Assembly (NCBI GenBank): GCA_002407045.1
Contig: DHKB01000011.1
Span: forward strand, 6,906 to 70,905
Direction: 5' to 3'
DNA length: 64,000 bases
From: Candidatus Bruticola papionis
GTDB lineage: Bacteria; Vulcanimicrobiota; Xenobia; Xenobiales; Xenobiaceae
Shown: piece after piece, positions 1 to 64,000 of the stretch
How the letters are laid out: each line of letters opens with the position of its first letter
Numbering within the stretch: position 1 is the stretch's first letter
The notes under the pieces: model-generated
Told to the model about the DNA's origin: nothing
Database searches by the model: none
Seen by the model: the letters and a program-made list of their open reading frames with translations, nothing else
Made by a program: the position numbers and the translations under genes

Positions 1-90
1 CCAATATTGCAAATTTCTGACGGAGACTTGCATAAACTCAGCAGCTTCGCCCTGACTCAGATATATGGGAGCTTTGGCCAAAAACTCCAT
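1..90 (-). CDS. Helix-turn-helix DNA-binding protein (excisionase/MerR-like HTH). Only the 5' part is present; the ORF runs off the window start.
   Basis: Minus-strand ATG at 88-90 opens MEFLAKAPIYLSQGEAAEFMQVSVRNLQYW, an HTH-like segment, with no stop before position 1. It is too short for a firm family call. Confidence 0.4.
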   Translation of the reverse strand, partial: MEFLAKAPIYLSQGEAAEFMQVSVRNLQYW

Positions 91-173
91 TTGTCTTACG
101 TCTGAAATTTTCTTTATCACAATTATTGTTTTCTTTTGAATATCTATTTTACCTTGTAGGTTTTACACAAAAT

Positions 174-213
174 TTGTATATTTTTACACATTTTTTGTGT
201 AAAAATATACAAA
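174..213. promoter_or_regulatory. Perfect 17-bp inverted repeat, a candidate operator
   Basis: TTGTATATTTTTACACA (174-190), a 6-nt T spacer, then TGTGTAAAAATATACAA (197-213). The arms are exact reverse complements. A third TTTACACAAAA half-site lies at 162-172. The repeat sits between the divergent HTH gene and the 256-284 promoter. Confidence 0.5.
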
Positions 214-255
214 TAAATATTATAAATTAGTAATTTACAATTAAGAAAATTATTG

Positions 256-284
256 TTGACTTATCGAATGTTTGCCTTTATAAT
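256..284 (+). promoter_or_regulatory. Near-consensus sigma70-type promoter
   Basis: TTGACT (256-261), a 17-nt spacer, then TATAAT (279-284). Confidence 0.6.
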
Positions 285-290
285 CACAGG

Positions 291-420
291 TGTTAAGAGC
301 GTTGAAGAAATCTTAACGCTGGAAATGTCGAAGTCATCCCGTCTTTGGCATCAAGCAAAGTTCCTCCTAATCCCTTGCGTCCCCCTTATGACTCACACTC
401 AAGGGGGTCGTTTTATTTTT
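291..420 (+). ncRNA. Candidate small RNA (~130 nt) of unknown family
   Basis: It is bounded by the consensus promoter at 256-284 and an intrinsic terminator at 378-420. An internal hairpin is AGCGTTGAAG/CTTAACGCT. The only ORF here (253..474) reads straight through two terminator hairpins. I recognised no SRP, 6S, tmRNA or RNase P signatures. Confidence 0.4.
378..420 (+). terminator. Rho-independent terminator
   Basis: GC-rich stem CCCCCTT (381-387) / AAGGGGG (401-407), extended by CG/CG pairs, followed by TTTTATTTTT (411-420). Confidence 0.7.
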
Positions 421-425
421 ATCCA

Positions 426-472
426 TAAAAAAGGGCGAGACAGGCCACCGCCGACGGCCCGTCTCGCCTTTT
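426..472. terminator. Second, bidirectional terminator hairpin
   Basis: GGCGAGACAGGCC (434-446) pairs with GGCCCGTCTCGCC (456-468) with one mismatch. An A-run lies upstream and a T-run downstream. Confidence 0.6.
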
Positions 473-637
473 AAATATTATTTTTATTAAGAAGGGAAAA
501 AAACAGCCTTACAGAACTTCCCCGCGCCTTATGTTATTGAGTACGCTCCAACAATTATATTGTTTTGCTGCTGAAAGTATGGGTCATTCCTGGCCATCGT
601 TCAGGAATGTTGGTTTTATTTACGAAAATATGCTGTG

Positions 638-673
638 GCCGCTCCTTTGTTGAAAGAGAGACGGCTTTTTTTT
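638..673 (+). terminator. Possible terminator upstream of pit
   Basis: Imperfect hairpin GCCGCTCCTTTG...AAAGAGAGACGGC followed by a T8 run (666-673). Confidence 0.35.
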
Positions 674-765
674 ATTAGATCGCTCAGACCATATAGTATG
701 AATTAAATTCGAAAACGCACATTTACATACAGAAACGTAGTATAGGAAAGTAGAAAAAGAAAGAA

Positions 766-1800
766 ATGCATGAAACCATTTGGATTTTAGCTGCAGTCGT
801 AATAATTGCACTAGCATTCGATTACGTAAACGGTTTCCACGACGCAGCCAATGCTATAGCCACGGTAGTTTCTACCCGAGCTTTATCACCCAGAACAGCT
901 GTTATAATGGCAGCTTGCTGCAACTTCTGCGGTGCACTCCTCTTTACCGGAGTAGCCAAGACCATCACTAGCGGTATCGTGGAAGGCGATGCCATGAATA
1001 GTCAATCACTAATTCTATCGGCACTAATAGGCGCCATTATCTGGAACCTTCTCACCTGGCTTTGGGGCTTGCCTTCCTCTTCTTCTCACGCTTTGGTGGG
1101 CGGTTTGGTAGGCGTGGCTTTGGCCCGCGCTGGCACGGACGGTGTAAAGTGGTGGGGAGTTATGGATCACGTAGTTATCCCCGGCTTAGTTTCACCTCTG
1201 GTCGGTTTAATACTCGGTTATTGCATTATGCTCTCTCTGTACTGGATTTTGCGTCACCAGCACCCTTCTATCGGCCACAAATTTAAGTATGCTCAGTGGC
1301 TCTCTTCCAGCCTTATGGCTTTTTCCCACGGTTCCAATGATGCCCAAAAAGTTATGGGTATTATCACTTTAGCTCTCTTCACCGCTACCAGCACAGGCCT
1401 GATCGAGCACCATTGGCAGCCCGATTTGGAAGTACGTTGGTTTACCAAAATAGCTTGCGCTACCGTGATTGCTTTAGGAACTTCCGGCGGCGGCTGGCGT
1501 ATCATTAAAACTTTAGGCGCCAAAGTAGTTCGCTTGCAACCCGTTCACGGATTTGCCGCTGACTTGACCTCCTCTACCATTCTTTTAACGACTGCAGCTT
1601 TAGGTATGCCTATTTCCACTACTCACGTCATTACCGCCAGTATCATGGGTGTAGGTGCCGTTAAGCGTGTAAATGCCGTACGCTGGAGTATTGCTAATAA
1701 CATTTTGGTAGCTTGGGTCTTAACTCTTCCCGCTGCTGCTACAATGTCGGCTATTACTTATCACATTTTGAAGTATGTCGATCCGGCTCTCTACAACTAA
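766..1800 (+). CDS. pit: Inorganic phosphate transporter, PiT family
   Basis: Polytopic 344-aa ORF with the duplicated PiT signatures GFHDAANAIATVV and HGSNDAQKVMGI. Confidence 0.9.
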   Translation: MHETIWILAAVVIIALAFDYVNGFHDAANAIATVVSTRALSPRTAVIMAACCNFCGALLFTGVAKTITSGIVEGDAMNSQSLILSALIGAIIWNLLTWLWGLPSSSSHALVGGLVGVALARAGTDGVKWWGVMDHVVIPGLVSPLVGLILGYCIMLSLYWILRHQHPSIGHKFKYAQWLSSSLMAFSHGSNDAQKVMGIITLALFTATSTGLIEHHWQPDLEVRWFTKIACATVIALGTSGGGWRIIKTLGAKVVRLQPVHGFAADLTSSTILLTTAALGMPISTTHVITASIMGVGAVKRVNAVRWSIANNILVAWVLTLPAAATMSAITYHILKYVDPALYN

Positions 1801-1825
1801 TAAGCGATTTTAATAATTGACAGCA

Positions 1826-1866
1826 AAAAATAAGAGCGGATTCAATAAATCCGCTCTTATTTTTTT
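1826..1866. terminator. Bidirectional terminator between convergent genes
   Basis: ATAAGAGCGGA (1830-1840) pairs with TCCGCTCTTAT (1850-1860). It is flanked by an A6 run and a T6 run, and the T-run overlaps the stop codon of the minus-strand gene. Confidence 0.8.
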
Positions 1867-4465
1867 AATCGTCACCGCGACTACGCCTTAAAAGCAAAGG
1901 CGCCGTCGGAGCTAAAGGATCTTCAGTAAAATCTTCTCTGGAGATTTGCTTTTCAGCTGCTTCAGGAGGTGATGTAGCCGGACGAGCTGACTTGTTAGGA
2001 AGCAGCGGATGAGGTTTTACTTCACCACGCCGCTCAGCAGCAGCCGCTGCTTCTTCCAAACTTCTAGCGCTGCGAGGCTGATTTTGACGAGTAGCTGACT
2101 CAGATTGACGTACGGCAGCAGCTAAGCCACTCTTAGCTGGCGGCTGGCCAAAAACCCGACCTGAAGGTTGCACTTTGGGGCGAGCGTGCTCTTTGTGCAA
2201 GGGAGAATCTTCAGAACCGGCATGACGAACAGGAGTCGACTCAGTGTTGGCTTTGCGCAAACCACCTGAAGAAGTAGCAGCGGTAGGACGAGCAAAGTCG
2301 GAAGCGCCGACCTGGGGAGCAGGCGCTGGCGAATTGGCCTTTTCGACCGCCGAAGGACGTTTGGCGCCGCCTAAAGCCATAGGCCGATAGCCTCCACGCA
2401 CAGACGGCTGAGGCTGAGGAGCACTTTCCGCTTTGGGCTCGTTGGCAGCGGCGGAGGTAGCCTCAGTCAGTTTGACTGGACGCACAACTGGACGAGGTGG
2501 CGCCGCAGGTTCGGCGGTAGCAATTTGATTTACTGGAGTAGGTTCCAAAGAGCTGCGCCCTACACTGCTTTTTGCCGAAGATGGCACTTTGAAAGCAGCT
2601 CTAGGTAAAGAGGGCGCCTTAGCTGAAGTCGGCGCTTCAGGCGCTTCGGCAGCAACATTTAAACCTGTCATTTGCGGAATAGCGGCGGCTAAAGCAGCAG
2701 AAGTGACAGCCACAACATAGGGAACAGGTGAAGTGCTGGGGATAATAGCACTGGGCTTGCTCACTTTAAAGCGCTGGCGCAAAGTATTTTGCCCACCGTC
2801 ACTTATAAACTGGACTACACCGCCGCGAGGATGAGCTGCCGAGACAACAACTTCACCGCTGCCACGTACCAACCAATTTTCTACACAACGGCCAGTTTCG
2901 GAAGTGCCACTGAAAAATGGCACATTCAGACTCTGACGCAAATGTAAAGACACCACACCGGAGAGTTGTTCATGCTCACTCAAATGTTGTCCAATCAGCA
3001 ACTCAGCATTTTCGGGGATGGAAATTTCAGAAATTAAAGGTTCGTCTTTGGAGCGCAGCTCTTCAGTAAGCCAAGTTGGCAAATAGCCTTCGTTGCGTAT
3101 CTCTACAGAAATTACACGCAAAGGTAACAGCTCTTCAGCCTCACCATCTTCAGGCTCAGCCCAGCCAACAATTTCGTCACGACATTCTCCAAGCCCAATC
3201 TTGGGTACAACCGTAGCCAAGCAAAGAGCCAGGTTTACTTCACTTTCACAAATAGTGGAAAGCATTTCACCCACCGGAGGATTACTCCAACTTACAGAAG
3301 TATCCCAACCACCTACTTCTACCTCACCTAATTGCGGATGTTCACATTTTTCCCACTTGACAAAGCCTTGGCCGTGATTATTGTAATCGAGCCAGCGCAA
3401 CACAGCCAGCAAAGCATGTTCTTGCGATTTGTCAGTTGCATTCTCTATGCCAGCTTCACGCAACAAATTCCAACCATCAACACGCAAACAAGGAACGCCA
3501 AGTTCTTTATAGACCCAATCGGCGAAGTCACAACATTCGGCAACTTCTTCTATAGGAATATTACTGAGTTCCGAAGCCTTTGAAGCTAAAATTTTCATTA
3601 AAGCTTGATCGCGTCTGTGTACTTCTGGAGAAGAGGTAACTTGAATCGTGCCAGAACCGCTACGGAAAGAAATAGCCAAACATAAATTGTTTAGACTATG
3701 CAAAAAAGCACTGATAAGACGGGATTCTATTTGAGAAAAAGGTCCTACAAAACCATTACCACCATAGTGATGATCAATAGGGCCACACTCTTGGGTAAAG
3801 TCATGGCTCAATTCGCGCTTGGAATTGACTAAGCGCAAGTGAATCGGGGCTCCGTCTTCCTTATCAAGCAAGCCTTCGCGATAAAGACGATAATAGGTGT
3901 CGCCTACATCACCAGGCTGACGAGGAATAAGTAAGCGCTCATCTCTTTTACTAACTTTCCATTGGCCATATGGATCTTCGACACGCATTTGCAAAATACG
4001 GCCGTCGCCATTGACATCGCCGGGAACTAAGCCTTCGCGTAATCCATCTAAAAATCCCAAACGGCGGCCCGCAGAAGTAGACAAGCCAGAAGTCAGACAT
4101 AATTCAGCGCCATCTGGAGCTAAGCGGGGCACTATATAAAAAGTGTTATTGTCCAACAACTCGGTAATGGAAGGACTGCGTCCATACTCGGCAGAGAGTC
4201 GTTGTAAGATAGCCAAACAAGCCGTAGAAGCAGATAATTGACTACCGTGAATATTGCCATCAATCCAAATAGCCGGCTTGCTGGAAGCTGCTCCATTATT
4301 GGTATTGGTAACTTCAGCTGCCCATAAAGAACGACCGCCCATAGTATTTCCCAAAGAGAAAATACGCACCAACTGAGGAACAGCTTCAGCAATACTGTTT
4401 AAGTAGGCGGTCAATTCTTCATAATTGAGATAAGCTTCTGTATTTAAAGGTGGTACTATTGGCAA
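1865..4465 (-). CDS. M14 carboxypeptidase-like protein, probably catalytically inactive, with a long Pro/Ala/Ser-rich C-terminal tail
   Basis: The N-terminal ~300 aa follow the M14 layout (AIWIDGNIHGSQLSAS...DVNGDG...AISFRSGSG), but the Zn and substrate positions are substituted. The last ~280 aa are low-complexity and rich in P, A, S, K and R. Confidence 0.6.
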   Translation of the reverse strand: MPIVPPLNTEAYLNYEELTAYLNSIAEAVPQLVRIFSLGNTMGGRSLWAAEVTNTNNGAASSKPAIWIDGNIHGSQLSASTACLAILQRLSAEYGRSPSITELLDNNTFYIVPRLAPDGAELCLTSGLSTSAGRRLGFLDGLREGLVPGDVNGDGRILQMRVEDPYGQWKVSKRDERLLIPRQPGDVGDTYYRLYREGLLDKEDGAPIHLRLVNSKRELSHDFTQECGPIDHHYGGNGFVGPFSQIESRLISAFLHSLNNLCLAISFRSGSGTIQVTSSPEVHRRDQALMKILASKASELSNIPIEEVAECCDFADWVYKELGVPCLRVDGWNLLREAGIENATDKSQEHALLAVLRWLDYNNHGQGFVKWEKCEHPQLGEVEVGGWDTSVSWSNPPVGEMLSTICESEVNLALCLATVVPKIGLGECRDEIVGWAEPEDGEAEELLPLRVISVEIRNEGYLPTWLTEELRSKDEPLISEISIPENAELLIGQHLSEHEQLSGVVSLHLRQSLNVPFFSGTSETGRCVENWLVRGSGEVVVSAAHPRGGVVQFISDGGQNTLRQRFKVSKPSAIIPSTSPVPYVVAVTSAALAAAIPQMTGLNVAAEAPEAPTSAKAPSLPRAAFKVPSSAKSSVGRSSLEPTPVNQIATAEPAAPPRPVVRPVKLTEATSAAANEPKAESAPQPQPSVRGGYRPMALGGAKRPSAVEKANSPAPAPQVGASDFARPTAATSSGGLRKANTESTPVRHAGSEDSPLHKEHARPKVQPSGRVFGQPPAKSGLAAAVRQSESATRQNQPRSARSLEEAAAAAERRGEVKPHPLLPNKSARPATSPPEAAEKQISREDFTEDPLAPTAPLLLRRSRGDD

Positions 4466-4510
4466 AAAATCTCACGCTCCAAACTAAGCTTTTTAGCAAA
4501 TGGCCTGTTA

Positions 4511-6346
4511 TTATATATTGATGTCCAAACCGCTGAATCCCACAAAAGCATCTAAAGGATCGGCCTTTGTCTTCTTCATTTCCAAAATAAGAGAAGTGCC
4601 GTCGTCACCCGTGCATAAGTAGACACAATCGCACATTTCCAGCATAACCGAATAGCCCAATCCCAACGAGGGAGTTTCTCCCATAGAGAACCCAGGCAAA
4701 AGCACAGCTTTGGGCAAGTTATCAAAGGCGATACCGTGACCTACGTCGTCCAGACGAACGTGAATGCCATCGTCTTCCACTCGGATACTCATGCTGCCAG
4801 GAGGGCCGTATTTCACTACATTGGTAGCCGCTTCAGAGACACAAGTGACCATATCAAAGAGTCGATCTTTACCAAAGCCTTGCTCTTCCATAACTTTTTC
4901 AGAAATACGGCGGGATTGCGGCACATCAGCCTTTTCTTTCAAAGCCAAAGTAGCCACTTCACGACCACATTTTGCCCAGTGGCTATCTAATTCGTCGCGT
5001 TCACAAAATACCAATTTTCCGGAAGTAAGTGAATTTAAAGCGTCACGGTAAAAACGACGGCGATTAGCTTCTTCTTCCAAACGGCGTTTCACATTGATGG
5101 CATTTTGTAAGGCCAAACCAGCTTGAATACCGACTGAGATGAGGAAAGAGTTATTTTCTCTGGATAGAGCGGTCTCTTTGTCAGCTAAAGCCCAAATGCA
5201 ACCGATATGCTCAACTCCAACGGTTAAAGCCACACAAACAACGCCACTGAGACCAGCTTCACGCAAAGAAGCGGCCGCAGGATCGGGGTCGCGCTCCAAA
5301 TCTTTGATAACCCTAATCGACTGATGGGGTAAAAGACGCGAACAAAAAGAATCAACAGTCCTTTTTATTGAAGGAGAAACGATTCCGTCAACATCGTGAT
5401 CAACCACTTCACCAAAGCCTTTGAGCTTTATACCACAGCAACGATAACCGCACATTTCACGCACAGTTTCAGTAATAATGTTGATAACTTTGGATACGTC
5501 GAAGGCTCTACTCAAACGCAAGGCCAAGCTATATAAGCTGACCAAATTGCGACTGGCCACAAATTCTTCTACCGGCATATTGTGGGCCTGGCGAATCAAG
5601 GCCACACTTCCCATGTAATTGCCTTCTTTATCAAAGCGAGGCGTGGCATCGATCTCAACTACCTGGCCACTAGAACGCAAACGCACTACATAAGGCGAAA
5701 TAATACCATTGCGCAATTGCACCTGAACGGCATCCAAGCAAGGAATATCGCGGGCATCAACCAACTCGCTGACATATCGCCCTTCAATATTGCCCATACC
5801 AACCATGCCTTTGAAAGCATTGTTGGCCCAACGTACAATATCTTTGCTGTCAGTATCAACTACGCCTTGACGCACACGATTAAGCAATTTGCGGTAGCGC
5901 TCGTGCACCGGCGCTTCACGTCCTTTAACTTCCCACCAAGTGCCACAAGCACGCATAAGACGACAAGAATACTTCGCACAAGCGAATGAAGTATAACAAA
6001 GGTAGGCAGCTCGCACTCTCGGACAATCAATCTCTTTATCCGCTTGGTTAGCAAAGCCGTTTTCTAAAGCTAAACTGTCGAATAAGAAAAATAATTCCAC
6101 ATCGAAAGAATGTTGCAAGAGCAAACGACTCATCTCGTTCTGCTGAGGGAAATCGGTATTAACAGCCGCAAATTGTATATTTTCGCCGGAAAGCAAATAT
6201 TCTCTGGCTTCCTCAAGGTTGGAAGCTAATTTAACATCACAGCCGAGCCTTACCAAACCGTTGGCAAAAGCTTCTTGCTCCAAATTAGAAGCACCGACAA
6301 TTAAAATACTGCGCGGACTTTTATTTTTATTGCTGGAAATAGACAC
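4511..6346 (-). CDS. Multidomain sensor: receiver-like domain, PAS, GAF, and an RsbW/SpoIIAB-type HATPase (anti-sigma serine kinase-like) domain
   Basis: The N-terminal REC-like fold (ILIVGASNLEQEAF...) lacks the acidic DD pair. The C-terminus carries N-box and G-box motifs (EAATNVVKYG, DDVGHGI, GLGLGYS). Confidence 0.65.
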   Translation of the reverse strand: MSISSNKNKSPRSILIVGASNLEQEAFANGLVRLGCDVKLASNLEEAREYLLSGENIQFAAVNTDFPQQNEMSRLLLQHSFDVELFFLFDSLALENGFANQADKEIDCPRVRAAYLCYTSFACAKYSCRLMRACGTWWEVKGREAPVHERYRKLLNRVRQGVVDTDSKDIVRWANNAFKGMVGMGNIEGRYVSELVDARDIPCLDAVQVQLRNGIISPYVVRLRSSGQVVEIDATPRFDKEGNYMGSVALIRQAHNMPVEEFVASRNLVSLYSLALRLSRAFDVSKVINIITETVREMCGYRCCGIKLKGFGEVVDHDVDGIVSPSIKRTVDSFCSRLLPHQSIRVIKDLERDPDPAAASLREAGLSGVVCVALTVGVEHIGCIWALADKETALSRENNSFLISVGIQAGLALQNAINVKRRLEEEANRRRFYRDALNSLTSGKLVFCERDELDSHWAKCGREVATLALKEKADVPQSRRISEKVMEEQGFGKDRLFDMVTCVSEAATNVVKYGPPGSMSIRVEDDGIHVRLDDVGHGIAFDNLPKAVLLPGFSMGETPSLGLGYSVMLEMCDCVYLCTGDDGTSLILEMKKTKADPLDAFVGFSGLDINI

Positions 6347-6493
6347 GCCGAAAAGCTTTCACAAAAAAAGACAGATTCCCCCCAATAGTCAATTGGTTGC
6401 TAAAGCTCCAAAACTTTTCCACCAGAAACGATTGTACTGCCTAAGAACTAACATTCAAGGATATGCCCAATTGCGCTGGAAAGATAGTGGCAA

Positions 6494-7939
6494 ATGAGCG
6501 GTAAGAGAATTTTATTAGTGCTGGTAGCCTTAACTCTATGGCTACCTTTAGTAGTTCCGGCTTTTTTTAAAAATGCCGACGGTTCTTCTTGGCAAAAGTC
6601 CTTTCATACTAATTTGGAAGTAAGACTTGCTTCCAGAGCTATGCGTATAAGCCAAAAATGTCATTTGCCAGCAATGCAAAGCCAGGTTGTGGCCTTATTG
6701 GATGAGATAGACTTTGACAAAGCTCCAAGTTCAATTATTCATAATGCGTCTTCTTTATACTACCTTTGCCATGAGCCCAATAAAGCTCTGAATCTTTTGC
6801 AAAAAGTACGTGCTGAGGAAGCCAACTCCGTAACTGAAGTTCTATTCAAAATAAGCCATGGGCAAACTCCAACTCCGGAAGAGACACAAAGTGCTTTCAA
6901 TTTACTAAATATAGAGTTAAAAGAAGCTCTCGATACTTTTTATAATGATCCCTTAGCCTATAGCTTTATTATGCAAGCTATGCAAAAAAGTGCTATCCAA
7001 CCGGAACAAAACGAACGTTTGGGAGAATGCGTAGCCTCTTTGCAACACAAAGCAGACCGTTTTCTGACTGTTTTGGCTCTATGGGGAGTTTTTTCTGCCT
7101 TATCTTTCATTTTGTTAGCGGCCTTCGTCATCAAGGCCTTCTCTTCCCCAAAAGATAAACAGACAAGTGAAAAAGGCCAGCCAGAAGGCCATTTCCTTTG
7201 GAAGCCAATTCCTACGCTTTTTTTGTTCGTTGCTCTCAACTGGCTGGGCGCTTGCCTAAGTGCCCTTCTAACGGCTCTATCACTTCATCTAATCGGCACA
7301 GACAAGCATTATATTCCCGTCATTTTGTTCTCCTCGCAGATGCTTGTTTATATTGTATCCATCGCCATTTTAGCGTTGACAATCAAATATGTATGTGAAC
7401 CAGATGAGGTTGAACTCTCTGCTCTTTCCCGTTGGCAAGGGATAAAAAAATCGGCCATATTTTTATTTAGAGCGCTGCGTTTGCATGAATTTAAAGCTGC
7501 CTATATAGCCTACGGCTGCGCAGCTTTTGCTCTAGCTGGCCTTACAGCCGCCCTTATGTCTTTACTTACTTCGCTTTTTATTCACTCCCCAGTACAATCG
7601 AATAACATAGTGTTGGCCTTCTTGTTAGAAGCTCCGGAGCCAATCTTTTGGCTGCTCTTCTTCTTAGTTGTTAGCGGCCCACTTTATGAAGAGATCATCT
7701 ATCGCGGCTTACTTTTTTCCGGACTTAGCAAAACGGCTACTGTTATAGGTGCAGCATTTATAAGTTCACTTATGTTTTCGTCGGTGCATGGCGATCCTCA
7801 AGGCCTTTTAGTTCTAGCTGGATTGGGAATGGTATTTTGCGCAATTCGCCATTATACAGGCAGCTTATGGCCCTCCGTCATAGCCCACGCCCTCTGGAAT
7901 TGCCAAGTAGCTATTTATGTACTGGTCGTAGGTCGTTAA
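6494..7939 (+). CDS. CPBP family (CAAX/Abi-type) intramembrane glutamic endopeptidase with a long N-terminal extension
   Basis: CPBP motifs EEIIYRGLLF, FSSVHG and HALWN sit in the C-terminal multi-TM region. Confidence 0.8.
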   Translation: MSGKRILLVLVALTLWLPLVVPAFFKNADGSSWQKSFHTNLEVRLASRAMRISQKCHLPAMQSQVVALLDEIDFDKAPSSIIHNASSLYYLCHEPNKALNLLQKVRAEEANSVTEVLFKISHGQTPTPEETQSAFNLLNIELKEALDTFYNDPLAYSFIMQAMQKSAIQPEQNERLGECVASLQHKADRFLTVLALWGVFSALSFILLAAFVIKAFSSPKDKQTSEKGQPEGHFLWKPIPTLFLFVALNWLGACLSALLTALSLHLIGTDKHYIPVILFSSQMLVYIVSIAILALTIKYVCEPDEVELSALSRWQGIKKSAIFLFRALRLHEFKAAYIAYGCAAFALAGLTAALMSLLTSLFIHSPVQSNNIVLAFLLEAPEPIFWLLFFLVVSGPLYEEIIYRGLLFSGLSKTATVIGAAFISSLMFSSVHGDPQGLLVLAGLGMVFCAIRHYTGSLWPSVIAHALWNCQVAIYVLVVGR

Positions 7940-7989
7940 TTATTAGCGAAAATTCACTTTTTGCATAGAAGTGTACGTCTCCAGATAAT

Positions 7990-8027
7990 AAAAAAAGAAG
8001 CCTTCCCTAAGGAAAGCTTCTTTTTTT
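7990..8027. terminator. Bidirectional terminator between convergent genes
   Basis: GAAGCCTTCC (7997-8006) pairs with GGAAAGCTTC (8011-8020) with one mismatch. It is flanked by A- and T-runs. Confidence 0.7.
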
Positions 8028-8086
8028 AGCTTCAGCTATTCTACACAACTAGCCAACAGCAGCTGAATAGAAAGAGCACGAAGAGC

Positions 8087-9916
8087 CTATTCTTCAGGCA
8101 AAACCACATCAGCAAAGTTATCCATGATGCGTTCGTGGCACATCTTGCCCAAAATGCTGCGGAATTGAGCGAACTTCAAGGTGCGCTGCTCTTTTACGCA
8201 ATAGCGACGCCAAGTGACAGTTTCATTTTCCATTTCAGAAGCGCCGACAACCAAAATATTAGGAATCTTGGAAGTAACAGCAGCGCGAATCTTCTTGTTG
8301 AAACTATCGCCGTCCAAGTTGGCCTGAGCCCTGTAAAGATCGTTACGCAGAGAAGCGGCGATCTTTTCGGCGTAATCGCCAAACTTTTCGACAGATACAG
8401 GTACTACCATAACTTGAGTGGGAGACATCCAAGTGGGGAAAGCGCCTTTGAAGTGTTCCATTAAGAAAGCCAAGAAGCGCTCGTGAGTGCCCAAAGGAGC
8501 ACGGTGGATGCAATAAGGAGTATGGTATTCGCCATCCTTACCGGTGTAGACTAAGTTGAAGCGAGGAGGTACAGCAAAGTCGAGCTGGTTGGTGGAAGCG
8601 GTCTCTTCACGTCCGACAACGTTACGAATCTGGAAGTCTACTTTAGGGCCATAGAAAGCGGCTTCACCGGGGACTTCTTCGTATTGTACGCCCATTTCCT
8701 TAACCACTTGACGAATGGCATCTTCAGAATGAGCCCAAGCTTCAGGATTGTCTACGTACTTCTTGGTATTCTTAGGATCATGCATAGACAAGCGCATCCA
8801 GTATCCTTCAATGCGGAACTTGTCATAATAGAAGCGGTGCATGTCCAAAACGGCCCTGAACTCAGCAGCTAATTGCTCAGGACTGCAATAGATGTGAGCG
8901 TCGTTCATGCACATACCACGCACGCGTAAAAGTCCAGCTAACGTACCGGAAGCTTCGTAGCGATAGCACTGTCCGTACTCAGCCAAACGCAGAGGCAACT
9001 CGCGGTAAGAACGAGGACGACTGCTATAGATCATATGATGGAACGGGCAGTTCATGGGCTTAAGATAATAGTTCTGGCCGTCGTCTATTTGCATAGGCGG
9101 GAACATACTGTCCTTGTAATAAGGAAGGTGACCAGAAGTATAGAAAAGCTGCTCGTTGGTGATGCAAGGAGTAGCTACGCGTAAGTAACCACCACGCTGT
9201 TCAGTTTCTTTAGCGAATTTTTCTAGCTCTTCACGCAAAACGGTACCGTTGGGCAACCAAAGGGGCAAGCCCAAACCGACCATTTCATTCATAGTGTAGA
9301 ACTCTAACTCTTTGCTGAGCTTACGGTGGTCGTATTTGCGAGCCTCTTCACGCAAGCGCAAGAACTCTTTGAGCTCTTTTTTGTTATTGAAAGCTAAACC
9401 GTAGATACGGGTCAGCATTTCACGAGACTGATCGCCGCGCCAATAAGCTCCGGCTACCGAGTCGAGAGCGAAACAATCGCTGGGAATTTCTGAAGTATTG
9501 CCTACATGAGGGCCGGCACAAAGATCAGTAAACTCACCATTTTGATAGAAATGAATATCTTTGCCCTCGCTGGCAAGATCACGCACATACTCGGCCTTGA
9601 GAACTTCTCCTTTTTCTTCCAAGCGCTTTACAGCTTCTTCAAGAGGAAGATCGTAATGGGTGAAAGCTTGTTTCTCGGCGATAATGCGGCGCATTTCAGC
9701 TTCAATTTCCGGAAGCTTATCCGCATCAATGGGCGTTGAAAATTGGAAATCATAGTAGAAGCCATTATCTACGGGCGGGCCGAAACCTAACTTAGTATCG
9801 GGGTAAAGACGCTGCACCGCCTCTGCCAAAATATGGGACAAAGAGTGACGTCTCTTATAAAGGGGATCGTTTTCCTTTTCCTGGGCATCCATACCCGCAT
9901 AAACTTGTCTGGCCAT
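8087..9916 (-). CDS. thrS: Threonine--tRNA ligase, short form without the N-terminal TGS domain
   Basis: It has the editing-domain motif HSLSHILAEAV, a class II catalytic core and a C-terminal anticodon-binding domain. I moved the start to the ATG at 9914-9916, which has GGAG 7 nt upstream. The track ORF extends to 9973. Confidence 0.9.
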   Translation of the reverse strand: MARQVYAGMDAQEKENDPLYKRRHSLSHILAEAVQRLYPDTKLGFGPPVDNGFYYDFQFSTPIDADKLPEIEAEMRRIIAEKQAFTHYDLPLEEAVKRLEEKGEVLKAEYVRDLASEGKDIHFYQNGEFTDLCAGPHVGNTSEIPSDCFALDSVAGAYWRGDQSREMLTRIYGLAFNNKKELKEFLRLREEARKYDHRKLSKELEFYTMNEMVGLGLPLWLPNGTVLREELEKFAKETEQRGGYLRVATPCITNEQLFYTSGHLPYYKDSMFPPMQIDDGQNYYLKPMNCPFHHMIYSSRPRSYRELPLRLAEYGQCYRYEASGTLAGLLRVRGMCMNDAHIYCSPEQLAAEFRAVLDMHRFYYDKFRIEGYWMRLSMHDPKNTKKYVDNPEAWAHSEDAIRQVVKEMGVQYEEVPGEAAFYGPKVDFQIRNVVGREETASTNQLDFAVPPRFNLVYTGKDGEYHTPYCIHRAPLGTHERFLAFLMEHFKGAFPTWMSPTQVMVVPVSVEKFGDYAEKIAASLRNDLYRAQANLDGDSFNKKIRAAVTSKIPNILVVGASEMENETVTWRRYCVKEQRTLKFAQFRSILGKMCHERIMDNFADVVLPEE

Positions 9917-10109
9917 AAATAACTCCATATTACGGCAAAGCTTCAACAACAAGCCTTGCCTAGCTCGGCGCAATTTTCAAAAGGACTTTTTTGCCATGGC
10001 CTCTTATCCCGACCACAATCAAGTCCCCTATCGGGTCGGCGCCGCGACCGCCTATAAATATACACAAATTCTACAAAATAAACAAACTGGAAATAAAGTT
10101 GCTAAATTT

Positions 10110-11219
10110 TTAGTTTTCCCAACCAAGACGTAAACGCAACGAAAGCATAAAACAAGTACTAGCAGCTAAAACAAAAGCCACGATAGAACTGACAACACAA
10201 CTTCGAAGCAAATAAATTTCCGCTTCTCCACGCACTTGGGCATAAATTTGTTCTTGGCTTACCTGAGAAGCTCCATTATAAAGATGGAGTAATTGGCTCA
10301 AATAGGGAGATTCTTGATTGCCAACTAAGTGCTCACGCAAGACAAAATAAGCGCTGTTTGAAGCCCAATTGTCACTTTGCAAAGCTTCTCTATCAAGAGC
10401 ATACATACCAGCAAAACTCACGCGAATAGGATTGAGACAATCTTCAAGAGGATAGTCGGAGTGGGCAATTGTAGGTATGAAAGAGAAGCCTATCAACAAT
10501 AAGGCTAAAGTTACAGAAAATTCACTAAATAAGATACGTACAGTTCTATTCCAAAGAATGAGCAATAAACCGCTCAGCACCAAAACAGTTTCTACTTGGC
10601 TAAAATGGAAAAAGTTATGCAAACAATAAGCTCCGACCAAAGCTATAAGCAGCAACTTGCGCAATGAAGCAGCGCACTTATTAGGAGCGTTTTGAAAAGA
10701 CATGCCCCACCAAGCGCCTAAAAAAGTAGCCGTTATTAAGGAAAGCAAACTATACACAGAGGCGGCCAGCACAATTTCAGCGTTAAGTCCGGGAAGCAGT
10801 AAGCAAAATACCATACTGCTAAAAGAAAGCAGCAGCCACTCGATCAAGTAAGGGGCTGAAAAAGCCAACAATTTAAAAGCTAAACTTTTATAACAGCCTC
10901 TAGGGGTAATGCTGAGCATTTTGTATATACCATAGCAACGATCTGAGTACACAGAAAAAGCTAAACGCGGAGCCAGCCCCCAGTATTGGCCAACAATAAA
11001 AATAGCAATCAGCCAACACAACATACGCGAGCAAGAAATAATCGGAATGTAACGGCCTTCTAAAACTAAATAAAAGTTCCAAACAAGATAAAGTAGCCAA
11101 AAGATCGGCAAAGCAGCTTCCCAAAAGCACAATTTACCTTGAGCCAAAACAAGTCTTAGTTCGCGCAACAGCAGAGGGCTGGCCGCTTCTCGGTATTTTA
11201 CGATTAGCTTATTTATCAT
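10110..11219 (-). CDS. Polytopic membrane protein of unknown function
   Basis: 369-aa ORF with many hydrophobic segments. I recognised no family signature. Confidence 0.6.
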   Translation of the reverse strand: MINKLIVKYREAASPLLLRELRLVLAQGKLCFWEAALPIFWLLYLVWNFYLVLEGRYIPIISCSRMLCWLIAIFIVGQYWGLAPRLAFSVYSDRCYGIYKMLSITPRGCYKSLAFKLLAFSAPYLIEWLLLSFSSMVFCLLLPGLNAEIVLAASVYSLLSLITATFLGAWWGMSFQNAPNKCAASLRKLLLIALVGAYCLHNFFHFSQVETVLVLSGLLLILWNRTVRILFSEFSVTLALLLIGFSFIPTIAHSDYPLEDCLNPIRVSFAGMYALDREALQSDNWASNSAYFVLREHLVGNQESPYLSQLLHLYNGASQVSQEQIYAQVRGEAEIYLLRSCVVSSIVAFVLAASTCFMLSLRLRLGWEN

Positions 11220-11660
11220 TTAGAGGATCTAAAATGGTTCCGGGCCTTTCAAAAGGATAACCAATTATAGCGTGTCGACGTGGATTTTTAGCTAGCATGC
11301 ACTAACACATCTGTCTGGTACAGTCAAGGCGTCGGCTAACACCTCGCTACAGCATCCTTGACAGTCCTATCCATCCACGTTGACAGATAATCGAGAGGCT
11401 TAAGTACCCTCGTAGCATTATACCTTAAAGAATTTACACATAATTTTGGACTTGACTAGTCAAAGCTGAAAAATAGGGTGAAGGTAAGTTCACGCAATGG
11501 AAGAAAATATCCGTTCATAGCCTACGTGGCAAAAAGTGTGAATGGGCTTGTGTTTTTTTGCACTTTGCAACATAGCGTATGTCATATCAGCATATATTTT
11601 ATGTTTGGCATAATTTTACTCGCTTAGTCGGCGGCCACATCCAACAGGGAGGATCAAAGC

Positions 11661-11957
11661 ATGTCTACAACTATTAGCACCGCGCTGTTACTATGTGCCA
11701 TTGCACTGGTAATTATCGGTGTAACCGTTCCCGTAATTATTCTCATTCGTTTGCACGCCATAGAAGAAAATTTGGAGAAAACTGCCATATTGTTAACGGT
11801 TTTGGCCAATTTGCAAGGAGCGACCGACGCTGACGTAACCCAAGCAGCCGGTTTAGAAGAAGAAGTAATTTCTCTTCCTAAATCCAAAAAAAATAGCGAT
11901 GGCGTTTCACTCAGTAAGTCGGACGATACCAAAGGCGATAAGAAAAAAGGCAAATAA
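11661..11957 (+). CDS. Small membrane-anchored protein with a charged Lys-rich tail
   Basis: A strong RBS, GGGAGGA, lies 7-8 nt upstream of the ATG. The protein has an N-terminal TM segment (ALLLCAIALVIIGVTVPVIILI). I prefer it to the overlapping 194-aa antisense ORF. Confidence 0.55.
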   Translation: MSTTISTALLLCAIALVIIGVTVPVIILIRLHAIEENLEKTAILLTVLANLQGATDADVTQAAGLEEEVISLPKSKKNSDGVSLSKSDDTKGDKKKGK

Positions 11958-12059
11958 GCTATATTTTCTCGGAAAAAGGGAAGATGCACAAAACAATAGG
12001 CGCCTGTTGGGATTAAATACCGGCAGTGTGTCTGTTTTAGTTTGTCGAGGATTTTATTT

Positions 12060-14102
12060 ATGAAGTTTAATTTTAGGCCGCAGCTTTTAAGCAGAAAGCT
12101 CAAAAACTTTTTGTACGTAGCCGCACTTATATTGGCCACGCTTCCCTTAAGCGTGCAAGCTGCCGATTCGCCTTCCAAGCCAGATAGTCGTTTCTTTAAT
12201 TCTCCCGGATTAAAAGAATATCCTAATGCCTGCGCCATTATTTTGGAAGACGATCTTACCTACCGTCTCAACGAAGATTATTCTGCCGAAGCTACCGAGC
12301 ATAACGCCATCAAGCTTCTCAATGGAGAAGGTGTTAAGCTTTTCCGCCTTTATCCCAGAAATTTTGACGCTTCTTTTGAAAGTGTGGAATTTGAATACGC
12401 TCGTACGATCAGCCCTCAAGGACAAGTAACCGAAGTACCGGCGGACAATTTCAAAACTATAGCAGCCATTAACGGCTCTCCCATTTACAAAGATCGTCAA
12501 ATTTATGTGGCAGAGTTTCCCAACCTTGAAGTGGGCTCGGTAATTGAATATTCTGTCAAAACTAAATACGCTCCCAGAAAAGATAAGCAATGGTGGGCTT
12601 GTTCGTATTTGCAAAATGATTTGCCCATTTTGCACTCTACCTACAAGGTAAGTGTACCTTCCCAAGAAAAAGCCTATACTTTTTCTAATGTTCCTTATCT
12701 CCGTTCACCCAAAGTAACTGAAAGCAAGGGAATGCGTACTTACTATTGGGAAACTAAAGAAGCTTTCGACGCCATTACCAGCAACGTCAGTATGCCTTCG
12801 TCTTTCAATTACTACAAATACGTGGCTGCTACCAGCTTTTCCAATTGGAAAGATCTGAGCAAATGGGCGGCCACTATTTGGGATGAAAATACTGCCGATA
12901 GTGACGCTTCTTTAAGCATGCTTTGTAGCCGCATTACTTCTGTGGGCAAGCCGGCCGAAGAACGCATACAAGACGTGCTTGGTTATATGTCCAAGTTTTC
13001 TATTTTGGACAAAGATCAGAACATCTGGCGCTCAGTAGATTTCAAACAAACTATTGCTTCGAAATTGCTCACCTACCAAGACGCAGCTTATTTGACTGGT
13101 GCTCTCTTGAGAAGAGCCGGTTTGAGAGTCAACGCCTATATGGTTGCCAGTTCAGATCTGAAGACTATGGCCCAGTTGCCTCCTATACCTACTTATTTCA
13201 GCCAGTTTTTGCTCAAGGTCTCTGATCCAGGTGGCAAAACCTGGTGGATCGATCCTTCTTTACCTGGTTCTGCTCTCAATGCCCCCAACTTAGGTTGGCA
13301 AGGCTCGGCTATGCTTGAGCTTCCTTCAGCTCACAGTTCTAAGCCTGGCCGCCTGGTAACAGCTCCCGTAGGTGCTCCTGAAGACAACATTTGCTCTTAC
13401 AACATGGAAGGGCGCATTGAAGCTAACGGTATAGGCCAGCTCAATGCTGACATTACTTACAATGGTCCCCGCGCCAACATTCTGCGTACCGCTGAAGGAC
13501 AAGCTCAAGCCTTAACTGAAGCTCAGCACAAAGAAATGGTCAACTGGATTATCGGTAAGTTTAATAGCAATTTCTGCTTCCAAACTATCCCCTATGCCAA
13601 TTTCTTCCCTACTGAAATGGACACTCAGTCGCCGGTAACTGTCGGTACTTCCGTGCAATTTGCCAACTACGCTCGCTATAGTCGCGAAAGAGATCGTTTC
13701 GAAACTCCTTTGCCTATAACTCAAGGACAATCGTTGCAAGCCGGACTTAATAGTGCTTCCCGCCTCTATCCTGTCCGTTTTGATGCTCCCTTTATCGACG
13801 AAGTTAGCTACCATGTAATTCTCCCTCAAGACAGTAAAGTATTAGCTCAGCCAGAAGATATAACTTTAAGCAATGATGTTGGCTCTTATACTTGTAAAAC
13901 AGTAGTTAAAGGCTCTGAAGTATGGTTTTATAGCCGTACACAAATAAATTTACCCTGGATCTACAAAGACAAGTTCGCCCAGCTTGAAGAACTGGCTAAA
14001 GCCCAACTGTCTACTTTCAAAGCTCCCTTAGCCTACAAGCTGGCTCTCAAAGTCCCAATGGAAAAAGCTCAAAAGGATGAAGACGAAGCTTCGCAAGAGT
14101 AA
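12060..14102 (+). CDS. Secreted DUF3857 / transglutaminase-like superfamily protein (tentative)
   Basis: Signal peptide MKFNF...LPLSVQA from the ATG at 12060. The N-terminal region resembles DUF3857 architecture. The central region sits where the transglutaminase core would be but has no obvious catalytic Cys. Confidence 0.5.
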   Translation: MKFNFRPQLLSRKLKNFLYVAALILATLPLSVQAADSPSKPDSRFFNSPGLKEYPNACAIILEDDLTYRLNEDYSAEATEHNAIKLLNGEGVKLFRLYPRNFDASFESVEFEYARTISPQGQVTEVPADNFKTIAAINGSPIYKDRQIYVAEFPNLEVGSVIEYSVKTKYAPRKDKQWWACSYLQNDLPILHSTYKVSVPSQEKAYTFSNVPYLRSPKVTESKGMRTYYWETKEAFDAITSNVSMPSSFNYYKYVAATSFSNWKDLSKWAATIWDENTADSDASLSMLCSRITSVGKPAEERIQDVLGYMSKFSILDKDQNIWRSVDFKQTIASKLLTYQDAAYLTGALLRRAGLRVNAYMVASSDLKTMAQLPPIPTYFSQFLLKVSDPGGKTWWIDPSLPGSALNAPNLGWQGSAMLELPSAHSSKPGRLVTAPVGAPEDNICSYNMEGRIEANGIGQLNADITYNGPRANILRTAEGQAQALTEAQHKEMVNWIIGKFNSNFCFQTIPYANFFPTEMDTQSPVTVGTSVQFANYARYSRERDRFETPLPITQGQSLQAGLNSASRLYPVRFDAPFIDEVSYHVILPQDSKVLAQPEDITLSNDVGSYTCKTVVKGSEVWFYSRTQINLPWIYKDKFAQLEELAKAQLSTFKAPLAYKLALKVPMEKAQKDEDEASQE

Positions 14103-14128
14103 GAATATTTAGTAATCCTCGACATTAT

Positions 14129-14172
14129 CCCCCACTATTCAGGTCTATTCTGGCAGTGGGGGATTTTTTTTA
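14129..14172 (+). terminator. Rho-independent terminator
   Basis: CCCCCACT (14129-14136) pairs with AGTGGGGG (14155-14162), followed by a T8 run. Confidence 0.75.
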
Positions 14173-14248
14173 TTTCTGTCGCATTGAGCAAAGCTGCTTT
14201 AGAAACAATACCAATCAAGTTATCAACGCAAATTAAGGTATTTTTTTT

Positions 14249-15184
14249 ATGGAAAACAAAAAAATTTTAAGTTATAAAGCTCTGGCTAAGATAAATTTAA
14301 CTTTAGAGCTATTAGACACTTTGCCCAACGGTTATCATCAGCTAGATACAATTTTCCAAAGTTTGGAGCTAGCCGATCAGCTTTTTTTGCGTAAAGCTCA
14401 AGAAACTAATTTAGAAATAATTGACGAAATAGGTTGTGGTTTTACCGTAAGTGCCGATCAGGACAATTTGGTATTAAAGGCCCATCGGGCTTTGCAAAAT
14501 TTCACCGGGCTAGAACTGCCATGCCATTTTGTATTGCATAAAAACATACCGGCCGGCGGTGGCTTAGGAGGCGGCAGCGCCGATTGTGCAGCAGCTTTAA
14601 AAGGCCTAAACGCTCTCTATAATTTGCAGCTTTCTCATGAAGTATTGCTGGAAGAAGCTGGCAAATTGGGAGCAGACGTAGCTTTTGGCCTAGTTGAAAA
14701 TACCGCCCGTGGACTAGGACGAGGAGAGCAACTTACTAAATTGCCAATTCCCCAACTTTTTAAGGATTGGGGCGTTCTTTTACTCATTCCGCCTTTCGGT
14801 TTAAGCACACCCGAAGTTTACAAAGCTTGGGATCAACTACCTAATGAAAAACGCCGTCCTGCCCAAGGCAGTTCAGCCAATTTAGTCAAACTTTTGGAAA
14901 CTCAACCCACTAGCTATACCCCAGAGGCCAGCTTATGGCAAGTAAAATTCCTTAACGAATTGAAAAACGATCTCTACCCTGCCGCTCAAGCTCTGCGACC
15001 AGAACTTGCCTCTATAAGGGAGACTTTACTCACTTGGGGATGTCAAGCAGCTCAGCTTTGCGGCAGCGGTTCCACAGTATTTGCCATGCTTAATCCAAAA
15101 ATATACCAACAAGTTCAGGCCCAGCCGGAGTTGTTGCATAGCTTAGAGAAACTGGGACGAGTATACTTAACTCGCTTCGCTTAG
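14249..15184 (+). CDS. ispE: 4-diphosphocytidyl-2-C-methyl-D-erythritol kinase
   Basis: GHMP kinase motifs KINLTLELL...GYHQLDTIF and IPAGGGLGGGSADCAAAL. Confidence 0.9.
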   Translation: MENKKILSYKALAKINLTLELLDTLPNGYHQLDTIFQSLELADQLFLRKAQETNLEIIDEIGCGFTVSADQDNLVLKAHRALQNFTGLELPCHFVLHKNIPAGGGLGGGSADCAAALKGLNALYNLQLSHEVLLEEAGKLGADVAFGLVENTARGLGRGEQLTKLPIPQLFKDWGVLLLIPPFGLSTPEVYKAWDQLPNEKRRPAQGSSANLVKLLETQPTSYTPEASLWQVKFLNELKNDLYPAAQALRPELASIRETLLTWGCQAAQLCGSGSTVFAMLNPKIYQQVQAQPELLHSLEKLGRVYLTRFA

Positions 15185-15185
15185 G

Positions 15186-16022
15186 ATGTGTGCAATGAGT
15201 GATTCAATAATAGCTAAAAATTCTGCTGAAGCTGAAAGCAAATTTGCTATGCCTGTCGACGCTGTTCTTTTGGCAGGCGGTCGTCTCAAAAATTTGCCAG
15301 CCTCAGAACCAGCAGTGCCTGGCAAGGGCCATATAATGATTGGCAATAAGCCAATGAGCGCCTATACCCTGGAGGCTTTGCGCCGATCGCACAATATTCG
15401 CCGAATCATTTTAGTCAGTCCAGTAAAAAAAGAAGACTTAGGCCCTGAGTGGGAAGGCGTTGATGAAGTCGCTCCGGCTGGTTCCAGCTTGATCCAATCT
15501 TTATTTTCCGGCCTCAAAGCTCTACCCTCAAGCCACGATCCAGTGCTATTAGTAGCTGGCGATTTACCTTTTTTAACCACAGAAGCTGTAGACGATTTTC
15601 TAACTAGGTGTAGTGCCAAGCCGCACAACGTTTTGTGGTATGGTTTTTTGGATAAAGCCGTTTCTCAAGCCAAATATCCAGAAGTCCGCCACACTTGGGT
15701 AAAAATGGTAGAAGGCACTTTCTGTGGTGGTGGCTTGACTTGCTTGAGAGCCGACATTGCTGAAGCTATTCAACAAGCTATAGCAGCAGTAACCGCCGGG
15801 CGCAAGAATCCCTTCAAACTGGCGGGAATTTTAGGCTTAAAAACACTCTTTTACTTACTTATAGGCAAATTGACCATTCCTATGGCCGAAGAAGCTGCCG
15901 CCAGATTATTGAAATTGCCTTGTTGTGGCATAGTAAGCCCTTACGCCGAAACGGCTTACAATATCGACGACGCCGAATCTTTAGAGCAAGCTCGCCACCG
16001 CCTGTCTAATTCTTCCAACTAA
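15186..16022 (+). CDS. MobA-like NTP-transferase family protein
   Basis: Gly-rich N-terminal nucleotide-binding loop AVLLAGGRL. Its start abuts the ispE stop. Confidence 0.6.
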   Translation: MCAMSDSIIAKNSAEAESKFAMPVDAVLLAGGRLKNLPASEPAVPGKGHIMIGNKPMSAYTLEALRRSHNIRRIILVSPVKKEDLGPEWEGVDEVAPAGSSLIQSLFSGLKALPSSHDPVLLVAGDLPFLTTEAVDDFLTRCSAKPHNVLWYGFLDKAVSQAKYPEVRHTWVKMVEGTFCGGGLTCLRADIAEAIQQAIAAVTAGRKNPFKLAGILGLKTLFYLLIGKLTIPMAEEAAARLLKLPCCGIVSPYAETAYNIDDAESLEQARHRLSNSSN

Positions 16023-17893
16023 TCTCCGTTAGCAGCTTCAGCACGTAAGCAAAAGTCTTCAATTTTGCTCAGCTTGCCTCTTTCATCCAAAGCTTCTCGA
16101 GCACGTTTCCATTTATTGAGCATAAATTTATGCCAGAATGGACGTGCTTTTTTTTCGCGCCAATCAACATTGTACTGTTTGGCCGCTTGCTCCAGTTCAC
16201 GTTGTGCTTGATAGCGATATTGCCAAAAGCAGGCTTCTGAAGTATATATTTTTTCTCCACTATCCGTATAACGAAAGAGCAATCCTTGGCGCACAACAAG
16301 ATGCAAAGGCGCATGTTCTAATCCACATTGGCCAGCTGTTTGCTCGTCGTCAAAGTAAACAGCCCGACCCTCGCGCCAAGCGGAATCTAAAAGAGCCGCT
16401 AGTCCTTGCCCTTTAAGAGTTTGAGCATAAGCAAGCGGCAGCGAATCTATAAACCATTGCGAATGGCAAACTCCTACCGGAATAACCATAAAATCACGCT
16501 TCAGCACCGCTTTAGCGTAAATCAAGCCCCCACAAATAGCATCATTTTGAGCGGCCACAATAGCCTTATCTGGTATAGAGGCAGCCATGTAAAGCAAAGT
16601 ATTATTGACTAAATATTGACCATGTTCGGAAGCTCCATTCCAATTAGAAGCCAAAGGCCAAAGAAAAGTAGCTACCGAAATCGTCACAATCAGCCATTTC
16701 TTTAATTTGTTACCTTGCCCAACTGCAACTGAATTAGCTAAAGTTGCCGTTCCAAAGCCAATAAAAGCTCCAAAAGCCAAATATGAAGAGCAGAAAAAGC
16801 GCTCCATCATTTCCTGATAGCCTTCCGCGTTGGGCTGAGCAGCATATACAGCCCAAACTGGGCCAGCAAAAACTAAAAGGCAAATCCAAAGCCAAAATTC
16901 TGCCCGTTGCTTCCTCCAAGCCACAATTATTCCCCATAGCCCCAAACTTGCAGCTAAAAGCTTAAATTGTTTAAAAAACAGAGATAACAGCCAATATACT
17001 AATGAGGCCGCCCCGGAAGCGCTATCTCCTTTAGTGCTCAGTTGCAAGCTACCGTAGCCGCTGCGCATCACTACCCAGAAAAAATTCTTCCAAGTAGAGG
17101 GATTGCCCCAGTTGAAAGCCACAAAAGGATCACTATGAGCCGCTAAAAATCGAGCTCTAACTATAAGCCAAAGGTAAGGCAACAATCCTAGTACAAAGCA
17201 CAAACAAGCAACGCTTATCACAACGCAGCGGCTTGGCCCCACACTTTTTTCGGCTTTCGGCTTGGATAATTTTCTTGCAGAAAACACCGAACTACAGCTT
17301 TGGTTGCCTAGATATAAGAATATAGCTAATCCAGGTAAAAAAAGCGCCGTCGTATGATGATGGCTGAAAGAAAGTCCCAAAACTAGACTTAAGACCCACA
17401 ACGTGTAGGGGCGCCAAGCTGATATTTTTTTGTAAACTACAGCCAAAGCCGCTAACAAGCTAATAAAGAATAGGTGCAAAGAAAAAACTTCAGCTCCCAC
17501 CGCCATGCGCCAAGGGCTCAAAGCAAAAGCGAAACAAAAAGTGCCAACCAAAGCTCCCCAAGCAGAATTGAGCGTAAGATATAAGCCGAAAGCTAAACAA
17601 GCACACGCTGCAGCTGAGCATAAAGCCGAAAAGGCATTCATAGTAAGAGCCGGGGCGGCCAACTTTAACGAGCAAAGCAACCAACCTAACATGGTATAAA
17701 GCGGATAGCCAGGCGGATGAGCAATGCCACCGACAGCGCAAGCACTAATCAATTCCGCACTGTCAAAGCCAGGCGGAATGGCCGGAGCCAAGGTCACAAG
17801 ATAGACAATTAAACTTATAATGAAGGCTAGGGCGGCAATTTTGCAAGCAGATTTTAAGCAAGGCCAATTTGTTTCAGAAAGCAGACATTCCAT
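16019..17893 (-). CDS. DUF2723/GT-C type membrane glycosyltransferase-like protein
   Basis: Polytopic 624-aa protein with the PPGYPLYTMLG motif typical of DUF2723 proteins and a soluble C-terminal domain. Confidence 0.6.
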   Translation of the reverse strand: MECLLSETNWPCLKSACKIAALAFIISLIVYLVTLAPAIPPGFDSAELISACAVGGIAHPPGYPLYTMLGWLLCSLKLAAPALTMNAFSALCSAAACACLAFGLYLTLNSAWGALVGTFCFAFALSPWRMAVGAEVFSLHLFFISLLAALAVVYKKISAWRPYTLWVLSLVLGLSFSHHHTTALFLPGLAIFLYLGNQSCSSVFSARKLSKPKAEKSVGPSRCVVISVACLCFVLGLLPYLWLIVRARFLAAHSDPFVAFNWGNPSTWKNFFWVVMRSGYGSLQLSTKGDSASGAASLVYWLLSLFFKQFKLLAASLGLWGIIVAWRKQRAEFWLWICLLVFAGPVWAVYAAQPNAEGYQEMMERFFCSSYLAFGAFIGFGTATLANSVAVGQGNKLKKWLIVTISVATFLWPLASNWNGASEHGQYLVNNTLLYMAASIPDKAIVAAQNDAICGGLIYAKAVLKRDFMVIPVGVCHSQWFIDSLPLAYAQTLKGQGLAALLDSAWREGRAVYFDDEQTAGQCGLEHAPLHLVVRQGLLFRYTDSGEKIYTSEACFWQYRYQAQRELEQAAKQYNVDWREKKARPFWHKFMLNKWKRAREALDERGKLSKIEDFCLRAEAANGD

Positions 17894-18070
17894 GGAGCGC
17901 TCTCAACATAGTAAAAAATTGCCACCAATTTTCTACAGTTTGGCTCCGGCTTCCCCCGAGCCATGTTTTTCTTCCTTCGGTGGCTGTCTACAAGCCTAAA
18001 AGGTATCACTTGCCAATTATGGAAAATCAGCGGCCAAGTATACATACTTAAGGAGAAAGACATTTAGCTA

Positions 18071-18466
18071 ATGAGCACTATCAAACATGAAATTATTGCT
18101 ACCGAAAAGGCCCCTCAAGCTATTGGCCCCTATTCTCAAGCCGTGCGCTTAGGCTCTTTGATCTTTTGCTCAGGGCAAATTCCTTTGCATCCGGAAAGCG
18201 AAACCATCGTTGGTGACACAACCGCTGAGCAAACCGAACAAGTTCTTAAAAATTTACAAAAAGTCTTGGAAGCAGCCGGTAGTAACCTAAATTGTGTGCT
18301 GAAAACAACTTGTTTTTTGAGCGACATGGCTGATTTTGCAGAATTCAACCAAGTTTACGCCCATTTCTTCACAGAGAATGCCCCAGCTCGTTCAGCTATT
18401 CAGTCCGCCGCTCTGCCCAAGGGAGTAAGGGTAGAAGTTGAAGCCATAGCTTATTGTGCTGAATAG
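18071..18466 (+). CDS. ridA: RidA/YjgF family enamine/imine deaminase
   Basis: APQAIGPYSQAV...PARSAIQSAALPKGVRVEVEAIA; 131 aa. Confidence 0.9.
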   Translation: MSTIKHEIIATEKAPQAIGPYSQAVRLGSLIFCSGQIPLHPESETIVGDTTAEQTEQVLKNLQKVLEAAGSNLNCVLKTTCFLSDMADFAEFNQVYAHFFTENAPARSAIQSAALPKGVRVEVEAIAYCAE

Positions 18467-18687
18467 CCCAGATTATATATCGATCTAACTCTCGACTTCT
18501 ATTTGATGTGAAATTAAGTACTCTTTTAAGAAGGATAAAAGGCGAGCTAAAAGAAAAGCTTACGGAATTTTGAAAATTCACTGAATTTGTGTAATAATAT
18601 CGTCTCATTGTAAGTTTCTGCGCCCACCGACTTTCTAGGCATGAAGTTGCGGTGTTGGCGCCTATAATACGGAGGTATTAATTTAAA

Positions 18688-18921
18688 ATGTCTGTTGCTA
18701 AGCCGAAAAAGAACGCCCCAGCTAAATGCCGCAAATCCGGCGCTCCTATTGAAGGTCAGGATTGGGTCCGCATTGGCGGCGCCAGATGGCTCAGAGAAGT
18801 TGCCGTTAAAGAAGGCAAGTATATTCCCATTGAGTACCGTGAAGGTTATCAGCCCAAAAACAAACCCGCAGAAGCCGCTGTAGAGACTGCTGCCGAAGAA
18901 ACCCCTGCTACAGCAGAATAA
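18688..18921 (+). CDS. Small basic/acidic hypothetical protein upstream of the EF-G gene
   Basis: GGAGG-type RBS (ACGGAGGT) about 11 nt upstream of the ATG; 77 aa; no recognised family. Confidence 0.5.
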   Translation: MSVAKPKKNAPAKCRKSGAPIEGQDWVRIGGARWLREVAVKEGKYIPIEYREGYQPKNKPAEAAVETAAEETPATAE

Positions 18922-18955
18922 TTATTAAAACCCGCCCGGTACGGAGGGACCGCTA

Positions 18956-21028
18956 GTGAACATTTATTCCACAGAAAAGATTCGCAATATTGGCTTGTTC
19001 GGCCACCAGGGAGCCGGCAAAACTTCTTTAGCCGAAGCTTTGCTTTATTGCTCCGGCGTTATTGACAGACTCGGTAAAGTCGAAAATGGCAACACTGTCG
19101 CCGACTTTGATCCCGACGAAATCAAACGCGCTATGAGTGTATTTTCCGCCGTAGTTCCTATCGAGTGGAAAGAAAATAAAGTAAACATTATCGACACCCC
19201 AGGATTCTTTGACTTCGTGTCTGAGAGTCTCGGCGCCCTCAGAGTTGTCGACTGCGCCATTTTGGTAGCTGCTGCCAACTCCGGCACCGAAGTCGGTATG
19301 GAAAAAATTTGGGATTCTTGTGAAGCTCGTTCCAAAGCTCGCATCATGTTCGTCAACAAGATGGACAAAGAGAATGCCAACTTCCATCACTTAATGGATG
19401 AAGCCAAAGAGAAGCTCAAGGGCGCTCGCGTAGTACCTATCCAGCTTCCTATCGGCGCTGCTGAGAATTTCAGCGGTGTAGTAGACTTAATCGATCAGAA
19501 AGCCTACTCTTTTGACGCTAAGGGCGTACCCACCGAAATTGAAATTCCCGCCGACATGGCTGACGAAGTAGAAGAGCATCGTGAGCAACTCGTAGAGGCC
19601 GCTGCTGAAGCTACCGACGAGCTCACCGAAAAATTCTTTGAGGCCATGGAACTCTCTACCGAAGAGATTAAAACCGGTCTCAAGATCTTAATTGCTAACG
19701 GTTCCGTAGTTCCCGCTCTGTGCGGTTCTTCCGTAACTCTCAAAGGCATTAGCTTATTAGCCGACGCCGTTGTCAATTACGCTCCCGCTCCCACTGCCGT
19801 TTCTGTGGCTAAAGATGCCGATGGCAACGATGTAGAAATTGCTGCCGATTCCAAGGCTCCTGCCGTAGCTCTTATCTTTAAAACCAGCTCCGACCCCTAC
19901 GTAGGAAAGATTTCCTATATGCGCGTCTTCGCCGGAACTTTACGTCCCGATACCACCTTGCATAACTTAGCTCGCGGTATCGACGAAAAGATCGGCAATT
20001 TGCTCTCCATTCGCGGTAAGAGCCAAGAGAAAATCTCCGAAGCTCCCGCTGGTGATATCGTGGCCGTAGGTCGTTTAGGTGCTTCCGCTACCGGCGACAC
20101 CCTTTGCGACGCTTCTCGCAAAGTCACTCTTCCTGGATTAGATTTGCCTCGTCCTTTCTTCTCCAGAGCCATCAGAGCCAAGTCCAAGGCTGACGAAGAT
20201 AAGCTTTCCGCTAACTTGCAGCGCTTGCTCCAAGAAGATCCTACCCTCGAACTCGAGCGCGTGGAAGAGACTCACCAGAGCATTATCACCGGTATCGGTG
20301 ATGTTCAGCTCGACCTTTGCGTAGAGCGCCTCAAGAGAATGGGTGTGGACGTAGAGCTTTACGCCCGCAAGATTCCTTATCGTGAGACCCTCAAAGGTAA
20401 AGTTTCCGAAGAATACCGCCACAAGAAGCAAGCTGGTGGTCGCGGCCAGTTCGGTCAGGTAGCCATTGAAATTAGCGGTCTTCCTTCCGGCAGCGGTTTC
20501 GTCTTTGAAGACAACATCGTCGGCGGCGTAGTTTCCAAGAACTACATCCCCGCTGTAGAAAAAGGCGTACGCAAAGCTATGGAAAGCGGTATTTTGGCTG
20601 GCAACCCCGTAGTTGACGTAAAAGTTCGCCTCTACGACGGTAAGATGCACGAAGTAGACTCTTCCGATATGGCCTTCCAAATTGCCGGTATGCAAGCTTT
20701 CAAGAACGGCGCTCCTAAAGCTAAGCCCGTCATCTTAGAGCCTATCGTCAACGTTGAAGTTACCGTTCCCGATTCCTATATGGGCGACGTAATCGGCGAC
20801 CTCAACTCCAAGCGCGGTCGTATCAGCGGTATGGATCCTATTGGTAACGGTTTGCAATGCATTAAGGCCCAGGTTCCTTTGGCCGAAATGCAGCGCTACG
20901 CTATCGACTTACGCAGTATCACCCAGGGTCGCGGCTCCTTCATTATGGAATTTGACCACTACGAAGAGACCCCGCCTATGGTAGCCGAGCAAGTAATTGC
21001 CGAAGCTAAGGCTGCTGCTGAGAAATAG
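18956..21028 (+). CDS. fusA: Elongation factor G family GTPase, located outside an str operon
   Basis: GTG start. GTPase motifs GHQGAGKTS, DTPG and NKMD are present, with EF-G domains II-V throughout. Confidence 0.85.
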   Translation: MNIYSTEKIRNIGLFGHQGAGKTSLAEALLYCSGVIDRLGKVENGNTVADFDPDEIKRAMSVFSAVVPIEWKENKVNIIDTPGFFDFVSESLGALRVVDCAILVAAANSGTEVGMEKIWDSCEARSKARIMFVNKMDKENANFHHLMDEAKEKLKGARVVPIQLPIGAAENFSGVVDLIDQKAYSFDAKGVPTEIEIPADMADEVEEHREQLVEAAAEATDELTEKFFEAMELSTEEIKTGLKILIANGSVVPALCGSSVTLKGISLLADAVVNYAPAPTAVSVAKDADGNDVEIAADSKAPAVALIFKTSSDPYVGKISYMRVFAGTLRPDTTLHNLARGIDEKIGNLLSIRGKSQEKISEAPAGDIVAVGRLGASATGDTLCDASRKVTLPGLDLPRPFFSRAIRAKSKADEDKLSANLQRLLQEDPTLELERVEETHQSIITGIGDVQLDLCVERLKRMGVDVELYARKIPYRETLKGKVSEEYRHKKQAGGRGQFGQVAIEISGLPSGSGFVFEDNIVGGVVSKNYIPAVEKGVRKAMESGILAGNPVVDVKVRLYDGKMHEVDSSDMAFQIAGMQAFKNGAPKAKPVILEPIVNVEVTVPDSYMGDVIGDLNSKRGRISGMDPIGNGLQCIKAQVPLAEMQRYAIDLRSITQGRGSFIMEFDHYEETPPMVAEQVIAEAKAAAEK

Positions 21029-21047
21029 TTTTGCGATAAATAAGACA

Positions 21048-21095
21048 ATGAAGTTTCCCCTTTTTCCCTAGAGGTTGGGGAAACTTCATTTGTTA
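21048..21095 (+). terminator. Rho-independent terminator
   Basis: ATGAAGTTTCCCC (21048-21060) pairs with GGGGAAACTTCAT (21077-21089), followed by TTGTT. Confidence 0.65.
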
Positions 21096-21128
21096 AGGCG
21101 AGACTATCTTTTGCTTTTTAGCAAATAC

Positions 21129-21176
21129 AGCCCGGCCACTTAGGTATCTGAGTTTAGGCCGGGCTCGTTTTGTTTT
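21129..21176 (+). terminator. Second tandem terminator
   Basis: AGCCCGGCC (21129-21137) pairs with GGCCGGGCT (21157-21165), followed by CGTTTTGTTTT. Confidence 0.65.
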
Positions 21177-21328
21177 AGCCATGCGATCGTATGGTTATAG
21201 CAAATTTTAACTTTTCACTCGACACGTGGTAAGATTCGCCATTTTTAGCACGAAGGTTCCCTGGCAATTTAGCTTGCGGGAACATTTAATAATATAAAAT
21301 TTTAGCAGTATCTATTGCCAGGAGGTAA

Positions 21329-22930
21329 ATGGTGAGGCACGGATTAGGCATTGCCATCTTTTCAGTTCTATCAGCGGTATCTCTCTCAGTAATCGGTTGC
21401 GGAGGCACAGGCAGCGGTATGGGCGTGCTGGAACCCTTCCCCACCGGTACTAGCTCCACTCCCACTGGAACCTCTACTCCGGTTCCTCCTACTCCCGACG
21501 AGCCAGACAACGTAGCTTACGATGTCGTCAATAACAAAGATCTTCGCAATCCTGTTTATCAATATGTAGACGACAGCAACAATGTTTACACTGTTCAAGG
21601 CTTCACTGTCGGCGCTACGGGCATGAGCGATCAACAGTGCAAATATAGACTTTTGAAATATAGCACCACCGACAAAGAGGCCGATCCTCAGGAAGTTACT
21701 ATAAATATTCGCAATGCTAACGGCGGTTATACCAAAGGTGATTTAGCCAACCCCTACTATATCACTGGTATTATTGACAGCATGGGCACCGTAGAGGACA
21801 GAACTGACGATCGTCTCTATTTAGCCGTCACCGATTTGGGCACCACCAAAGCCGTCTATTTGATGGATCTTGGTGCTCGCGCAGAAGGTTGGAAAGAAGC
21901 TAGAGCCGTCAACGTATTTGACTGTGGAACTAATTTAAAAGCGACTTGTCCTCTGACTTGTTCATTTGGCAGCAGCAGTTTCAATCGCGAAGAAGATGCT
22001 ATCAACACCCTCTTCTACACCGATTATTCAGATACAGGCACAGTTAAGTTTATCGCTTTTGACGAAAAAATCTTTAATAATGGCAAGCCAACAGACAAAC
22101 TGAGTGGCAACGTTGCTAATTGCGGTAATGTCTTTACTGACTTGACCTTGAACTACCCCGCCGTAATAAAAGCCAACGAGGGCCCCTGGGTAACCGTAAC
22201 TTGCCAAGGTAACAGTAGAGTTTACTTCTTTGCCAACAATGACAGCTTGACTGATTTCAAAGGCGATAGCAAGTACCCCTTAGCCAACGTGCCTAAATAT
22301 GTGAACTACATTCAGCCTGAAAATGCACACCTTGATTTACAAAATCCCTATGATTTTGCCTGGGCTTCTGGTGTAGCTGATAATGAAGGAGAAGAAAGCC
22401 AGTATCTGACTATTGCCAGCGGTTTTGCTTTAGATAAATATGGCAAAGCCAGCTCTGCTTACGATAAAGGCGCCCTTTGGATTTACAAATTTGATAGCAC
22501 AAAGTATGCTGACAGTTTGCAAAACTTACGCAACAACGACGGTGAGTACACCCTTATCCTCGATGAGTTGCAATACCCAGTTAACGTTACCTTTACCAAT
22601 CCTTTGGATCAGAGTGACAAACGTTATTTAGATATTGCCTATTTAACTACCGGAACTAGCACCAGTTACAATGTCAAAGATTTGCGAGGCACGCTTAGTT
22701 TCTGCCGCTACGATGCTAAGAGCAAAAAGCTTGTCAACAAATCTGATGTTGATCTCTTGGAAAAGATTGCTGATCCTTTCGGTTTGGTAGCTCTTCCCGG
22801 TACCTTGGCAGAAAGCTCATATCCCGTTCAGTTCTTGTTTACCACTCACTGGAACTGGAATATCGACTTTACTGAAAAGAGCCATATCTACTCTTACAGT
22901 AAAACAATCAATTTGGAAGCTGGCGAATAA
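21329..22930 (+). CDS. Lipoprotein of unknown function
   Basis: AGGAGG RBS, a signal peptide with lipobox LSVIGC, then a Thr/Pro/Ser linker; 533 aa. Confidence 0.65.
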   Translation: MVRHGLGIAIFSVLSAVSLSVIGCGGTGSGMGVLEPFPTGTSSTPTGTSTPVPPTPDEPDNVAYDVVNNKDLRNPVYQYVDDSNNVYTVQGFTVGATGMSDQQCKYRLLKYSTTDKEADPQEVTINIRNANGGYTKGDLANPYYITGIIDSMGTVEDRTDDRLYLAVTDLGTTKAVYLMDLGARAEGWKEARAVNVFDCGTNLKATCPLTCSFGSSSFNREEDAINTLFYTDYSDTGTVKFIAFDEKIFNNGKPTDKLSGNVANCGNVFTDLTLNYPAVIKANEGPWVTVTCQGNSRVYFFANNDSLTDFKGDSKYPLANVPKYVNYIQPENAHLDLQNPYDFAWASGVADNEGEESQYLTIASGFALDKYGKASSAYDKGALWIYKFDSTKYADSLQNLRNNDGEYTLILDELQYPVNVTFTNPLDQSDKRYLDIAYLTTGTSTSYNVKDLRGTLSFCRYDAKSKKLVNKSDVDLLEKIADPFGLVALPGTLAESSYPVQFLFTTHWNWNIDFTEKSHIYSYSKTINLEAGE

Positions 22931-23242
22931 ATAGTTCGAAATTTCGAATTATTTCTGACATCTAAGAGCGCTCTTCCTCCCCAAAAAAGAGGCGAGCGCT
23001 CTTGCTTTATGCCGATTTTAAGATTCAATTAAGCAAAAAGGAAGAATTAGCCCCTTACAAAACTTAGTATTAACCCTAGATTATTAAATTTTTAGTGGGA
23101 TAATACGTAAATTAGTATAATCTTACGTTGTAGCGTTTTTTGCCATAGGTTAAGACAAGGATCTTTAGCTAAATGGCTTCCCTCGAAAACGCGATTCAGA
23201 TAGATGCAAGATGCGGCGTGATGCTGCCTAAGAGAGAGAGCT

Positions 23243-23938
23243 ATGGTAAAATTTGTTAAAATTATAGTAGTTTTTGCAGTATTGCTGTGGGTTGTCAACA
23301 TGTTCTTCGGTTCCGATACGAACACGGGCTCATTTGTTGGCAAAAGGGATGTGACAGCCCTCTTCTCTAAAGACTTAGCCCAAAAAGTAAAGCAAGGCCA
23401 CCTCGTTATCGTAGATAAAGACGAAAGTGACAAATACATCCAAGAAGATTTGGCCACCCACGACTTGGTAAAAGCTATGACTTTTGCTCGTTATAAGAGC
23501 GAAGTTCTGGAGCAGCCTCTTTACATAGAAAATGAGAAGACCTTCGGCGACAGTGCGGTAGTAGCGAAAGTAGATCCTTCAGATCGCCAAGCTTGGCAGC
23601 ATTTAGTGCTTTTGGAAATTGATCTTAAGGCTGCCTACGAAAAGCGCAACCCCAAAGACTTGGACGGCTACATGAGCGAAAAAGCTCTCGACGTCAAACG
23701 CGTTCCCCAAACTATGCAAGAGTTTATTGCCAAATATCCCAACTCTTTTGTAGTGACTACAGCTTTGGCCCACATCGAGTATAGCCTTTGCGACGCTCAA
23801 AATAAGGCTACACAAGCCATCCAAATTTATGACAAACTGGCTGCCAAGTATCCTAACAGCGAAGTCCTGAAAGAATACTTACCCCAGTATAAAGAGAGAG
23901 CTGCTGCCAAGCTTTCCAGTAAAGTGGCTATGCTCTAG
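23243..23938 (+). CDS. Membrane-anchored hypothetical protein
   Basis: N-terminal TM segment (IIVVFAVLLWVVNMFF) and a helical, TPR-like C-terminal part. Confidence 0.55.
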   Translation: MVKFVKIIVVFAVLLWVVNMFFGSDTNTGSFVGKRDVTALFSKDLAQKVKQGHLVIVDKDESDKYIQEDLATHDLVKAMTFARYKSEVLEQPLYIENEKTFGDSAVVAKVDPSDRQAWQHLVLLEIDLKAAYEKRNPKDLDGYMSEKALDVKRVPQTMQEFIAKYPNSFVVTTALAHIEYSLCDAQNKATQAIQIYDKLAAKYPNSEVLKEYLPQYKERAAAKLSSKVAML

Positions 23939-23955
23939 TCAGTGTAGAAAAAAAA

Positions 23956-24007
23956 TTATCAATAAAAAAAGACCATCCACAAAAGGATGGTCTTTTTTTA
24001 TTGATAA
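23956..24007. terminator. Bidirectional terminator, a perfect 23-bp-arm palindrome
   Basis: TTATCAATAAAAAAAGACCATCC (23956-23978), loop ACAAAA, then GGATGGTCTTTTTTTATTGATAA (23985-24007). It lies between convergent genes. Confidence 0.85.
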
Positions 24008-24060
24008 GCTAAAACAGTTTTGATAACTTCAAAGGCTGTCAAAAGATATTTTGCAAGAAG

Positions 24061-24438
24061 CTAGATATCAGCCACCCACAAACCGTGCAAGTTACAATAA
24101 GCATAAACACGCACAGGCTTGTCGTCTACCAATTCAAAAACGACTTTAGGCTCTTCGCCGGGTTTTATAGTCTTGCGCTGGCCGCCTTTTTCTGTTTCCA
24201 AGTAGACCCAGGGAATGTAATGCGTAGGAATAGAAGGATGCAATACGCTGCCAACTTGGACTTCTACACGGTTGCCTTTAATTGTAACAGCCGGAACGTG
24301 CTTTTCTTTAGAAGCGTCTACAGAACCAGCTTCAAGGCGCTCCATAGGATGACCATTACATACTAATTCAGCCTTAATTGGCTCCATGGCTCCAACAATA
24401 GCTCCGCACTCACGACAAATATAGAATTCTCTACCCAT
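24061..24438 (-). CDS. Superoxide reductase (desulfoferrodoxin-type) with a 3-Cys N-terminal domain
   Basis: Center II motifs EKHVPAV, H-x-x-H and CNLHGLW are present. The N-terminus has C-x2-C-x15-C-N in place of the usual C-x2-C-x15-CC. The start is the ATG at 24436-24438, downstream of an AAGGAGG RBS. Confidence 0.8.
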   Translation of the reverse strand: MGREFYICRECGAIVGAMEPIKAELVCNGHPMERLEAGSVDASKEKHVPAVTIKGNRVEVQVGSVLHPSIPTHYIPWVYLETEKGGQRKTIKPGEEPKVVFELVDDKPVRVYAYCNLHGLWVADI

Positions 24439-24550
24439 ATTATCTACCACACCTCCTTAAAGCATAAAAGCCTACGGCTTTATCTCTTCCCCCACACTCT
24501 AACTATTTAAGCACTTGCGCACATAACCTTCATTTTTTTGCAATTTATTA

Positions 24551-25366
24551 TCAAATAAAGATGCGTTTCCACCAAGGCAAATTGGCTCTGCGCTCAGCAT
24601 CCTCCAACCTAACAGCCAGCTGGTTAGCCCTCATTTCGGCTTCTTTCTTACTCTCATTGGCTACTTCAATTTTAGCTCCCAAACGCAAAATTTCACGTTG
24701 AGCTTCATCTAAATCTTTAACCATAGCCTGAAGCTTTTCGTCTTTTTCTTTATCCTTCTGAGTACCATCAGTTAAAAGGCGCTGTACTTGTTCCAGTTGG
24801 CTTTGCATATAGCCAAGACGCATAACAGCTGCTTCATGACGCTCTAAAGGTACACTGGTAGGGAAATTGGGCTCGGGAGCAGGTTCGGCATTTTGAGTTT
24901 CTTCTCCAGAAGCATCATCTTCAGGTTCCTCAGAAGCTTCTATATACTCAAAAGAAGCTGCCGAAGGCTTGTCTTCCGCAACATTTTTAGCCTCATTTTC
25001 GCTTTCTTTGGCTAACTCATCTCTACCCAAAGACATACTTTCCAGATTGTCTTCAAAATAGTCTTCCCTACTGCGCCTAGCCCCACGTACACGCGTCCAA
25101 GCTCCAGAAGTGCTATTGTTATTTCCGTCTAAAAATTTGGCAACTTCACTTTCGGGAATACGTACTCCACCTCTACCTACGCCCTCTTGAGAGGCCACTC
25201 GCCCCTGACTTACGTAACGATAGACTTGGCGCTCGGTTTTTCCTATAGCGGCTGCGAACTCTGTTACCGAAAGAAGTCGATTACTATTTGATTCTGTTGT
25301 CGATACGCTATTCATAACCCGCGCAACATTGTACAAAAAGAACGGTCTTTCCTTCCCTGAGGCCAT
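24551..25366 (-). CDS. HTH (excisionase/MerR-like) DNA-binding protein with an acidic linker and a coiled-coil C-terminus
   Basis: LLSVTEFAAAIGKTERQVYRYVSQGRV, then a long Glu/Asp-rich segment, then heptad-like LEQVQRLL...LRLGAKIE. The start is uncertain; an alternative ATG is at 25315. Confidence 0.6.
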   Translation of the reverse strand: MASGKERPFFLYNVARVMNSVSTTESNSNRLLSVTEFAAAIGKTERQVYRYVSQGRVASQEGVGRGGVRIPESEVAKFLDGNNNSTSGAWTRVRGARRSREDYFEDNLESMSLGRDELAKESENEAKNVAEDKPSAASFEYIEASEEPEDDASGEETQNAEPAPEPNFPTSVPLERHEAAVMRLGYMQSQLEQVQRLLTDGTQKDKEKDEKLQAMVKDLDEAQREILRLGAKIEVANESKKEAEMRANQLAVRLEDAERRANLPWWKRIFI

Positions 25367-25637
25367 CTAGGCCAGCTCAAAAACTACGACCAAGCCGAGC
25401 TTTTTTTGACTACCAATGTAAAGAGTTCATGGTAATCATTCCGCACATTTAATTAAGCAAAAGGTGGAGATAAACGTAAATTGTAAGCACAATCATACTT
25501 TTGTTGACATAATGTTCACATTTTAAATAAGAATTGACGTCTATCTAATGATAATATGATTAGGAAGTTGTTTTGTAAAAGATTACTACTGAGAATCAAT
25601 CTCATTAGTTCTCCCGCTACTGAAAGGAGTTTCACTA

Positions 25638-26939
25638 ATGGAAATTCGTCCAACTATGAGCGCTCCTACTTCGCAGATTTACACCAGTGCGAAGTCCGCT
25701 CCTACCCAGGCCCCCGTTGAGAAGCAGCCCGAAGAAACCTTCGTCGCTTCCTCTAACAACGGTCCTGTCAACTTAATCATCACCAACAGCGACAAAGCTA
25801 AGTTGGAAGAGATGCGCGCTTCTATTCTCGCTCAGAACCCCGAGAACCAAGTAACCGCCGAGCTTCCTTTGGTAAACGGCTTTGCTGTAACCGTCAACCC
25901 TTCCGCCGACGGTACCCTTCTTCCCAACTTGGCTAAAGCCAACGAAGAAGGCAACAGAATTTTCATGGATGCCCAGATTGGCATTCCTAAAAACGAGATG
26001 GTGGAGCTCGAGGACACTTTCCGTCCTTTGATGGATAATGCCAACGTCACTTTAGGCGTAGACAAACTCCACGATCAGGGTATCACCGGTAAGGGCGTAA
26101 CCGTATGCGTTATCGACACCGGTATTGCTCAGCACCCCGACTTCGAAGGTCGTATCGTTGGCTTCAAAGATATGGTCAACGGCCGCACCGAGCCCTATGA
26201 CGATCAGGGCCACGGCACTCACTGCACCGGTATCTGCGCCGGTAGCGGTAAGACCTCCAAGGGCAAATACACCGGCGTAGCTCCCGAAGCCAATATCGTC
26301 GGCGTAAAAGTTTTGGACCGCAACGGTTCCGGTTCTCTCTCCAACGTTATCAAAGGCGTACAATGGGCTGTTGAGAACAAAGATAAATTAGACATCGACG
26401 TCATCAGCATGTCTTTGGGCGGCTACGTTTCCCAGAGCTACAAAGATGACCCCGTAGTACAAGCTGTTGAAGCCGCTCACGCTGCTGGTATCAGCTGCGT
26501 AGTAGCCGCCGGTAACGAAGGCCCCGGCTCCGGCACCATCGGTTCTCCCGGTAACGCTCCTCACGCCATCACCGTAGGCGCTTTGGACGACAAGGGCACC
26601 GAAGATCGTTCCGACGACGATTTGGCTTACTTCTCCAGCCGTGGTCCCAGCCGCATCGACAAGCTCGAGAAACCCGACATCTTAGCTCCTGGCGTAGACA
26701 TCACCGCTGCTTCCCACAAGGGTAAAGGTTATGTAACTATGTCTGGTACCTCCATGGCCACTCCTTTCGCCGCCGGCGTAGACGTGCTCATGCACCAGGT
26801 AAAACCCAACATCAGCCCCGATCAGGTCAAAGAGATCATGATGAAGAATGCTGATGCTCTCGAAGGCGTAAGCAAATTCGAGCAAGGTAAAGGCGTTATC
26901 GATCCTCAAGAGAACATCGAGTTCTTGCTTGGTAAGTAA
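25638..26939 (+). CDS. Subtilisin-like serine protease (S8) with an N-terminal propeptide-like region
   Basis: Catalytic triad motifs VCVIDTGI, HGTHCTG and GTSMATP. Confidence 0.9.
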   Translation: MEIRPTMSAPTSQIYTSAKSAPTQAPVEKQPEETFVASSNNGPVNLIITNSDKAKLEEMRASILAQNPENQVTAELPLVNGFAVTVNPSADGTLLPNLAKANEEGNRIFMDAQIGIPKNEMVELEDTFRPLMDNANVTLGVDKLHDQGITGKGVTVCVIDTGIAQHPDFEGRIVGFKDMVNGRTEPYDDQGHGTHCTGICAGSGKTSKGKYTGVAPEANIVGVKVLDRNGSGSLSNVIKGVQWAVENKDKLDIDVISMSLGGYVSQSYKDDPVVQAVEAAHAAGISCVVAAGNEGPGSGTIGSPGNAPHAITVGALDDKGTEDRSDDDLAYFSSRGPSRIDKLEKPDILAPGVDITAASHKGKGYVTMSGTSMATPFAAGVDVLMHQVKPNISPDQVKEIMMKNADALEGVSKFEQGKGVIDPQENIEFLLGK

Positions 26940-26984
26940 TAGCCTAACCGCTAAGGCAGCTTAGGCTGCCGTCTTAAAAAAAGA

Positions 26985-27020
26985 AGAGGCAATCTTAAAC
27001 AGGGTTGCCTCTTTTTTTTA
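26985..27020 (+). terminator. Rho-independent terminator
   Basis: AGAGGCAA (26985-26992) pairs with TTGCCTCT (27005-27012), followed by a T8 run. Confidence 0.75.
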
Positions 27021-27223
27021 CTTTATTTCATATAGTCTGAAGCGAATTGTCATTTTTAGATTTCTTAGATTTTTGCTTTATTTGTTGCCAAAAATCACCT
27101 TCAATTTAAAACACAAATAGCCCCGACTCTAAAACAAGCCGGAGCTATCTCAATTCTGCAGCCTTTCAAAATATTAGCCTAAAAATACGCTAAATAAAAA
27201 GAAAGTCTAGAGCTAGACGTCTA

Positions 27224-27481
27224 TTAGTGCTGCTGCAAAACGTAAGAAACGAGAATAGAGAGAACAACAAAAGCAATGGCAAAATAATTGCCAGCAGTCT
27301 TTAAGTTTTCCTCAAAGCTCTTTTTGCCCTGATATTTGTGGTCGACAGCAGAACTTCCACCGCCCAGCATACCTTGTAAGCCGCCCTGTTTTTGCTCTTG
27401 GCTCATAACAATACCAGTTAAGCAAAGGCAAACCATCAAATAGCAAAACATCAATATATACTGCACAACATTCAGCTTCAT
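27224..27481 (-). CDS. secG: Preprotein translocase subunit SecG
   Basis: It lies downstream of tpiA, as in many bacteria. Layout is TM, then QEQKQGGLQGMLGGG loop, then TM. I chose the start at MKLNVVQY (ATG 27479-27481). The Ala-rich upstream extension of the track ORF looks non-coding. Confidence 0.7.
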   Translation of the reverse strand: MKLNVVQYILMFCYLMVCLCLTGIVMSQEQKQGGLQGMLGGGSSAVDHKYQGKKSFEENLKTAGNYFAIAFVVLSILVSYVLQQH

Positions 27482-27627
27482 AACAGCAGGAGCAGAAGCA
27501 GCAGCATCAGGAGCGGCGGCAGCGGTAGCAGCGGCGGCTCCTCCAGGCACAGCTTGGCCCAAGAAAGACCAAATGCTCAAACAGACGTCTAAATACATTA
27601 TTCCAATTCCTAATCCAAAAGTAAGAA

Positions 27628-28380
27628 CTAATAGCGAACAATCTGGGCAAAGCTGTCAGCTTTGAGGCTGGCTCCACCGACTAAAGCTCCATCGATATCA
27701 CTGCAAGCCATAAAACCAGCCACGTTGTTAGGTTTTACGCTGCCGCCATAAAGCAAGCGAACCTTGTCAGCGATTTCCTGTCCAAAAATTTCGGCCAAGG
27801 TTTTGCGTAACAAGATCATAATCTCGTTAGCTCCTTCAGGAGTATCAGTTTTGCCCGTGCCAATAGCCCAAATAGGCTCATAAGCGATAACTAACTGACT
27901 GCCGTCTTTTATTTCCAAACCTTTGAGAGCACCGCGCAACTGGCCGGTGACTACCTCGGCAGTCTTATCTTCTTCACGCTGAGCTAAGCTTTCACCTACA
28001 CAAAGAATAGGAATAAGGTTGTGAGAAACTGCAGCAGCGACTTTAGCAGCACAAGTCTGATCAGTTTCACCGAACATAGCTCTGCGCTCTGAGTGGCCAA
28101 CAATGACCATACGACAGCCGACATCCAAGAGCATGGGAGCAGAAACTTCACCGGTAAAAGCACCGGAATCTTTCCAATAAAGATCCTGAGCTCCTAAATA
28201 GACGTTTTTGCGTCCTTCAACTAATTTTTCAATATCGGCTAAAAGGTGGAAAGGAGGACAAATAGCGATATCGCGATCCTTGACATCACTTACCTGAGCC
28301 ATAAGCTCATTAACTAAATCGTTGGCATCTTTACGAGCCATATTCATTTTCCAGTTAGCTGCTAAAAGCGGAACGCGCAT
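27628..28380 (-). CDS. tpiA: Triose-phosphate isomerase
   Basis: AANWKMN, VGHSERR and AYEPIWAIGTGK. Start is the ATG at 28378-28380 with a GGAGG RBS. Confidence 0.93.
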   Translation of the reverse strand: MRVPLLAANWKMNMARKDANDLVNELMAQVSDVKDRDIAICPPFHLLADIEKLVEGRKNVYLGAQDLYWKDSGAFTGEVSAPMLLDVGCRMVIVGHSERRAMFGETDQTCAAKVAAAVSHNLIPILCVGESLAQREEDKTAEVVTGQLRGALKGLEIKDGSQLVIAYEPIWAIGTGKTDTPEGANEIMILLRKTLAEIFGQEIADKVRLLYGGSVKPNNVAGFMACSDIDGALVGGASLKADSFAQIVRY

Positions 28381-28457
28381 AAAACCTCCAAAATCTAAAA
28401 AATGATAGCAAGACCGAAGCAAACGGTCAAGCTATCAAAAGGACTAAAGATATAACC

Positions 28458-29636
28458 TTACTTGTAAAGGGCTACCACGCCGGGAAGCTGACGTCCCTCA
28501 ACAAATTCCAAAGAAGCACCGCCGCCAGTAGAGACGTGGGTAATCTTGGAGGCCAAACCAGCCTGAGTAAGAGCAGCTACGGAGTCTCCGCCACCGACTA
28601 CACTGCGAGCGCCAGAAGCGGCCACAGCTTCGGCAATTTGACGAGTACCGAAGTCGAAAGGTTTCTTCTCAAAGACACCAACGGGGCCGTTCCAGAAGAT
28701 CGTTTTGGCTTTGCTAATGATCTCTTTGAAGTTTTCAATCGTCTTAGCGCCGATATCTACGCCCATCTTGTCAGCGGGAATAGCGGTCACATCAACATTG
28801 GCGTGAGGAGCATTTTCGGCAATTTCGTCTACGACGACTACGTCAACGGGAAGAACGATCTTGGTCTTGGTGCCTTCAGCCTTATCCAAAATAGACTTAG
28901 GAACAGATAAATCACCATCGCAAAGGGAACGACCGATTTCCATGCCACGTACTTTGAGGAAAGGATAAGCCATACCGCCGCCGACCAAAATAGCGTCAGC
29001 CTTACCAATCAGATTTTCCATAACGCCGATCTTATCGGAAACTTTGGCGCCGCCTAAGATAACGACGAAAGGAGACTCAGCAGAAGTTAAAAGTTTGCCC
29101 AACTCGTTGAGCTCTTTTTCCATAAGCAAACCAGCAGCGGAAGGAAGGAAGTGAGCCACACCAGTAGTGGAAGCGTGAGCACGGTGAGCGGAACCAAAAG
29201 CGTCATTTACGTAGACATCGGCTAAAGAGGCTAACTCTTTGGCAAAAGCTTCATCATTATCAGTTTCCTGAGCATAGAAGCGAACGTTTTCAAGCAACAT
29301 GACTTGGCCGGGCTTAAGCTCTTTAGCCATTTTGTGTACTTCTTCACCAATGCAATCGGGAGCCATAATGACTTCTTGGCCTAAAAGCTCAGACAAACGA
29401 GCAGCGGCGGGCTTCAAGGAGAACTTAGGATCTTTCTTCCCCTTAGGACGACCTAAGTGAGAAGCCAAGATAACGGCAGCACCTTTTTCCAAGAGAGCCT
29501 TAATGGTGGGCAAAGCAGCGCGGATACGAGTATCGTCAGTAACTCTTTCGCCATCTAAGGGCACGTTAAAATCGACACGGACTAAAACTTTTTTGCCTTT
29601 TACGTCGATATCACGAATAGTGTTAAATTTACTCAT
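28458..29636 (-). CDS. pgk: Phosphoglycerate kinase
   Basis: VRVDFNVPL, SHLGRPKG and the C-terminal GGGDS/STGGGASLE motifs. Confidence 0.95.
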   Translation of the reverse strand: MSKFNTIRDIDVKGKKVLVRVDFNVPLDGERVTDDTRIRAALPTIKALLEKGAAVILASHLGRPKGKKDPKFSLKPAAARLSELLGQEVIMAPDCIGEEVHKMAKELKPGQVMLLENVRFYAQETDNDEAFAKELASLADVYVNDAFGSAHRAHASTTGVAHFLPSAAGLLMEKELNELGKLLTSAESPFVVILGGAKVSDKIGVMENLIGKADAILVGGGMAYPFLKVRGMEIGRSLCDGDLSVPKSILDKAEGTKTKIVLPVDVVVVDEIAENAPHANVDVTAIPADKMGVDIGAKTIENFKEIISKAKTIFWNGPVGVFEKKPFDFGTRQIAEAVAASGARSVVGGGDSVAALTQAGLASKITHVSTGGGASLEFVEGRQLPGVVALYK

Positions 29637-29756
29637 TTGCGAACGTCCTCTTTATTTAGTATCTATTGGGGCCCCTGTCAAATATCCCGGGGCTGCGGAC
29701 GAAGAGCGCCTAGCCCACAGTATCTAGCTCCAGGCCGACGCCCATAAATAAGTTGA

Positions 29757-29789
29757 GAACAAAAGAAAAGCCCGGAAAAAACTCCGGGC
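29757..29789 (-). terminator. Terminator or attenuator between gap and pgk
   Basis: On the minus strand, GCCCGGA/TCCGGGC hairpin (29770-29789) followed by TTTTCTTTTG. Confidence 0.6.
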
Positions 29790-29807
29790 CGGGCTAATCT
29801 ATTAGAA

Positions 29808-30866
<1,059 letters not shown>

Positions 30867-31240
30867 TTATGCAGGCGTCGGTTAAGAAACTTGCCAAAAG
30901 CCTGACAGCTTTCGTCTAACCGCAGGCTTTGTTTTCTAAAAAACCTTTTAACGCGGTGCCCTTTCGCTAGCTCCGAGCCTGCATTCCTTCCAAGAAATGT
31001 TAGAATTTTATTCACAATTAAGTTTTTTGTAGCCTGCCGTCCGGAAGAACTTAACAATCTGCACTATATGGACGTTTTTTCTTGCAGATAGTCGTTTTAT
31101 GGTCGCTATCATAAAAGCGAATTGTCCCTTAGTGAGGCGCCTGCCTTAATATTGGCGCCGACGCTGCACAAAGTCTAAGTTTGCTGCCTAAAGAAGCAGT
31201 AGAAGGGGGAACTCTAATTCACAAAACGAAGTCTACACCT

Positions 31241-32464
31241 ATGCGTCGTTTGTGCTTCTTTTCAATTTTTGTCCTTTTGGCCAGCTTGCTATTGGCTGGC
31301 TGTATGCAAAAAGAAACAGGCCCCAAGCCTCTCTTAATTTGGTCAGGCATGGACGCCGAGTTTCCTACCCTCAAACGTCAGTGCCAAGCCTTTGAGAAAG
31401 AGACCGGCCTGAAGGTTGAGCTTTTAAAAGTGCCCTACCGAGATCTTAAAAATAAATTTCTCGTAGCTGCTCCGGCCGGTTTGGGCCCGGATATTCTGGT
31501 GGGCGCTCAAGACTGGATCGGCATGTTAGCAGTTGCCGGTTTGCTTTCACCTATTCCTGAAGGCGTTATCAACAAAGGCGATTACGTGCCAGTCTCTTTA
31601 GATTCAGTCCAGTTTGATCAAAAAACTTACATGGCTCCTCTGTGCATGGAATGTCTAGCCATGTTCCGTAACCCTGATTTAATGGCTGAGCGTCCCAAAA
31701 CTCTCAGCGATTTAGTAGAGAAAGCCCAAAAAGTTCAAAAAGATTCACAGGGCAAAATCAACGGCTTCTACTTTGAAATCAAAGAGCCTTACTTTTCCTT
31801 GCCTTTCCTTATAGCTGATGGAGCCTACCTCATAGGCAAAGATGCCAATGGCAATTACGTACCCACCGATGTAGGCATGAATACTCCCGGCGCCGCCAAA
31901 GGCGCTGAATTTTTGCGCGATCTCGGCCAAAAGTACAATCTTATTAAGCAAGGCAGCACAGAAAATATCTCCAGAACTCTTTTCCTCGAGAATAAAGCAG
32001 CCGTAATTCTCAACGGCCCCTGGTTCCTCGAACAAGTAAGAGCTGCCGGCGTCCATTATTCCATAGATCCCTTCCCCACCACCGATTCAGGTAATTTGAT
32101 TAGGCCCTTCCTCGGTGTCCAGGGATTTATGCTTAACAAGTACTCTAAACGGCAGCAAGACGCCGCCAAACTTATGGCCTTCTTAAGTTCTCCGGAAAAT
32201 ATGGCTGAAATGAGCCAAACTTCCGGACGTCCTCCGGTAAAGAGCAAAGCCCTCGAACTTTGCCAAGACAATAAAGATATTGTCGCTTTTGCCAAAATTT
32301 GTGCCGACAGTATGCCAATGCCTACCCATCCAGCAGCTATGCAAGTTTGGGAGCCTATGAGACAGAGCATCGAGCTCATCAGTAAAGGCCAAGTAGACAT
32401 TCCTACTGAGCTCAAAACGGCTAACGATCGCATAATACAAAAGATCAATCTTATGCTCGAATAA
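31241..32464 (+). CDS. ABC transporter substrate-binding lipoprotein (maltose/maltodextrin MalE-like, family 1)
   Basis: Lipoprotein signal MRRLCFFSIFVLLASLLLAGC from the ATG at 31241, an SBP family 1-like sequence, and two sugar permease genes following it. Confidence 0.8.
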   Translation: MRRLCFFSIFVLLASLLLAGCMQKETGPKPLLIWSGMDAEFPTLKRQCQAFEKETGLKVELLKVPYRDLKNKFLVAAPAGLGPDILVGAQDWIGMLAVAGLLSPIPEGVINKGDYVPVSLDSVQFDQKTYMAPLCMECLAMFRNPDLMAERPKTLSDLVEKAQKVQKDSQGKINGFYFEIKEPYFSLPFLIADGAYLIGKDANGNYVPTDVGMNTPGAAKGAEFLRDLGQKYNLIKQGSTENISRTLFLENKAAVILNGPWFLEQVRAAGVHYSIDPFPTTDSGNLIRPFLGVQGFMLNKYSKRQQDAAKLMAFLSSPENMAEMSQTSGRPPVKSKALELCQDNKDIVAFAKICADSMPMPTHPAAMQVWEPMRQSIELISKGQVDIPTELKTANDRIIQKINLMLE

Positions 32465-32492
32465 GCATTAACTAAGCTGTAGGGGAATACAA

Positions 32493-33446
32493 ATGAAGAA
32501 GAATGATGGACTAATTCCATATGCTTACCTTACTCCAGCCCTGATCTTGCTGGGCGTATTGAGTTTGCTGCCCAATCTCTACTCAGTGTACTTGGCCTTT
32601 ACCAATTACTCGCTTTATCATTACAACGAGTTTGATTTCGTCGGCTTGCGCAATTTCATGAAAATTATCAGCGGTCCAGAGACGGCCACCTTTGTGCGCG
32701 TGTTCTTATGGACCTTGGTCTGGGCCGGCGGTTCGGTAATATTTAGCCAAGCTATCGGCATTTTCTTAGCTATTTTGCTCAACAAGCCAGACTTAAAAGG
32801 CAGCTCTTTATACAGAACTCTCTTTATTGTGCCCTGGGCTATCCCAGCTTTCATCTCTGTATTGATGTGGCAAGGCTTGCTCAACACGGAATTTGGCGCT
32901 TTTAACGTCATTCTTAAAAATTTGGGTTTAGATCATGTCATCCAGTATGTTCTTGGTTTAATGGGCTGCGATTTGCAATTGCCCATTGCTTGGCTGGACA
33001 GAGTAGGCTGGGCCCATATTTCTGTGCTTATGGTCAACATTTGGCTGGCCTTCCCCTTCCAGCTTACCGTATGTTTGGGCGCTTTGCAATCTGTGCCTAC
33101 CGACGTTTACGAAGCAGCCGACGTAGACGGAGCCAGCCCTTGGCTGCAATTCAAATCTATCACCCTTCCCCTACTCCGCTCTTCATTGCTGCCGGTACTT
33201 ATCTCCAGCTTTGCTTTCAACTTTAACCAGTTCACCGCCATCTATCTTTTGACGGCAGGCGGCCCTCCCGTTCCTGGCAGCGATGCCGGAGCTACAGACA
33301 TCTTGATTACCTACTCTTATAAGTTGGCCTTCAACTCGTTCCAATACGGCTTGGCTTGCGCCTATGCTATATTCATCTTTATCTTGGTGGCCACTCTCTC
33401 CGGCATCAACTTTAAGATGACCGGCGCTTTTGATGATATTAAGTAA
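32493..33446 (+). CDS. Sugar ABC transporter permease (MalF-like)
   Basis: Six-TM protein with the EAA loop EAADVDGASPWLQFKSITLP. Confidence 0.85.
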   Translation: MKKNDGLIPYAYLTPALILLGVLSLLPNLYSVYLAFTNYSLYHYNEFDFVGLRNFMKIISGPETATFVRVFLWTLVWAGGSVIFSQAIGIFLAILLNKPDLKGSSLYRTLFIVPWAIPAFISVLMWQGLLNTEFGAFNVILKNLGLDHVIQYVLGLMGCDLQLPIAWLDRVGWAHISVLMVNIWLAFPFQLTVCLGALQSVPTDVYEAADVDGASPWLQFKSITLPLLRSSLLPVLISSFAFNFNQFTAIYLLTAGGPPVPGSDAGATDILITYSYKLAFNSFQYGLACAYAIFIFILVATLSGINFKMTGAFDDIK

Positions 33447-33458
33447 AGAGGAATTGCT

Positions 33459-34319
33459 ATGTCTAGAAAAATGACCACCTTCCAAAAGATATTGCTCCAT
33501 TTGCTGCTTATCATCTGTGTAGGCATGACGATTATGCCGGTTGTTTTGGTGTTCTTCTCCTCTTTAAAAGAAAGTTCAACACTAATTTCTACCAGCCTAA
33601 TTCCTAAATTTAGCGAGCTTTCCTTAGTAAACTACAAGCGTTTACTCACCGAAACTCCATTTTTGCGTTGGGTTTGGAATACAGTGGTAGTTTCGGCTCT
33701 TTCCAGCGTTATCGCCATTATAGTTACAGCTCTGGCCGGTTATGCTTTTTCGCGCTTCAAGTTCTTCGGACGCAAAAATGGCTTAATGGCCATGATCCTC
33801 TTACAAATGTTCCCTGCCGCTATGGCTATGGTAGCTATATTTAGCATGTTGCAGCATTTGGGAGATCTGACTGGCGGTTTGGTAGGCTTAGATTCGTTAC
33901 TCGGTTTAGCCTTGGTTTATATCGGTGCCGGTATTCCTTTCAATACTTGGATGATTAAAGGCTACGTCGACTCATTGCCTAAAGAGTTGGAAGAATCGGC
34001 TCTTATCGACGGCGCCGGTACGACCAAAACTTTTACCCGCATCATCCTTCCCTTGATGGGCCCGATCTTGGCTGTGGTTGCCATTTTCAACTTTATCAGC
34101 CCCTACAGCGACTTTATTTTCCCCTCGGTCGTTATTTTCGACGAGAGCAAATATACTCTGGCAGTAGGCATGCAAAGCTTTATTTCAGGCAACTTCTCCA
34201 CCAACTGGTCCTTATTTACAGCCGGTTCCATTTTGGGTGCTATTCCCATTATGGTGCTCTTCTTTGTGTTGCAAGGCTTCTTAGTTGAAGGTTTAACCAA
34301 AGGTGCCGTAAAGGGCTAA
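33459..34319 (+). CDS. Sugar ABC transporter permease (MalG-like)
   Basis: EAA loop EESALIDGAGTTKTFTRIILP. No ATPase gene follows. Confidence 0.85.
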   Translation: MSRKMTTFQKILLHLLLIICVGMTIMPVVLVFFSSLKESSTLISTSLIPKFSELSLVNYKRLLTETPFLRWVWNTVVVSALSSVIAIIVTALAGYAFSRFKFFGRKNGLMAMILLQMFPAAMAMVAIFSMLQHLGDLTGGLVGLDSLLGLALVYIGAGIPFNTWMIKGYVDSLPKELEESALIDGAGTTKTFTRIILPLMGPILAVVAIFNFISPYSDFIFPSVVIFDESKYTLAVGMQSFISGNFSTNWSLFTAGSILGAIPIMVLFFVLQGFLVEGLTKGAVKG

Positions 34320-34343
34320 TCAATATAATATCTAATAGTCAGT

Positions 34344-34381
34344 ATCCAAGGTTCCAATTTGTGAACCTTGGATATTTTTTT
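34344..34381 (+). terminator. Rho-independent terminator
   Basis: ATCCAAGGTTC (34344-34354) pairs with GAACCTTGGAT (34363-34373), followed by a T7 run. Confidence 0.85.
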
Positions 34382-34388
34382 AGCCTCA

Positions 34389-35075
34389 ATGCTCCCCCAG
34401 CGCTATCAAAGTTTGGCTGGGATGAGACCTACACCAAAAAGAAAGAGATCATATTCAGTGTTCTGCGCCAATCAAAAAAAAATCGCCTATTTAGTCTTAG
34501 GCGTTGCTTGGCTATTACTGAATTTAAGCTATCCATTTCAAGCTATTGCTCAGGATCAGCTTTTGCAAGAGCCTTACAAGTCAAAAGCATACCTTAATTC
34601 TTATTACCAAGCTGTGCGTTACTACAATTCGGGGCTCAGTGATCGTGATACCAAAACTATCGTTTTGGCAATCCTCCATTACGCTTATGAATATTCTCTC
34701 GATCCGCGTTTCGTCACGGCGGTTATCGCTTGTGAGTCAGGCTTTAATCCTAAGGCTGTTTCTCCAGTCGGCGCTATAGGTTTAGGGCAACTTATGCCAG
34801 ACACAGCCAAGTCAGTAAAGACAAACGATCCTTATAACATCAACCTAAATATACGTGGAGCTTGCTACCTTCTCAAAAGCCACTTACTAAGTTATGGTTG
34901 CCGCAATACCCTAAATTTATCGTATCTTCCAGAAGCTATGTCTTTAACTTTAGCAGCTTACAACGCCGGTCCGGGAGCAGTTTCTAAGTATAATGGGGTG
35001 CCGCCTTACCGAGAGACACAAAACTATGTCCACAACGTAATAAAAGAATATCGACGCCTTTGCGGACGCGAGTAA
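34389..35075 (+). CDS. Lytic transglycosylase (SLT domain)
   Basis: ESGFNPKAVSPVGAIGLGQLMP and AYNAGPG. The start is uncertain (ATG 34389 or 34422); the track start at 34368 lies inside the preceding terminator. Confidence 0.8.
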   Translation: MLPQRYQSLAGMRPTPKRKRSYSVFCANQKKIAYLVLGVAWLLLNLSYPFQAIAQDQLLQEPYKSKAYLNSYYQAVRYYNSGLSDRDTKTIVLAILHYAYEYSLDPRFVTAVIACESGFNPKAVSPVGAIGLGQLMPDTAKSVKTNDPYNINLNIRGACYLLKSHLLSYGCRNTLNLSYLPEAMSLTLAAYNAGPGAVSKYNGVPPYRETQNYVHNVIKEYRRLCGRE

Positions 35076-35270
35076 AATAAAGGAACCTTTATTTTGTTCT
35101 TTTAGAGAAACGTATATAAGTTCATAGTATTAAAACAACAGCAACGAAAAAGGGCTACTTTCCCAGTACAAGGAAGGACAAACCTTTAAACTAGGCAATT
35201 TAAAGCCTCCACAAGACACACATTCATCACGATTAAAGACTACAGATATACAAGAATAAGGGAGTTAAAC

Positions 35271-36179
35271 GTGAACCTTTATAAAGCTATTTTCACTTTT
35301 ATAGTAGTCTGCGGTTTAGCTTGGAGTGTCCAAACTGCAGCTTACGCCGACGAAAATGCCGGGCAAGAAGAAATGGCCCAAGCTTTGCAAACATTTTATG
35401 CCGGGCAATGGAATGATTCTATCAAGCAATTCGAAGAAATTTTGGCTAAAGATCCCAAAAATACTTTGGCTTTAGCTTATATTCTGGATGCTTACTATCG
35501 CAAAAAAGATGTAGACGGTATTGTTAGCCAAATCGAAACTGAAACAGCCGCTGCTGGTGAAAACGGCGAATCCTTGAGTAAACTGGGCATGGCCTATTTC
35601 TTAAGAGGCAAACTTGTACCCAACGTTTTAGATGAAGCTTTGACCGAATTTAAATCGGCAGTAGAAAACGATCCTGAAAATTCTATGGCCTATTCCGGCA
35701 TGGGTCTGGTCTATTTCCAAAAACGTATGATGCCCAGAGCTAAAGGCTTTTTTGTTAGAGCTTTGCGTTTAAATCCTCATGACATTATGGCTATGGATCG
35801 CTTGGGTAATATTCTTTTAGTAGATGAAAAGAAGCCTGCTGAAGCTAAAGATATTTATCAGCGCATAGTCGAAGAATTGCCTGCTTATCCCGACGGTCAG
35901 TATTTTATGGGCTCGGCCCTTTATGACATGGGCCAATATGAAGAAGCTATCCCTTACTTAAAGCGCAGCGCCGAGCTCGATCCTAACGGTTACACTCAAG
36001 GTTTCGATGCCTTAACTCTTTGCGGCGATATTTACTTAAAAGAAGGACGCTTCGAAGAAGCTTTAGCTATTTACGAAACGGCCAAAAAGGTGCGCCCAGA
36101 GAGCACTTACGTAGATTACAAAATGAAATTAGCCCGCGAAAAGAAAACCGCTCCAGCTACAAAAGTCAACGATCACTAA
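35271..36179 (+). CDS. Secreted TPR repeat protein
   Basis: GTG start with a GGGAG RBS, a signal peptide, and repeated TPR-like A-x-x-x-Y/F helices. Confidence 0.7.
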   Translation: MNLYKAIFTFIVVCGLAWSVQTAAYADENAGQEEMAQALQTFYAGQWNDSIKQFEEILAKDPKNTLALAYILDAYYRKKDVDGIVSQIETETAAAGENGESLSKLGMAYFLRGKLVPNVLDEALTEFKSAVENDPENSMAYSGMGLVYFQKRMMPRAKGFFVRALRLNPHDIMAMDRLGNILLVDEKKPAEAKDIYQRIVEELPAYPDGQYFMGSALYDMGQYEEAIPYLKRSAELDPNGYTQGFDALTLCGDIYLKEGRFEEALAIYETAKKVRPESTYVDYKMKLAREKKTAPATKVNDH

Positions 36180-36321
36180 TTATTTTTCCTAAGATCGACC
36201 AAACTGCGGAGGGCCTTAGCTCTAAGGGGAGAACTCCTGCCTGCAAAGGAAATAGGAGGGCCTCATTGAACAAAGGCTCTTCGCAGTTTTTTTCTATTAT
36301 CTCGTGAAGGAGTCTGGCTCT

Positions 36322-37098
36322 GTGAAAAAACTTATACCCGCTTTGGCCCTAGGTGCTGCACTTTTTTCAGCACTTCCTGCGGCAGCCCAAACTGGTCCAG
36401 ACCACGATATGCGCTTTGAGCTAACTTATAGCCCTTTGCGTATTTCTACGTCTAAACCCACGGGTGTAGTCCATTCTAATTTAACCGCCATTACATTGAG
36501 TGGCGAGGGCAGGATCTTTGAAGGTATTATGTTCGGTGGCAGCTTCACCAGAGGCGGCGGAAGCAAGTTAGACATAGTTGGCGTCAATGATTTTGACGAT
36601 CCCATTACTATGAATTGCTCCAACCCCGAGTTTAACGACCTCAAAGTCTATGCCAAAATTCCTTTCAATTTTGCTTCTCTGTCTGAGAGCAACCGCACTA
36701 TGGACAAAGCTCCGGCTATGTCTCCCTTGTATGGCTATGTAGGCTACAAGAATACCAGCTTGACTTCCAGATGGCCTGACGGCTCCGGCTTTACCGGAAA
36801 AGCAAACATAGAAAACTCGTCCGGTTTCGGTTTCGGTTTAGGCGCTGAACTCAATTGGGAACCTATAGGTCTCTATGGCCAGGCCGTATACTATCCTTGC
36901 ATGATTACCAAAAATGTAGGTTTAGACGGCAATCCCGACGGTAAACTCAACGTTTGGGAGTGGGACTTAGGCTTGAGAACGAATTTCAAAGATAGCCCTA
37001 TCCAAGCTAAGATTGGCTATCACTTTGAACAGCATAGTGCCAGCAATTTGAGACTCAAATATGACGGCATTCAAATTGGTGCTACTGCCGAGTTCTAG
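36322..37098 (+). CDS. Outer-membrane beta-barrel protein
   Basis: GTG at 36322 lies 9 nt after GAAGGAG. Signal peptide KKLIPALALGAALFSALPAAAQ, alternating beta-strand pattern, and a C-terminal ...GATAEF ending in Phe. Confidence 0.7.
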   Translation: MKKLIPALALGAALFSALPAAAQTGPDHDMRFELTYSPLRISTSKPTGVVHSNLTAITLSGEGRIFEGIMFGGSFTRGGGSKLDIVGVNDFDDPITMNCSNPEFNDLKVYAKIPFNFASLSESNRTMDKAPAMSPLYGYVGYKNTSLTSRWPDGSGFTGKANIENSSGFGFGLGAELNWEPIGLYGQAVYYPCMITKNVGLDGNPDGKLNVWEWDLGLRTNFKDSPIQAKIGYHFEQHSASNLRLKYDGIQIGATAEF

Positions 37099-37172
37099 TT
37101 TCTTCTAAACTAGATTAAAAGAAAATTCCCCCTTCCGAACCTCCTATGAAGTTCACGAAGGGGGAATTTTTT

Positions 37173-37772
37173 TTAGGCAAGTTGCCTATTTCCTAAGGCT
37201 CTAGATAGAGTAAGTGGGTCAGCATATTCAAGATCAGCCCCCATGGGAAGCCCAGAAGCCAGCCTAGTAATTTTTACCTGGTCAGATCCTAAAATGTTCT
37301 TGAGATACAGAGCTGTCGCTTCTCCCGGAACAGTAGGGTTGGTCGCCAAAATAATTTCTTTAATAGGCTCTTTTTGCAAACGCTCTTGCAAGGAAGCTAT
37401 ATTCAATTGTTCGGGACCTATTCCATCAAGAGGTGAAATAAGCCCACCCAACACATGGTAAAGCCCGGCATATTCGCCAGAATTTTCCATAGCCATAAGA
37501 TCGCGAGTATTAGCCACTACACAAATAGTAGTTTCATCACGCCTTCTATCCCGACAAATTTCACATAAATCACCTTCAGCGATATTGCCACATCTGGTGC
37601 AAGCCTTCAAACGCTCTTTTACCTCTACCATAGCCTTAGCTAAAGTAAGTACACGCTCTTTAGAAGCGCCCAATAAGTAAAAGGCCAAACGCGACGCTGT
37701 TTTAGGCCCTACTGTAGGCAATTGCTGCAATTGTTCTAAAAGACGCTCTAAAGATTGAGGATATTTAGACAT
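37173..37772 (-). CDS. recR: Recombination protein RecR
   Basis: Zinc finger CTRCGNIAEGDLCEIC and a Toprim region. Confidence 0.93.
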   Translation of the reverse strand: MSKYPQSLERLLEQLQQLPTVGPKTASRLAFYLLGASKERVLTLAKAMVEVKERLKACTRCGNIAEGDLCEICRDRRRDETTICVVANTRDLMAMENSGEYAGLYHVLGGLISPLDGIGPEQLNIASLQERLQKEPIKEIILATNPTVPGEATALYLKNILGSDQVKITRLASGLPMGADLEYADPLTLSRALGNRQLA

Positions 37773-37780
37773 TTTTTAAA

Positions 37781-38089
37781 CTAGAATAACCCCGGAGGCA
37801 AATTTAAGCCAGCAGCTACGCGACCCATGCGGTTGGAAGAAAGTTCGCGTGACTTTTCTAAGCCATCATTTATAGCTACCAAAACCAAGTCTTCCAAAAC
37901 TCCCATATCATCAGGATCGACCGCATCCTTGGAAATACTGATGGATTTTACGATTTGAGCTCCAGTAACTACAACTTTAACAGCTCCACCACCAGCGACG
38001 CCCTCCACAGTAGCGCTTTCCAGCTCTTTTTGAGCGGAGGCCAAGTCGTTTTGCATTTTCTGCATTTGCTTCATAATTTGTCTCTGCAT
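37781..38089 (-). CDS. ybaB: Nucleoid-associated protein YbaB/EbfC
   Basis: MQRQIMKQMQKMQNDL...VEGVAGGGAVKVVVTG. ATG at 38087-38089 with an AAGGAG RBS. Confidence 0.88.
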   Translation of the reverse strand: MQRQIMKQMQKMQNDLASAQKELESATVEGVAGGGAVKVVVTGAQIVKSISISKDAVDPDDMGVLEDLVLVAINDGLEKSRELSSNRMGRVAAGLNLPPGLF

Positions 38090-38261
38090 TTTTCGTTTTC
38101 TCCTTATAAAATCGGCTTTGACCAAGACTTAAACCAGGCCTGGGGTTCGCCTTCCAAACTTGCAAGCCTGCCAAAGCTAAGTCAAAGGCAACCAGCTCCA
38201 GTCTTAGCTATGCAGCGATTTTGTTAAGCGATATTAGCTTCATTGCCTATCGCTAAAAGAA

Positions 38262-38717
38262 TTAAAGGTCTATGTTTTTTGTATAAATCTTTTTGCCCTC
38301 AATTTCTAGCATGTACATATGAGGATATTGTCCACCCCGAGGCTCAGAAACGCTGCCTGGGTTTATATAAAGCACATCATTTTCATAATATTGCTTGTAA
38401 CGGTGAGTATGACCATAAACAACAACATCTATTTTGTGAGGATCGGGAGTAAAAGACAAATTGTCCAAATTATGAATAACGTAGATATTTACATCTTCTA
38501 CATGGAGTACGGCATCTTTAGGTAAATCGTCCGCCCAAGGACGCCAATCGCAATTGCCACGCACAGCCGTTACGGGAGCAACAGTGGCCAGCTCCTCCAA
38601 AATCAGTGGATCTTCAGTATCTCCAGCACAAATAATATAGTCGCAATCTTCTAAATAGTCCATAACGTGAGGATCAAGCCGACCATGAATATCAGAAATT
38701 AAAGCCACATTTGTCAT
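38262..38717 (-). CDS. YfcE/MJ0936 family metallophosphoesterase
   Basis: Motifs DIHG, GD, GNCD and GHTH in order; 151 aa. Confidence 0.85.
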   Translation of the reverse strand: MTNVALISDIHGRLDPHVMDYLEDCDYIICAGDTEDPLILEELATVAPVTAVRGNCDWRPWADDLPKDAVLHVEDVNIYVIHNLDNLSFTPDPHKIDVVVYGHTHRYKQYYENDVLYINPGSVSEPRGGQYPHMYMLEIEGKKIYTKNIDL

Positions 38718-38719
38718 AA

Positions 38720-38950
38720 CTAAATTTGCTCTTTTTTTACAATATTGATTTCTTCTTCTACAGGATCAAACATTATAGCTAACTGGTGGTCAGCTAACTT
38801 CTTCTTGAGAATATCCACTCTCTTTTGCAAAGGCATAGGGCATTCGTAGCCTCCGCGAGTGGCATATTCTTCCAAAACTCCTTGCAAAGCCTCGTCGCTT
38901 AAGCGCTCATAAGGAACTTCTATTAAACGGCTGTCAATCTCTTCATCCAT
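38720..38950 (-). CDS. YheU (UPF0270) family small protein
   Basis: 76 aa with a pattern similar to YheU (..LSDEALQGVLEEYATRGG...KRVDILKKKL...). Confidence 0.6.
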   Translation of the reverse strand: MDEEIDSRLIEVPYERLSDEALQGVLEEYATRGGYECPMPLQKRVDILKKKLADHQLAIMFDPVEEEINIVKKEQI

Positions 38951-38956
38951 AATATT

Positions 38957-40924
38957 TTAAGCCTCCACCCGCGTAGTAGGATCAGATGCACTACCATTAG
39001 CATACTTGCTTAAAGTTTGTCCAGCGAAACTATTAAGCACCAAATTTACAGTATGCATATATTCATCTTGCGGGTTGATAGTAGCAACCTTACCAAGACG
39101 TAAATCTATTTGAATAGGGCGTTGCATAGCTTCTGTCAAAACATTTTCAATGTTCGTACGCTCTTTGGAAGCAGCTTCGTAGTCGTCCTGACGATCGCTT
39201 TCAAATTTTATAACGATCACACCTTGGCGAGCCGAAAGGCACTTAGTGCCGCGAACCAAAGCAAAAATAGACGGTTTCTTATCTTCCAAGTAAGCCAGCA
39301 ATTTTTGCCAGAACTTGCCAGCACTGCCTTGTTTATTTTTAGTTTCGTTTTGGGAAGGCAAAGCCGAAGTTTTGGTAACAGCGGCACTTTTAGACTCAAC
39401 TTCAACTTTAGTAGCCGATGGCGAAGCTGAGACTTTTGTCGTCGTCCCCCAGCCCAAATCGTCAATTTGCCCTTCTCCAGAGGCTGCTCCAGAGGAAGTA
39501 GTTGCCACATTTGGAGCCAATGGCTGAGTATTCTTGACTACTTTTCCTACATTCGGCTTAACGAAACCGGAATCAGCCACTGCAACTGGCACAGAATTTA
39601 CTACCGATATCGAAGAATGCTCAAGACTGCTTGCCTGAACCTCAACAGCTGAAGCTTTGGCCACAGCATTGCCATTTGCAGATTTTGCCTGAGCAATAGA
39701 CGGCTGAACCGAATAGCTGCTTGTAAGCATTTTTAAAGCTGAAACTTCAGCTTCCAAAGCTTCAATTCTGGCTAAAAGGCTGCTTTCATCAGTTCCCGCT
39801 AACGGTGCAGTCAGTTGAATAAGCACTGTTTCCCAAACCAAACGCGCATTTTGGCTGCCAGAAAGGCGACGTTGCAATTCGCTTATACTGCCAATCCAAT
39901 TTAAAATCGTCCCCAACTTTACCAATTGGCTGCGCTTAACCAACTCTTGAAAATAATTGTCAGTTACTCCTAAAGCTTCTTGATCGGCAGCTTTCACACA
40001 AACTAGCATCATCTGGCGCAAATACTCTAAAAGCTCGGCAGCCAATTTGTTTAAGTTGCGTCCTTTGTTGATCAATTCATTCAAAAGGTTCAACACTTGC
40101 CCCGCATCTTGAGCGATAAAGCCAGACACAAGATTTTGAATAGCTTCAGCTCCAGCTAAGCCCAAAAGACCGCGCACATCTTCTCCGCTAATTTGCTGGT
40201 TATCACCTTGCTGGCAGCAGAAAAACATAGCTTGCTCCAGAGTTACCAAAGCGTCGCGCATGGAGCCTTCAGAGGATCTAGCTATAAGTTCGGCGGCTAA
40301 ATCATCAATTTGCACATTTTCTTTGGCGGCAATGTTTTTTATATGATCGACAGTTTGCTGCAAAGTAAAGCGCTGGAAGTTGTAACGCTGACAACGAGAA
40401 ATAATAGTAGCCGGAATTTTTTCCGGATCGGTAGTCGCTAAAATAAAAACGACATGCTTGGGAGGCTCTTCCAGCGTTTTCAAAAGTGCGTTAAAAGAAG
40501 AGTCGGATAATTTATGGACTTCGTCAATAATATAAACTTTATAGCGCACCTGAGCCGGAGCGAATTGCACCTTATCGACAATAAATTCTCGGATTTTGTC
40601 TACCTGAGTATTGGAAGCAGCGTCAATTTCCAATACATCTAAACATGAGCCTTCAGCAATAGAGCGACACGCCGAACACTGGCAACAAGGTTCAGCCGTC
40701 GGCCCCGAATGTGGATTATCGGCAGTACCCTCACAATTTAAGGCTTTAGCTAAAATTCTGGCCGTACTAGTTTTACCAGTACCACGTGGACCACAAAAAA
40801 GATAAACATTGGCCATACGACCGGAAGCCAAACTATTTTTTAAAGTTCTGACTACAACTTCTTGACCGATTAAATCTTCAAATTTTTGGGAGCGATATTT
40901 TTGAAAAAGCGAGACACTGGCCAT
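38957..40924 (-). CDS. dnaX: DNA polymerase III subunit gamma/tau
   Basis: Walker A GPRGTGKTS, a zinc module CCQCSACRS, and DEVH. Confidence 0.93.
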   Translation of the reverse strand: MASVSLFQKYRSQKFEDLIGQEVVVRTLKNSLASGRMANVYLFCGPRGTGKTSTARILAKALNCEGTADNPHSGPTAEPCCQCSACRSIAEGSCLDVLEIDAASNTQVDKIREFIVDKVQFAPAQVRYKVYIIDEVHKLSDSSFNALLKTLEEPPKHVVFILATTDPEKIPATIISRCQRYNFQRFTLQQTVDHIKNIAAKENVQIDDLAAELIARSSEGSMRDALVTLEQAMFFCCQQGDNQQISGEDVRGLLGLAGAEAIQNLVSGFIAQDAGQVLNLLNELINKGRNLNKLAAELLEYLRQMMLVCVKAADQEALGVTDNYFQELVKRSQLVKLGTILNWIGSISELQRRLSGSQNARLVWETVLIQLTAPLAGTDESSLLARIEALEAEVSALKMLTSSYSVQPSIAQAKSANGNAVAKASAVEVQASSLEHSSISVVNSVPVAVADSGFVKPNVGKVVKNTQPLAPNVATTSSGAASGEGQIDDLGWGTTTKVSASPSATKVEVESKSAAVTKTSALPSQNETKNKQGSAGKFWQKLLAYLEDKKPSIFALVRGTKCLSARQGVIVIKFESDRQDDYEAASKERTNIENVLTEAMQRPIQIDLRLGKVATINPQDEYMHTVNLVLNSFAGQTLSKYANGSASDPTTRVEA

Positions 40925-40949
40925 GTTAATTAAAAAGAACTCCTAGAAT

Positions 40950-41318
40950 TTAGCTGCGGCTTTCAGTTTTTGCTGAAAAGAATTGAGCAAAATCGGGAAC
41001 TAGACGCACATGAAACTCCATATTTTTAATTGATTGACTTTGCTTAATAGGTTCCACTTGCTCTTCAGGCGGCGGTAAGGGGCAGTTTTTGCCTCCAGAG
41101 ATAGGGCCACTATTTAAATCTTGATAAAAAACCCAAGCGGCAATAAGCACAATTACGAACATTAGGGGCAACAAAAAGCCAAAAACAAAACAGCCCAAAG
41201 CGGAAAAAAGAATCTTTAAGCCTACATTTCCAGGAATAGCATAAAACTCTTTAATGCGTTCATATACTTTTAAAGCACTATTGCCAATTTTCTCCCACAT
41301 AAACGCCCAAGCCTCCAC
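40950..41318 (-). CDS. Small membrane protein
   Basis: Two hydrophobic segments (FGFLLPLMFVIVLIAAWVF); no family recognised. Confidence 0.5.
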   Translation of the reverse strand: MEAWAFMWEKIGNSALKVYERIKEFYAIPGNVGLKILFSALGCFVFGFLLPLMFVIVLIAAWVFYQDLNSGPISGGKNCPLPPPEEQVEPIKQSQSIKNMEFHVRLVPDFAQFFSAKTESRS

Positions 41319-41521
41319 TTTTCTCTTATGGCCTCGAGCTCTTTTAATTTAAGAGCAAACTTGGTTTACCTTCCGCTATAGCCTAAGCTTAGCTACCAAA
41401 GCAAACTTGGCTAAACATAGCCTAAGCCCGTAAAAAATGTTAAAATCGAGGTCGGCCGAAAATTTTGGCCCTATTCTAATGGACGCGATTTCTGAGATCC
41501 GCCCTATAAGGAATTTCAACT

Positions 41522-43234
41522 ATGAGTAACGATACTAATACAGAGCGCGTGGAATCTACTTCTCCTCACGCTACCAATTTTATCCGCAACATCATCGACG
41601 AGGATTTGGCTAGCGGCAAGCATACTACCGTAGTCACCCGTTTTCCGCCCGAGCCCAACGGTTATTTACACGTCGGCCACGCTAAAGCTATTTGCTTAGA
41701 CTTTGGCTTAGCTCGCGACTACCATGGTACTTGCCATTTACGCATGGACGACACCAACCCAGGCAAAGAAGAGACCGAGTACATCAACGCCATTAAAGAA
41801 GACGTAAAGTGGCTCGGCTTCGAGTGGGGCGACAAAGTTTACAACGCTTCCGATTATTTTGATCAGCTTTACGAATATGCCGAGCGCCTGATTATGAAGG
41901 GCAAAGCTTACGTAGATGATTCCAGTGCCGAAGAGATTCGCCTGAGCCGCGGTACCCTTACCGAGCCCGGCAAAAATAGTCCTTGCCGCGATCGCTCCGT
42001 AGAAGAGAACTTAGATCTTTTCCGTCGCATGAAAGCTGGAGAGTTCCCCGATGGTGCCAAAGTTTTGCGCGCCAAAATTGACATGGCTCATCCCAATATT
42101 GTCATGCGCGATCCTACTCTGTATCGTATTCGTCATCAGTCCCATCCTCACACTGGTGACAAGTGGTGCATCTATCCTATGTACGACTTCACTCATTGCC
42201 TCTCCGACTCTATTGAAGGTATCACCCACTCTCTGTGCACTTTAGAGTTTGAGAACAACCGTCCCCTTTATGACTGGGTCTTGGAAAATGTAGGTGTAGA
42301 GTGCCGTCCTCGTCAAATTGAGTTTTCCCGCCTCAACTTAGAATCAGTAATCGTCAGTAAACGTAAGCTCCTCCAGTTGGTCAAAGAGCATCGCGTCAAC
42401 GGTTGGGACGATCCTCGTATGCCAACTATCGCCGGTATGCGCCGTCGCGGCTATACTCCTGAATCTATCCGTTTATTCTGCGATCGTATCGGTATTAGCA
42501 AAGCCGAAACTTGGACTAGTTATTCAGTTTTTGAGCAAGCTGTTCGTGATGACCTCAACCCCAAAGTGCCGCGCATTATGGGCGTACTCCGTCCTTTAAA
42601 ACTTGTCATTGACAACTATCCCGAAGGCCAAGTAGAAGAGTTTGAAGCTCCTTACTTCCCCGACGATCCGCCTAAGATGGGCCATCGCAATCTCAAATTC
42701 ACCAAAGAGATCTTCATCGAGCGCGACGACTTTATGGAAGAGCCCGTGCCTAAGTTCTTCCGTTTAGCTCCCGGTCGCGAAGTGCGTTTGCGCCGCGCCT
42801 ATATCATTAAGTGTGAGTCTGTAGTTAAAGACGAAAATGGCAACATCACTGAAGTCCATTGCACTTATGATCCCGAGTCCAAAGGCGGTAATGCTGCTGA
42901 CGGCCGCAAGATTAAAGGTACTTTACATTGGGTATCCGCTACCGAGTCTATTCCTTGCGAAGTTAGACTTTATGATCGCCTCTTTGCTGTCGATCACCCG
43001 GCTACTCGCGAAGACGTCAACTTTATTGATGAACTTAACCCCAACTCTTTGGAAATCATTACCGATGCTAGAGTAGAGAGCAGCGTAGCCGAAACTCCGG
43101 CCGGCAAGTGGTTCCAATTTGAGCGTACCGGTTATTTCTATACCGATAAAGATACCACTAAGGATCACTTGGTCTTTAACCGCGTAGTCACCTTAAAAGA
43201 TACTTGGGCTAAGATTATGCAAGGCAAAAAGTAG
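41522..43234 (+). CDS. glnS: Glutamine--tRNA ligase
   Basis: Class I motifs [14 protein letters not shown] (HIGH-type) and VSKRKL (KMSKS-type), with a GlnRS-length C-terminal beta-barrel region. Confidence 0.93.
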
Positions 43235-43360
43235 GCTTTTAAGTTACAAACGCTAACATGCAAAAAGACCGCCTTCTCTTTGGAGAGGCGGTCTTTTCTA
43301 TTACTATTTGCTTAGATGCAAACAAGCTATACTAGCTCAGTTATTCCTATAACAAAGCCA

Positions 43361-44164
43361 TTACATAGTGTCGCCAGCTAAAGCATGGTGGCAAGAACAA
43401 TCTTGGCTTAAATCGATTTTTTCGATAATTTTATAAATGAGCGCTTTTACTTTTTGGTTATTTTCGGCAAAAACTCGGCTCACTTCATCACCAGTTACAG
43501 CTTCGGCTATACCTTCAATACCAGCATCGTAGTCGGTAATTAAAGAGACGTTAACGTAGCAAATTTCCATTTCGCGAGCCAAATAGCACTCAGGATAGCC
43601 GGTCATGTTAACGACATGCCAGCCCATTTTTCTAAACCATTCGCTTTCGGCTCTAGTCGAAAAACGCGGTCCTTGTATTACAACCATGGTACCTTTAGGA
43701 TGAACTTCAATGCCAAGTTCTTTAGCACATTCTACAACTAAAGGACGCAAACTAGGGCAATAAGGCTCGGCTCCAGTTAAATGGCGCACTTCCGGCCCTT
43801 CGAAGAACGTGTCTTGACGTCCCCAAGTTCTATCCACAAATTGATCGCAAACAACAAAACTTCCAGGCTTAATATCAGCTTGCAAACTACCTGCAGCACA
43901 AGGGCCAATAATAGCTTTTACACCCAGTTGCTTCATAGCCCAAAGGTTAGCCCTATAGGGAATATGCGTAGGCGACAAACGATGATCGGCGCCATGACGA
44001 GGCAAAAAGGCTACGCGCTTGCCGTGAATATTGATTAAAGAAATTTTGTCGCTAGTAGGGCCATAGGGCGTGTTAAGCGCAATCATTTCCGCATTAGAAT
44101 CTAAACTATAAAAACCGGAACCGCCAAAAACGCCAATATCTGCTTTAGCATTGCAAGTAAACAT
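43361..44164 (-). CDS. mtnP: S-methyl-5'-thioadenosine phosphorylase
   Basis: PNP family 2 pattern IGVFGGSGFY...FLPRHGADH... Confidence 0.85.
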   Translation of the reverse strand: MFTCNAKADIGVFGGSGFYSLDSNAEMIALNTPYGPTSDKISLINIHGKRVAFLPRHGADHRLSPTHIPYRANLWAMKQLGVKAIIGPCAAGSLQADIKPGSFVVCDQFVDRTWGRQDTFFEGPEVRHLTGAEPYCPSLRPLVVECAKELGIEVHPKGTMVVIQGPRFSTRAESEWFRKMGWHVVNMTGYPECYLAREMEICYVNVSLITDYDAGIEGIAEAVTGDEVSRVFAENNQKVKALIYKIIEKIDLSQDCSCHHALAGDTM

Positions 44165-44257
44165 AAAATAAAACCTTTCTCAGCCGAGCGAACTAATCTG
44201 TCGCCAAGCTACTTTCGGCGCTATTCTAGCCAAAATAAAGTCGGCCTTTTTTAAGGC

Positions 44258-45199
44258 TTAAATGTTTTCTAAACACTCCTTTATTTTAAGGCCTATAGCT
44301 TGGGCGACTGGTGGTGGAAATGCATTACCTATCATGCGGCAAGCGGCCGTTTTTTTATGGCCGAAAGTCCAGGTATCGGGAAAACCTTGCAGCCGAGCCA
44401 TCATGCGACTAGTTAAGCGCGGCATACCCTCAAAATCGGGTTCAGGCGCATTGTTAGCTATACCCAATCCATCCACTCCCAATTCTGCCCAAGCTTTGCG
44501 GGAACGTACTGGCCCCAGATCCGGTCCTCCATGTTTTTTTGATCCACCAACTAAAGTTGGAGCCACTTTATCAGCCTTTTTTGCCCAAGCTTTGGCTCCA
44601 TTCCAGCCACGCTCAGCCATTAAATCTACTAAACAATTGCCTACAGTTTGCGCTTGACTTCTGTCGCCATTAGGATAAGAAAAACATCCTTGCTCACCTT
44701 CAGCTATACCTACAATAACTACCCTGGGCCTAAGTTGCGGGACTCCAAAATCAGAAGCATTTAATAATTTTATTTGTACATCGTAACCTAAATTTTCAAT
44801 AGAATCCAAAATATAATGGCGATATTCAGTAAAGCCACTTTCCAAAAAGCCTTTAACATTTTCCAGCATAACAGCCCTAGGCTTCATTTCCCTAATTAAA
44901 CGAATAGCCTCAGGAAAAAGGTCGCGCTCGTCATTTTGTCCCAATTGCTTGCCAGCTACGGAAAATGGTGGACAAGGTACTCCACCAGCCAAAAGATCCA
45001 CCCCTTGAAAACCGCAACCACTGAAATGGCGAACATCTTCACATATTACATTCCATTCCGGACGGTTTTTCTTTAAAACTTGGCAATATTCACTTTCATA
45101 TTCCACTAAAGCAATGTGAAAAAAACCTGCCAAAGCCAATCCCAAGGCCTGTCCGCCAGCTCCGGCGCAAATTTCTACACAAGTTAAAGGCTTTAGCAA
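44258..45199 (-). CDS. dcm: DNA (cytosine-5)-methyltransferase with no adjacent restriction gene
   Basis: C5-MTase motifs are in order: I EICAGAGG, IV GGVPCPPFS, VI MLENVKGF, VIII QLRPRVV, X GNAFPPPV. TTG start. Confidence 0.88.
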   Translation of the reverse strand: MLKPLTCVEICAGAGGQALGLALAGFFHIALVEYESEYCQVLKKNRPEWNVICEDVRHFSGCGFQGVDLLAGGVPCPPFSVAGKQLGQNDERDLFPEAIRLIREMKPRAVMLENVKGFLESGFTEYRHYILDSIENLGYDVQIKLLNASDFGVPQLRPRVVIVGIAEGEQGCFSYPNGDRSQAQTVGNCLVDLMAERGWNGAKAWAKKADKVAPTLVGGSKKHGGPDLGPVRSRKAWAELGVDGLGIANNAPEPDFEGMPRLTSRMMARLQGFPDTWTFGHKKTAACRMIGNAFPPPVAQAIGLKIKECLENI

Positions 45200-45275
45200 T
45201 TTAGTTAGTTCTCTTTCAAAGATTGTTTAATACCGCTACATGATACTAAAAATATGCTCTATGTCAAAAAAAATA

Positions 45276-45309
45276 TAAAAAAAAGACCCTAACCACTAGA
45301 GTTAAGATC
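45276..45309 (-). terminator. Terminator of the tRNA cluster
   Basis: On the minus strand, GATCTTAAC/GTTAGGGTC hairpin (two G-U pairs) followed by a T8 run. Confidence 0.65.
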
Positions 45310-45317
45310 CTATCCTA

Positions 45318-45394
45318 TGGTGGACGAGAACGGACTCGAACCGCCGACCCCCTGCTTGTAAGGCAGGTGCTCTAACCAACTGAGCTACTCGTCC
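45318..45394 (-). tRNA. tRNA-Val (anticodon TAC), CCA encoded
   Basis: Hand-folded cloverleaf: acceptor GGACGAG/CTCGTCC, D arm GCTC/GAGC, anticodon arm CCTGC-CTTACAA-GCAGG, T loop TTCGAGT. Length 77 nt. Confidence 0.9.
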
Positions 45395-45487
45395 AAAAAA
45401 AAGAGAAGCTTCTCAGTAAACGCTGTTTAACTAAATCAGCCTCTCATTCTATTTAACCGCCTTCCCTATGAAGGACAGTGTTTTAAG

Positions 45488-45564
45488 TGGTAGCCCGGAC
45501 GGGAATCGAACCCGTGATCTCCGGCTTGAAAGGCCAGCGTCCTAAACCGCTAGACCACCGGGCC
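45488..45564 (-). tRNA. tRNA-Glu (anticodon TTC), CCA encoded
   Basis: Hand-folded: acceptor GGCCCGG/CCGGGCT (G1-U72), anticodon arm CTGGC-CTTTCAA-GCCGG, T arm ACGGG-TTCGATT-CCCGT. Length 77 nt. Confidence 0.88.
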
Positions 45565-45596
45565 ATGTACACTTTTTCTGAACACCGAGGGGGTCT

Positions 45597-45672
45597 TGGT
45601 GGGCCCACCTGGATTCGAACCAGGGACCAATTAGTTATGAGCCAACTGCTCTAACCGCTGAGCTATGGGCCC
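45597..45672 (-). tRNA. tRNA with CAT anticodon (elongator Met or lysidine-modified Ile2), CCA encoded
   Basis: Hand-folded: acceptor GGGCCCA/TGGGCCC, anticodon loop CTCATAA, T arm CCTGG-TTCGAAT-CCAGG. It lacks initiator features (no C1-A72, no triple G-C in the anticodon stem). Confidence 0.85.
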
Positions 45673-45823
45673 GAACTCCTCTGGCTCCGCTAATATACCA
45701 CCCCGGCCCAAATAATGCAATACCCTTTTAGAAAAAAGCTTAACTTTTTTTCACGATATTTACGCTAAGCCTAATTTTCCTACACAGCGTTGTTGTTCTT
45801 ACCGTATCTAGCTTTTAACCAGC

Positions 45824-47119
45824 CTAAAAATTAATATAAAGCTGAGCGCTTTGTAGTGCCGACAAATGGTTTTCTAAGCCGAAATAAGTTTCACAAGCGC
45901 GGGAAATTTGTTTAAGCTTATAGCAACGCTTCTGAGCTACAAAAACATAAAAGCGCCATAAACTGCGATGCTTGTCACGTAACACGTTAACTTCCGGCAA
46001 GTGCAAAGAAGCTAGTGAGCGCGGCTCTTCTGGCCCTATCTTTACCAAAACTTCAGCTTCTTTTAATTGCATATTAGCTGAAGGGCAGTAGACAATAAGT
46101 TCTCCGGGCTCAAGTCCAAGCTCAGTAGTAAGTTTTTCTTCAGCTTCTTTGCGCAATTCAGCTTTGTTATGAAAGCGATCTACCAGCTGAGCTTCTTTTT
46201 CATAGCCAATGCGCCTAGTTAAAACGTAAGCGCGTTTATAAATCTTGCGCGAACTGAAAGCTTTTAATACTCTGGCTACTAAAGGATCATCGCCAAAGTG
46301 CCACTCAATATAAGCTAAAAGACGCTCATCACCCAAAGGTAAAATGTCTTTAAGCTTTAAGCCAAGCTCTAGAGCGCGTTCTACAATTCTGGAAATCATA
46401 GCCCCAGAAGCAGTCTTGGTATGATGAAAGAAAACGCGTTCAGTCAAAAAGTAGCGTAAACGCAATAAGTTAATAACTTCGGAAACTAGATCTTCTCTAA
46501 CTACGCCATTTTTCTGGCAGTCTAGATATAAATGGCTGCCATCGGTACGTAAGCTGCGTATAATGCGTTTGTCATATTTTTGCGAAAGGCCGCAAAAGAA
46601 AGCGTCGCGAGCCAAATAATCTAAAAGATCGGCACAAAACATGCCGCTAATAAGTTCACTTTGCCAAGCTTTATCAGCTTGGCCGCAGAGAATATTTTTT
46701 ACAGGCTCAGCTATATTCAGCTTATGCAATACTTTACCTAATTCGGTGCGCTTATTAAAAAATAGCTCAAAACGCTCCGGTGAATCGTGGCGACTGAAAA
46801 TACGCCGCTCGTCTTCTACAGTATGGCCAAAGGGAATATGGCCTATATCATGCAAAAGAGCAGCCGCACCCACAGCCAGCTTTTCGGAACCGCTTATCTT
46901 GGTACCAAACTCTTCCAAAATTTTTAAAAGAGTAAGGGCAAGATGACAAGTACCTAAGCTATGCTCAAAGCGAGTGTGAACTGCTCCAGGATAAACAAGA
47001 GAAGCTGTACCTAATTGCTTTATGCCTCGAAGCCTTTGCATTTGGGCTGTATCTATAAGCTCAATTAGCTCATCAGGCAGAAAAATATCTTCGTGTACAG
47101 GATCTCTAAATATTTTCAA
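45824..47119 (-). CDS. SAMHD1-like HD-domain dNTP triphosphohydrolase
   Basis: KIFRDPVHEDIFL...IDTAQMQRLRGIKQLG...HTRFEHSLGT...LLHDIGHIPFGH closely mirrors the SAMHD1/EF1143-type dNTPase N-terminus and HD motif. The TTG start lies 3 nt after the stop of the upstream acidic gene. Confidence 0.8.
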   Translation of the reverse strand: MKIFRDPVHEDIFLPDELIELIDTAQMQRLRGIKQLGTASLVYPGAVHTRFEHSLGTCHLALTLLKILEEFGTKISGSEKLAVGAAALLHDIGHIPFGHTVEDERRIFSRHDSPERFELFFNKRTELGKVLHKLNIAEPVKNILCGQADKAWQSELISGMFCADLLDYLARDAFFCGLSQKYDKRIIRSLRTDGSHLYLDCQKNGVVREDLVSEVINLLRLRYFLTERVFFHHTKTASGAMISRIVERALELGLKLKDILPLGDERLLAYIEWHFGDDPLVARVLKAFSSRKIYKRAYVLTRRIGYEKEAQLVDRFHNKAELRKEAEEKLTTELGLEPGELIVYCPSANMQLKEAEVLVKIGPEEPRSLASLHLPEVNVLRDKHRSLWRFYVFVAQKRCYKLKQISRACETYFGLENHLSALQSAQLYINF

Positions 47120-47122
47120 AGC

Positions 47123-47602
47123 TTATTCTTCGTCTTCTCCGTCATCTTCTTCGCTGAGTTCACCAGAATAGACGGACACTTCACGGATCATGCAATCTAA
47201 CTGGGCCGCACTAAGCTGGCTGACTGGACAAGCAGCTTGTAAGATAACATATTCACAACCGTCGCCCTTGCTAATCATTAAGCGGCTATAAATAAGATTC
47301 TGGTCGCAGAAGCGCAATAATTCAGCAGGATCCAAATCTTCAGTGTATTCGCCAATTTCGGCTTCCACTACTACAGCTTCAGCTTCATGGTACATAGCGT
47401 CGTCGATATCGACCATGAAAACGTCTACTTCAGGCTGATCATCCTGATAAACGCGGAAAACATTTTCTTCCGGAATCCATTCGGCTTCCATGTGCTCATC
47501 ATGATACTTAGCGTAGACAATGAGCTCATCCATTAAATTATTAAGATATTCTGGGGCCTCTAAAGACTCTTCTTCAGGATTTACAGCTTCAGGATCGGTC
47601 AT
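47123..47602 (-). CDS. Highly acidic 159-aa protein (YbjN/secretion-chaperone-like or DNA-mimic-like; function unknown)
   Basis: ATG at 47600-47602 with an AGGAG RBS. By my count it has about 45 Asp/Glu against 6 Lys/Arg and ends in EEDDGEDEE. It appears translationally coupled to the HD gene. Confidence 0.7.
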   Translation of the reverse strand: MTDPEAVNPEEESLEAPEYLNNLMDELIVYAKYHDEHMEAEWIPEENVFRVYQDDQPEVDVFMVDIDDAMYHEAEAVVVEAEIGEYTEDLDPAELLRFCDQNLIYSRLMISKGDGCEYVILQAACPVSQLSAAQLDCMIREVSVYSGELSEEDDGEDEE

Positions 47603-47719
47603 AAGAAAAAAACTCCTAAATATAGGCGGAAGTTTACCCAAAAAGGCTCCGCCTTTGACAAAATTGTGCCGTTCCTAGTTCTCTTAGGGGTGCTCTTTCA
47701 CCTTTTATAGCACGCTAAC

Positions 47720-47764
47720 AGAAAAAGGCTGCTGCCGAGAAATAAGATAACTCGGCAACAGCCT
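47720..47764 (-). terminator. Terminator of nuclease paralog 1
   Basis: AGGCTGCTGCCGAG (47726-47739) pairs with CTCGGCAACAGCCT (47751-47764) with one mismatch, followed on the minus strand by TTTTTCTGTT. Confidence 0.75.
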
Positions 47765-47821
47765 TCCATAAGCTATAAAGTTTCGATCCGCTGCGGCAGC
47801 AACAAACCGAAACTTAATTGC

Positions 47822-48901
47822 TTACTTGTCGAGACCCTGAGGGGCGAAGTCGTTTTCAGCAGTCAAACGTACCGCTTCTTTGGTAATATCGCCGATATTG
47901 CCAAAGTGTAAGTCGGTCATTTGTTCAAGCTGCTTCTGAGGAACCTGATAAACGCTGAATTTATCGGGATCGAAGCCGGAAATGCCTAAAGTGTGATCTC
48001 TTTCAATAATGTCTTTCTGAGAAAGTACAAAGGAAGCGCTCTTTAAGTTGCCGGTTTTCTCGTCAGCCCAAACTACAGTTTTGAAGAACTGCATAGGAAT
48101 CTGCACGGGCTTCTTCATGGCTCCGTTATTGGTGAACTCAGGATCGTCTTTAGAGAAGATGGGGCCGGTGATTACGGTCATCTTCTGGCTACCGCCAGTG
48201 GCGCTGTCAAGGACATGGTTTTCCAAGTTTAACCATTCTTTTTGGTTTAAACCGGCATGCTGCAAGGTAGCGTTGCAATAGCTAAAAGTATCGTTATTAG
48301 CTTGCTTGGCATCTTTACCCCAGCAAGGATCTAAGCGGCGCACCATGTGGCCCTTATCGATATCATTGTTCCTGTAAGCTTCGTTACCCAACTGACATTC
48401 GCGGGGGATACGACCATCAAGTTGCCATTTGCCACTGCGGGGCAAGTCTTGGTGAGTAGCACCATCGATATTAGAAATGGTATAGAAGCACTGTTTGCGC
48501 TCACCATTCATAACGATGGAGAAGTGAGTATAGGGTAAAACATACTCGCCAGGCTTGTCGGTACGCATAGCCACTTTGTCTTTAATGGAACTGCCCAACT
48601 CGGGAAGAGGAAGCTCTTTGCCTAAGAAAGAGCTGTCATAACCGGCGCGATTGCGATACATGTTGACGCCGTCGCCTTGGACAGTGATGGGGCCCTCAGC
48701 CTTTTGAGCTTGAGCACTGGCGTGGCTCTTGAAAAGTCTGCCGGCGCTGGCAAAGGCTTGCTCGTTAGCGAAGTCTCTGTTGTCGTCATGGACGAACACA
48801 TCCTTACTGCTTCCTTGGAAGCCTTCGGGACGGCTGACAGAATTTTCAATCATCTGAGGATTGTTAAATAACGAGCTGCTAGAGATACTGTTAATTCCCA
48901 T
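47822..48901 (-). CDS. DNA/RNA non-specific endonuclease (Endonuclease NS / Serratia NucA family), paralog 1, no signal peptide
   Basis: DKGHMVRRLDPCWG (DRGH-type catalytic His) and NATLQHAGLNQKEWLNLEN (metal-binding Asn block). I set the start at MGINSIS (ATG 48899-48901, GGAG 9 nt upstream) by homology with the other paralogs. The track ORF extends to 49018. Confidence 0.85.
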   Translation of the reverse strand: MGINSISSSSLFNNPQMIENSVSRPEGFQGSSKDVFVHDDNRDFANEQAFASAGRLFKSHASAQAQKAEGPITVQGDGVNMYRNRAGYDSSFLGKELPLPELGSSIKDKVAMRTDKPGEYVLPYTHFSIVMNGERKQCFYTISNIDGATHQDLPRSGKWQLDGRIPRECQLGNEAYRNNDIDKGHMVRRLDPCWGKDAKQANNDTFSYCNATLQHAGLNQKEWLNLENHVLDSATGGSQKMTVITGPIFSKDDPEFTNNGAMKKPVQIPMQFFKTVVWADEKTGNLKSASFVLSQKDIIERDHTLGISGFDPDKFSVYQVPQKQLEQMTDLHFGNIGDITKEAVRLTAENDFAPQGLDK

Positions 48902-49213
48902 TTTTATCTGCTCCATTACCGAAGCCTGCTTCGCCTTAAAGCAGGCTAAATTCCTGATTATAAATGTCTTACATAGACAAAATATCTTCAGGCGTGACAT
49001 GCTCCTTAAGCTCAGCAAAATTTGCTTAACTTAAGGCTTCTGAGATATTGACGAACCGCGCCTCCAAAACTTGAAAGCACAAGCTCTCTCTTAGTAGGTG
49101 ATGTCCCACCTACATGCTGCTCAGCTTCGGCACTCCACTGTATGTAACTATACAAAGAAACACGCCGAGGCCAAGTAACATTTTACATAATCCCTCCCTC
49201 CCCTTTCTCCTAG

Positions 49214-49256
49214 ATATTAGCAGTCAATTAGGCAAAAATATTCCTTTTTTGTGAAC
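49214..49256 (-). promoter_or_regulatory. Degenerate copy of the conserved upstream element, about 310 nt upstream of paralog 1
   Basis: ATATTAGCAGTCAATTAGGCAAAAATATTCCTTTTTTGTGAAC aligns with the elements at 51732, 53042 and 54474. Confidence 0.35.
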
Positions 49257-49271
49257 TTTTAGTTAACGTAT

Positions 49272-49315
49272 AAAAAAAATGAGCCGTCTGCTGCAAAATA
49301 TTTTTACAGCGCGGC
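49272..49315 (-). terminator. Terminator of nuclease paralog 2
   Basis: GCCGTCTGCTG (49283-49293) pairs with CAGCGCGGC (49307-49315) with a 2-nt bulge, followed on the minus strand by a T8 run. Confidence 0.6.
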
Positions 49316-49355
49316 CCAACTATATTTACCTAATATCTAGCCGAAATTGAGCATT

Positions 49356-50447
49356 TTAGCTGAGTTTAGGAGCGTAATTGTTGTCAGCGCTTAAGCACAT
49401 AGCGGTTGTGGTAATATCGCCGATATTGCCAAAGTGCAAATCGGTAAGGCGCTCGACTTCTTTCTGCGGCACTTGGTAAATTTTAAATTCACCGGGATCG
49501 AAGCCTTTGCCCTTATTCTTCTTAGCTTTAAAAAGAGAACCGTCGTTATTGATAATATCTTCCTGTGAGAGAATAAAGGAAGCACTCTTTAAAGTACCTT
49601 TTTCATTCCAAACTACAGTTTTGAAGAACTTCAAGGGAATTTGGGTAGCTTCTTTCATAGTCCCCTTGTTATCGAACTTAGGATCATCATCAGCGAAAAT
49701 AGGGCCAGTAATTACAGTCATTTTTTGACCGGAACCGCGAGCAGAATTTAAAACGTGATCTTCCAAACGCAGCCACTCTTTTTTATTGAGGCCGCCATGC
49801 TGTAAAGCAGAGTTGCAATAGCTGAAAGTATCTTCACTAGCCAATTTGGCATTTTGGCCCCAACATGGATCTAAGCGGCGCACCATATGGCCACGATCTA
49901 TGCCATTGCTATTATAAGCTTCATCGCCAAGCTGATATTGGCGAGGAATACGACCATCTAAAGTCCAGGCACCTTCACGTTTTACGCTGCGAGAAGCTCT
50001 GCCATCAATATTGCAAATGGCATAGAAGCATTGCTTGCGCTCTTTATTCATTACTACTGAATAGTTGGTGTAAGTAAGCTCACACTCACCGGGTTTGTCA
50101 GTGCGCATGGCTACTTTATTTTGAATAGAAGAGCCTAAGCCGGGCAAAGGAAGTTCTACGCCCAAGAAGGACTTGTCGTAACCATTACGCCCTTCAAACA
50201 TGCTAACCGGCTCACCTTGCACAGAAACCAAAGAAGAAGCCGAATTGGTTTGTTGAGCTTCGCGGCCGCAGCTCTGGAAAAGACGACCGGCCTTAGCGAA
50301 CTCTTGCTCTTTAGCAAATTGAGCGCTTTCGTCACGAACGAAAACATCCTTACCTGTACCCTGAAAACCTTCAGGACGGCTGATGCTATTCTCAGAAACC
50401 TGAGTGTTAATATACAAAGAATTGCCGGAAATGCTACCTATTCCCAC
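49356..50447 (-). CDS. DNA/RNA non-specific endonuclease, paralog 2
   Basis: DRGHMVRRLDPCWG and NSALQHGGLNKKEWLRLED. The homologous start is GTG at 50445-50447 (GGAG-N9-GTG, as in the other paralogs). An in-frame ATG at 50462 is also possible. Confidence 0.85.
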   Translation of the reverse strand: MGIGSISGNSLYINTQVSENSISRPEGFQGTGKDVFVRDESAQFAKEQEFAKAGRLFQSCGREAQQTNSASSLVSVQGEPVSMFEGRNGYDKSFLGVELPLPGLGSSIQNKVAMRTDKPGECELTYTNYSVVMNKERKQCFYAICNIDGRASRSVKREGAWTLDGRIPRQYQLGDEAYNSNGIDRGHMVRRLDPCWGQNAKLASEDTFSYCNSALQHGGLNKKEWLRLEDHVLNSARGSGQKMTVITGPIFADDDPKFDNKGTMKEATQIPLKFFKTVVWNEKGTLKSASFILSQEDIINNDGSLFKAKKNKGKGFDPGEFKIYQVPQKEVERLTDLHFGNIGDITTTAMCLSADNNYAPKLS

Positions 50448-50513
50448 TGAAAATGGCTCCATAATCGTTCTCCCCTCCCTTTAATATTTATTACAAAAAA
50501 AGTCTCCACTTTT

Positions 50514-50547
50514 AGAAAAAGCTGCTCGACTCACAAAATCGAGCAGC
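50514..50547 (-). terminator. Terminator of nuclease paralog 3
   Basis: GCTGCTCGA (50521-50529) pairs perfectly with TCGAGCAGC (50539-50547), followed on the minus strand by TTTTTCT. Confidence 0.8.
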
Positions 50548-50571
50548 TTTCTACTTAGCTAAGACAAAATG

Positions 50572-51681
50572 CTAGCTTAACTTAGGAGCGTAATCGTTCT
50601 CAGCGGTCAAGCGCATAGGCTTTTCGGTGATGTCACCAATATTGCCAAAGTGCAAATCGGTCATTTGCTCGAGCTGCTTCTGAGGCACCTGGTATACGCT
50701 GAAGCGGCCAGGATCGACGCCCTTGCTCTTGAAGAGGGAGCGATCTTTATTGATGATGTCTTCCTGGGAAAGTACGAAAGAGGCGCTCTTGAGCTTACCG
50801 CCATCGTTCCAGACCACAGTCTTGAAGAACTTCATAGGGATCTGGGTAGCTTCTTTCATTCTGCCCTTGTTGTCAAACTTAGGATCGTTCTCAGAGAAGA
50901 TCGGGCCAGTAATTACGGTAAGCTTCTGTTTCTCTTTACCAGTAGTGGCGCTGTCCAAAACGTGGTTCTCTAAGCAGAGCCATTCTTTCTGGTTCAAACC
51001 ACCGTGTTGCAAGGTGGCATTGCAATAGCTGAAAGTATCACGGCTGGCGCGTAAAGGATCGTCGCCCCAGCAAGGATCTAAGCGGCGCACCATGTGGCCC
51101 TTATCGATATTGTTGCCGCCATAAGCTTCGTTGCCCAACTGATATTCACGAGGGATACGACCGTCGATAGTCCAGTTGCCATCACGCTTTACTTTTTGGT
51201 GGCTGTTGCCGTCGATATTGCAAATAGCGTAGAAACACTGTTTGCGCTCTTTATTCATTACTACGGAGTAGTTGGTATAAGTGAGCTCGCTCTTACCAGG
51301 CTCATCGGTACGCATAGCCACTTTATCTTTAATAGAATCGCCCAAACCAGGCAAAGGAAGCTCTACGCCTAAGAAAGACTTGTCGTAGCCATTGCGGCCT
51401 TCAAACATGTTGACGCTCTCGATATCGACGCCGGAAGCGGCAGACATGATGTTGGTTTGCTGAGTCTCTTCAGGATTGGCTTGAGGCTGAGCCTCGCGCT
51501 GACAGCTTTGGAAAAGGCGACCGGCCTTAGCAAAATCCTGCTCTTTGACAAACTGAGCGTTATCATCGTGTACAAATACGTCTTTGCCAGTACCCTGGAA
51601 ACCTTCAGGACGACGAATAGAGCTCTCAGAGATTTGAGTGTTAGTATATAAAGAACTACCAGAAATACTTCCGATACCCAT
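50572..51681 (-). CDS. DNA/RNA non-specific endonuclease, paralog 3
   Basis: DKGHMVRRLDPCWG and NATLQHGGLNQKEWLCLEN. ATG at 51679-51681 (MGIGSIS). The track begins at a TTG 9 nt upstream. Confidence 0.88.
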   Translation of the reverse strand: MGIGSISGSSLYTNTQISESSIRRPEGFQGTGKDVFVHDDNAQFVKEQDFAKAGRLFQSCQREAQPQANPEETQQTNIMSAASGVDIESVNMFEGRNGYDKSFLGVELPLPGLGDSIKDKVAMRTDEPGKSELTYTNYSVVMNKERKQCFYAICNIDGNSHQKVKRDGNWTIDGRIPREYQLGNEAYGGNNIDKGHMVRRLDPCWGDDPLRASRDTFSYCNATLQHGGLNQKEWLCLENHVLDSATTGKEKQKLTVITGPIFSENDPKFDNKGRMKEATQIPMKFFKTVVWNDGGKLKSASFVLSQEDIINKDRSLFKSKGVDPGRFSVYQVPQKQLEQMTDLHFGNIGDITEKPMRLTAENDYAPKLS

Positions 51682-51731
51682 TGTGAACAACCCCTAGTTT
51701 TCTCCCCACCCCAGACCTTGTTTACCAGTAA

Positions 51732-51776
51732 ATACTACAGAATTTAAAATAGTATTTGTGCACAAAATTGTAACAA
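51732..51776 (-). promoter_or_regulatory. Conserved ~45-nt upstream element (putative promoter) of paralog 3
   Basis: Minus strand: TTGTTACAATTTTGTGCACAAATACTATTTTAAATTCTGTAGTAT. The TTGTTACA and TAGTAT boxes are shared with the elements at 53042, 54474 and 55714. Confidence 0.45.
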
Positions 51777-51843
51777 GCTAGTCAAATTTCCATTTAAAAC
51801 AGTATTTTTCAAGGTTGACGCTTCTACTTAAGTACTAATTTAT

Positions 51844-51885
51844 AAAAAAAGCGCCTTGCTCTTATTCATTTGAGAGCAAAAACGC
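51844..51885 (-). terminator. Terminator of nuclease paralog 4
   Basis: TTGCTCT (51856-51862) pairs with AGAGCAA (51873-51879) plus outer GCG/CGC pairs, followed on the minus strand by a T7 run. Confidence 0.7.
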
Positions 51886-51908
51886 TTTTCCTCTAGACAC
51901 TCAATAAG

Positions 51909-52991
51909 CTACTTATCTAAGCCCACAGGAGCATAATTATTTTCTGCAGTCAGACGCACGGCTTTTTTGCAAGTATCGCCTATATTGCCAAAATGCAAAT
52001 CGGTAAGACGCTCGACCTCTTTTTGAGGTACTTGATAGACCTCGAAGCGATCGGGCTCGAAGCCGCCCTTAAGCTTAATAGTGTCATCTCCCTTAATAAT
52101 ATCTTCTTGGGACAAGATGAAAGAAGCGCTCTTTAAATTGCCAGTTTTTTCGTCAGCCCAAACGACGGTTTTAAAGAATTTCATAGGAATCTGGGCCGGT
52201 TCTTTCATTTTGCCATTGTTATCAAACCAAGGATCGTTCTCGGAGAAGATAGGGCCAGTAATCACACTCATCTTCTGACCGTTAGCAGAATTAAGCACAT
52301 GATCTTCTAAAGCGAGCCATTCGTCTTGGTTTAAACCGCCATGTTGTAAAGAAGCGTTGCAATAGCTGAAAGTGTCGCGGCTAGCTAATTCGGCATTACT
52401 ACCCCAGCAAGGGTCTAAACGGCGTACCATGTGACCTTTGTCGATATTGTTACGCTTGTAAGCTTCGTCGCCCAACTGGTATTCACGAGGAATACGTCCA
52501 TCTAAAGTCCAGTTGCCGGAACGCTTGACGGCGCGCTGGCTGTTGCCGTCAATATTGCAAATAGCGTAGAAGCACTGCTTGCGATCTTTATTCATTACTA
52601 CAGAGTAGTTGGTGTAAGTAAGCTCACATTCGCCAGGCTTATCGGTACGCATGGCCACTTTGTCTTTAATAGAAGCGCCTAATTGAGGTAAAGGAAGCTC
52701 GGTACCTAAGAAGTTTTTGTCATAGCCATTGCGGCCGTTGAACATGCTGACTTTGTCACCTTGAATTGTAACTACGCCAGAAGTGGAATCGGCTTGTTGA
52801 GATTCGCGATTTACACTTTGGAAAAGACGACCAGCTTTAGCAAAATCCTGGTCTTTAACAAACTGAGCATTGTCATCATGTACAAATACATCTTTGCCAG
52901 TGCCCTGGAAACCTTCAGGGCGGCTGATAGAACTCTCGGGAACTTGATTATTTATATATAAAGAGTTGCCAGAAATACTTCCGATACCCAC
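51909..52991 (-). CDS. DNA/RNA non-specific endonuclease, paralog 4
   Basis: DKGHMVRRLDPCWG and NASLQHGGLNQDEWLALED. GTG start (GGAG-N9-GTG). Confidence 0.88.
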   Translation of the reverse strand: MGIGSISGNSLYINNQVPESSISRPEGFQGTGKDVFVHDDNAQFVKDQDFAKAGRLFQSVNRESQQADSTSGVVTIQGDKVSMFNGRNGYDKNFLGTELPLPQLGASIKDKVAMRTDKPGECELTYTNYSVVMNKDRKQCFYAICNIDGNSQRAVKRSGNWTLDGRIPREYQLGDEAYKRNNIDKGHMVRRLDPCWGSNAELASRDTFSYCNASLQHGGLNQDEWLALEDHVLNSANGQKMSVITGPIFSENDPWFDNNGKMKEPAQIPMKFFKTVVWADEKTGNLKSASFILSQEDIIKGDDTIKLKGGFEPDRFEVYQVPQKEVERLTDLHFGNIGDTCKKAVRLTAENNYAPVGLDK

Positions 52992-53041
52992 AGTAGACTA
53001 CTCCGTTTTTCTCCCCACCCCAAAACAATCTAACTCAATAG

Positions 53042-53086
53042 ATACTACACAATTTAAATGGCTGGTTAGGCACAAAAATGTAACAA
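53042..53086 (-). promoter_or_regulatory. Conserved upstream element of paralog 4
   Basis: Minus strand: TTGTTACATTTTTGTGCCTAACCAGCCATTTAAATTGTGTAGTAT. Confidence 0.45.
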
Positions 53087-53100
53087 AATTGACCGAAAAG

Positions 53101-53143
53101 AAAATAAAAGCGCTCCGGCCCACAAATTAAAAGCCGAAGCGCT
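53101..53143 (-). terminator. Terminator of nuclease paralog 5
   Basis: AGCGCTCCGGC (53109-53119) pairs with GCCGAAGCGCT (53133-53143) with one mismatch, followed on the minus strand by TTTTATTTT. Confidence 0.75.
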
Positions 53144-53190
53144 TTTTAAGTGTATCAGTTGCTATGCAACTTCACACTAAACAAGAATTA

Positions 53191-54324
53191 TTAGGACAAC
53201 TTGGGAGCGTAATCGTTCTCAGCGGTCAGACGCATAGGCTGCTCGGTGATGTCGCCAATATTACCAAAGTGGAGGTCGGTAAGACGCTCTACTTCTTTCT
53301 GAGGCACCTGGTAAACTTCGAAGCGATCGGGATCGAAGCCACCTTTAGCGCCCAAGGAACCGTCGCCATCGATAATGTCTTCCTGAGAAAGGATGAAGGA
53401 AGCGCTCTTGAGCTCTTTGCCTTCGGTCCAGACCACGGTCTTGAAGAATTTCATAGGAATCTGGGCCGGCTCCTTCATCTTGCCATGGTTATCGAAGGAA
53501 GGATCATCTTTGGAGAAGATGGGGCCGGTAATGACGGTCATCTTCTGACCTTTGGCAGAATTGAGAACGTGATCCTCAAGCTGGAGCCACTCTTTCTGGT
53601 TCAAGCCAGCGTGCTGCAAGGAAGAGTTGCAATAGCTAAAGGTGTCGTGACTAGCCAAGTCGGCGTTTTTGCCCCAACAAGGATCTAAGCGGCGAACCAT
53701 ATGACCTCTGTCGATACTGTTATCGACATAGGCTTCGTTGCCGAGCTGATATTCACGAGGAATACGACCATCTAAGGTCCAGCTGCCGGAACGTTTTACA
53801 GCGCGGTGAGTAGTACCATCGATATTGCAAATGGCATAGAAGCACTGCTTGCGCTCTTTGTTCATTACTACGGAGTAGTTGGTGTAAGTAAGCTCACACT
53901 CACCGGGCTTGTCGGTACGCATGGCCACTTTGTCTTTAATGGAGCTACCGAGCTGAGGTAAAGGAAGTTCGGTACCCAAGAAGGCTTTGTCGTAGCCATT
54001 GCGGCCTTCGAACATGCTTACACCGTCGGGCTTAACTTCACGGGGACCTTTAGGACCACGAGGGCCTCTGGGGCCGTTGGGACCTTGAGCACCGTCATTT
54101 CTGCGGCGGTTCTTTCTCCTGGTGATTTCGAAACTGTTGTCGTTTACGCTCTGGAAGAGGCGGCCAGCTTTAGCAAACTGCTGCTCTTTGGTGAGCTGAG
54201 CGTCGTCGTCATGGACGAATACGTCTTTGCCAGTGCCCTGGAAACCTTCAGGACGTTTGATAGAGCTCTCAGAAACCTGAGTGTTAGTATATAAAGAATT
54301 ACCAGAAATGCTTCCGATACCCAT
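53191..54324 (-). CDS. DNA/RNA non-specific endonuclease, paralog 5, with an Arg-rich and Gly-Pro-X linker insertion
   Basis: DRGHMVRRLDPCWG and NSSLQHAGLNQKEWLQLED. ATG at 54322-54324. Confidence 0.9.
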   Translation of the reverse strand: MGIGSISGNSLYTNTQVSESSIKRPEGFQGTGKDVFVHDDDAQLTKEQQFAKAGRLFQSVNDNSFEITRRKNRRRNDGAQGPNGPRGPRGPKGPREVKPDGVSMFEGRNGYDKAFLGTELPLPQLGSSIKDKVAMRTDKPGECELTYTNYSVVMNKERKQCFYAICNIDGTTHRAVKRSGSWTLDGRIPREYQLGNEAYVDNSIDRGHMVRRLDPCWGKNADLASHDTFSYCNSSLQHAGLNQKEWLQLEDHVLNSAKGQKMTVITGPIFSKDDPSFDNHGKMKEPAQIPMKFFKTVVWTEGKELKSASFILSQEDIIDGDGSLGAKGGFDPDRFEVYQVPQKEVERLTDLHFGNIGDITEQPMRLTAENDYAPKLS

Positions 54325-54473
54325 GTTTTACAATTCCTATCCCTTTAACTAGGCTTTGCAGAAAACTTTAGCAGTTACAAAAACTGACAAAATTTTCAAC
54401 GAATCGAGACAAGCCAGCTCTTATCCAAAATGCAGACAACAGATACGCTTGCTCAAAGACATTAACTAAACTG

Positions 54474-54518
54474 ATACTACAGAATTTAAAAGTCTAATTA
54501 GGCAAAAAATTGTTACAA
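54474..54518 (-). promoter_or_regulatory. Conserved upstream element of paralog 5 (leader about 150 nt)
   Basis: Minus strand: TTGTAACAATTTTTTGCCTAATTAGACTTTTAAATTCTGTAGTAT. Confidence 0.45.
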
Positions 54519-54537
54519 CTTAGCCAAAAAACTTTTT

Positions 54538-54579
54538 AAAAATAAAATGCGCTTCAAAACCAAAGCCTTTGAAGCGCAT
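54538..54579 (-). terminator. Terminator of nuclease paralog 6
   Basis: ATGCGCTTCAAA (54547-54558) pairs perfectly with TTTGAAGCGCAT (54568-54579), followed on the minus strand by TTTTATTTTT. Confidence 0.8.
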
Positions 54580-54611
54580 TCAACTCGCTATTTTATGTAT
54601 AAAAAGCTAAT

Positions 54612-55667
54612 TTATTTTAACTTGGGAGCGTAGTCGTTCTCAGCGGTCAAGCGCATAGGCTTCTCGGTAATGTCGCCGATATTGCCAAAGTGCAAGTCGG
54701 TGAGACGCTCGACTTCCTTCTGAGGCACCTGGTAAACTTCGAAGCGATCGGGATCGAAGCCGCCCTTAATACCCAAGGAACTATCGTTGTTGATGATATC
54801 TTCTTGAGAGAGGATGAAGGAAGCACTCTTGAGCTCTTTGCCATCATTCCAGACTACGGTCTTGAAGAATTTCATGGGGATCTGAGTAGGCTCATCCATC
54901 AAACCGTTGTTGTCGAACTTCGGATCGTCTTTGGAGAAGATGGGGCCGGTAATAACGGTCATTTTTTGGCCTTTAGCAGAACCGAGCACGTGGTCTTCAA
55001 GTTTGAGCCATTCTTTCTGGTTCAAGCCACCATGTTGCAAAGCGGCGTTGCAATAAGTGAAAGTGTCACGGCTGGCCAATTCGGGATCCTTACCCCAGCA
55101 AGGATCTAAACGGCGCACCATATGGCCCTTGTCAATATCGTTATCTTTGTAGGCTTCGTTGCCCAGCTGATACTCGCGAGGGATACGTCCATCGATAGAC
55201 CAGCTGCCGGAGCGTCTGACATTGCGATGGCTAGTGCCGTCAATATTGCAAATAGCGTAGAAGCACTGCTTGCGCTCTTTGTTCATAACGACAGAGAAGT
55301 TGGTATAGGTGAGTTCGCTCTCACCAGGCTTGTCAGTGCGCATAGCGACTTTGTCTTTAATGGAAGAACCGAGCTTAGGCAAAGGAAGTTCGGTGCCCAA
55401 GAATTTTTCGTCGTAACCATTGCGACCTTCGTACATGTTGACGCCTTCGATTTCGATTTCGGAAGCGGCGTTGACATGGCCAGCCTGAGTGCTCTGGAAG
55501 AGACGACCGGCTTTAGCGAATTGCTGTTCTTTGGTAAACTGAGAGCTTTCGTCGCGAACGAAGACATCTTTGCTAGTGCCTTGGAAACCTTCGGGACGCT
55601 TGACGTCGCTCTGCTGGATATTATTAAAGGCAGTAAAAGAACTGCTGGATATGCTACCTAAACCCAT
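54612..55667 (-). CDS. DNA/RNA non-specific endonuclease, paralog 6
   Basis: DKGHMVRRLDPCWG and NAALQHGGLNQKEWLKLED. ATG at 55665-55667. Confidence 0.9.
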   Translation of the reverse strand: MGLGSISSSSFTAFNNIQQSDVKRPEGFQGTSKDVFVRDESSQFTKEQQFAKAGRLFQSTQAGHVNAASEIEIEGVNMYEGRNGYDEKFLGTELPLPKLGSSIKDKVAMRTDKPGESELTYTNFSVVMNKERKQCFYAICNIDGTSHRNVRRSGSWSIDGRIPREYQLGNEAYKDNDIDKGHMVRRLDPCWGKDPELASRDTFTYCNAALQHGGLNQKEWLKLEDHVLGSAKGQKMTVITGPIFSKDDPKFDNNGLMDEPTQIPMKFFKTVVWNDGKELKSASFILSQEDIINNDSSLGIKGGFDPDRFEVYQVPQKEVERLTDLHFGNIGDITEKPMRLTAENDYAPKLK

Positions 55668-55713
55668 TTAGTTAAACCAACCTAGTTTTAGACATATTTC
55701 CCCCTTGCAGCTA

Positions 55714-55769
55714 TACTACACAATAAAAAGTATTTATTGTACAGAAACTACTTACAAAAATGTTAACAT
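55714..55769 (-). promoter_or_regulatory. Conserved upstream element of paralog 6 (about 10 nt longer)
   Basis: Minus strand: TGTTAACATTTTTGTAAGTAGTTTCTGTACAATAAATACTTTTTATTGTGTAGTAT. Confidence 0.4.
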
Positions 55770-55801
55770 GAGCCCAGAATCCTTTAAAATTAACTGTCCA
55801 T

Positions 55802-58420
55802 TCAATCGTTATGCCAGCTGGCTTTTTGAGCTGCTGGAGGCGCCTGATCCATTTTGACAGTAGCAGTTTTCTCCAAATTAGCTCTATTTTCTACCGCTGA
55901 ACTGTCCGCACTTTCTGCTTTGTCAGTTCCATTTAATCTATCGCTAAAGGGAGATGGCGAAGCCGCGCTATCAGCTTCTTTGAAAGCATTTTGCTCAGTT
56001 AAGTCGGGAATTTCTATATTTTTTAACTCTTGAGTATCTTTAGGAGAAACAACTTGCGCATTTGAAGAAGCAACGGGGCTAGGCTCAGGTTCGATGCCAT
56101 CAGAACTAGTAAGCTTATCAGCTCCTTTATTACCAAGACGCTTTGAGTAATAGTAGGAAGTTACCAAAAGAGCTACGCCCAAAACGAAGAAGAGCAGCAA
56201 CTTATAGCCGATAGGCAAATTTACAATGTCATAAGTAATTACTCTAAGCAAAGTAACACAAACGATAAAAATGCCACTGTTGGTGACATAACGATTTTTA
56301 AAGCGAATGCCACCCCAAAGGATAGCGGCCGCATAGAGCATCCACAGAACAGAAGTAATAGAATCTAAATGGCAAACTGCAGCAATGTTATGTCCTTCAA
56401 TATGAACTAAAGACCAGCCACTAAGCACAGCTCCAACTAGATAAATTTCAGATCCGTAAAGTACAAAAGCCGCTGCTAAAGCCAAAATAGTTAAAACGTG
56501 AGCTAAGAAGCCTATATTTACTATAGGAATAAATTCGGCGTAAGCACCTGTAACGCAACTGAGAATATTGATAGTCAAGCCGAATAAAGACAGAGCCAAA
56601 GCCAAATTGAAACCAATGGCAAAGGCGTTGCTTTTGGCCTTTTTGGCTTGAAGCATAGCTTGCAAAGCATAAATGGAGCAAACGGCCACTAAGCTAAAGC
56701 AGCTAAAAGCCCACCACTGCTGGCCATTTAAATTCAACACACGATCCAAAATGTCGGCTAATTCTCGGCCAAAATAAATATAAGCTAAGGTTATACCGGC
56801 CCAAAGGTTAAAATCTCTGTATTTTTCATCACCATTGTAATGTCTGAACATTAAGTAGCTAGATAACCAAGCAACAATAGAAACTCCGAAAATAATTATG
56901 GCCAGCTTATGAAGCTCTCGATCAGGAGTTAAGAAAAAGTCAAATTTGCCATTGAAGTCGGCCACTAACATAATGAAAAAGGCCAATACATTGTGCAGGC
57001 CGCTCCAGAAGAAAAGGCGTCGTTGTACTTCCGGCTTGGCAACTTTATTAAAAGCAATCCAAAGAATAATTAAACCGGCTGCAGAAAGAAAGGCCACCCT
57101 AGTTAGCGGCTCTTGGAAGCTGTAGGCAGAAAGGCCGACCACAAACAGGCCAGCGTTGACAAAAGCTCTGGCTAAAGTATTCATGTTTTCTGCACGCAAT
57201 TTAGCTAAACAGAATAAGGCTGCCGCAGCCACCATAAAAGCGCCAAAAGCCTGGCCTTCGCTGTAAATGCAATTGGCGCCTAAGGCCATCATGAGGTGAT
57301 TTATCCAAACGGAGGGTTGCTTGGTATCGTTTTCGTCTTGGCGGCGGAAATAATCATAAACCAAAACAATAAGCCAGATGGCCCCTAAAGCATAAGGGCT
57401 AAAAATTCGGTCGGCTTTTTCGAAAATGCCGGTACGGGTAGCAATAAAAAGCCAGGTTATAGCTAAATTGATACTAAAAAGCGAATTCCATTTTTGGCAA
57501 CGCACAGTACCGACTAAGCAAAAAAGAGCCAGAATAACTAAATAAACATCAAAAACATAAGTACTGTCGATAGAAGTTTGAATAAAAATTAAGTTGGCGT
57601 AACCAGCCAAAGCTCCCAGACAAATAACGGATCTGCGTTGGGCCCAATAAGCCAGTACATATGTGCCCAGTAAAATGAGCGAAGCTAAAGCCAAACTTAC
57701 GTAGTTGTCCCAAAGGTCAAAGTAAACGCTGCCAGCGTAAGTTATCATAATTGCCGAAGCTAGACCCAAACCTAAGAGAGTTTCGGAAAAGCCGCGCATA
57801 TTATCTTTAGGTAAAAGATAAAAGCCCAAACCAACCAGCACCGAGCTAAAAATGTAAACGGCGCCAACTTTCATAGCTGCAGTTAAAGCCAAAAATGGAG
57901 AGAGCCACTTTATAAAAAGGATGACAAAAACAATAATGGCTAAAGCGCCTAATTTATTAAAAAGGCTTCCTAAAAAGAATTGCTCTAGACTGTTTTCAGC
58001 GACGGCTTGGGAGGCAGCTATTTTGGATTTGGGTGCAGCTGTTTTGGGCGAATCTGGCCAAGCTTTGTGCATAGACGCATTCGCCGACGCTGAACCTGTA
58101 GTGAGCAAACTTGTAACAGTAGTAGGCTCGGCAGGCGATGTTTTTTCTTTAGCTAAGGATAATGCGGCTCTGTGGCTTTCTTCGACCGAATTAGTTACAG
58201 AACTAGTCGTCGCCGGTGCATTACCAAACTTATCTTGATCATCGTTGCCAACTTGGTGAACAGCTACCAGTCTTTCTAGACTAGCTTCAAGCCTCTCTAC
58301 ACGTTTTTTTAAGCTTTGGCAAGAGGCCATAGCTACAACAGAAAAGATAAATGGCAGGAAAAACATTCCTAAAGCCATGAGAACTAACACAATAAATTCC
58401 AACTCTGCGCCCTTCCCCAA
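55802..58420 (-). CDS. Large polytopic membrane protein, DUF2339-like
   Basis: 872 aa. Layout is an N-terminal TM, a short coiled coil (KKRVERLEASLERLVAV), a Ser/Thr/Ala linker, more than 20 hydrophobic segments, and an acidic Ser-rich C-terminal tail. The family name is tentative. Confidence 0.7.
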   Translation of the reverse strand: MGKGAELEFIVLVLMALGMFFLPFIFSVVAMASCQSLKKRVERLEASLERLVAVHQVGNDDQDKFGNAPATTSSVTNSVEESHRAALSLAKEKTSPAEPTTVTSLLTTGSASANASMHKAWPDSPKTAAPKSKIAASQAVAENSLEQFFLGSLFNKLGALAIIVFVILFIKWLSPFLALTAAMKVGAVYIFSSVLVGLGFYLLPKDNMRGFSETLLGLGLASAIMITYAGSVYFDLWDNYVSLALASLILLGTYVLAYWAQRRSVICLGALAGYANLIFIQTSIDSTYVFDVYLVILALFCLVGTVRCQKWNSLFSINLAITWLFIATRTGIFEKADRIFSPYALGAIWLIVLVYDYFRRQDENDTKQPSVWINHLMMALGANCIYSEGQAFGAFMVAAAALFCLAKLRAENMNTLARAFVNAGLFVVGLSAYSFQEPLTRVAFLSAAGLIILWIAFNKVAKPEVQRRLFFWSGLHNVLAFFIMLVADFNGKFDFFLTPDRELHKLAIIIFGVSIVAWLSSYLMFRHYNGDEKYRDFNLWAGITLAYIYFGRELADILDRVLNLNGQQWWAFSCFSLVAVCSIYALQAMLQAKKAKSNAFAIGFNLALALSLFGLTINILSCVTGAYAEFIPIVNIGFLAHVLTILALAAAFVLYGSEIYLVGAVLSGWSLVHIEGHNIAAVCHLDSITSVLWMLYAAAILWGGIRFKNRYVTNSGIFIVCVTLLRVITYDIVNLPIGYKLLLFFVLGVALLVTSYYYSKRLGNKGADKLTSSDGIEPEPSPVASSNAQVVSPKDTQELKNIEIPDLTEQNAFKEADSAASPSPFSDRLNGTDKAESADSSAVENRANLEKTATVKMDQAPPAAQKASWHND

Positions 58421-58499
58421 TTTTTAGGTCGGACTTCACCGACCGACAATATAACAACTCTACAAGCTGACTTGCCTAAAACAAAGCTGCTTCCTTCTA

Positions 58500-58600
58500 A
58501 AAAAAGTCAGTAAAAAAGGCCGTTCCTCCTACAGCGAACAATCAATCGACAATATCGTTTCGATTGCTTTAGTTCGCTTACTTTTTGGAGAAAAGGCCTT
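58500..58600 (-). terminator. Long composite hairpin terminator
   Basis: Nested pairings AAGGCC/GGCCTT, AGCGAAC/GTTCGCT and CAATCGA/TCGATTG (58517-58600), followed on the minus strand by TTTTTTACTGACTTTTT. Confidence 0.6.
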
Positions 58601-58621
58601 AGCCAATTTTATGCTTATAAA

Positions 58622-59872
58622 TTAAGCGTTAATTCCGTGGCACTTTTTGAATTTTTTACCGCTACCGCAAGGGCAAGGATCGTTACGTCCAACCTTAGCC
58701 TGAGCATAAGGATTGACTAAGCTCAAAGCTTTGCGGAATTCTTCGTTGTTGGGCTCGAAACCGCAAGCGCGATAGAAAGCGGCGGCAGCTTCTTGCTGCA
58801 TACCGGCAGTCAAGTAAACCCAACCGGCGGAAAGGTAAGGATAGCCATAGCCACGATCGGATTCGACACCCTTGGCAACTTCTTCTTTGGCTTCATCAAT
58901 TTTGCCACCCCAAGCGAGAACGGCAGCTAAGTTCAAGTGAGCCAAAGACTTCTTCTGACCATTTTCTACGATCAAGTATTTGCTAAAGCCTTTATCGCGA
59001 TACTTATCGTTGGCCTGGAGCAAGAATTCAACGGCTCTGGCCTGAGGATAAGCTTCCAAAAGCTCAGCAGCGCGACGCAAGTATTTTTCAGCTTCTTCCA
59101 AGCTATCGGTTAAAGCGTAAGCAACACCGATATTTAAGCAAACTAAAGCCAAATCGTCATCATTGATATGCTTGGCTTCAATTTCTTCCATGGATTGCTT
59201 CAAATACTTCATGCCGTCTTCAACTTGACCGTTGAGCATGAGCATAAAGCCGTAATTGTTGAGTACCAAATAGTGATGGCATTTTTCTTCTTCGATGCCA
59301 GCTTTGTAAACTTCCAAAGCAGCGAGTAAACCTTTGCTGCCATAGGCCATGGTAGCGCGGTGCATAATAGCCGGAGCCATCTCTTCGCTCATACCGAGCT
59401 CACGGAAGAATTTGCAACTGTCATCATATTCAGCCATAGCGGCACGGGATTGATTGGCATCCACGTAAAGGTTGCCCATGTTGCGGTGGCCGCGTCCCTG
59501 ACCGGCCTTGTCGCCAAGTTCAGTCCAAATGGATAAAGCTCTAGAATAATGGAAGCGAGCTTCATCTAAACGGTTGCGCTGATGATAAGCGGAGCCTAAA
59601 TATTCGTCGGCTTGAGCCATAGCTTTTTGATCATTTACCTTTTCGGCTTCAGCGCGACTGCGACGGAACTGAATAATAGCGTCATCCATTTTACCTAAGC
59701 GGGAGAAAGCAACTCCGCTAAGATGGTAAAGGCGAACTAATTCTTCAGGCTGAGAAATTTCTTCTTTAGCTAAGCGAGACAGCTCTTCTGAAGCTTCAGC
59801 GTTTTTCTGAGCATTTAAAAGCTCTTCGACGTTGTCGAGAGCAGCACTGAGATTTACAGCGGTATCTGACAT
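58622..59872 (-). CDS. TPR repeat protein with a C-terminal SEC-C metal-binding motif
   Basis: Multiple TPR-like repeats. The C-terminus [16 protein letters not shown] is a canonical SEC-C motif. Confidence 0.8.
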
Positions 59873-60130
59873 TGAGACTCCTATGCAAGTTGCGGACTTT
59901 TTCTGCGATATTTATAAGCTAGGCCCGCATTTTTCAAACTTCGAAGCCCGATTTTTCCCCTCTGTTTTCTTTTATCCTGCTTAAATAGGCACGACTGAGC
60001 TTAGTGACTGAGCAATGCTCTCTGCTACTATAAAAAGTGAATTTATGTCTAATAATTTACCGCGCCGCTGACCATAAAAAAATTTGCCACAGAGCATAAA
60101 AAGGGACTATAATGGGCGGAAAAAATCAAA

Positions 60131-61426
60131 ATGATAAGGTCACTTAATACAGTGCTCAGTTCTCATCGTTACAGTTTCTGGATTGAGGTTAATTTAGACG
60201 CTATCCGTCACAATTTCAGAAATTTATCTAAAAACGCTCCCCATTCCCAAATTTTAGCTATAGTCAAAAGTGAAGCCTACGGTCATGGCTTAGAAACCGT
60301 AGCTCTCACTTTAGACGAAGAAGGTGCTTGGGGCTTCGGAATTGCCAATGTCAACGAGGGGCGCAGACTGCGTCAGGCTGGTATAACTAAGCCCATTGTC
60401 TTAGTAGCTCCTATCTTAGCTACCCAAATTGAAGAGGCAGTCAAGCTTGATTTGCGTCCTCCAATTATGGACTTAGAATTTGCTCAAGCTATTTCAGATG
60501 CAGCCGTCAGACTGGGCAAAAATGCCAAAGTTCATCTTAAAGTAGACACTGGTATGGGACGTCTTTCCGTACCTCCGGAAGAGTTGCTCTCTTTCTGTGA
60601 GCAAGCTGCCAAATTGCCGAATATAGAAATTGAAGGCATCTATTCCCACTTTGCGGCTGCCGATCAACTCGATCAAAGCTACACCCAAACTCAATTTGCT
60701 AAATTTACCGATTGCATTAAAAAGCTTGAAGATCTGGGCATAAATATTCCTTACCATCATATAGCTGCTTCAGCCGGTACTTTGCTTTTACCCAAAACTT
60801 GTTTGGAATTGGTGCGTCCCGGTATAGCTATTTACGGTTTGTGGCCTTCGCAAGAAACAGCTTTAGTAATGGCCGGACAAGGAAAAGATCTTTACAAACT
60901 GGCCGGAGATCAAGTCAACGGCGACAAACATTTAGATAAATTCGGTTCTGATCAATATAGAGACAATCACGCGATTGGCTTCTTGCAACCAGCTCTCACT
61001 TATAAAGCAGTAGTTGCCCAAGTAAAAACTGCCCAAGCCGGTACTTGTATAGGTTACGGTTGCACTTTTACTTGTCACCGCACTACCGATATTGCCATTT
61101 TGCCAATAGGCTACGCTGACGGCTTGAGCCGTTCCTTGAGCAATAAAGGTGAAGTTCTAATTCGCGGATATCGCGCTCCTATTATCGGGCGTGTATGTAT
61201 GAATTTATGCATGGTTGATGTTACCGATATTCCTGGCGTACGTCCTGATGATGAAGCTGTCATTATCGGCAAACAAGGTAATGATTATATTTCCGCCGAC
61301 GAAGTAGCTCAAAAGCGCGGCACCATATGCTATGAAGTTTTAACTAATTTACCAATGCATATTCCCCGCTTTTACTTAGGACGACGTCCCTTAACTTTAG
61401 AAGAGCAAACTCAAAACGAAAATTAA
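60131..61426 (+). CDS. alr: Alanine racemase
   Basis: PLP-lysine motif AIVKSEAYGHG, VRPGIAIYG, and a C-terminal beta domain. It carries an insertion of about 40 aa at 60857-60979. Confidence 0.88.
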   Translation: MIRSLNTVLSSHRYSFWIEVNLDAIRHNFRNLSKNAPHSQILAIVKSEAYGHGLETVALTLDEEGAWGFGIANVNEGRRLRQAGITKPIVLVAPILATQIEEAVKLDLRPPIMDLEFAQAISDAAVRLGKNAKVHLKVDTGMGRLSVPPEELLSFCEQAAKLPNIEIEGIYSHFAAADQLDQSYTQTQFAKFTDCIKKLEDLGINIPYHHIAASAGTLLLPKTCLELVRPGIAIYGLWPSQETALVMAGQGKDLYKLAGDQVNGDKHLDKFGSDQYRDNHAIGFLQPALTYKAVVAQVKTAQAGTCIGYGCTFTCHRTTDIAILPIGYADGLSRSLSNKGEVLIRGYRAPIIGRVCMNLCMVDVTDIPGVRPDDEAVIIGKQGNDYISADEVAQKRGTICYEVLTNLPMHIPRFYLGRRPLTLEEQTQNEN

Positions 61427-61427
61427 T

Positions 61428-62321
61428 ATGGCACAAAAACTAGATCCCCAAAAAGTTTGTTTTTTCGAACGTCTCATTCGTTTAGTAGGCTTGGAAGGCT
61501 TTCATAAGCTGGAAAATGTCCATGTAGCCATTGTTGGTATTGGCGGCGTCGGCTCTTGGGCCAGCGAAGCTTTAGCTCGCAGTGCGGTAGGCAAACTTAC
61601 TTTAGTAGATTTCGATACTGTCAATCCCAGCAATATCAACCGTCAGCTTCCTTGCTTGCATAGCACTATAGGCCAAAGTAAAGCCGAAGTTATGGCTGCT
61701 CGCTTGCGTCAAATAAATCCTTGGGCCCAAATAGAAGCTTTGAAACTGGTCTATTCTCCGGCAACAGCGGAAAAGTTTTGGCAAATAGAGCCAGACTTAG
61801 TTTTAGATTGCATAGATAATATTACTTACAAATGCCATTTGCTAAACTATGCTCGCGAGCATAAAATTGCCATCGTAACTTCTACCGGCGCCGGTGGCAA
61901 AATGGATCCTACGCGCATTAGAGTTTGCGATTTGAGCAACACTAAGGTAGATCCTATGGCTTTGCGCATTCGCAAAAAATTGCGTCGCGACTATGCCTTC
62001 CCCTCTAATAAGTCATTTCATATACCGGCTGTCTATTCTGAAGAAGATCCCATAAAGCCATTTGAAACTGATTGGAGTTCTCTTCTGGATAAAATTTGCA
62101 GCGAAGAAGAAGTAGTCAAAAATGCCTCTGCTTCTATAGCTGAACATGAAGATGACGACATTTACGAAGATGTGGAAAATTTCATTTCCGGACAAGGTAG
62201 ACATGCTCCACCTTGCGGTACTTCTAGCTTTGTAACAGGAGCTTTTGGCTTAGCCGCCGCCCAACAAATAGTAAAACTTATTTTGCAAGCTTCTTTAGGA
62301 GCCGAGTCATTCTTGCCCTAG
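61428..62321 (+). CDS. tcdA: tRNA threonylcarbamoyladenosine dehydratase (TcdA/CsdL, ThiF/E1-like)
   Basis: IVGIGGVGSWASEALARSAVGKLTLVDFDTVNPSNINRQ, a Rossmann-type nucleotide-binding motif. Confidence 0.8.
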   Translation: MAQKLDPQKVCFFERLIRLVGLEGFHKLENVHVAIVGIGGVGSWASEALARSAVGKLTLVDFDTVNPSNINRQLPCLHSTIGQSKAEVMAARLRQINPWAQIEALKLVYSPATAEKFWQIEPDLVLDCIDNITYKCHLLNYAREHKIAIVTSTGAGGKMDPTRIRVCDLSNTKVDPMALRIRKKLRRDYAFPSNKSFHIPAVYSEEDPIKPFETDWSSLLDKICSEEEVVKNASASIAEHEDDDIYEDVENFISGQGRHAPPCGTSSFVTGAFGLAAAQQIVKLILQASLGAESFLP

Positions 62322-62352
62322 TTTAAAATTAAAGCAAAGAGCATCCAACTTC

Positions 62353-62394
62353 AAAAAAAAGCAGAACTTATCACAAGATAAGCTCTGCTTTTTT
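62353..62394. terminator. Bidirectional terminator
   Basis: GCAGAACTTATC (62361-62372) pairs with GATAAGCTCTGC (62377-62388) with one mismatch. It is flanked by an A8 run and a T6 run. Confidence 0.75.
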
Positions 62395-62417
62395 ATAAAT
62401 AGCTTTTGGCAAGCGAA

Positions 62418-63992
62418 CTAGAACGACACAAATATCGGCAAAGAAATCGCTTTCTTTTCACTCTTAGCTTTATTAAGTTCTTGCGAACACAGTAAAGGAT
62501 AAGTCAACCTTACAGCCTGGAAAAGATCGTTTTCTGCTTGATTAAGACTATCTAAAAACAAGTCTGTCAAACTGCTATTCGAATTGCCTTTACTTGAATC
62601 AGCCATGCCATAAATTAAAGCAGTGCAAGAGCTGCTATCTAATTGGCTGGCAATCAAAACATTGTTTTTATCTAATTGGCTGGGCAAATTCTTCATTTGC
62701 GAAGATTGTACATCCCAGATAATCATAAAACGAGCACCAGGCAAAGATTGGCGATATTGACGTAAATAGTCGGAAGTTATACTAAAGTTTTCTTTTTCGT
62801 CACTGCTGACAAAAGCCAACTTTTTACCATCGAAGCTAAAATTGCCGATTAAATAAAGCACTACTAAATCGGAAGAATTACAAGAAGCTCTTATATTTTC
62901 CAGAGACTTCTTAATATTTTCGGCTTTAGCCTCTGCTCCGGGTAAAGTTTTAACGCTAAAGCCGCGCTCTATAAAAGCTTGGCGCACTTGCATAGATTTC
63001 TGACTGTTAGAAACGTCACTTAAATTGTAATTGGGACCGACAATTAAAGTTCTAGTTTTCGTTCCTTGGCCGGAAGCAACAGCGTATAACTCAAAGGCTT
63101 TTTTAAGCTTGCGCCCTTCCAAATCGGCAACATCTATCTCAATCTTGTTAGTTCCTGGCTTAAGATCCACACAGAGATCTATTTCTAAATCGGCAATTTG
63201 CAAACCTAAAGGAGTATTCCAGAGCTTTTCTCCGTTAATAGTTAAAGATGCACTGAGGATACCAGCCGGAGCATCAATAGTACCACGCAAAGGAACTTGC
63301 TTAAGACTAGATATTTTATTTCCTATAGGCTCAACAATATTAACAAAAGGAGAGCGATCATCTTTGGCAATTTGCAAATCGTATGTTTTATTGATTAAGC
63401 GGCGAAAACCGGCTAAACCATAGACCGATTCACGCATATCCAAAGCAACTTCCAAAGAGAGAATATCACCTTTGAGAGTGGCATTCTTTACGGAACTTAT
63501 CGAGTTGTAACAAATAAAGTTAGGCGAAGGTAAATCTAAAGCCGCAGCAGTCTGTTCATCGATACTGAAGGCTTGGAAAGAACTTAAAGGATACAGCGCT
63601 CCTATTAAACGCTGACCACGTTTAATTTCCAAACCGGAATTGCCATTTAAATAGATGCGCTCCTCTTCCCCATCGCCATCTATATCTTTTCTGTAAAGCA
63701 AGCGCTTTGTTTTGTAAGCTTGCGATCTGTAGCTAAGCCACGATTCATCAGTAATTTTGACACTGACATTGCCGTCTTCAGAAGACTGACGATTAAATTT
63801 AGCTCTAGCTAACCAGTTGAGATACTGACATCCACCCGAACGCGCATCCCAGTTAATATCATCCTTTTCTCTGTCTTTAAAACTTAAAGAGCTTTTGGCT
63901 ATTTGATATAGTCCTTCCAATTCGGCAATTTCGTAAGCTTGTTTTCTAGCCTCTTCGTTAGTCAAGCCGCTGGGCAAGCCAACTTTTGACAC
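62418..63992 (-). CDS. Hypothetical protein with a C-terminal caspase-fold-like domain lacking the His/Cys dyad
   Basis: The strand/helix pattern TRTLIVGPNYN ... DLVVLYLIGNFSFDG ... ARFMIIWDVQSS ... NVLIASQ follows the C14 layout. A GTG start is assumed, but the ORF may continue beyond the window end. Confidence 0.55.
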   Translation of the reverse strand: MSKVGLPSGLTNEEARKQAYEIAELEGLYQIAKSSLSFKDREKDDINWDARSGGCQYLNWLARAKFNRQSSEDGNVSVKITDESWLSYRSQAYKTKRLLYRKDIDGDGEEERIYLNGNSGLEIKRGQRLIGALYPLSSFQAFSIDEQTAAALDLPSPNFICYNSISSVKNATLKGDILSLEVALDMRESVYGLAGFRRLINKTYDLQIAKDDRSPFVNIVEPIGNKISSLKQVPLRGTIDAPAGILSASLTINGEKLWNTPLGLQIADLEIDLCVDLKPGTNKIEIDVADLEGRKLKKAFELYAVASGQGTKTRTLIVGPNYNLSDVSNSQKSMQVRQAFIERGFSVKTLPGAEAKAENIKKSLENIRASCNSSDLVVLYLIGNFSFDGKKLAFVSSDEKENFSITSDYLRQYRQSLPGARFMIIWDVQSSQMKNLPSQLDKNNVLIASQLDSSSCTALIYGMADSSKGNSNSSLTDLFLDSLNQAENDLFQAVRLTYPLLCSQELNKAKSEKKAISLPIFVSF

Positions 63993-64000
63993 AAAACTTA

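Follow-up and report, generated by a model that had tools for sequence, protein, structure and literature searches.

Among described nucleases of the Endonuclease_NS family (PF01223) are NucA of Serratia marcescens and NucA of Anabaena, ββα-Me enzymes with a DRGH histidine and a metal-binding Asn and Glu, each encoded by a single gene and made with a cleavable Sec leader. Anabaena NucA has a dedicated inhibitor, NuiA. The mitochondrial relatives EndoG and EXOG have a non-Sec N-terminal extension before the nuclease core, which in EndoG serves as a basic mitochondrial presequence and is cut off during import, and Drosophila EndoG is paired with a two-domain inhibitor, EndoGI. To our knowledge, every characterised family member is either exported or sequestered, which keeps it off its producer's DNA (Serratia NucA, Anabaena NucA/NuiA, EndoG).

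Leaderless proteins are also found in three other systems. Polymorphic toxins (T6SS, T7SS LXG such as YxiD, CDI, Rhs) have no Sec leader, occur in several copies per genome and have an N-terminal non-catalytic region; their nuclease domains belong to the same His-Me group and are non-specific (PMC5714182). Non-flagellar cargo of the flagellar T3SS, namely Cia, Fed and FlaC of Campylobacter and YplA of Yersinia, is leaderless and exported by an N-terminal signal (PMC2764114, PMC5223770). Finally, Trypsin_2-Endonuclease_NS fusions of about 600 aa are encoded in soil bacteria and on megaplasmids of the B. cereus group.

Here we describe a tandem array of six paralogous PF01223 nucleases. In contrast to the two NucA enzymes they are leaderless, and they carry an extra N-terminal module of about 60 aa and a linker (hereafter, the N-module and its linker); neither a NuiA-type nor an EndoGI-like inhibitor was seen nearby. 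Like EndoG and EXOG, they have a non-Sec extension before the core, but theirs is neutral to acidic, sequence-conserved and bacterial. With the Trypsin_2 fusions they share the missing leader and a D(R/K)GH(M/L)VRR core starting R-x-G-Y-x-x-F-L-G, the fusions having a protease domain in place of the short N-module. The question of interest is how a leaderless non-specific nuclease gets exported or stays harmless.

Six tandem nuclease genes

The window, by which we mean the whole 64,000-nucleotide stretch analysed, contains six consecutive minus-strand ORFs with exactly the ends given in the original prediction (Table 1). We number them by position; where genes are named by number, gene 1 to gene 6 follow ascending coordinates, gene 1 being position 6 and gene 5 position 2. 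The proteins are 351-377 aa long and 64-80% identical. The range first given, 351-372 aa, is right at its lower bound and too short at its upper, which gene 5 exceeds. The position-4 protein would have 372 aa if read from a TTG upstream of its ATG, and gene 1, whose longest ORF has 398 aa, was read from an ATG at 48901 with GGAG as its Shine-Dalgarno sequence. As first reported, no ORF of at least 60 aa that could encode an immunity protein lies wholly between the genes, the largest having 54 and 57 aa. The spacer upstream of position 5 is short, at 109 nt.

Table 1. Features of the nuclease array and its flank, in window coordinates
Feature	Coordinates	Strand	Evidence or detail
Nuclease paralog, position 1, 351 aa	54612..55667	-	PF01223 E 1.8e-36
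Intrinsic terminator after position 1	54545..54581	-	15-bp stem, -24.5 kcal/mol, z -4.6
Promoter-like element TGCCTAA..TTTAAATTnTGTAGTAT upstream of position 2	54474..54504	-	motif scan, alignment
Nuclease paralog, position 2 (gene 5), 377 aa	53191..54324	-	ORF and PF01223 match
Terminator after position 2	53106..53146	-	-37.9 kcal/mol (91-nt stretch), z -6.7
Same promoter-like element upstream of position 3	53042..53072	-	motif scan, alignment
Nuclease paralog, position 3, 360 aa, GTG start	51909..52991	-	PF01223 E 3.6e-38
Terminator after position 3	51845..51891	-	-18.7 kcal/mol, z -2.0; weakest of six
Promoter-like element, variant TGCACAA..TTTAAATTCTGTAGTAT, upstream of position 4	51732..51762	-	alignment
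Nuclease paralog, position 4, 369 aa	50572..51681	-	ORF and PF01223 match
Terminator after position 4	50515..50552	-	-25.5 kcal/mol, z -4.0
Nuclease paralog, position 5, 368 aa	49356..50462	-	ORF and PF01223 match
Terminator after position 5	49280..49318	-	-24.7 kcal/mol, z -3.2
Nuclease paralog, position 6 (gene 1), 359 aa	47822..48901	-	ORF and PF01223 match
Two consecutive strong hairpins after position 6	47723..47821	-	-54.6 kcal/mol, z -9.3; second hairpin 47723-47767, then U-tract
Acidic 159-aa gene, pI 4.05	47123..47602	-	abuts array; 4 nt from HD-domain gene

All six proteins match PF01223 in a Pfam profile search (E 1.4e-36 to 4.7e-43; cut-off 23 bits), in agreement with their original assignment to the Serratia/Anabaena NucA family. 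The D(K/R)GH motif reads DKGH in four copies and DRGH in two, and all six retain the whole block N-x-x-L-Q-H-x-G-L-N-(Q/K)-x-E-W-L-x-L-E, which is invariant outside its x and (Q/K) positions. Catalytic residues had been said to be intact; indeed, H187, N212, N221 and E229 (gene-4 numbering) are invariant over 68 homologs. By PDB profile comparison the array is closer to EndoG (9e-15) than to Serratia nuclease (6e-9) or Anabaena NucA (2e-8). An AF2 model of the position-3 nuclease (pLDDT 84) has residues 1-38 disordered, a helix at 40-64 and a core at 80-345, and its best Foldseek matches are EXOG, EndoG and Serratia nuclease, so that mitochondrial EndoG/EXOG match best in both sequence and structure. 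By sequence, profile and fold, the six proteins are EndoG-type ββα-Me nucleases with an intact active site, and their activity is predicted to be sugar-non-specific. The enzyme itself is ordinary, and homologs are publicly annotated simply as 'DNA/RNA non-specific endonuclease'.

Terminators, promoter-like elements and codon bias

Every nuclease gene is followed by a strong hairpin and U-tract (-18.7 to -54.6 kcal/mol; z -2.0 to -9.3 against shuffles); a simple consensus terminator scan detected just one of the six. The promoter-like element TGCCTAA..TTTAAATTnTGTAGTAT has two exact matches in the window with none expected, and its core is conserved only upstream of array genes in two sets of related loci (L001-L005 and L017-L027). 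Each gene has a strong Shine-Dalgarno sequence and a conserved promoter-like element. Against a four-gene reference (EF-G, TIM, PGK and GAPDH), the nucleases have a CAI of 0.69-0.81, compared with 0.42-0.60 for most genes in the window, and in codon usage they are similar to EF-G and glycolytic genes; the signal is weaker in another clade. Each nuclease is thus its own transcription unit, as the individual terminators had led the original prediction to propose, and is probably strongly expressed.

Divergence of the six copies

The array is conserved across gut Xenobia (Vulcanimicrobiota) MAGs, with 6, 4 or 2 copies. Multiplicity was originally suggested to be selected, and it has been kept: five related MAGs keep all six genes in this order, and Ca. 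Bruticola spp. have four of the six groups of orthologs. Every array position forms a separate orthologous group. The genes are not decaying duplicates, as had been inferred from their active sites, since ortholog dN/dS is 0.01-0.07, a sign of strong purifying selection, and synonymous sites between paralogs are saturated. Group-specific fixed substitutions between paralogs cluster in surface loops, and no gene conversion was seen among the array paralogs; together with the saturation, this argues for sub-functionalisation over dosage. We read the array as an old, lineage-specific, vertically inherited expansion. The original prediction knew of no described parallel to the layout. Related genomes place the array itself in gut Xenobia; tandem N-module nucleases do recur in another clade, as pairs between groEL and alaS, and other lineages have single-copy homologs beside core genes.

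Might these simply be housekeeping or scavenging nucleases that have been duplicated, that lack dedicated export or control and that reach the outside passively through cell lysis or vesicles? The N-terminal extension would then serve structure or dimerisation, and the multiplicity would be a matter of gene dosage. An entirely housekeeping context, the single-copy homologs by core genes, the plain public annotation and a codon bias suggesting that dosage matters are all in keeping with this account. It fits poorly, however, with ancient divergence, loop-clustered fixed substitutions and absent gene conversion, which point to sub-functionalisation, and it explains neither how an active non-specific nuclease is tolerated before release nor why a disordered N-terminal motif has been kept over about 50% core divergence. 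We therefore regard it as improbable.

A conserved N-terminal module in place of a leader

No Sec, Tat or lipoprotein signal was found in the six nucleases. Maximum 10-residue Kyte-Doolittle hydropathy over the first 60 aa is 0.57-1.25, as against 2.1-3.2 for Sec and lipoprotein controls in the same window, and other envelope proteins encoded in the window carry normal Sec or lipoprotein signals. Lipobox and RR motif are both absent from the six, and nowhere along their length is there a TM-like segment (maximum KD19 0.64). Five of the six starts have an in-frame stop 0-6 codons before them, making an unannotated signal peptide impossible for those five. The original prediction was therefore right about the missing leader, but this trait is not peculiar to the array: the leader is also missing from about 66 closer homologs and from essentially all of 80 metagenome relatives in the D(R/K)GHMVRR subfamily, whether the lineage is diderm or monoderm. 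On these comparisons, leaderlessness is a trait of the whole subfamily. That it extends to the trypsin-nuclease fusions of about 600 aa is an observation that speaks against export. One such fusion lies on a B. cereus megaplasmid beside an ISP-type intracellular subtilisin, which, with the leaderlessness, hints that the subfamily may be cytoplasmic.

In place of a leader, all six copies have the N-module, a feature that the original prediction had overlooked. It consists of a polar disordered stretch, GI(G/N)SIS..SLY, a D-V/T-F motif and an amphipathic helix, F-x-x-x-G-x-x-F, and is followed by a variable flexible linker. At position 1 the module spans residues 1-59 and the linker 60-81, with the nuclease core after. 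AF2 predicts a disordered stretch, then a helix. Across clades that share about 50% identity, the module is as conserved as the catalytic domain. T3S signals are usually not sequence-conserved, and in this the N-module is unlike them. It was found on no other cargo in 5.8e9 or 1.84e9 proteins, which argues that it is not a general trafficking tag. Simple T3S-type composition rules fit the N-termini of five of the six nucleases and 4 of 37 other ORFs, a match of low specificity in which the paralogs are not independent observations. The N-module may be an export signal or a safety catch.

If it is a safety catch, the nucleases would be latent, zymogen-like cytoplasmic enzymes held by the N-module. 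The helix and an acidic D-V-F-V-x-D-D would cover the DNA-binding groove or recruit a partner there, and proteolysis, for example at a conserved E-G-F-Q|G site, or another trigger would free the activity to turn over nucleic acids in bulk, to bring about programmed cell death or to drive suicide upon infection. Consistent with this idea, leaders are lacking throughout the subfamily, in diderms and monoderms alike, many relatives have a trypsin-like protease fused at the N-terminus, the homolog on the B. cereus plasmid adjoins its subtilisin, and the window encodes a leaderless S8 protease with the highest CAI there. The module, which occurs only with this nuclease, shows the conservation of a folded or binding element; its modelled helix (pLDDT about 76-78) may pack against the core, and the surroundings contain no secretion genes. 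However, six highly expressed non-specific nucleases in the cytoplasm are a risk, there is no PADLOC match, and stable core inheritance under strong purifying selection is unlike that of defence genes. Moreover, we know of no characterised DRGH nuclease controlled as a latent zymogen; the known ones are exported or inhibitor-paired. On balance, we consider latency, the main rival to export, rather unlikely.

Neighbouring genes and a possible route out of the cell

The effector arsenal suggested originally finds no support in the gene context: neither the window nor, in relatives, the flanking ±10 kb yielded evidence of a secretion system, an immunity protein or a trafficking domain. Although the nucleases resemble polymorphic toxins in their missing leader, copy number and non-catalytic N-terminal region, they have no adjacent immunity gene and no PAAR, VgrG, LXG, Rhs or secretion genes nearby, their N-module is not on other toxin domains, and they are core, vertically inherited genes whereas polymorphic toxins are variable. 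A defence function fares no better: there is no PADLOC defence-system match, and the array sits in a core-genome setting, is stably inherited and has high codon adaptation. Neither within nor next to the array is there an inhibitor or immunity gene, and homologs have no recurrent neighbour of that kind.

The acidic gene that abuts the array, lying immediately downstream and likewise overlooked by the original prediction, is extremely conserved (95-98% in Bruticola) and adjoins the nucleases in all nine related loci. An AF2 model of its product (pLDDT 82.5; topology α-β-β-β-β-α-β-β-α) has Foldseek matches to VecA, SycT, ExsC, SycH, CesT, SpcU, SycE and YbjN (E 7e-5 to 5e-3), and the predicted fold is that of T3SS class-I chaperones or YbjN. 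As a special case of export, the six nucleases could be type III substrates that bind a chaperone through a domain at residues ~20-65, with the acidic protein as shared class-I chaperone or, alternatively, a DNA-mimic inhibitor. The low pI, the topology, a Foldseek list dominated by class-I chaperones and YbjN proteins, the conserved adjacency, the co-occurrence of acidic gene and N-module nucleases in the same MAGs and the presence of a flagellar T3SS would all suit such a system. But the Foldseek E-values are modest, no injectisome genes were seen, the class-I chaperone fold also occurs in the YbjN family, which is non-secretory, and the export chaperones of flagella have an all-helical fold instead. 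The acidic gene is also tied to the HD gene: the pair occurs without a nuclease nearby (L014), and at L009 the acidic gene lies beside HD431 with two flanking nucleases, one separated from it by DUF2339. Conversely, nucleases are found where the acidic gene is missing (L010-L013, L015/16, L097-99), and the groEL-alaS pairs of the N-module family lack it too. We thus think this arrangement very improbable, and a functional link between the acidic gene and the nucleases is not supported.

Flagellar genes (FlgF, FlgG, FlgJ-N, FliK-like, FlhB-C-like and a FliA-like sigma) lie immediately upstream of the window, about 50 kb from the array. Their contig bears a PHO4 gene identical to that of the window and includes the first 60 bases of the window. 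The host, as in the Campylobacter and Yersinia cases, is a flagellated gut bacterium, whereas here export is hypothetical, no flagellar-type promoter was recognised upstream of the nucleases and the N-module is unusually sequence-conserved. We know of no nuclease among the non-flagellar substrates of the flagellar T3SS.

We tentatively favour, at a probability of roughly 0.4, Sec-independent export of digestive or attack nucleases, possibly through the flagellar T3SS. With no inhibitor found and characterised members exported or sequestered, removal from the cytoplasm is the favoured solution, and the flagellar T3SS is the most plausible route since it is the only Sec-independent export machine reading N-terminal signals for which there is evidence here. 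Also in favour of export are the expression signals, the stable core array under selection, the conservation of the N-module, the T3S-type composition of five N-termini and the precedent of the Campylobacter and Yersinia cargo. The six nucleases, made without a leader in a flagellated gut Xenobia bacterium, would exit the cytoplasm by a route that recognises the conserved N-module. Outside the cell they would break down foreign DNA and RNA, whether to gain nucleotides or phosphate or in attack on other cells or eDNA matrices, and the paralogs may differ in loop-encoded substrate or partner preferences. Export, its route, the role of the module and the extracellular function are all inferred. 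Among the observations that run against export are that no secretion apparatus is linked to the array and that no other cargo carries the sequence-conserved N-module.

The individual copies have their own characteristics. Position 4 is the most conserved, at 98-99% identity to its L001-L005 orthologs and 88-90% to those of Bruticola (dN/dS 0.01-0.05). Position 1 is 93-98% identical to its L001-L005 orthologs (dN/dS 0.03), and its exact protein is present on at least 23 gut-metagenome contigs. Position 6, the most divergent, clusters with nucleases from two other loci (L008_2 and L009_1). The longest linker is that of position 2, which is basic and collagen-like (RRKNRRRN...GPNGPRGPRGPKGP); orthologs of this copy also occur in the Ca. 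Bruticola loci L006/L007, at 87% identity.

Six tandem EndoG-like nucleases

Six consecutive minus-strand ORFs (see table) encode products of 351-377 aa. In an alignment, their identity to the first copy aligned is 64-70%, and column identity averages 76%. The original prediction described them as six paralogs of a DRGH-type non-specific nuclease, and this stands, apart from the upper length of 372 aa, which we correct to 377 aa. The Pfam HMM search that it had proposed matched all six to Endonuclease_NS (PF01223; E-values of 1e-36 to 5e-43, 126-148 bits, cut-off 23 bits). Against solved structures, a profile of 68 family members matched EndoG (9e-15), Serratia nuclease (6e-9) and Anabaena NucA (2e-8), and also EXOG. 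The catalytic residues align with the EndoG motifs DRG(H) and N..PQ...LN..W..LE. Lys takes the place of Arg in the D(K/R)GH motif of four of the six copies, and the general-base His (H187), the metal-ligand Asn (N212) and a conserved Glu (E229; numbering of gene 4) are invariant in all six and in 68 homologs. The AlphaFold2 model of the 51909-52991 product had a mean pLDDT of 84 and exceeded 90 in its core (approximately residues 80-345). Its best Foldseek matches were EXOG, EndoG, CPS-6 and Serratia nuclease (probability 1.0; target-normalised TM-score at most 0.71), so that the structure prediction, also proposed earlier, recovered a ββα-Me finger within a large β-sheet fold. Endonuclease_NS, whose members cut both DNA and RNA in a Mg2+-dependent reaction, is an enzyme kind that is already known, and the membership of the six is solid.

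Locations of the features discussed, in window coordinates unless a contig or locus is named
Feature	Location	Strand	Remarks
Six nuclease genes	stop ends 47822, 49356, 50572, 51909, 53191, 54612	-	
WW-like segment	e.g. 52902-52958	-	nuclease residues ~12-30
Shine-Dalgarno/ATG/TAA site	49183-49210	-	in the 454-nt spacer 48902-49355
Antisense ORFs	53164-53688, 54690-55109, 55122-55661	+	139-179 aa, inside nuclease genes
Acidic gene	47123-47602	-	159 aa, pI 4.05, 45 Asp/Glu
HD + HD_assoc_2 (dGTPase-like) gene	45824-47119	-	4 nt from the acidic gene
tRNA cluster (Val-TAC, Glu-TTC, Met-CAT)	45318-45672	-	between methyltransferase and HD gene
C5 cytosine DNA methyltransferase	44258-45199	-	variable among very close relatives
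DUF2339 polytopic membrane protein	55802-58420	-	directly upstream of the array
S8 subtilase, 433 aa	25638-26939	+	without a signal peptide
Flagellar cluster	L109 3634-8536		immediately upstream of window position 1; the window starts at L109 9236
Trypsin-like protease-nuclease fusion (599 aa) and subtilisin (321 aa)	L108 4089-7086		B. cereus C1L plasmid pC1L1
Two tandem N-module nucleases (MINGISS clade)	L015 7692-9982; L016 1420-3710		71 nt apart, between groES-groEL and alaS

Array positions are separate orthologous groups

Close homologs are annotated as Candidatus Bruticola sp. and bacterium UBP9_UBA11836, which places them in class Xenobia of the Vulcanimicrobiota/Eremiobacterota, a phylum whose sole cultivated member is diderm (PMC9758169). 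Public taxon labels conflict on near-identical contigs (Candidatus Riflebacteria, uncultured bacterium, Candidatus Bruticola, Candidatus Eremiobacteraeota); the names Bruticola and UBP9 are the basis of the Xenobia placement. At least 23 gut-metagenome contigs carry one of the paralogs with no sequence difference. The whole six-gene array, its order unchanged, is found in five related MAGs; there are four copies in each of two Ca. Bruticola MAGs, and two in each of a more distant pair (goat rumen, BRZ_DV). In a tree, each array position forms a separate orthologous group, without any hint of gene conversion; four of these groups are common to Bruticola. Ortholog dN/dS is 0.01-0.07 at a dS of 0.3-2, and synonymous sites between paralogs are saturated. 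Sites that are fixed within groups and different between them cluster in loops (151-162, 198-205, 255-266, 279-283 and 306-317); the active site is invariant. As originally claimed, then, these are not decaying duplicates, and the sequence comparison indicates six old genes, each individually maintained, rather than recent copies.

A mobile-element origin was rejected, as there were no phage matches and the only plasmid matches were distant trypsin-fusion relatives. The antisense ORFs inside the nuclease genes are most likely shadow ORFs arising from codon bias, because the sense frame is under strong purifying selection. A literature search on Xenobia biology, incomplete in its coverage, found nothing on secretion or nucleases.

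Leaderless products of individually bounded genes

Non-specific nucleases are lethal when active beside the producer's own genome, and to our knowledge every characterised relative is Sec-exported, sequestered or paired with an inhibitor. The original prediction held that the six are leaderless, and all three lines of evidence agree. The maximum 10-residue hydropathy of their N-termini is 0.57-1.25, compared to 2.1-3.2 in the Sec and lipoprotein proteins of the window. Hydropathy and motif checks of the six found no hydrophobic core, lipobox, twin-arginine motif or TM-like segment. Finally, an in-frame stop lies 0-6 codons 5' of the start in five of the six genes, making an overlooked signal peptide impossible for those five. 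By hydropathy, motifs and ORF boundaries, the six thus lack the Sec, Tat or lipoprotein signal peptide by which classically secreted NucA-type nucleases are recognised.

A strong hairpin and U-tract follow every nuclease gene (z of -2.0 to -9.3), in keeping with the claim that each unit ends in its own terminator. The element TGCCTAA..TTTAAATTnTGTAGTAT precedes three of the genes, occurs at no other site in the window and is kept 5' of their orthologs in related genomes; on inspection, neither a σ28 nor a σ54 promoter gave a convincing fit to it. The intergenic spacers, of 109-454 nt, contain no ORF of 60 aa or more, again as predicted, and a search for structured RNAs in them gave zero Rfam matches. 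In the longest spacer, a strong Shine-Dalgarno sequence (GGAGAAAGGGGAGGGAGGGA) and an ATG are met at once by TAA. This vestigial-looking site is similar to the start site of the adjacent paralog and may be what is left of a lost copy, or a tiny leader ORF.

Measured against EF-G, TIM, PGK and GAPDH, all of the same window, the nuclease genes have a codon adaptation index (CAI) of 0.69-0.81, and the majority of other window genes 0.42-0.60. In a second clade the signal is weaker, with the CAI of paired nucleases resembling that of IF-2 and NusA. Together with strong Shine-Dalgarno sequences and with promoters and terminators of their own, this CAI makes high expression of the six nucleases likely, as judged from sequence.

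An N-terminal module restricted to one nuclease family

All six nucleases, and homologs down to approximately 50% identity, share an N-terminal segment of about 60 aa, the N-module. It consists of an extreme N-terminus reading GI(G/N)SIS(G/S)xSLY, or MINGISS in another clade, followed by R-P-E-G-F-Q-G, K-D-V-F-V-(R/H)-D and a helix with F-x-x-x-G-x-x-F. A variable low-complexity linker of ~20-50 residues comes next, basic and collagen-like in one copy. In the AlphaFold2 model, residues 1-38 are predicted to be disordered and residues 40-64 to be helical. In more distant single-domain relatives, all that is left of it is D-(V/T)-F and the helix with F-x-x-x-G-x-x-F.

A profile of the N-module found nothing in 5.8e9 clustered proteins except one 72-aa fragment of the same nuclease family, and when 1.84e9 representatives were searched exhaustively by HMM, only this family appeared, along with spurious repeat proteins (WW-domain and β-propeller repeats among them). 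On these searches the N-module is unique to this nuclease family and is therefore no general trafficking domain like those of polymorphic toxins; we ruled that candidate out as no other cargo appeared in either protein set. In polymorphic toxin systems the trafficking domain is shared with other toxin domains and an immunity gene lies directly downstream of each toxin, whereas here the module is confined to one nuclease family and the array has no such gene, its spacers being free of ORFs at that 60-aa threshold.

Part of the module (SLYxNxQxxESxxxRPEGFQG) is similar to eukaryotic WW domains in their C-terminal half, matching WBP4 YYYNTETGASQWEKPEGFQG (E 0.045 against the PDB). It has no counterpart to the first half of such a domain, so the similarity is probably due to chance or to a short shared motif. 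We also rejected, by inspection, eukaryotic N-myristoylation at the MG start, since Ile occupies position 6 and proteins of other clades begin MIN.

Leaderlessness extends well beyond the array. A Sec-type leader is lacking in essentially all of 80 metagenome relatives with the motif D(R/K)GHMVRR, so we regard leaderlessness as a trait of the subfamily, which weakens the case for the array as uniquely odd. Many of these relatives are fusions of ~600 aa with an N-terminal trypsin-like domain. The fusion on pC1L1, a distant homolog, is likewise leaderless, and the next gene encodes a subtilisin of the intracellular type, its N-terminus bearing a LIPF motif; many B. cereus-group megaplasmids have similar genes. 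The nucleases could be latent intracellular enzymes under the control of the N-module. Subfamily-wide leaderlessness keeps an intracellular role in play, as do the leaderless S8 protease of the window and the position of the pC1L1 fusion beside an intracellular-type subtilisin, and we hold this as a tentative possibility, somewhat on the unlikely side. Tandem multiplicity also recurs independently within the family, given the nuclease pairs at L015 and L016.

Neighbouring genes and the search for a partner

Class-I chaperones of type III secretion systems (T3SS) are small, acidic and dimeric, have an α-β-β-β-α-β-β-α fold, and are encoded beside their effector and co-inherited with it. The gene abutting the array encodes an acidic protein whose model has the T3SS class-I chaperone/YbjN topology and whose best structural matches are these same proteins; its family comprises only 16 clusters, all unnamed, in 5.8e9 proteins. 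If this protein were a chaperone dedicated to the nucleases, then the two should be inherited together. Its gene does adjoin the array in nine of nine related loci, but it also appears to be translationally coupled to the neighbouring HD gene, and this acidic-HD pair is kept across Xenobia-like MAGs, including one locus (L014) with no nuclease nearby. Conversely, N-module nucleases occur without the acidic gene, as the tandem pair between groEL and alaS and elsewhere as single genes. Fold and adjacency thus fit, but co-inheritance fails: because the acidic gene stays with the HD gene and not with the nucleases, a dedicated chaperone or immunity role is unsupported, and we consider an effector-chaperone model built on this protein very doubtful.

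Across the loci compared, neither a recurrent downstream gene nor a conserved inhibitor-type neighbour accompanies the nuclease homologs. ORFs of 233 and 237 aa that follow two distant homologs (L097 and L099) are mutually unrelated and have no Pfam match. No window ORF of about 150 aa or more matched the inhibitor NuiA in Pfam; NuiA is roughly 135 aa long, below the size scanned. Four features are unusual here: a conserved array of six insulated, apparently highly expressed genes; complete leaderlessness; no inhibitor or immunity partner found nearby; and a family-restricted N-module with a conserved sequence.

A possible route of export

A contig, L109, that has the PHO4 gene of the window in identical form extends beyond the window start. 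Its flagellar cluster, just upstream of that start, encodes a FliA-like sigma factor, a FlgJ-type rod-binding protein, FlgG, FlgF, an FlhB-C-like protein of 100 aa and a FliK-like protein of 471 aa; the organism is therefore very probably flagellated, with a flagellar type III export apparatus. This gut Xenobia lineage appears flagellated, unlike the cultivated phylum member Vulcanimicrobium. The flagellar T3SS works independently of Sec and recognises N-terminal signals that are disordered. In Campylobacter and Yersinia it exports non-flagellar proteins (PMC2764114, PMC5223770). Simple T3S-type composition rules are satisfied by five of the six nuclease N-termini and by 4 of 37 other ORFs, in a test of low specificity.

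Our preferred reading, to which we give a probability of roughly 40%, is that the nucleases undergo Sec-independent export and serve in digestion or attack. The N-module would act as the handle, and the flagellar T3SS would be the most plausible exit. A more ambitious form of this proposal strikes us as unlikely: here the N-module (GI(G/N)SIS..SLY, D-V/T-F, the F-x-x-x-G-x-x-F helix and a flexible linker) would be an undescribed tag, conserved in sequence, for both Sec-independent export and latency, sending the six-member EndoG-type arsenal of an uncultured gut phylum out or into target cells, perhaps via the flagellar T3SS, while keeping the producer safe. Since such a tag would keep the enzymes harmless in the producer, immunity genes would be unnecessary.

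The subfamily is present in six conserved, apparently highly expressed copies in a prevalent uncultured gut lineage, with the usual safeguards not visible. If the N-module is an export signal, it would represent a new way for a leaderless protein to leave a diderm cell; if it is a safety catch, a new mode of nuclease self-control. Either role would inform the gut lifestyle of Xenobia, be it nucleic-acid feeding, clearing of eDNA or mucus, or antagonism of other cells. Were the six instead 'ordinary' nucleases, passively released by lysis, which we judge distinctly improbable, the finding would be of local interest only.

Genomic surroundings

The window is otherwise a housekeeping region, with aminoacyl-tRNA synthetases, EF-G, glycolysis genes, DnaX, RecR, an ABC transporter and an OMP. 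A defence function had been suggested for the nucleases. PADLOC gave no match for the nuclease, the acidic protein or DUF2339, and among the neighbours only a generic dGTPase and methylase; the nuclease had no NCBIfam match either, and we rejected an anti-phage defence system.

DUF2339 was considered as a linked membrane partner and set aside: it is adjacent in nine related loci (L001-L009), yet is not beside the nucleases in L015/L016 or L010-L013. It evolves much faster than its neighbours (71-91% identity where these have 93-99%; 46% in Bruticola) and is missing, as are the nucleases, from L014. The C5 methyltransferase is intact in L001/L002, internally deleted or truncated in L003-L005 and missing in L006-L009; the genes flanking it are 86-99% conserved in L001-L007 and 62-72% in L008/L009.

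The S8 subtilase has the highest CAI in the window except for the reference gene GAPDH (0.83). Its N-terminus is polar and rich in S/T/P/Q, with an 'EETFV' at residue 33 that recalls the 'KDVFV' of the nucleases, and its best NCBIfam match, below threshold, is a T7SS mycosin.

Follow-up and report, generated by a model that had tools for sequence, protein, structure and literature searches.

A conserved N-terminal module on the tandem Endonuclease_NS nucleases of Candidatus Bruticola papionis: a possible pro-segment or docking segment

Our analysis of a 64-kb window of Candidatus Bruticola papionis DNA (the window being the whole stretch that was analyzed) shows that six tandem nucleases begin, at their free N-termini, with a translated string of short motifs that is under selection and specific to the lineage. 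An unconstrained linker tethers it to an intact nuclease domain. These nucleases lack a Sec signal, and neither an adjacent inhibitor gene nor a partner was found for them. The reading that we favor, at a probability of only about 36%, is that this 59-residue module keeps a cytoplasmic nuclease latent, as a lineage-specific regulatory pro-segment or as a docking segment. While the nuclease family is already known, as are its signal-less relatives in conflict systems, no description of the N-terminal extension was found in the literature and family libraries that were searched.

The nuclease array and its N-terminal module

Six head-to-tail Endonuclease_NS (PF01223) genes, each encoding 351-377 aa, form a tandem array on the minus strand of the window (47822-55667). 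The array and two neighboring genes contain the following features.

45824-47119, HD gene (HD and HD_assoc_2 domains), directly downstream of the acidic gene
47123-47602, minus strand, gene of an acidic protein of 159 aa with a predicted fold like that of T3SS class-I chaperones and YbjN
47822-48901, minus strand, nuclease copy 1 (module 48725-48901, linker 48668-48724)
49356-50447, minus strand, nuclease copy 2, GTG start (module 50271-50447, linker 50208-50270)
50572-51681, minus strand, nuclease copy 3 (module 51505-51681, linker 51415-51504)
51909-52991, minus strand, nuclease copy 4, GTG start (module 52815-52991, linker 52752-52814)
53191-54021, minus strand, nuclease domain of copy 5 (stop codon included), Endonuclease_NS with a DRGH beta-beta-alpha-Me active site
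54022-54147, minus strand, linker of copy 5, 42 aa, basic, with the collagen-like run GAQGPNGPRGPRGPKGP
54148-54324, minus strand, module of copy 5, residues 1-38 a predicted disordered leader and residues 39-59 the beginning of an amphipathic helix (QQFAKAGRLFQS)
54612-55667, minus strand, nuclease copy 6 (module 55491-55667, linker 55443-55490)

In an alignment of the six proteins, the paralogs are 64-70% identical to copy 1. The PF01223 match begins at residues 119-141, with scores of 126.7 and 147.9 bits (gathering cutoff 23) and, for copy 5, an E-value of 1.4e-36. The catalytic motif D-K/R-G-H-M-V-R-R is invariant across the six copies, as expected of Endonuclease_NS/NucA-EndoG members. 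A Foldseek search with the copy 5 model retrieved EndoG, CPS-6 and Serratia nuclease at E-values of ~1e-11, and also EXOG, with ~230-250 aligned columns; sequence similarity to solved structures reached only ~1e-4. The nuclease domain of the array proteins is thus predicted to be catalytically intact.

All six modules lie where the original prediction had placed them, each being the first 59 codons of its gene, starting from ATG or GTG. In the six-way alignment 28 of the 59 module positions are invariant: M1, G2, S5, I6, S7, S10, R24-G30 (RPEGFQG), K33-V37 (KDVFV), D39, Q48, F50, A51, A53-F57 and S59. The linker that follows varies in length from 16 to 42 residues and has no invariant column. 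Among the six paralogs, Nei-Gojobori dN/dS is low in both the module (0.14) and the nuclease domain (0.09) but close to 1 in the linker (0.95), indicating that the module is under purifying selection and the linker neutral. With dS at ~1.3-1.9, synonymous sites are saturated and the copies old; as dS exceeds 1 while dN/dS is 0.14, conservation of the module appears selective and not the result of recent duplication. The expectation that the module would be better conserved than the linker was thus borne out. It is, however, no better conserved than the nuclease domain, orthologs being 47-100% identical in the module and 87-98% in the domain, and RPEGFQG has decayed in some Bruticola paralogs, such as P0002 and P0012.

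Several observations show that the 59-aa segment is translated and that the true starts do not lie downstream of it. A GGAG-like ribosome binding site is found 10-13 nt upstream of the start in most array copies, an in-frame stop lies 0-1 codons before the ATG of copies 5 and 6, and homologs in public databases begin at the same residue as the array copies. For copy 2, an ATG five codons upstream of the GTG is an alternative start.

To describe the module structurally, an AF2 model of copy 5 was built on a 67-sequence alignment (mean pLDDT 81.9). Most of the leader (residues 1-21 and 26-34 of residues 1-38) has a pLDDT below 50 and is predicted to be disordered; it is rich in Ser, Gly, Asn and Gln and carries the motifs MGIGSIS, RPEGFQG and KDVFVHD. 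A helix spans residues 40-72 (pLDDT ~80 over residues 41-60), residues 73-99 form a low-confidence linker, and the nuclease domain occupies residues ~100-377 with a pLDDT above 90. Since Foldseek aligned only ~230-250 columns to EndoG, EXOG and Serratia nuclease, the first ~100 residues lie outside the canonical fold. The Pfam start, the Foldseek span and the predicted disorder and helix all agree with the earlier suggestion that the module is no part of the canonical NucA fold.

From N- to C-terminus, the proteins are thus laid out as a polar disordered leader, a strand-like acidic motif (D-V/R-F/Y-V-x-D), an amphipathic helix (F-x-x-A-G-x-L-F), a flexible linker and the nuclease. The extreme N-terminus of the leader is conserved as M-x-I-x-x-I/L-S. 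No hydrophobic h-region was found in any of the six copies, so the module is polar and non-hydrophobic, as had been proposed. The FAKAGRLF segment forms an 11-residue amphipathic helix with a hydrophobic moment of 0.63-0.88 and a negative mean hydrophobicity, and would be of the protein-interface type rather than a membrane anchor. A myristoylation-type MG motif was considered and rejected, since nucleases from outside the genus do not keep G2 and position 6 is not a Ser.

Distribution of the module and relatives of the nucleases

Near-identical loci were found in human-gut MAGs labeled "Riflebacteria" or "uncultured bacterium" and in Ca. Bruticola sp.; in the NCBI taxonomy, Bruticola belongs to Ca. 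Xenobia within the phylum Vulcanimicrobiota, earlier called Eremiobacterota, WPS-2 or UBP9. Three anchors of the module are kept in many nucleases of Xenobia and of the wider phylum: M-x-I/L-x-x-I/L-S/N at the extreme N-terminus, D-V/R-F/Y-V/T, and F/L-R/K-x-A/M-G/A-x-x-F/Y. Gene starts were corrected where needed, as in UBA6111-like genomes, where a GTG start yields M-I-D-K-L-S-A. RPEGFQG is restricted to animal-associated Xenobia. From this distribution, the N-terminal extension is older than the six-copy array. Divergence of the nuclease parallels that of neighboring housekeeping genes, which suggests vertical inheritance and sets the gene apart from the usual conflict effectors.

In classical NucA, Serratia nuclease and EndoG, the N-terminus bears either a Sec signal or a presequence for mitochondrial import, and Anabaena NucA has a separate inhibitor, NuiA. 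The array nucleases share their beta-beta-alpha-Me fold and DRGH motif but have neither a signal nor an inhibitor gene. The six N-termini are polar, with no Sec or lipoprotein signal, taken here as an n-region and then a hydrophobic h-region of 8-15 residues inside the first ~35 residues. A Tat signal is lacking as well, with no RR in the module and no hydrophobic stretch after the RR runs of the copy 5 linker. Other proteins encoded in the window carry clear Sec or lipobox signals. To place this observation, relatives were collected at 66 loci from many phyla and the region upstream of the conserved domain start, R-x-G-Y-D-x-x-F-L-G, was extracted. None of the 66 showed an evident Sec signal, and the maximum Kyte-Doolittle values of their N-termini were low. 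The proposal that the module replaces a signal peptide was therefore misleading: many of these relatives carry a trypsin-like peptidase in the N-terminal position, and the window's nucleases are members of a clade with no observed Sec signal, rather than NucA enzymes that lost one. No conserved neighbor, immunity-like or other, was found across the 66 loci.

In other phyla, a Trypsin_2 peptidase often precedes the nuclease, in proteins of ~600-700 aa; Endonuclease_NS+TPR-S+Trypsin_2 and Exo_endo_phos+Endonuclease_NS architectures also occur. The trypsin-NucA fusions correspond to the "NucA-peptidase" conflict system, named System 3 by Kaur, Burroughs, Iyer and Aravind, who proposed that a proteolytic cascade deploys or activates NucA and noted multiple copies per operon (eLife 2020, PMC7159879). 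The array nucleases belong to the same nuclease clade (~36-44% identity, with the shared R-x-G-Y-D-x-x-F-L-G start) and resemble System 3 in having no evident Sec signal, an N-terminal non-nuclease part followed by a linker, and several nuclease copies per locus. They differ in that no trypsin, S8 or TPR-S is fused or adjacent, the 59-aa motif string being found instead, and in that the array gene sits in a housekeeping context and looks vertically inherited within one phylum. An hhalign comparison of the Vulcanimicrobiota extension with the part that precedes the nuclease in the trypsin-NucA fusions revealed no homology.

The module was then sought on other proteins. With an HMM of 59 positions, built from 19 diverse modules, 1.84 billion representative proteins were searched; apart from weak spurious hits, every match belonged to this nuclease family, as a complete member or a fragment. 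The spurious hits (P0099-P0105) were rejected as repeat proteins matched in several short stretches, P0099 and P0105 carrying recurring DVFVHDR units. A word-indexed profile search with the module returned a single fragment. When the HMM and a regular expression were applied to ~0.5 Mb of Xenobia and other Vulcanimicrobiota DNA, the motif was found on nucleases only, save for a few chance matches of the expression. The idea that the module might be fused to other domains thus found no example in either search. Pfam, NCBIfam and PADLOC contained no model matching the module, and the nuclease had no PADLOC match. With no other C-terminal domain and no homotypic partner copy, the module does not behave like the MIX, LXG or EAD-like domains of polymorphic toxins and trafficking systems; found only on nucleases in these searches, it is no trafficking or adaptor domain that different proteins share in the manner of polymorphic toxins or EAD.

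The acidic neighbor and the genomic context

The acidic protein encoded beside the array gave no significant family match in Pfam, NCBIfam or PADLOC. Its predicted fold, alpha-beta4-alpha-beta2-alpha (pLDDT 82.5), matched the Synechococcus YbjN-like protein (2plg) and YbjN/AmyR, as well as the T3SS class-I chaperones VecA, SycT, ExsC, SycH, AvrPphF-ORF1, CesT, SpcU and SycE, with TM-scores of ~0.4-0.58 and E-values of 7e-5 to 1e-2. The early hunch of a chaperone-like protein was thus upheld by the predicted structure, though this fold is also found in bacteria lacking a T3SS (2plg, 6vu7).

The proposal that the acidic protein is the partner of the nucleases fared worse. Its gene always lies a few nucleotides upstream of the HD+HD_assoc_2 gene, and the protein is 97-98% identical across genera where the nucleases are only 65-87% identical. 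At five loci of more distant Xenobia (L083, L095-L098), a block composed of the TPR-SEC-C gene and the acidic-HD pair is intact, and no nuclease was found within the few kb read on either side of the pair; in UBA6111, the nuclease and the acidic gene are on different contigs. Synteny therefore ties the acidic gene to the HD gene, and the pair occurs without a nearby nuclease. Because the block is intact without nearby nucleases in these distant Xenobia, the array and the DUF2339 gene look to have been inserted into it in the Bruticola-like lineage. DUF2339 was itself considered as a conserved partner or exporter and rejected, since it adjoins the nucleases only in the Bruticola-like clade and has no relation to the multi-TM genes that lie upstream in L022 and L023.

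The window is otherwise ordinary chromosome, with genes for tRNA synthetases, EF-G, glycolysis, DnaX and RecR. The nuclease contexts examined in the phylum are likewise metabolic or housekeeping ones (GH31, GAF-BTAD, GCS2, arginase, E1 dehydrogenase, Metallophos_2, amylase) and not defense islands. No secretion-system gene was found in the 64-kb window, and no T3SS or flagellar gene was seen either there or in the DNA flanking related genes, which was read for up to 10 kb. The window contains no trypsin-like peptidase, and its sole S8 peptidase (25638-26939) is encoded 22 kb from the array; no trypsin-like or S8 peptidase was found beside those Xenobia and other Vulcanimicrobiota nucleases whose neighbors were scanned. 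This S8 subtilase is also without a Sec signal and has a polar N-extension. Its N-terminus was considered as a second copy of the leader and rejected, the resemblance not being significant.

Possible roles of the module

We ranked the pro-segment or docking reading first because of the family context and because the motif is confined to this nuclease family; it is a tentative choice. The extension would act as a string of short linear motifs that keeps the non-specific nuclease latent in the cytoplasm, or passes it to a trans-acting partner. Latency would end when the extension is removed or released, most likely by proteolysis in the exposed linker or leader, and the tandem copies would be parallel latent effectors. 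Such a mechanism would work along the lines suggested for the NucA-peptidase conflict systems, to which these nucleases are related. Proteolytic removal of an inhibitory N-terminal extension is known from the intracellular subtilisins. Latent effectors gated by proteolysis have been documented experimentally for other effector classes (PMC12642450). By analogy, the array proteins may resemble the intracellular subtilisins and these proteolysis-gated effectors (PMC12642450) as signal-less hydrolases with a short N-terminal extension and a possible latent state, although the enzyme class differs.

As no immunity-like neighbor is conserved at the 66 loci, a cytoplasmic non-specific nuclease would need a built-in restraint, and as the module is on no other protein family, a dedicated pro-segment would fit better than a general trafficking tag. 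The purifying selection on the module beside a neutral linker, its position outside the canonical fold, the lack of an evident Sec signal in relatives that are often peptidase fusions, and the protein-interface type of the helix speak for this reading as well. An autoinhibitory pro-segment, the alternative raised early on, would also fit the family context somewhat better than a secretion signal. Against a pro-segment, the AF2 monomer of copy 5 shows no docking of the leader onto the nuclease (residues 1-38 being mostly below pLDDT 50), the window encodes no trypsin-like peptidase, the contexts are of the housekeeping kind, inheritance looks vertical, and hhalign found no homology to the pre-nuclease region of the fusions. 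The strict conservation of the first residues and the amplification to six copies in gut lineages are at least equally compatible with a digestive enzyme that carries an export signal.

That alternative, a leader for non-Sec export or targeting, is a serious rival, ranked only slightly below the favored reading. The free N-terminus would be read by a type III- or flagellar-like machine, or by an unrecognized phylum-specific one; the DVFV strand and the amphipathic helix would form a chaperone-binding region, possibly for the acidic protein; and the nucleases would act outside the cell, in digestion or antagonism, and would have been amplified in gut lineages. As a rule, non-specific nucleases are extracytoplasmic, which counts for export, as does the lack of any inhibitor gene near these nucleases. 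The first ~20 residues of the module are disordered, Ser-rich and weakly charged and are followed by a strand and helix, much as in a T3SS effector; residues 1-22 contain 12-14 S/T/N/Q/G and one charged residue. This bipartite layout, ending in a flexible linker, would suit export. Resemblance to the disordered, Ser-rich, amphipathic first 20-25 residues of such effectors is one of composition alone. One difference is that T3SS signals are not sequence-conserved between substrates. The extreme N-terminal motif is kept in many nucleases of the phylum, in some of them only after correction to a GTG start; this conservation was counted for export. Copy number climbs in gut lineages, from 2 in rumen and other more distant relatives through 4 in two Bruticola species to 6 in the species group of the window, and the gut clade has gained paired cysteines (C161/C166 and C216/C232). 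Two further points in favor are the SycT/SycH/SycE/CesT/ExsC-like fold of the acidic protein encoded beside the array and the S8 subtilase, a second hydrolase of the window with a polar N-extension and no Sec signal.

Other observations stand against export. Synteny places the chaperone-like gene with the HD gene, and at the five distant Xenobia loci the pair has no nuclease within the few kb read, so that no cognate class-I chaperone gene is linked to the array, and its fold is shared by bacteria that have no T3SS. The window holds no gene of an export apparatus and no T3SS or flagellar gene. The only cultured member of the phylum, Vulcanimicrobium alpinus (V. alpinus), is a diderm with type IV pili but without flagella or a flagellin gene (PMC9758169); a literature search on flagella and secretion systems in Xenobia returned nothing usable. 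No second substrate candidate carrying the leader was found among the 1.84 billion representatives or in the ~0.5 Mb of phylum DNA, and the S8 N-terminus does not resemble it significantly. In addition, many relatives are predicted intracellular conflict-system nucleases.

A less likely possibility is that the module docks or tethers the protein without inhibiting it, by binding a cell structure or partner or by oligomerizing, and so serves localization or assembly, with active nuclease domains swinging on flexible, often basic linkers. The linkers would suit this, being neutral, 16-42 aa long and, in several lineages, often basic, His/Lys-rich or collagen-like. The amphipathic helix has a conserved small residue (A-G), typical of helix-in-groove interfaces, and EndoG and Serratia-type nucleases, the PDB matches, are dimers. 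However, no conserved gene neighbor, no partner and no homotypic copy of the module on another protein was found, and a tether does not account for the cell's tolerance of a free non-specific nuclease in its cytoplasm.

A more far-reaching version of the export model appears improbable. In it, a Sec-independent route not recognized so far in Vulcanimicrobiota would export signal-less hydrolases via a conserved polar leader; in gut Xenobia the acidic protein would be the pilot, and the six nucleases, perhaps with the S8 subtilase, the substrates. The leader motif would then read M-x-I-x-x-I/L-S ... D-V-F-V ... F-x-x-A-G-x-x-F. Finally, that the module has no function of its own, and owes its conservation to a recent duplication, to gene conversion, to an element acting as RNA or DNA or to a wrongly called start, is hardly credible: P0005, a copy-3/copy-1 chimera, indicates that recombination occurs inside the array, but the dS above 1 with a dN/dS of 0.14 and the motifs kept in many nucleases across the phylum refute this explanation, and the synonymous variation within the first 10 codons and the in-frame stops directly upstream of starts also stand against it.

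Non-specific nucleases endanger their own cell, which makes the restraint or routing of one that has no signal a genuine problem of mechanism. The module offers a compact, sequence-defined handle on it, with three short motifs and a dispensable linker, in a barely studied phylum and on kin of the predicted NucA-peptidase systems. Should the module prove to be an export leader, a gut-associated lineage would be likely to have a secretion route that is new. If, as we tentatively favor, it is a pro-segment, the logic of proteolysis-gated effectors would extend to NucA nucleases that have no fused protease.

Linkers of the nucleases and the extension of a subtilase

The linkers that join the conserved first 59 residues of each nuclease (the module) to the nuclease domain, examined at window positions 54022-54147 (minus strand) as well as in two compared loci (L019 and L021) and two database proteins (P0034 and P0038), are of low complexity and often basic. 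Several of them carry collagen-like runs (GPRGPQ/GPNGPRGPRGPKGP), and others carry His/Lys-rich HKHKHK runs. Both types of run recur across separate lineages, despite the neutral evolution of the linker among the six paralogs of the window.

Elsewhere in the window, a Peptidase_S8 subtilase without a Sec signal (25638-26939, plus strand) begins with a polar, S/T/A/P/Q-rich extension of 42 residues (MEIRPTMSAPTSQIYTSAKSAPTQAPVEKQPEETFVASS), and the region that follows looks, by eye, like a propeptide. The extension also resembled the nuclease module by eye, but the likeness was not significant (no HMM match, shuffle p 0.05-0.8). The Cytophagales members of the nuclease clade (L052, L054, L061, L069, L071 and L081) carry a different conserved N-terminal element, which is strand-like with the motif I-x-I/F-x-V/I-P-L-x-I-x-I/L; in L081 it is located between a putative N-terminal peptidase-like region and the nuclease.

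Genes flanking the nuclease array

The neighboring genes discussed here are the following:

44258-45199, minus strand: Dcm-type C5 cytosine methyltransferase, adjoining tRNA genes at 45318-45672
45824-47119, minus strand: HD+HD_assoc_2 gene (dGTPase-like)
47123-47602, minus strand: acidic protein of 159 residues
55802-58420, minus strand: DUF2339 membrane protein with ~20 TM segments, directly upstream of the nuclease array

The acidic protein, whose predicted fold resembles T3SS class-I chaperones/YbjN, is 97-98% identical between genera. Its gene always lies directly upstream of the HD+HD_assoc_2 gene, and the two look like a conserved two-gene unit in Xenobia. The methyltransferase gene varies between strains: only end remnants of it are left in L003 and L004, the match in L005 is confined to the first 134 residues, and it is missing from the Bruticola loci.

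The DUF2339 protein diverges much faster than its neighbors (46% identity versus 81-88%), and only the Bruticola-like and rumen clades have its gene next to nucleases. In another Xenobia lineage (L023, 91-6457, and L022, 918-2567, both plus strand), the nuclease comes after a tandem array of membrane proteins, at most four, each ~540 residues long with 6-8 TM segments; these proteins had no Pfam match and are not related to DUF2339.

Possible recombination, upstream motif and cysteines of the array

The database protein P0005, from the UBA11836 MAG, appears to be an exact chimera: its N-terminal 216 residues match window copy 3 and its C-terminal part matches copy 1, indicating either recombination or assembly collapse within the array. 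Copies 3, 4 and 6 share an upstream motif, (A/T)TTTTGT followed by TGTAGTAT, a candidate promoter or operator common to the paralogs; it lies in these regions:

about 51690-51790: upstream of copy 3
about 53000-53100: upstream of copy 4
about 55680-55780: upstream of copy 6

Within the nuclease domain, the cysteine pairs C161/C166 and C216/C232 (copy-5 numbering) co-occur in the animal-associated Xenobia clade, and relatives lack them. These pairs could form disulfides or a metal site, and are relevant to the question of whether the nuclease is extracytoplasmic.
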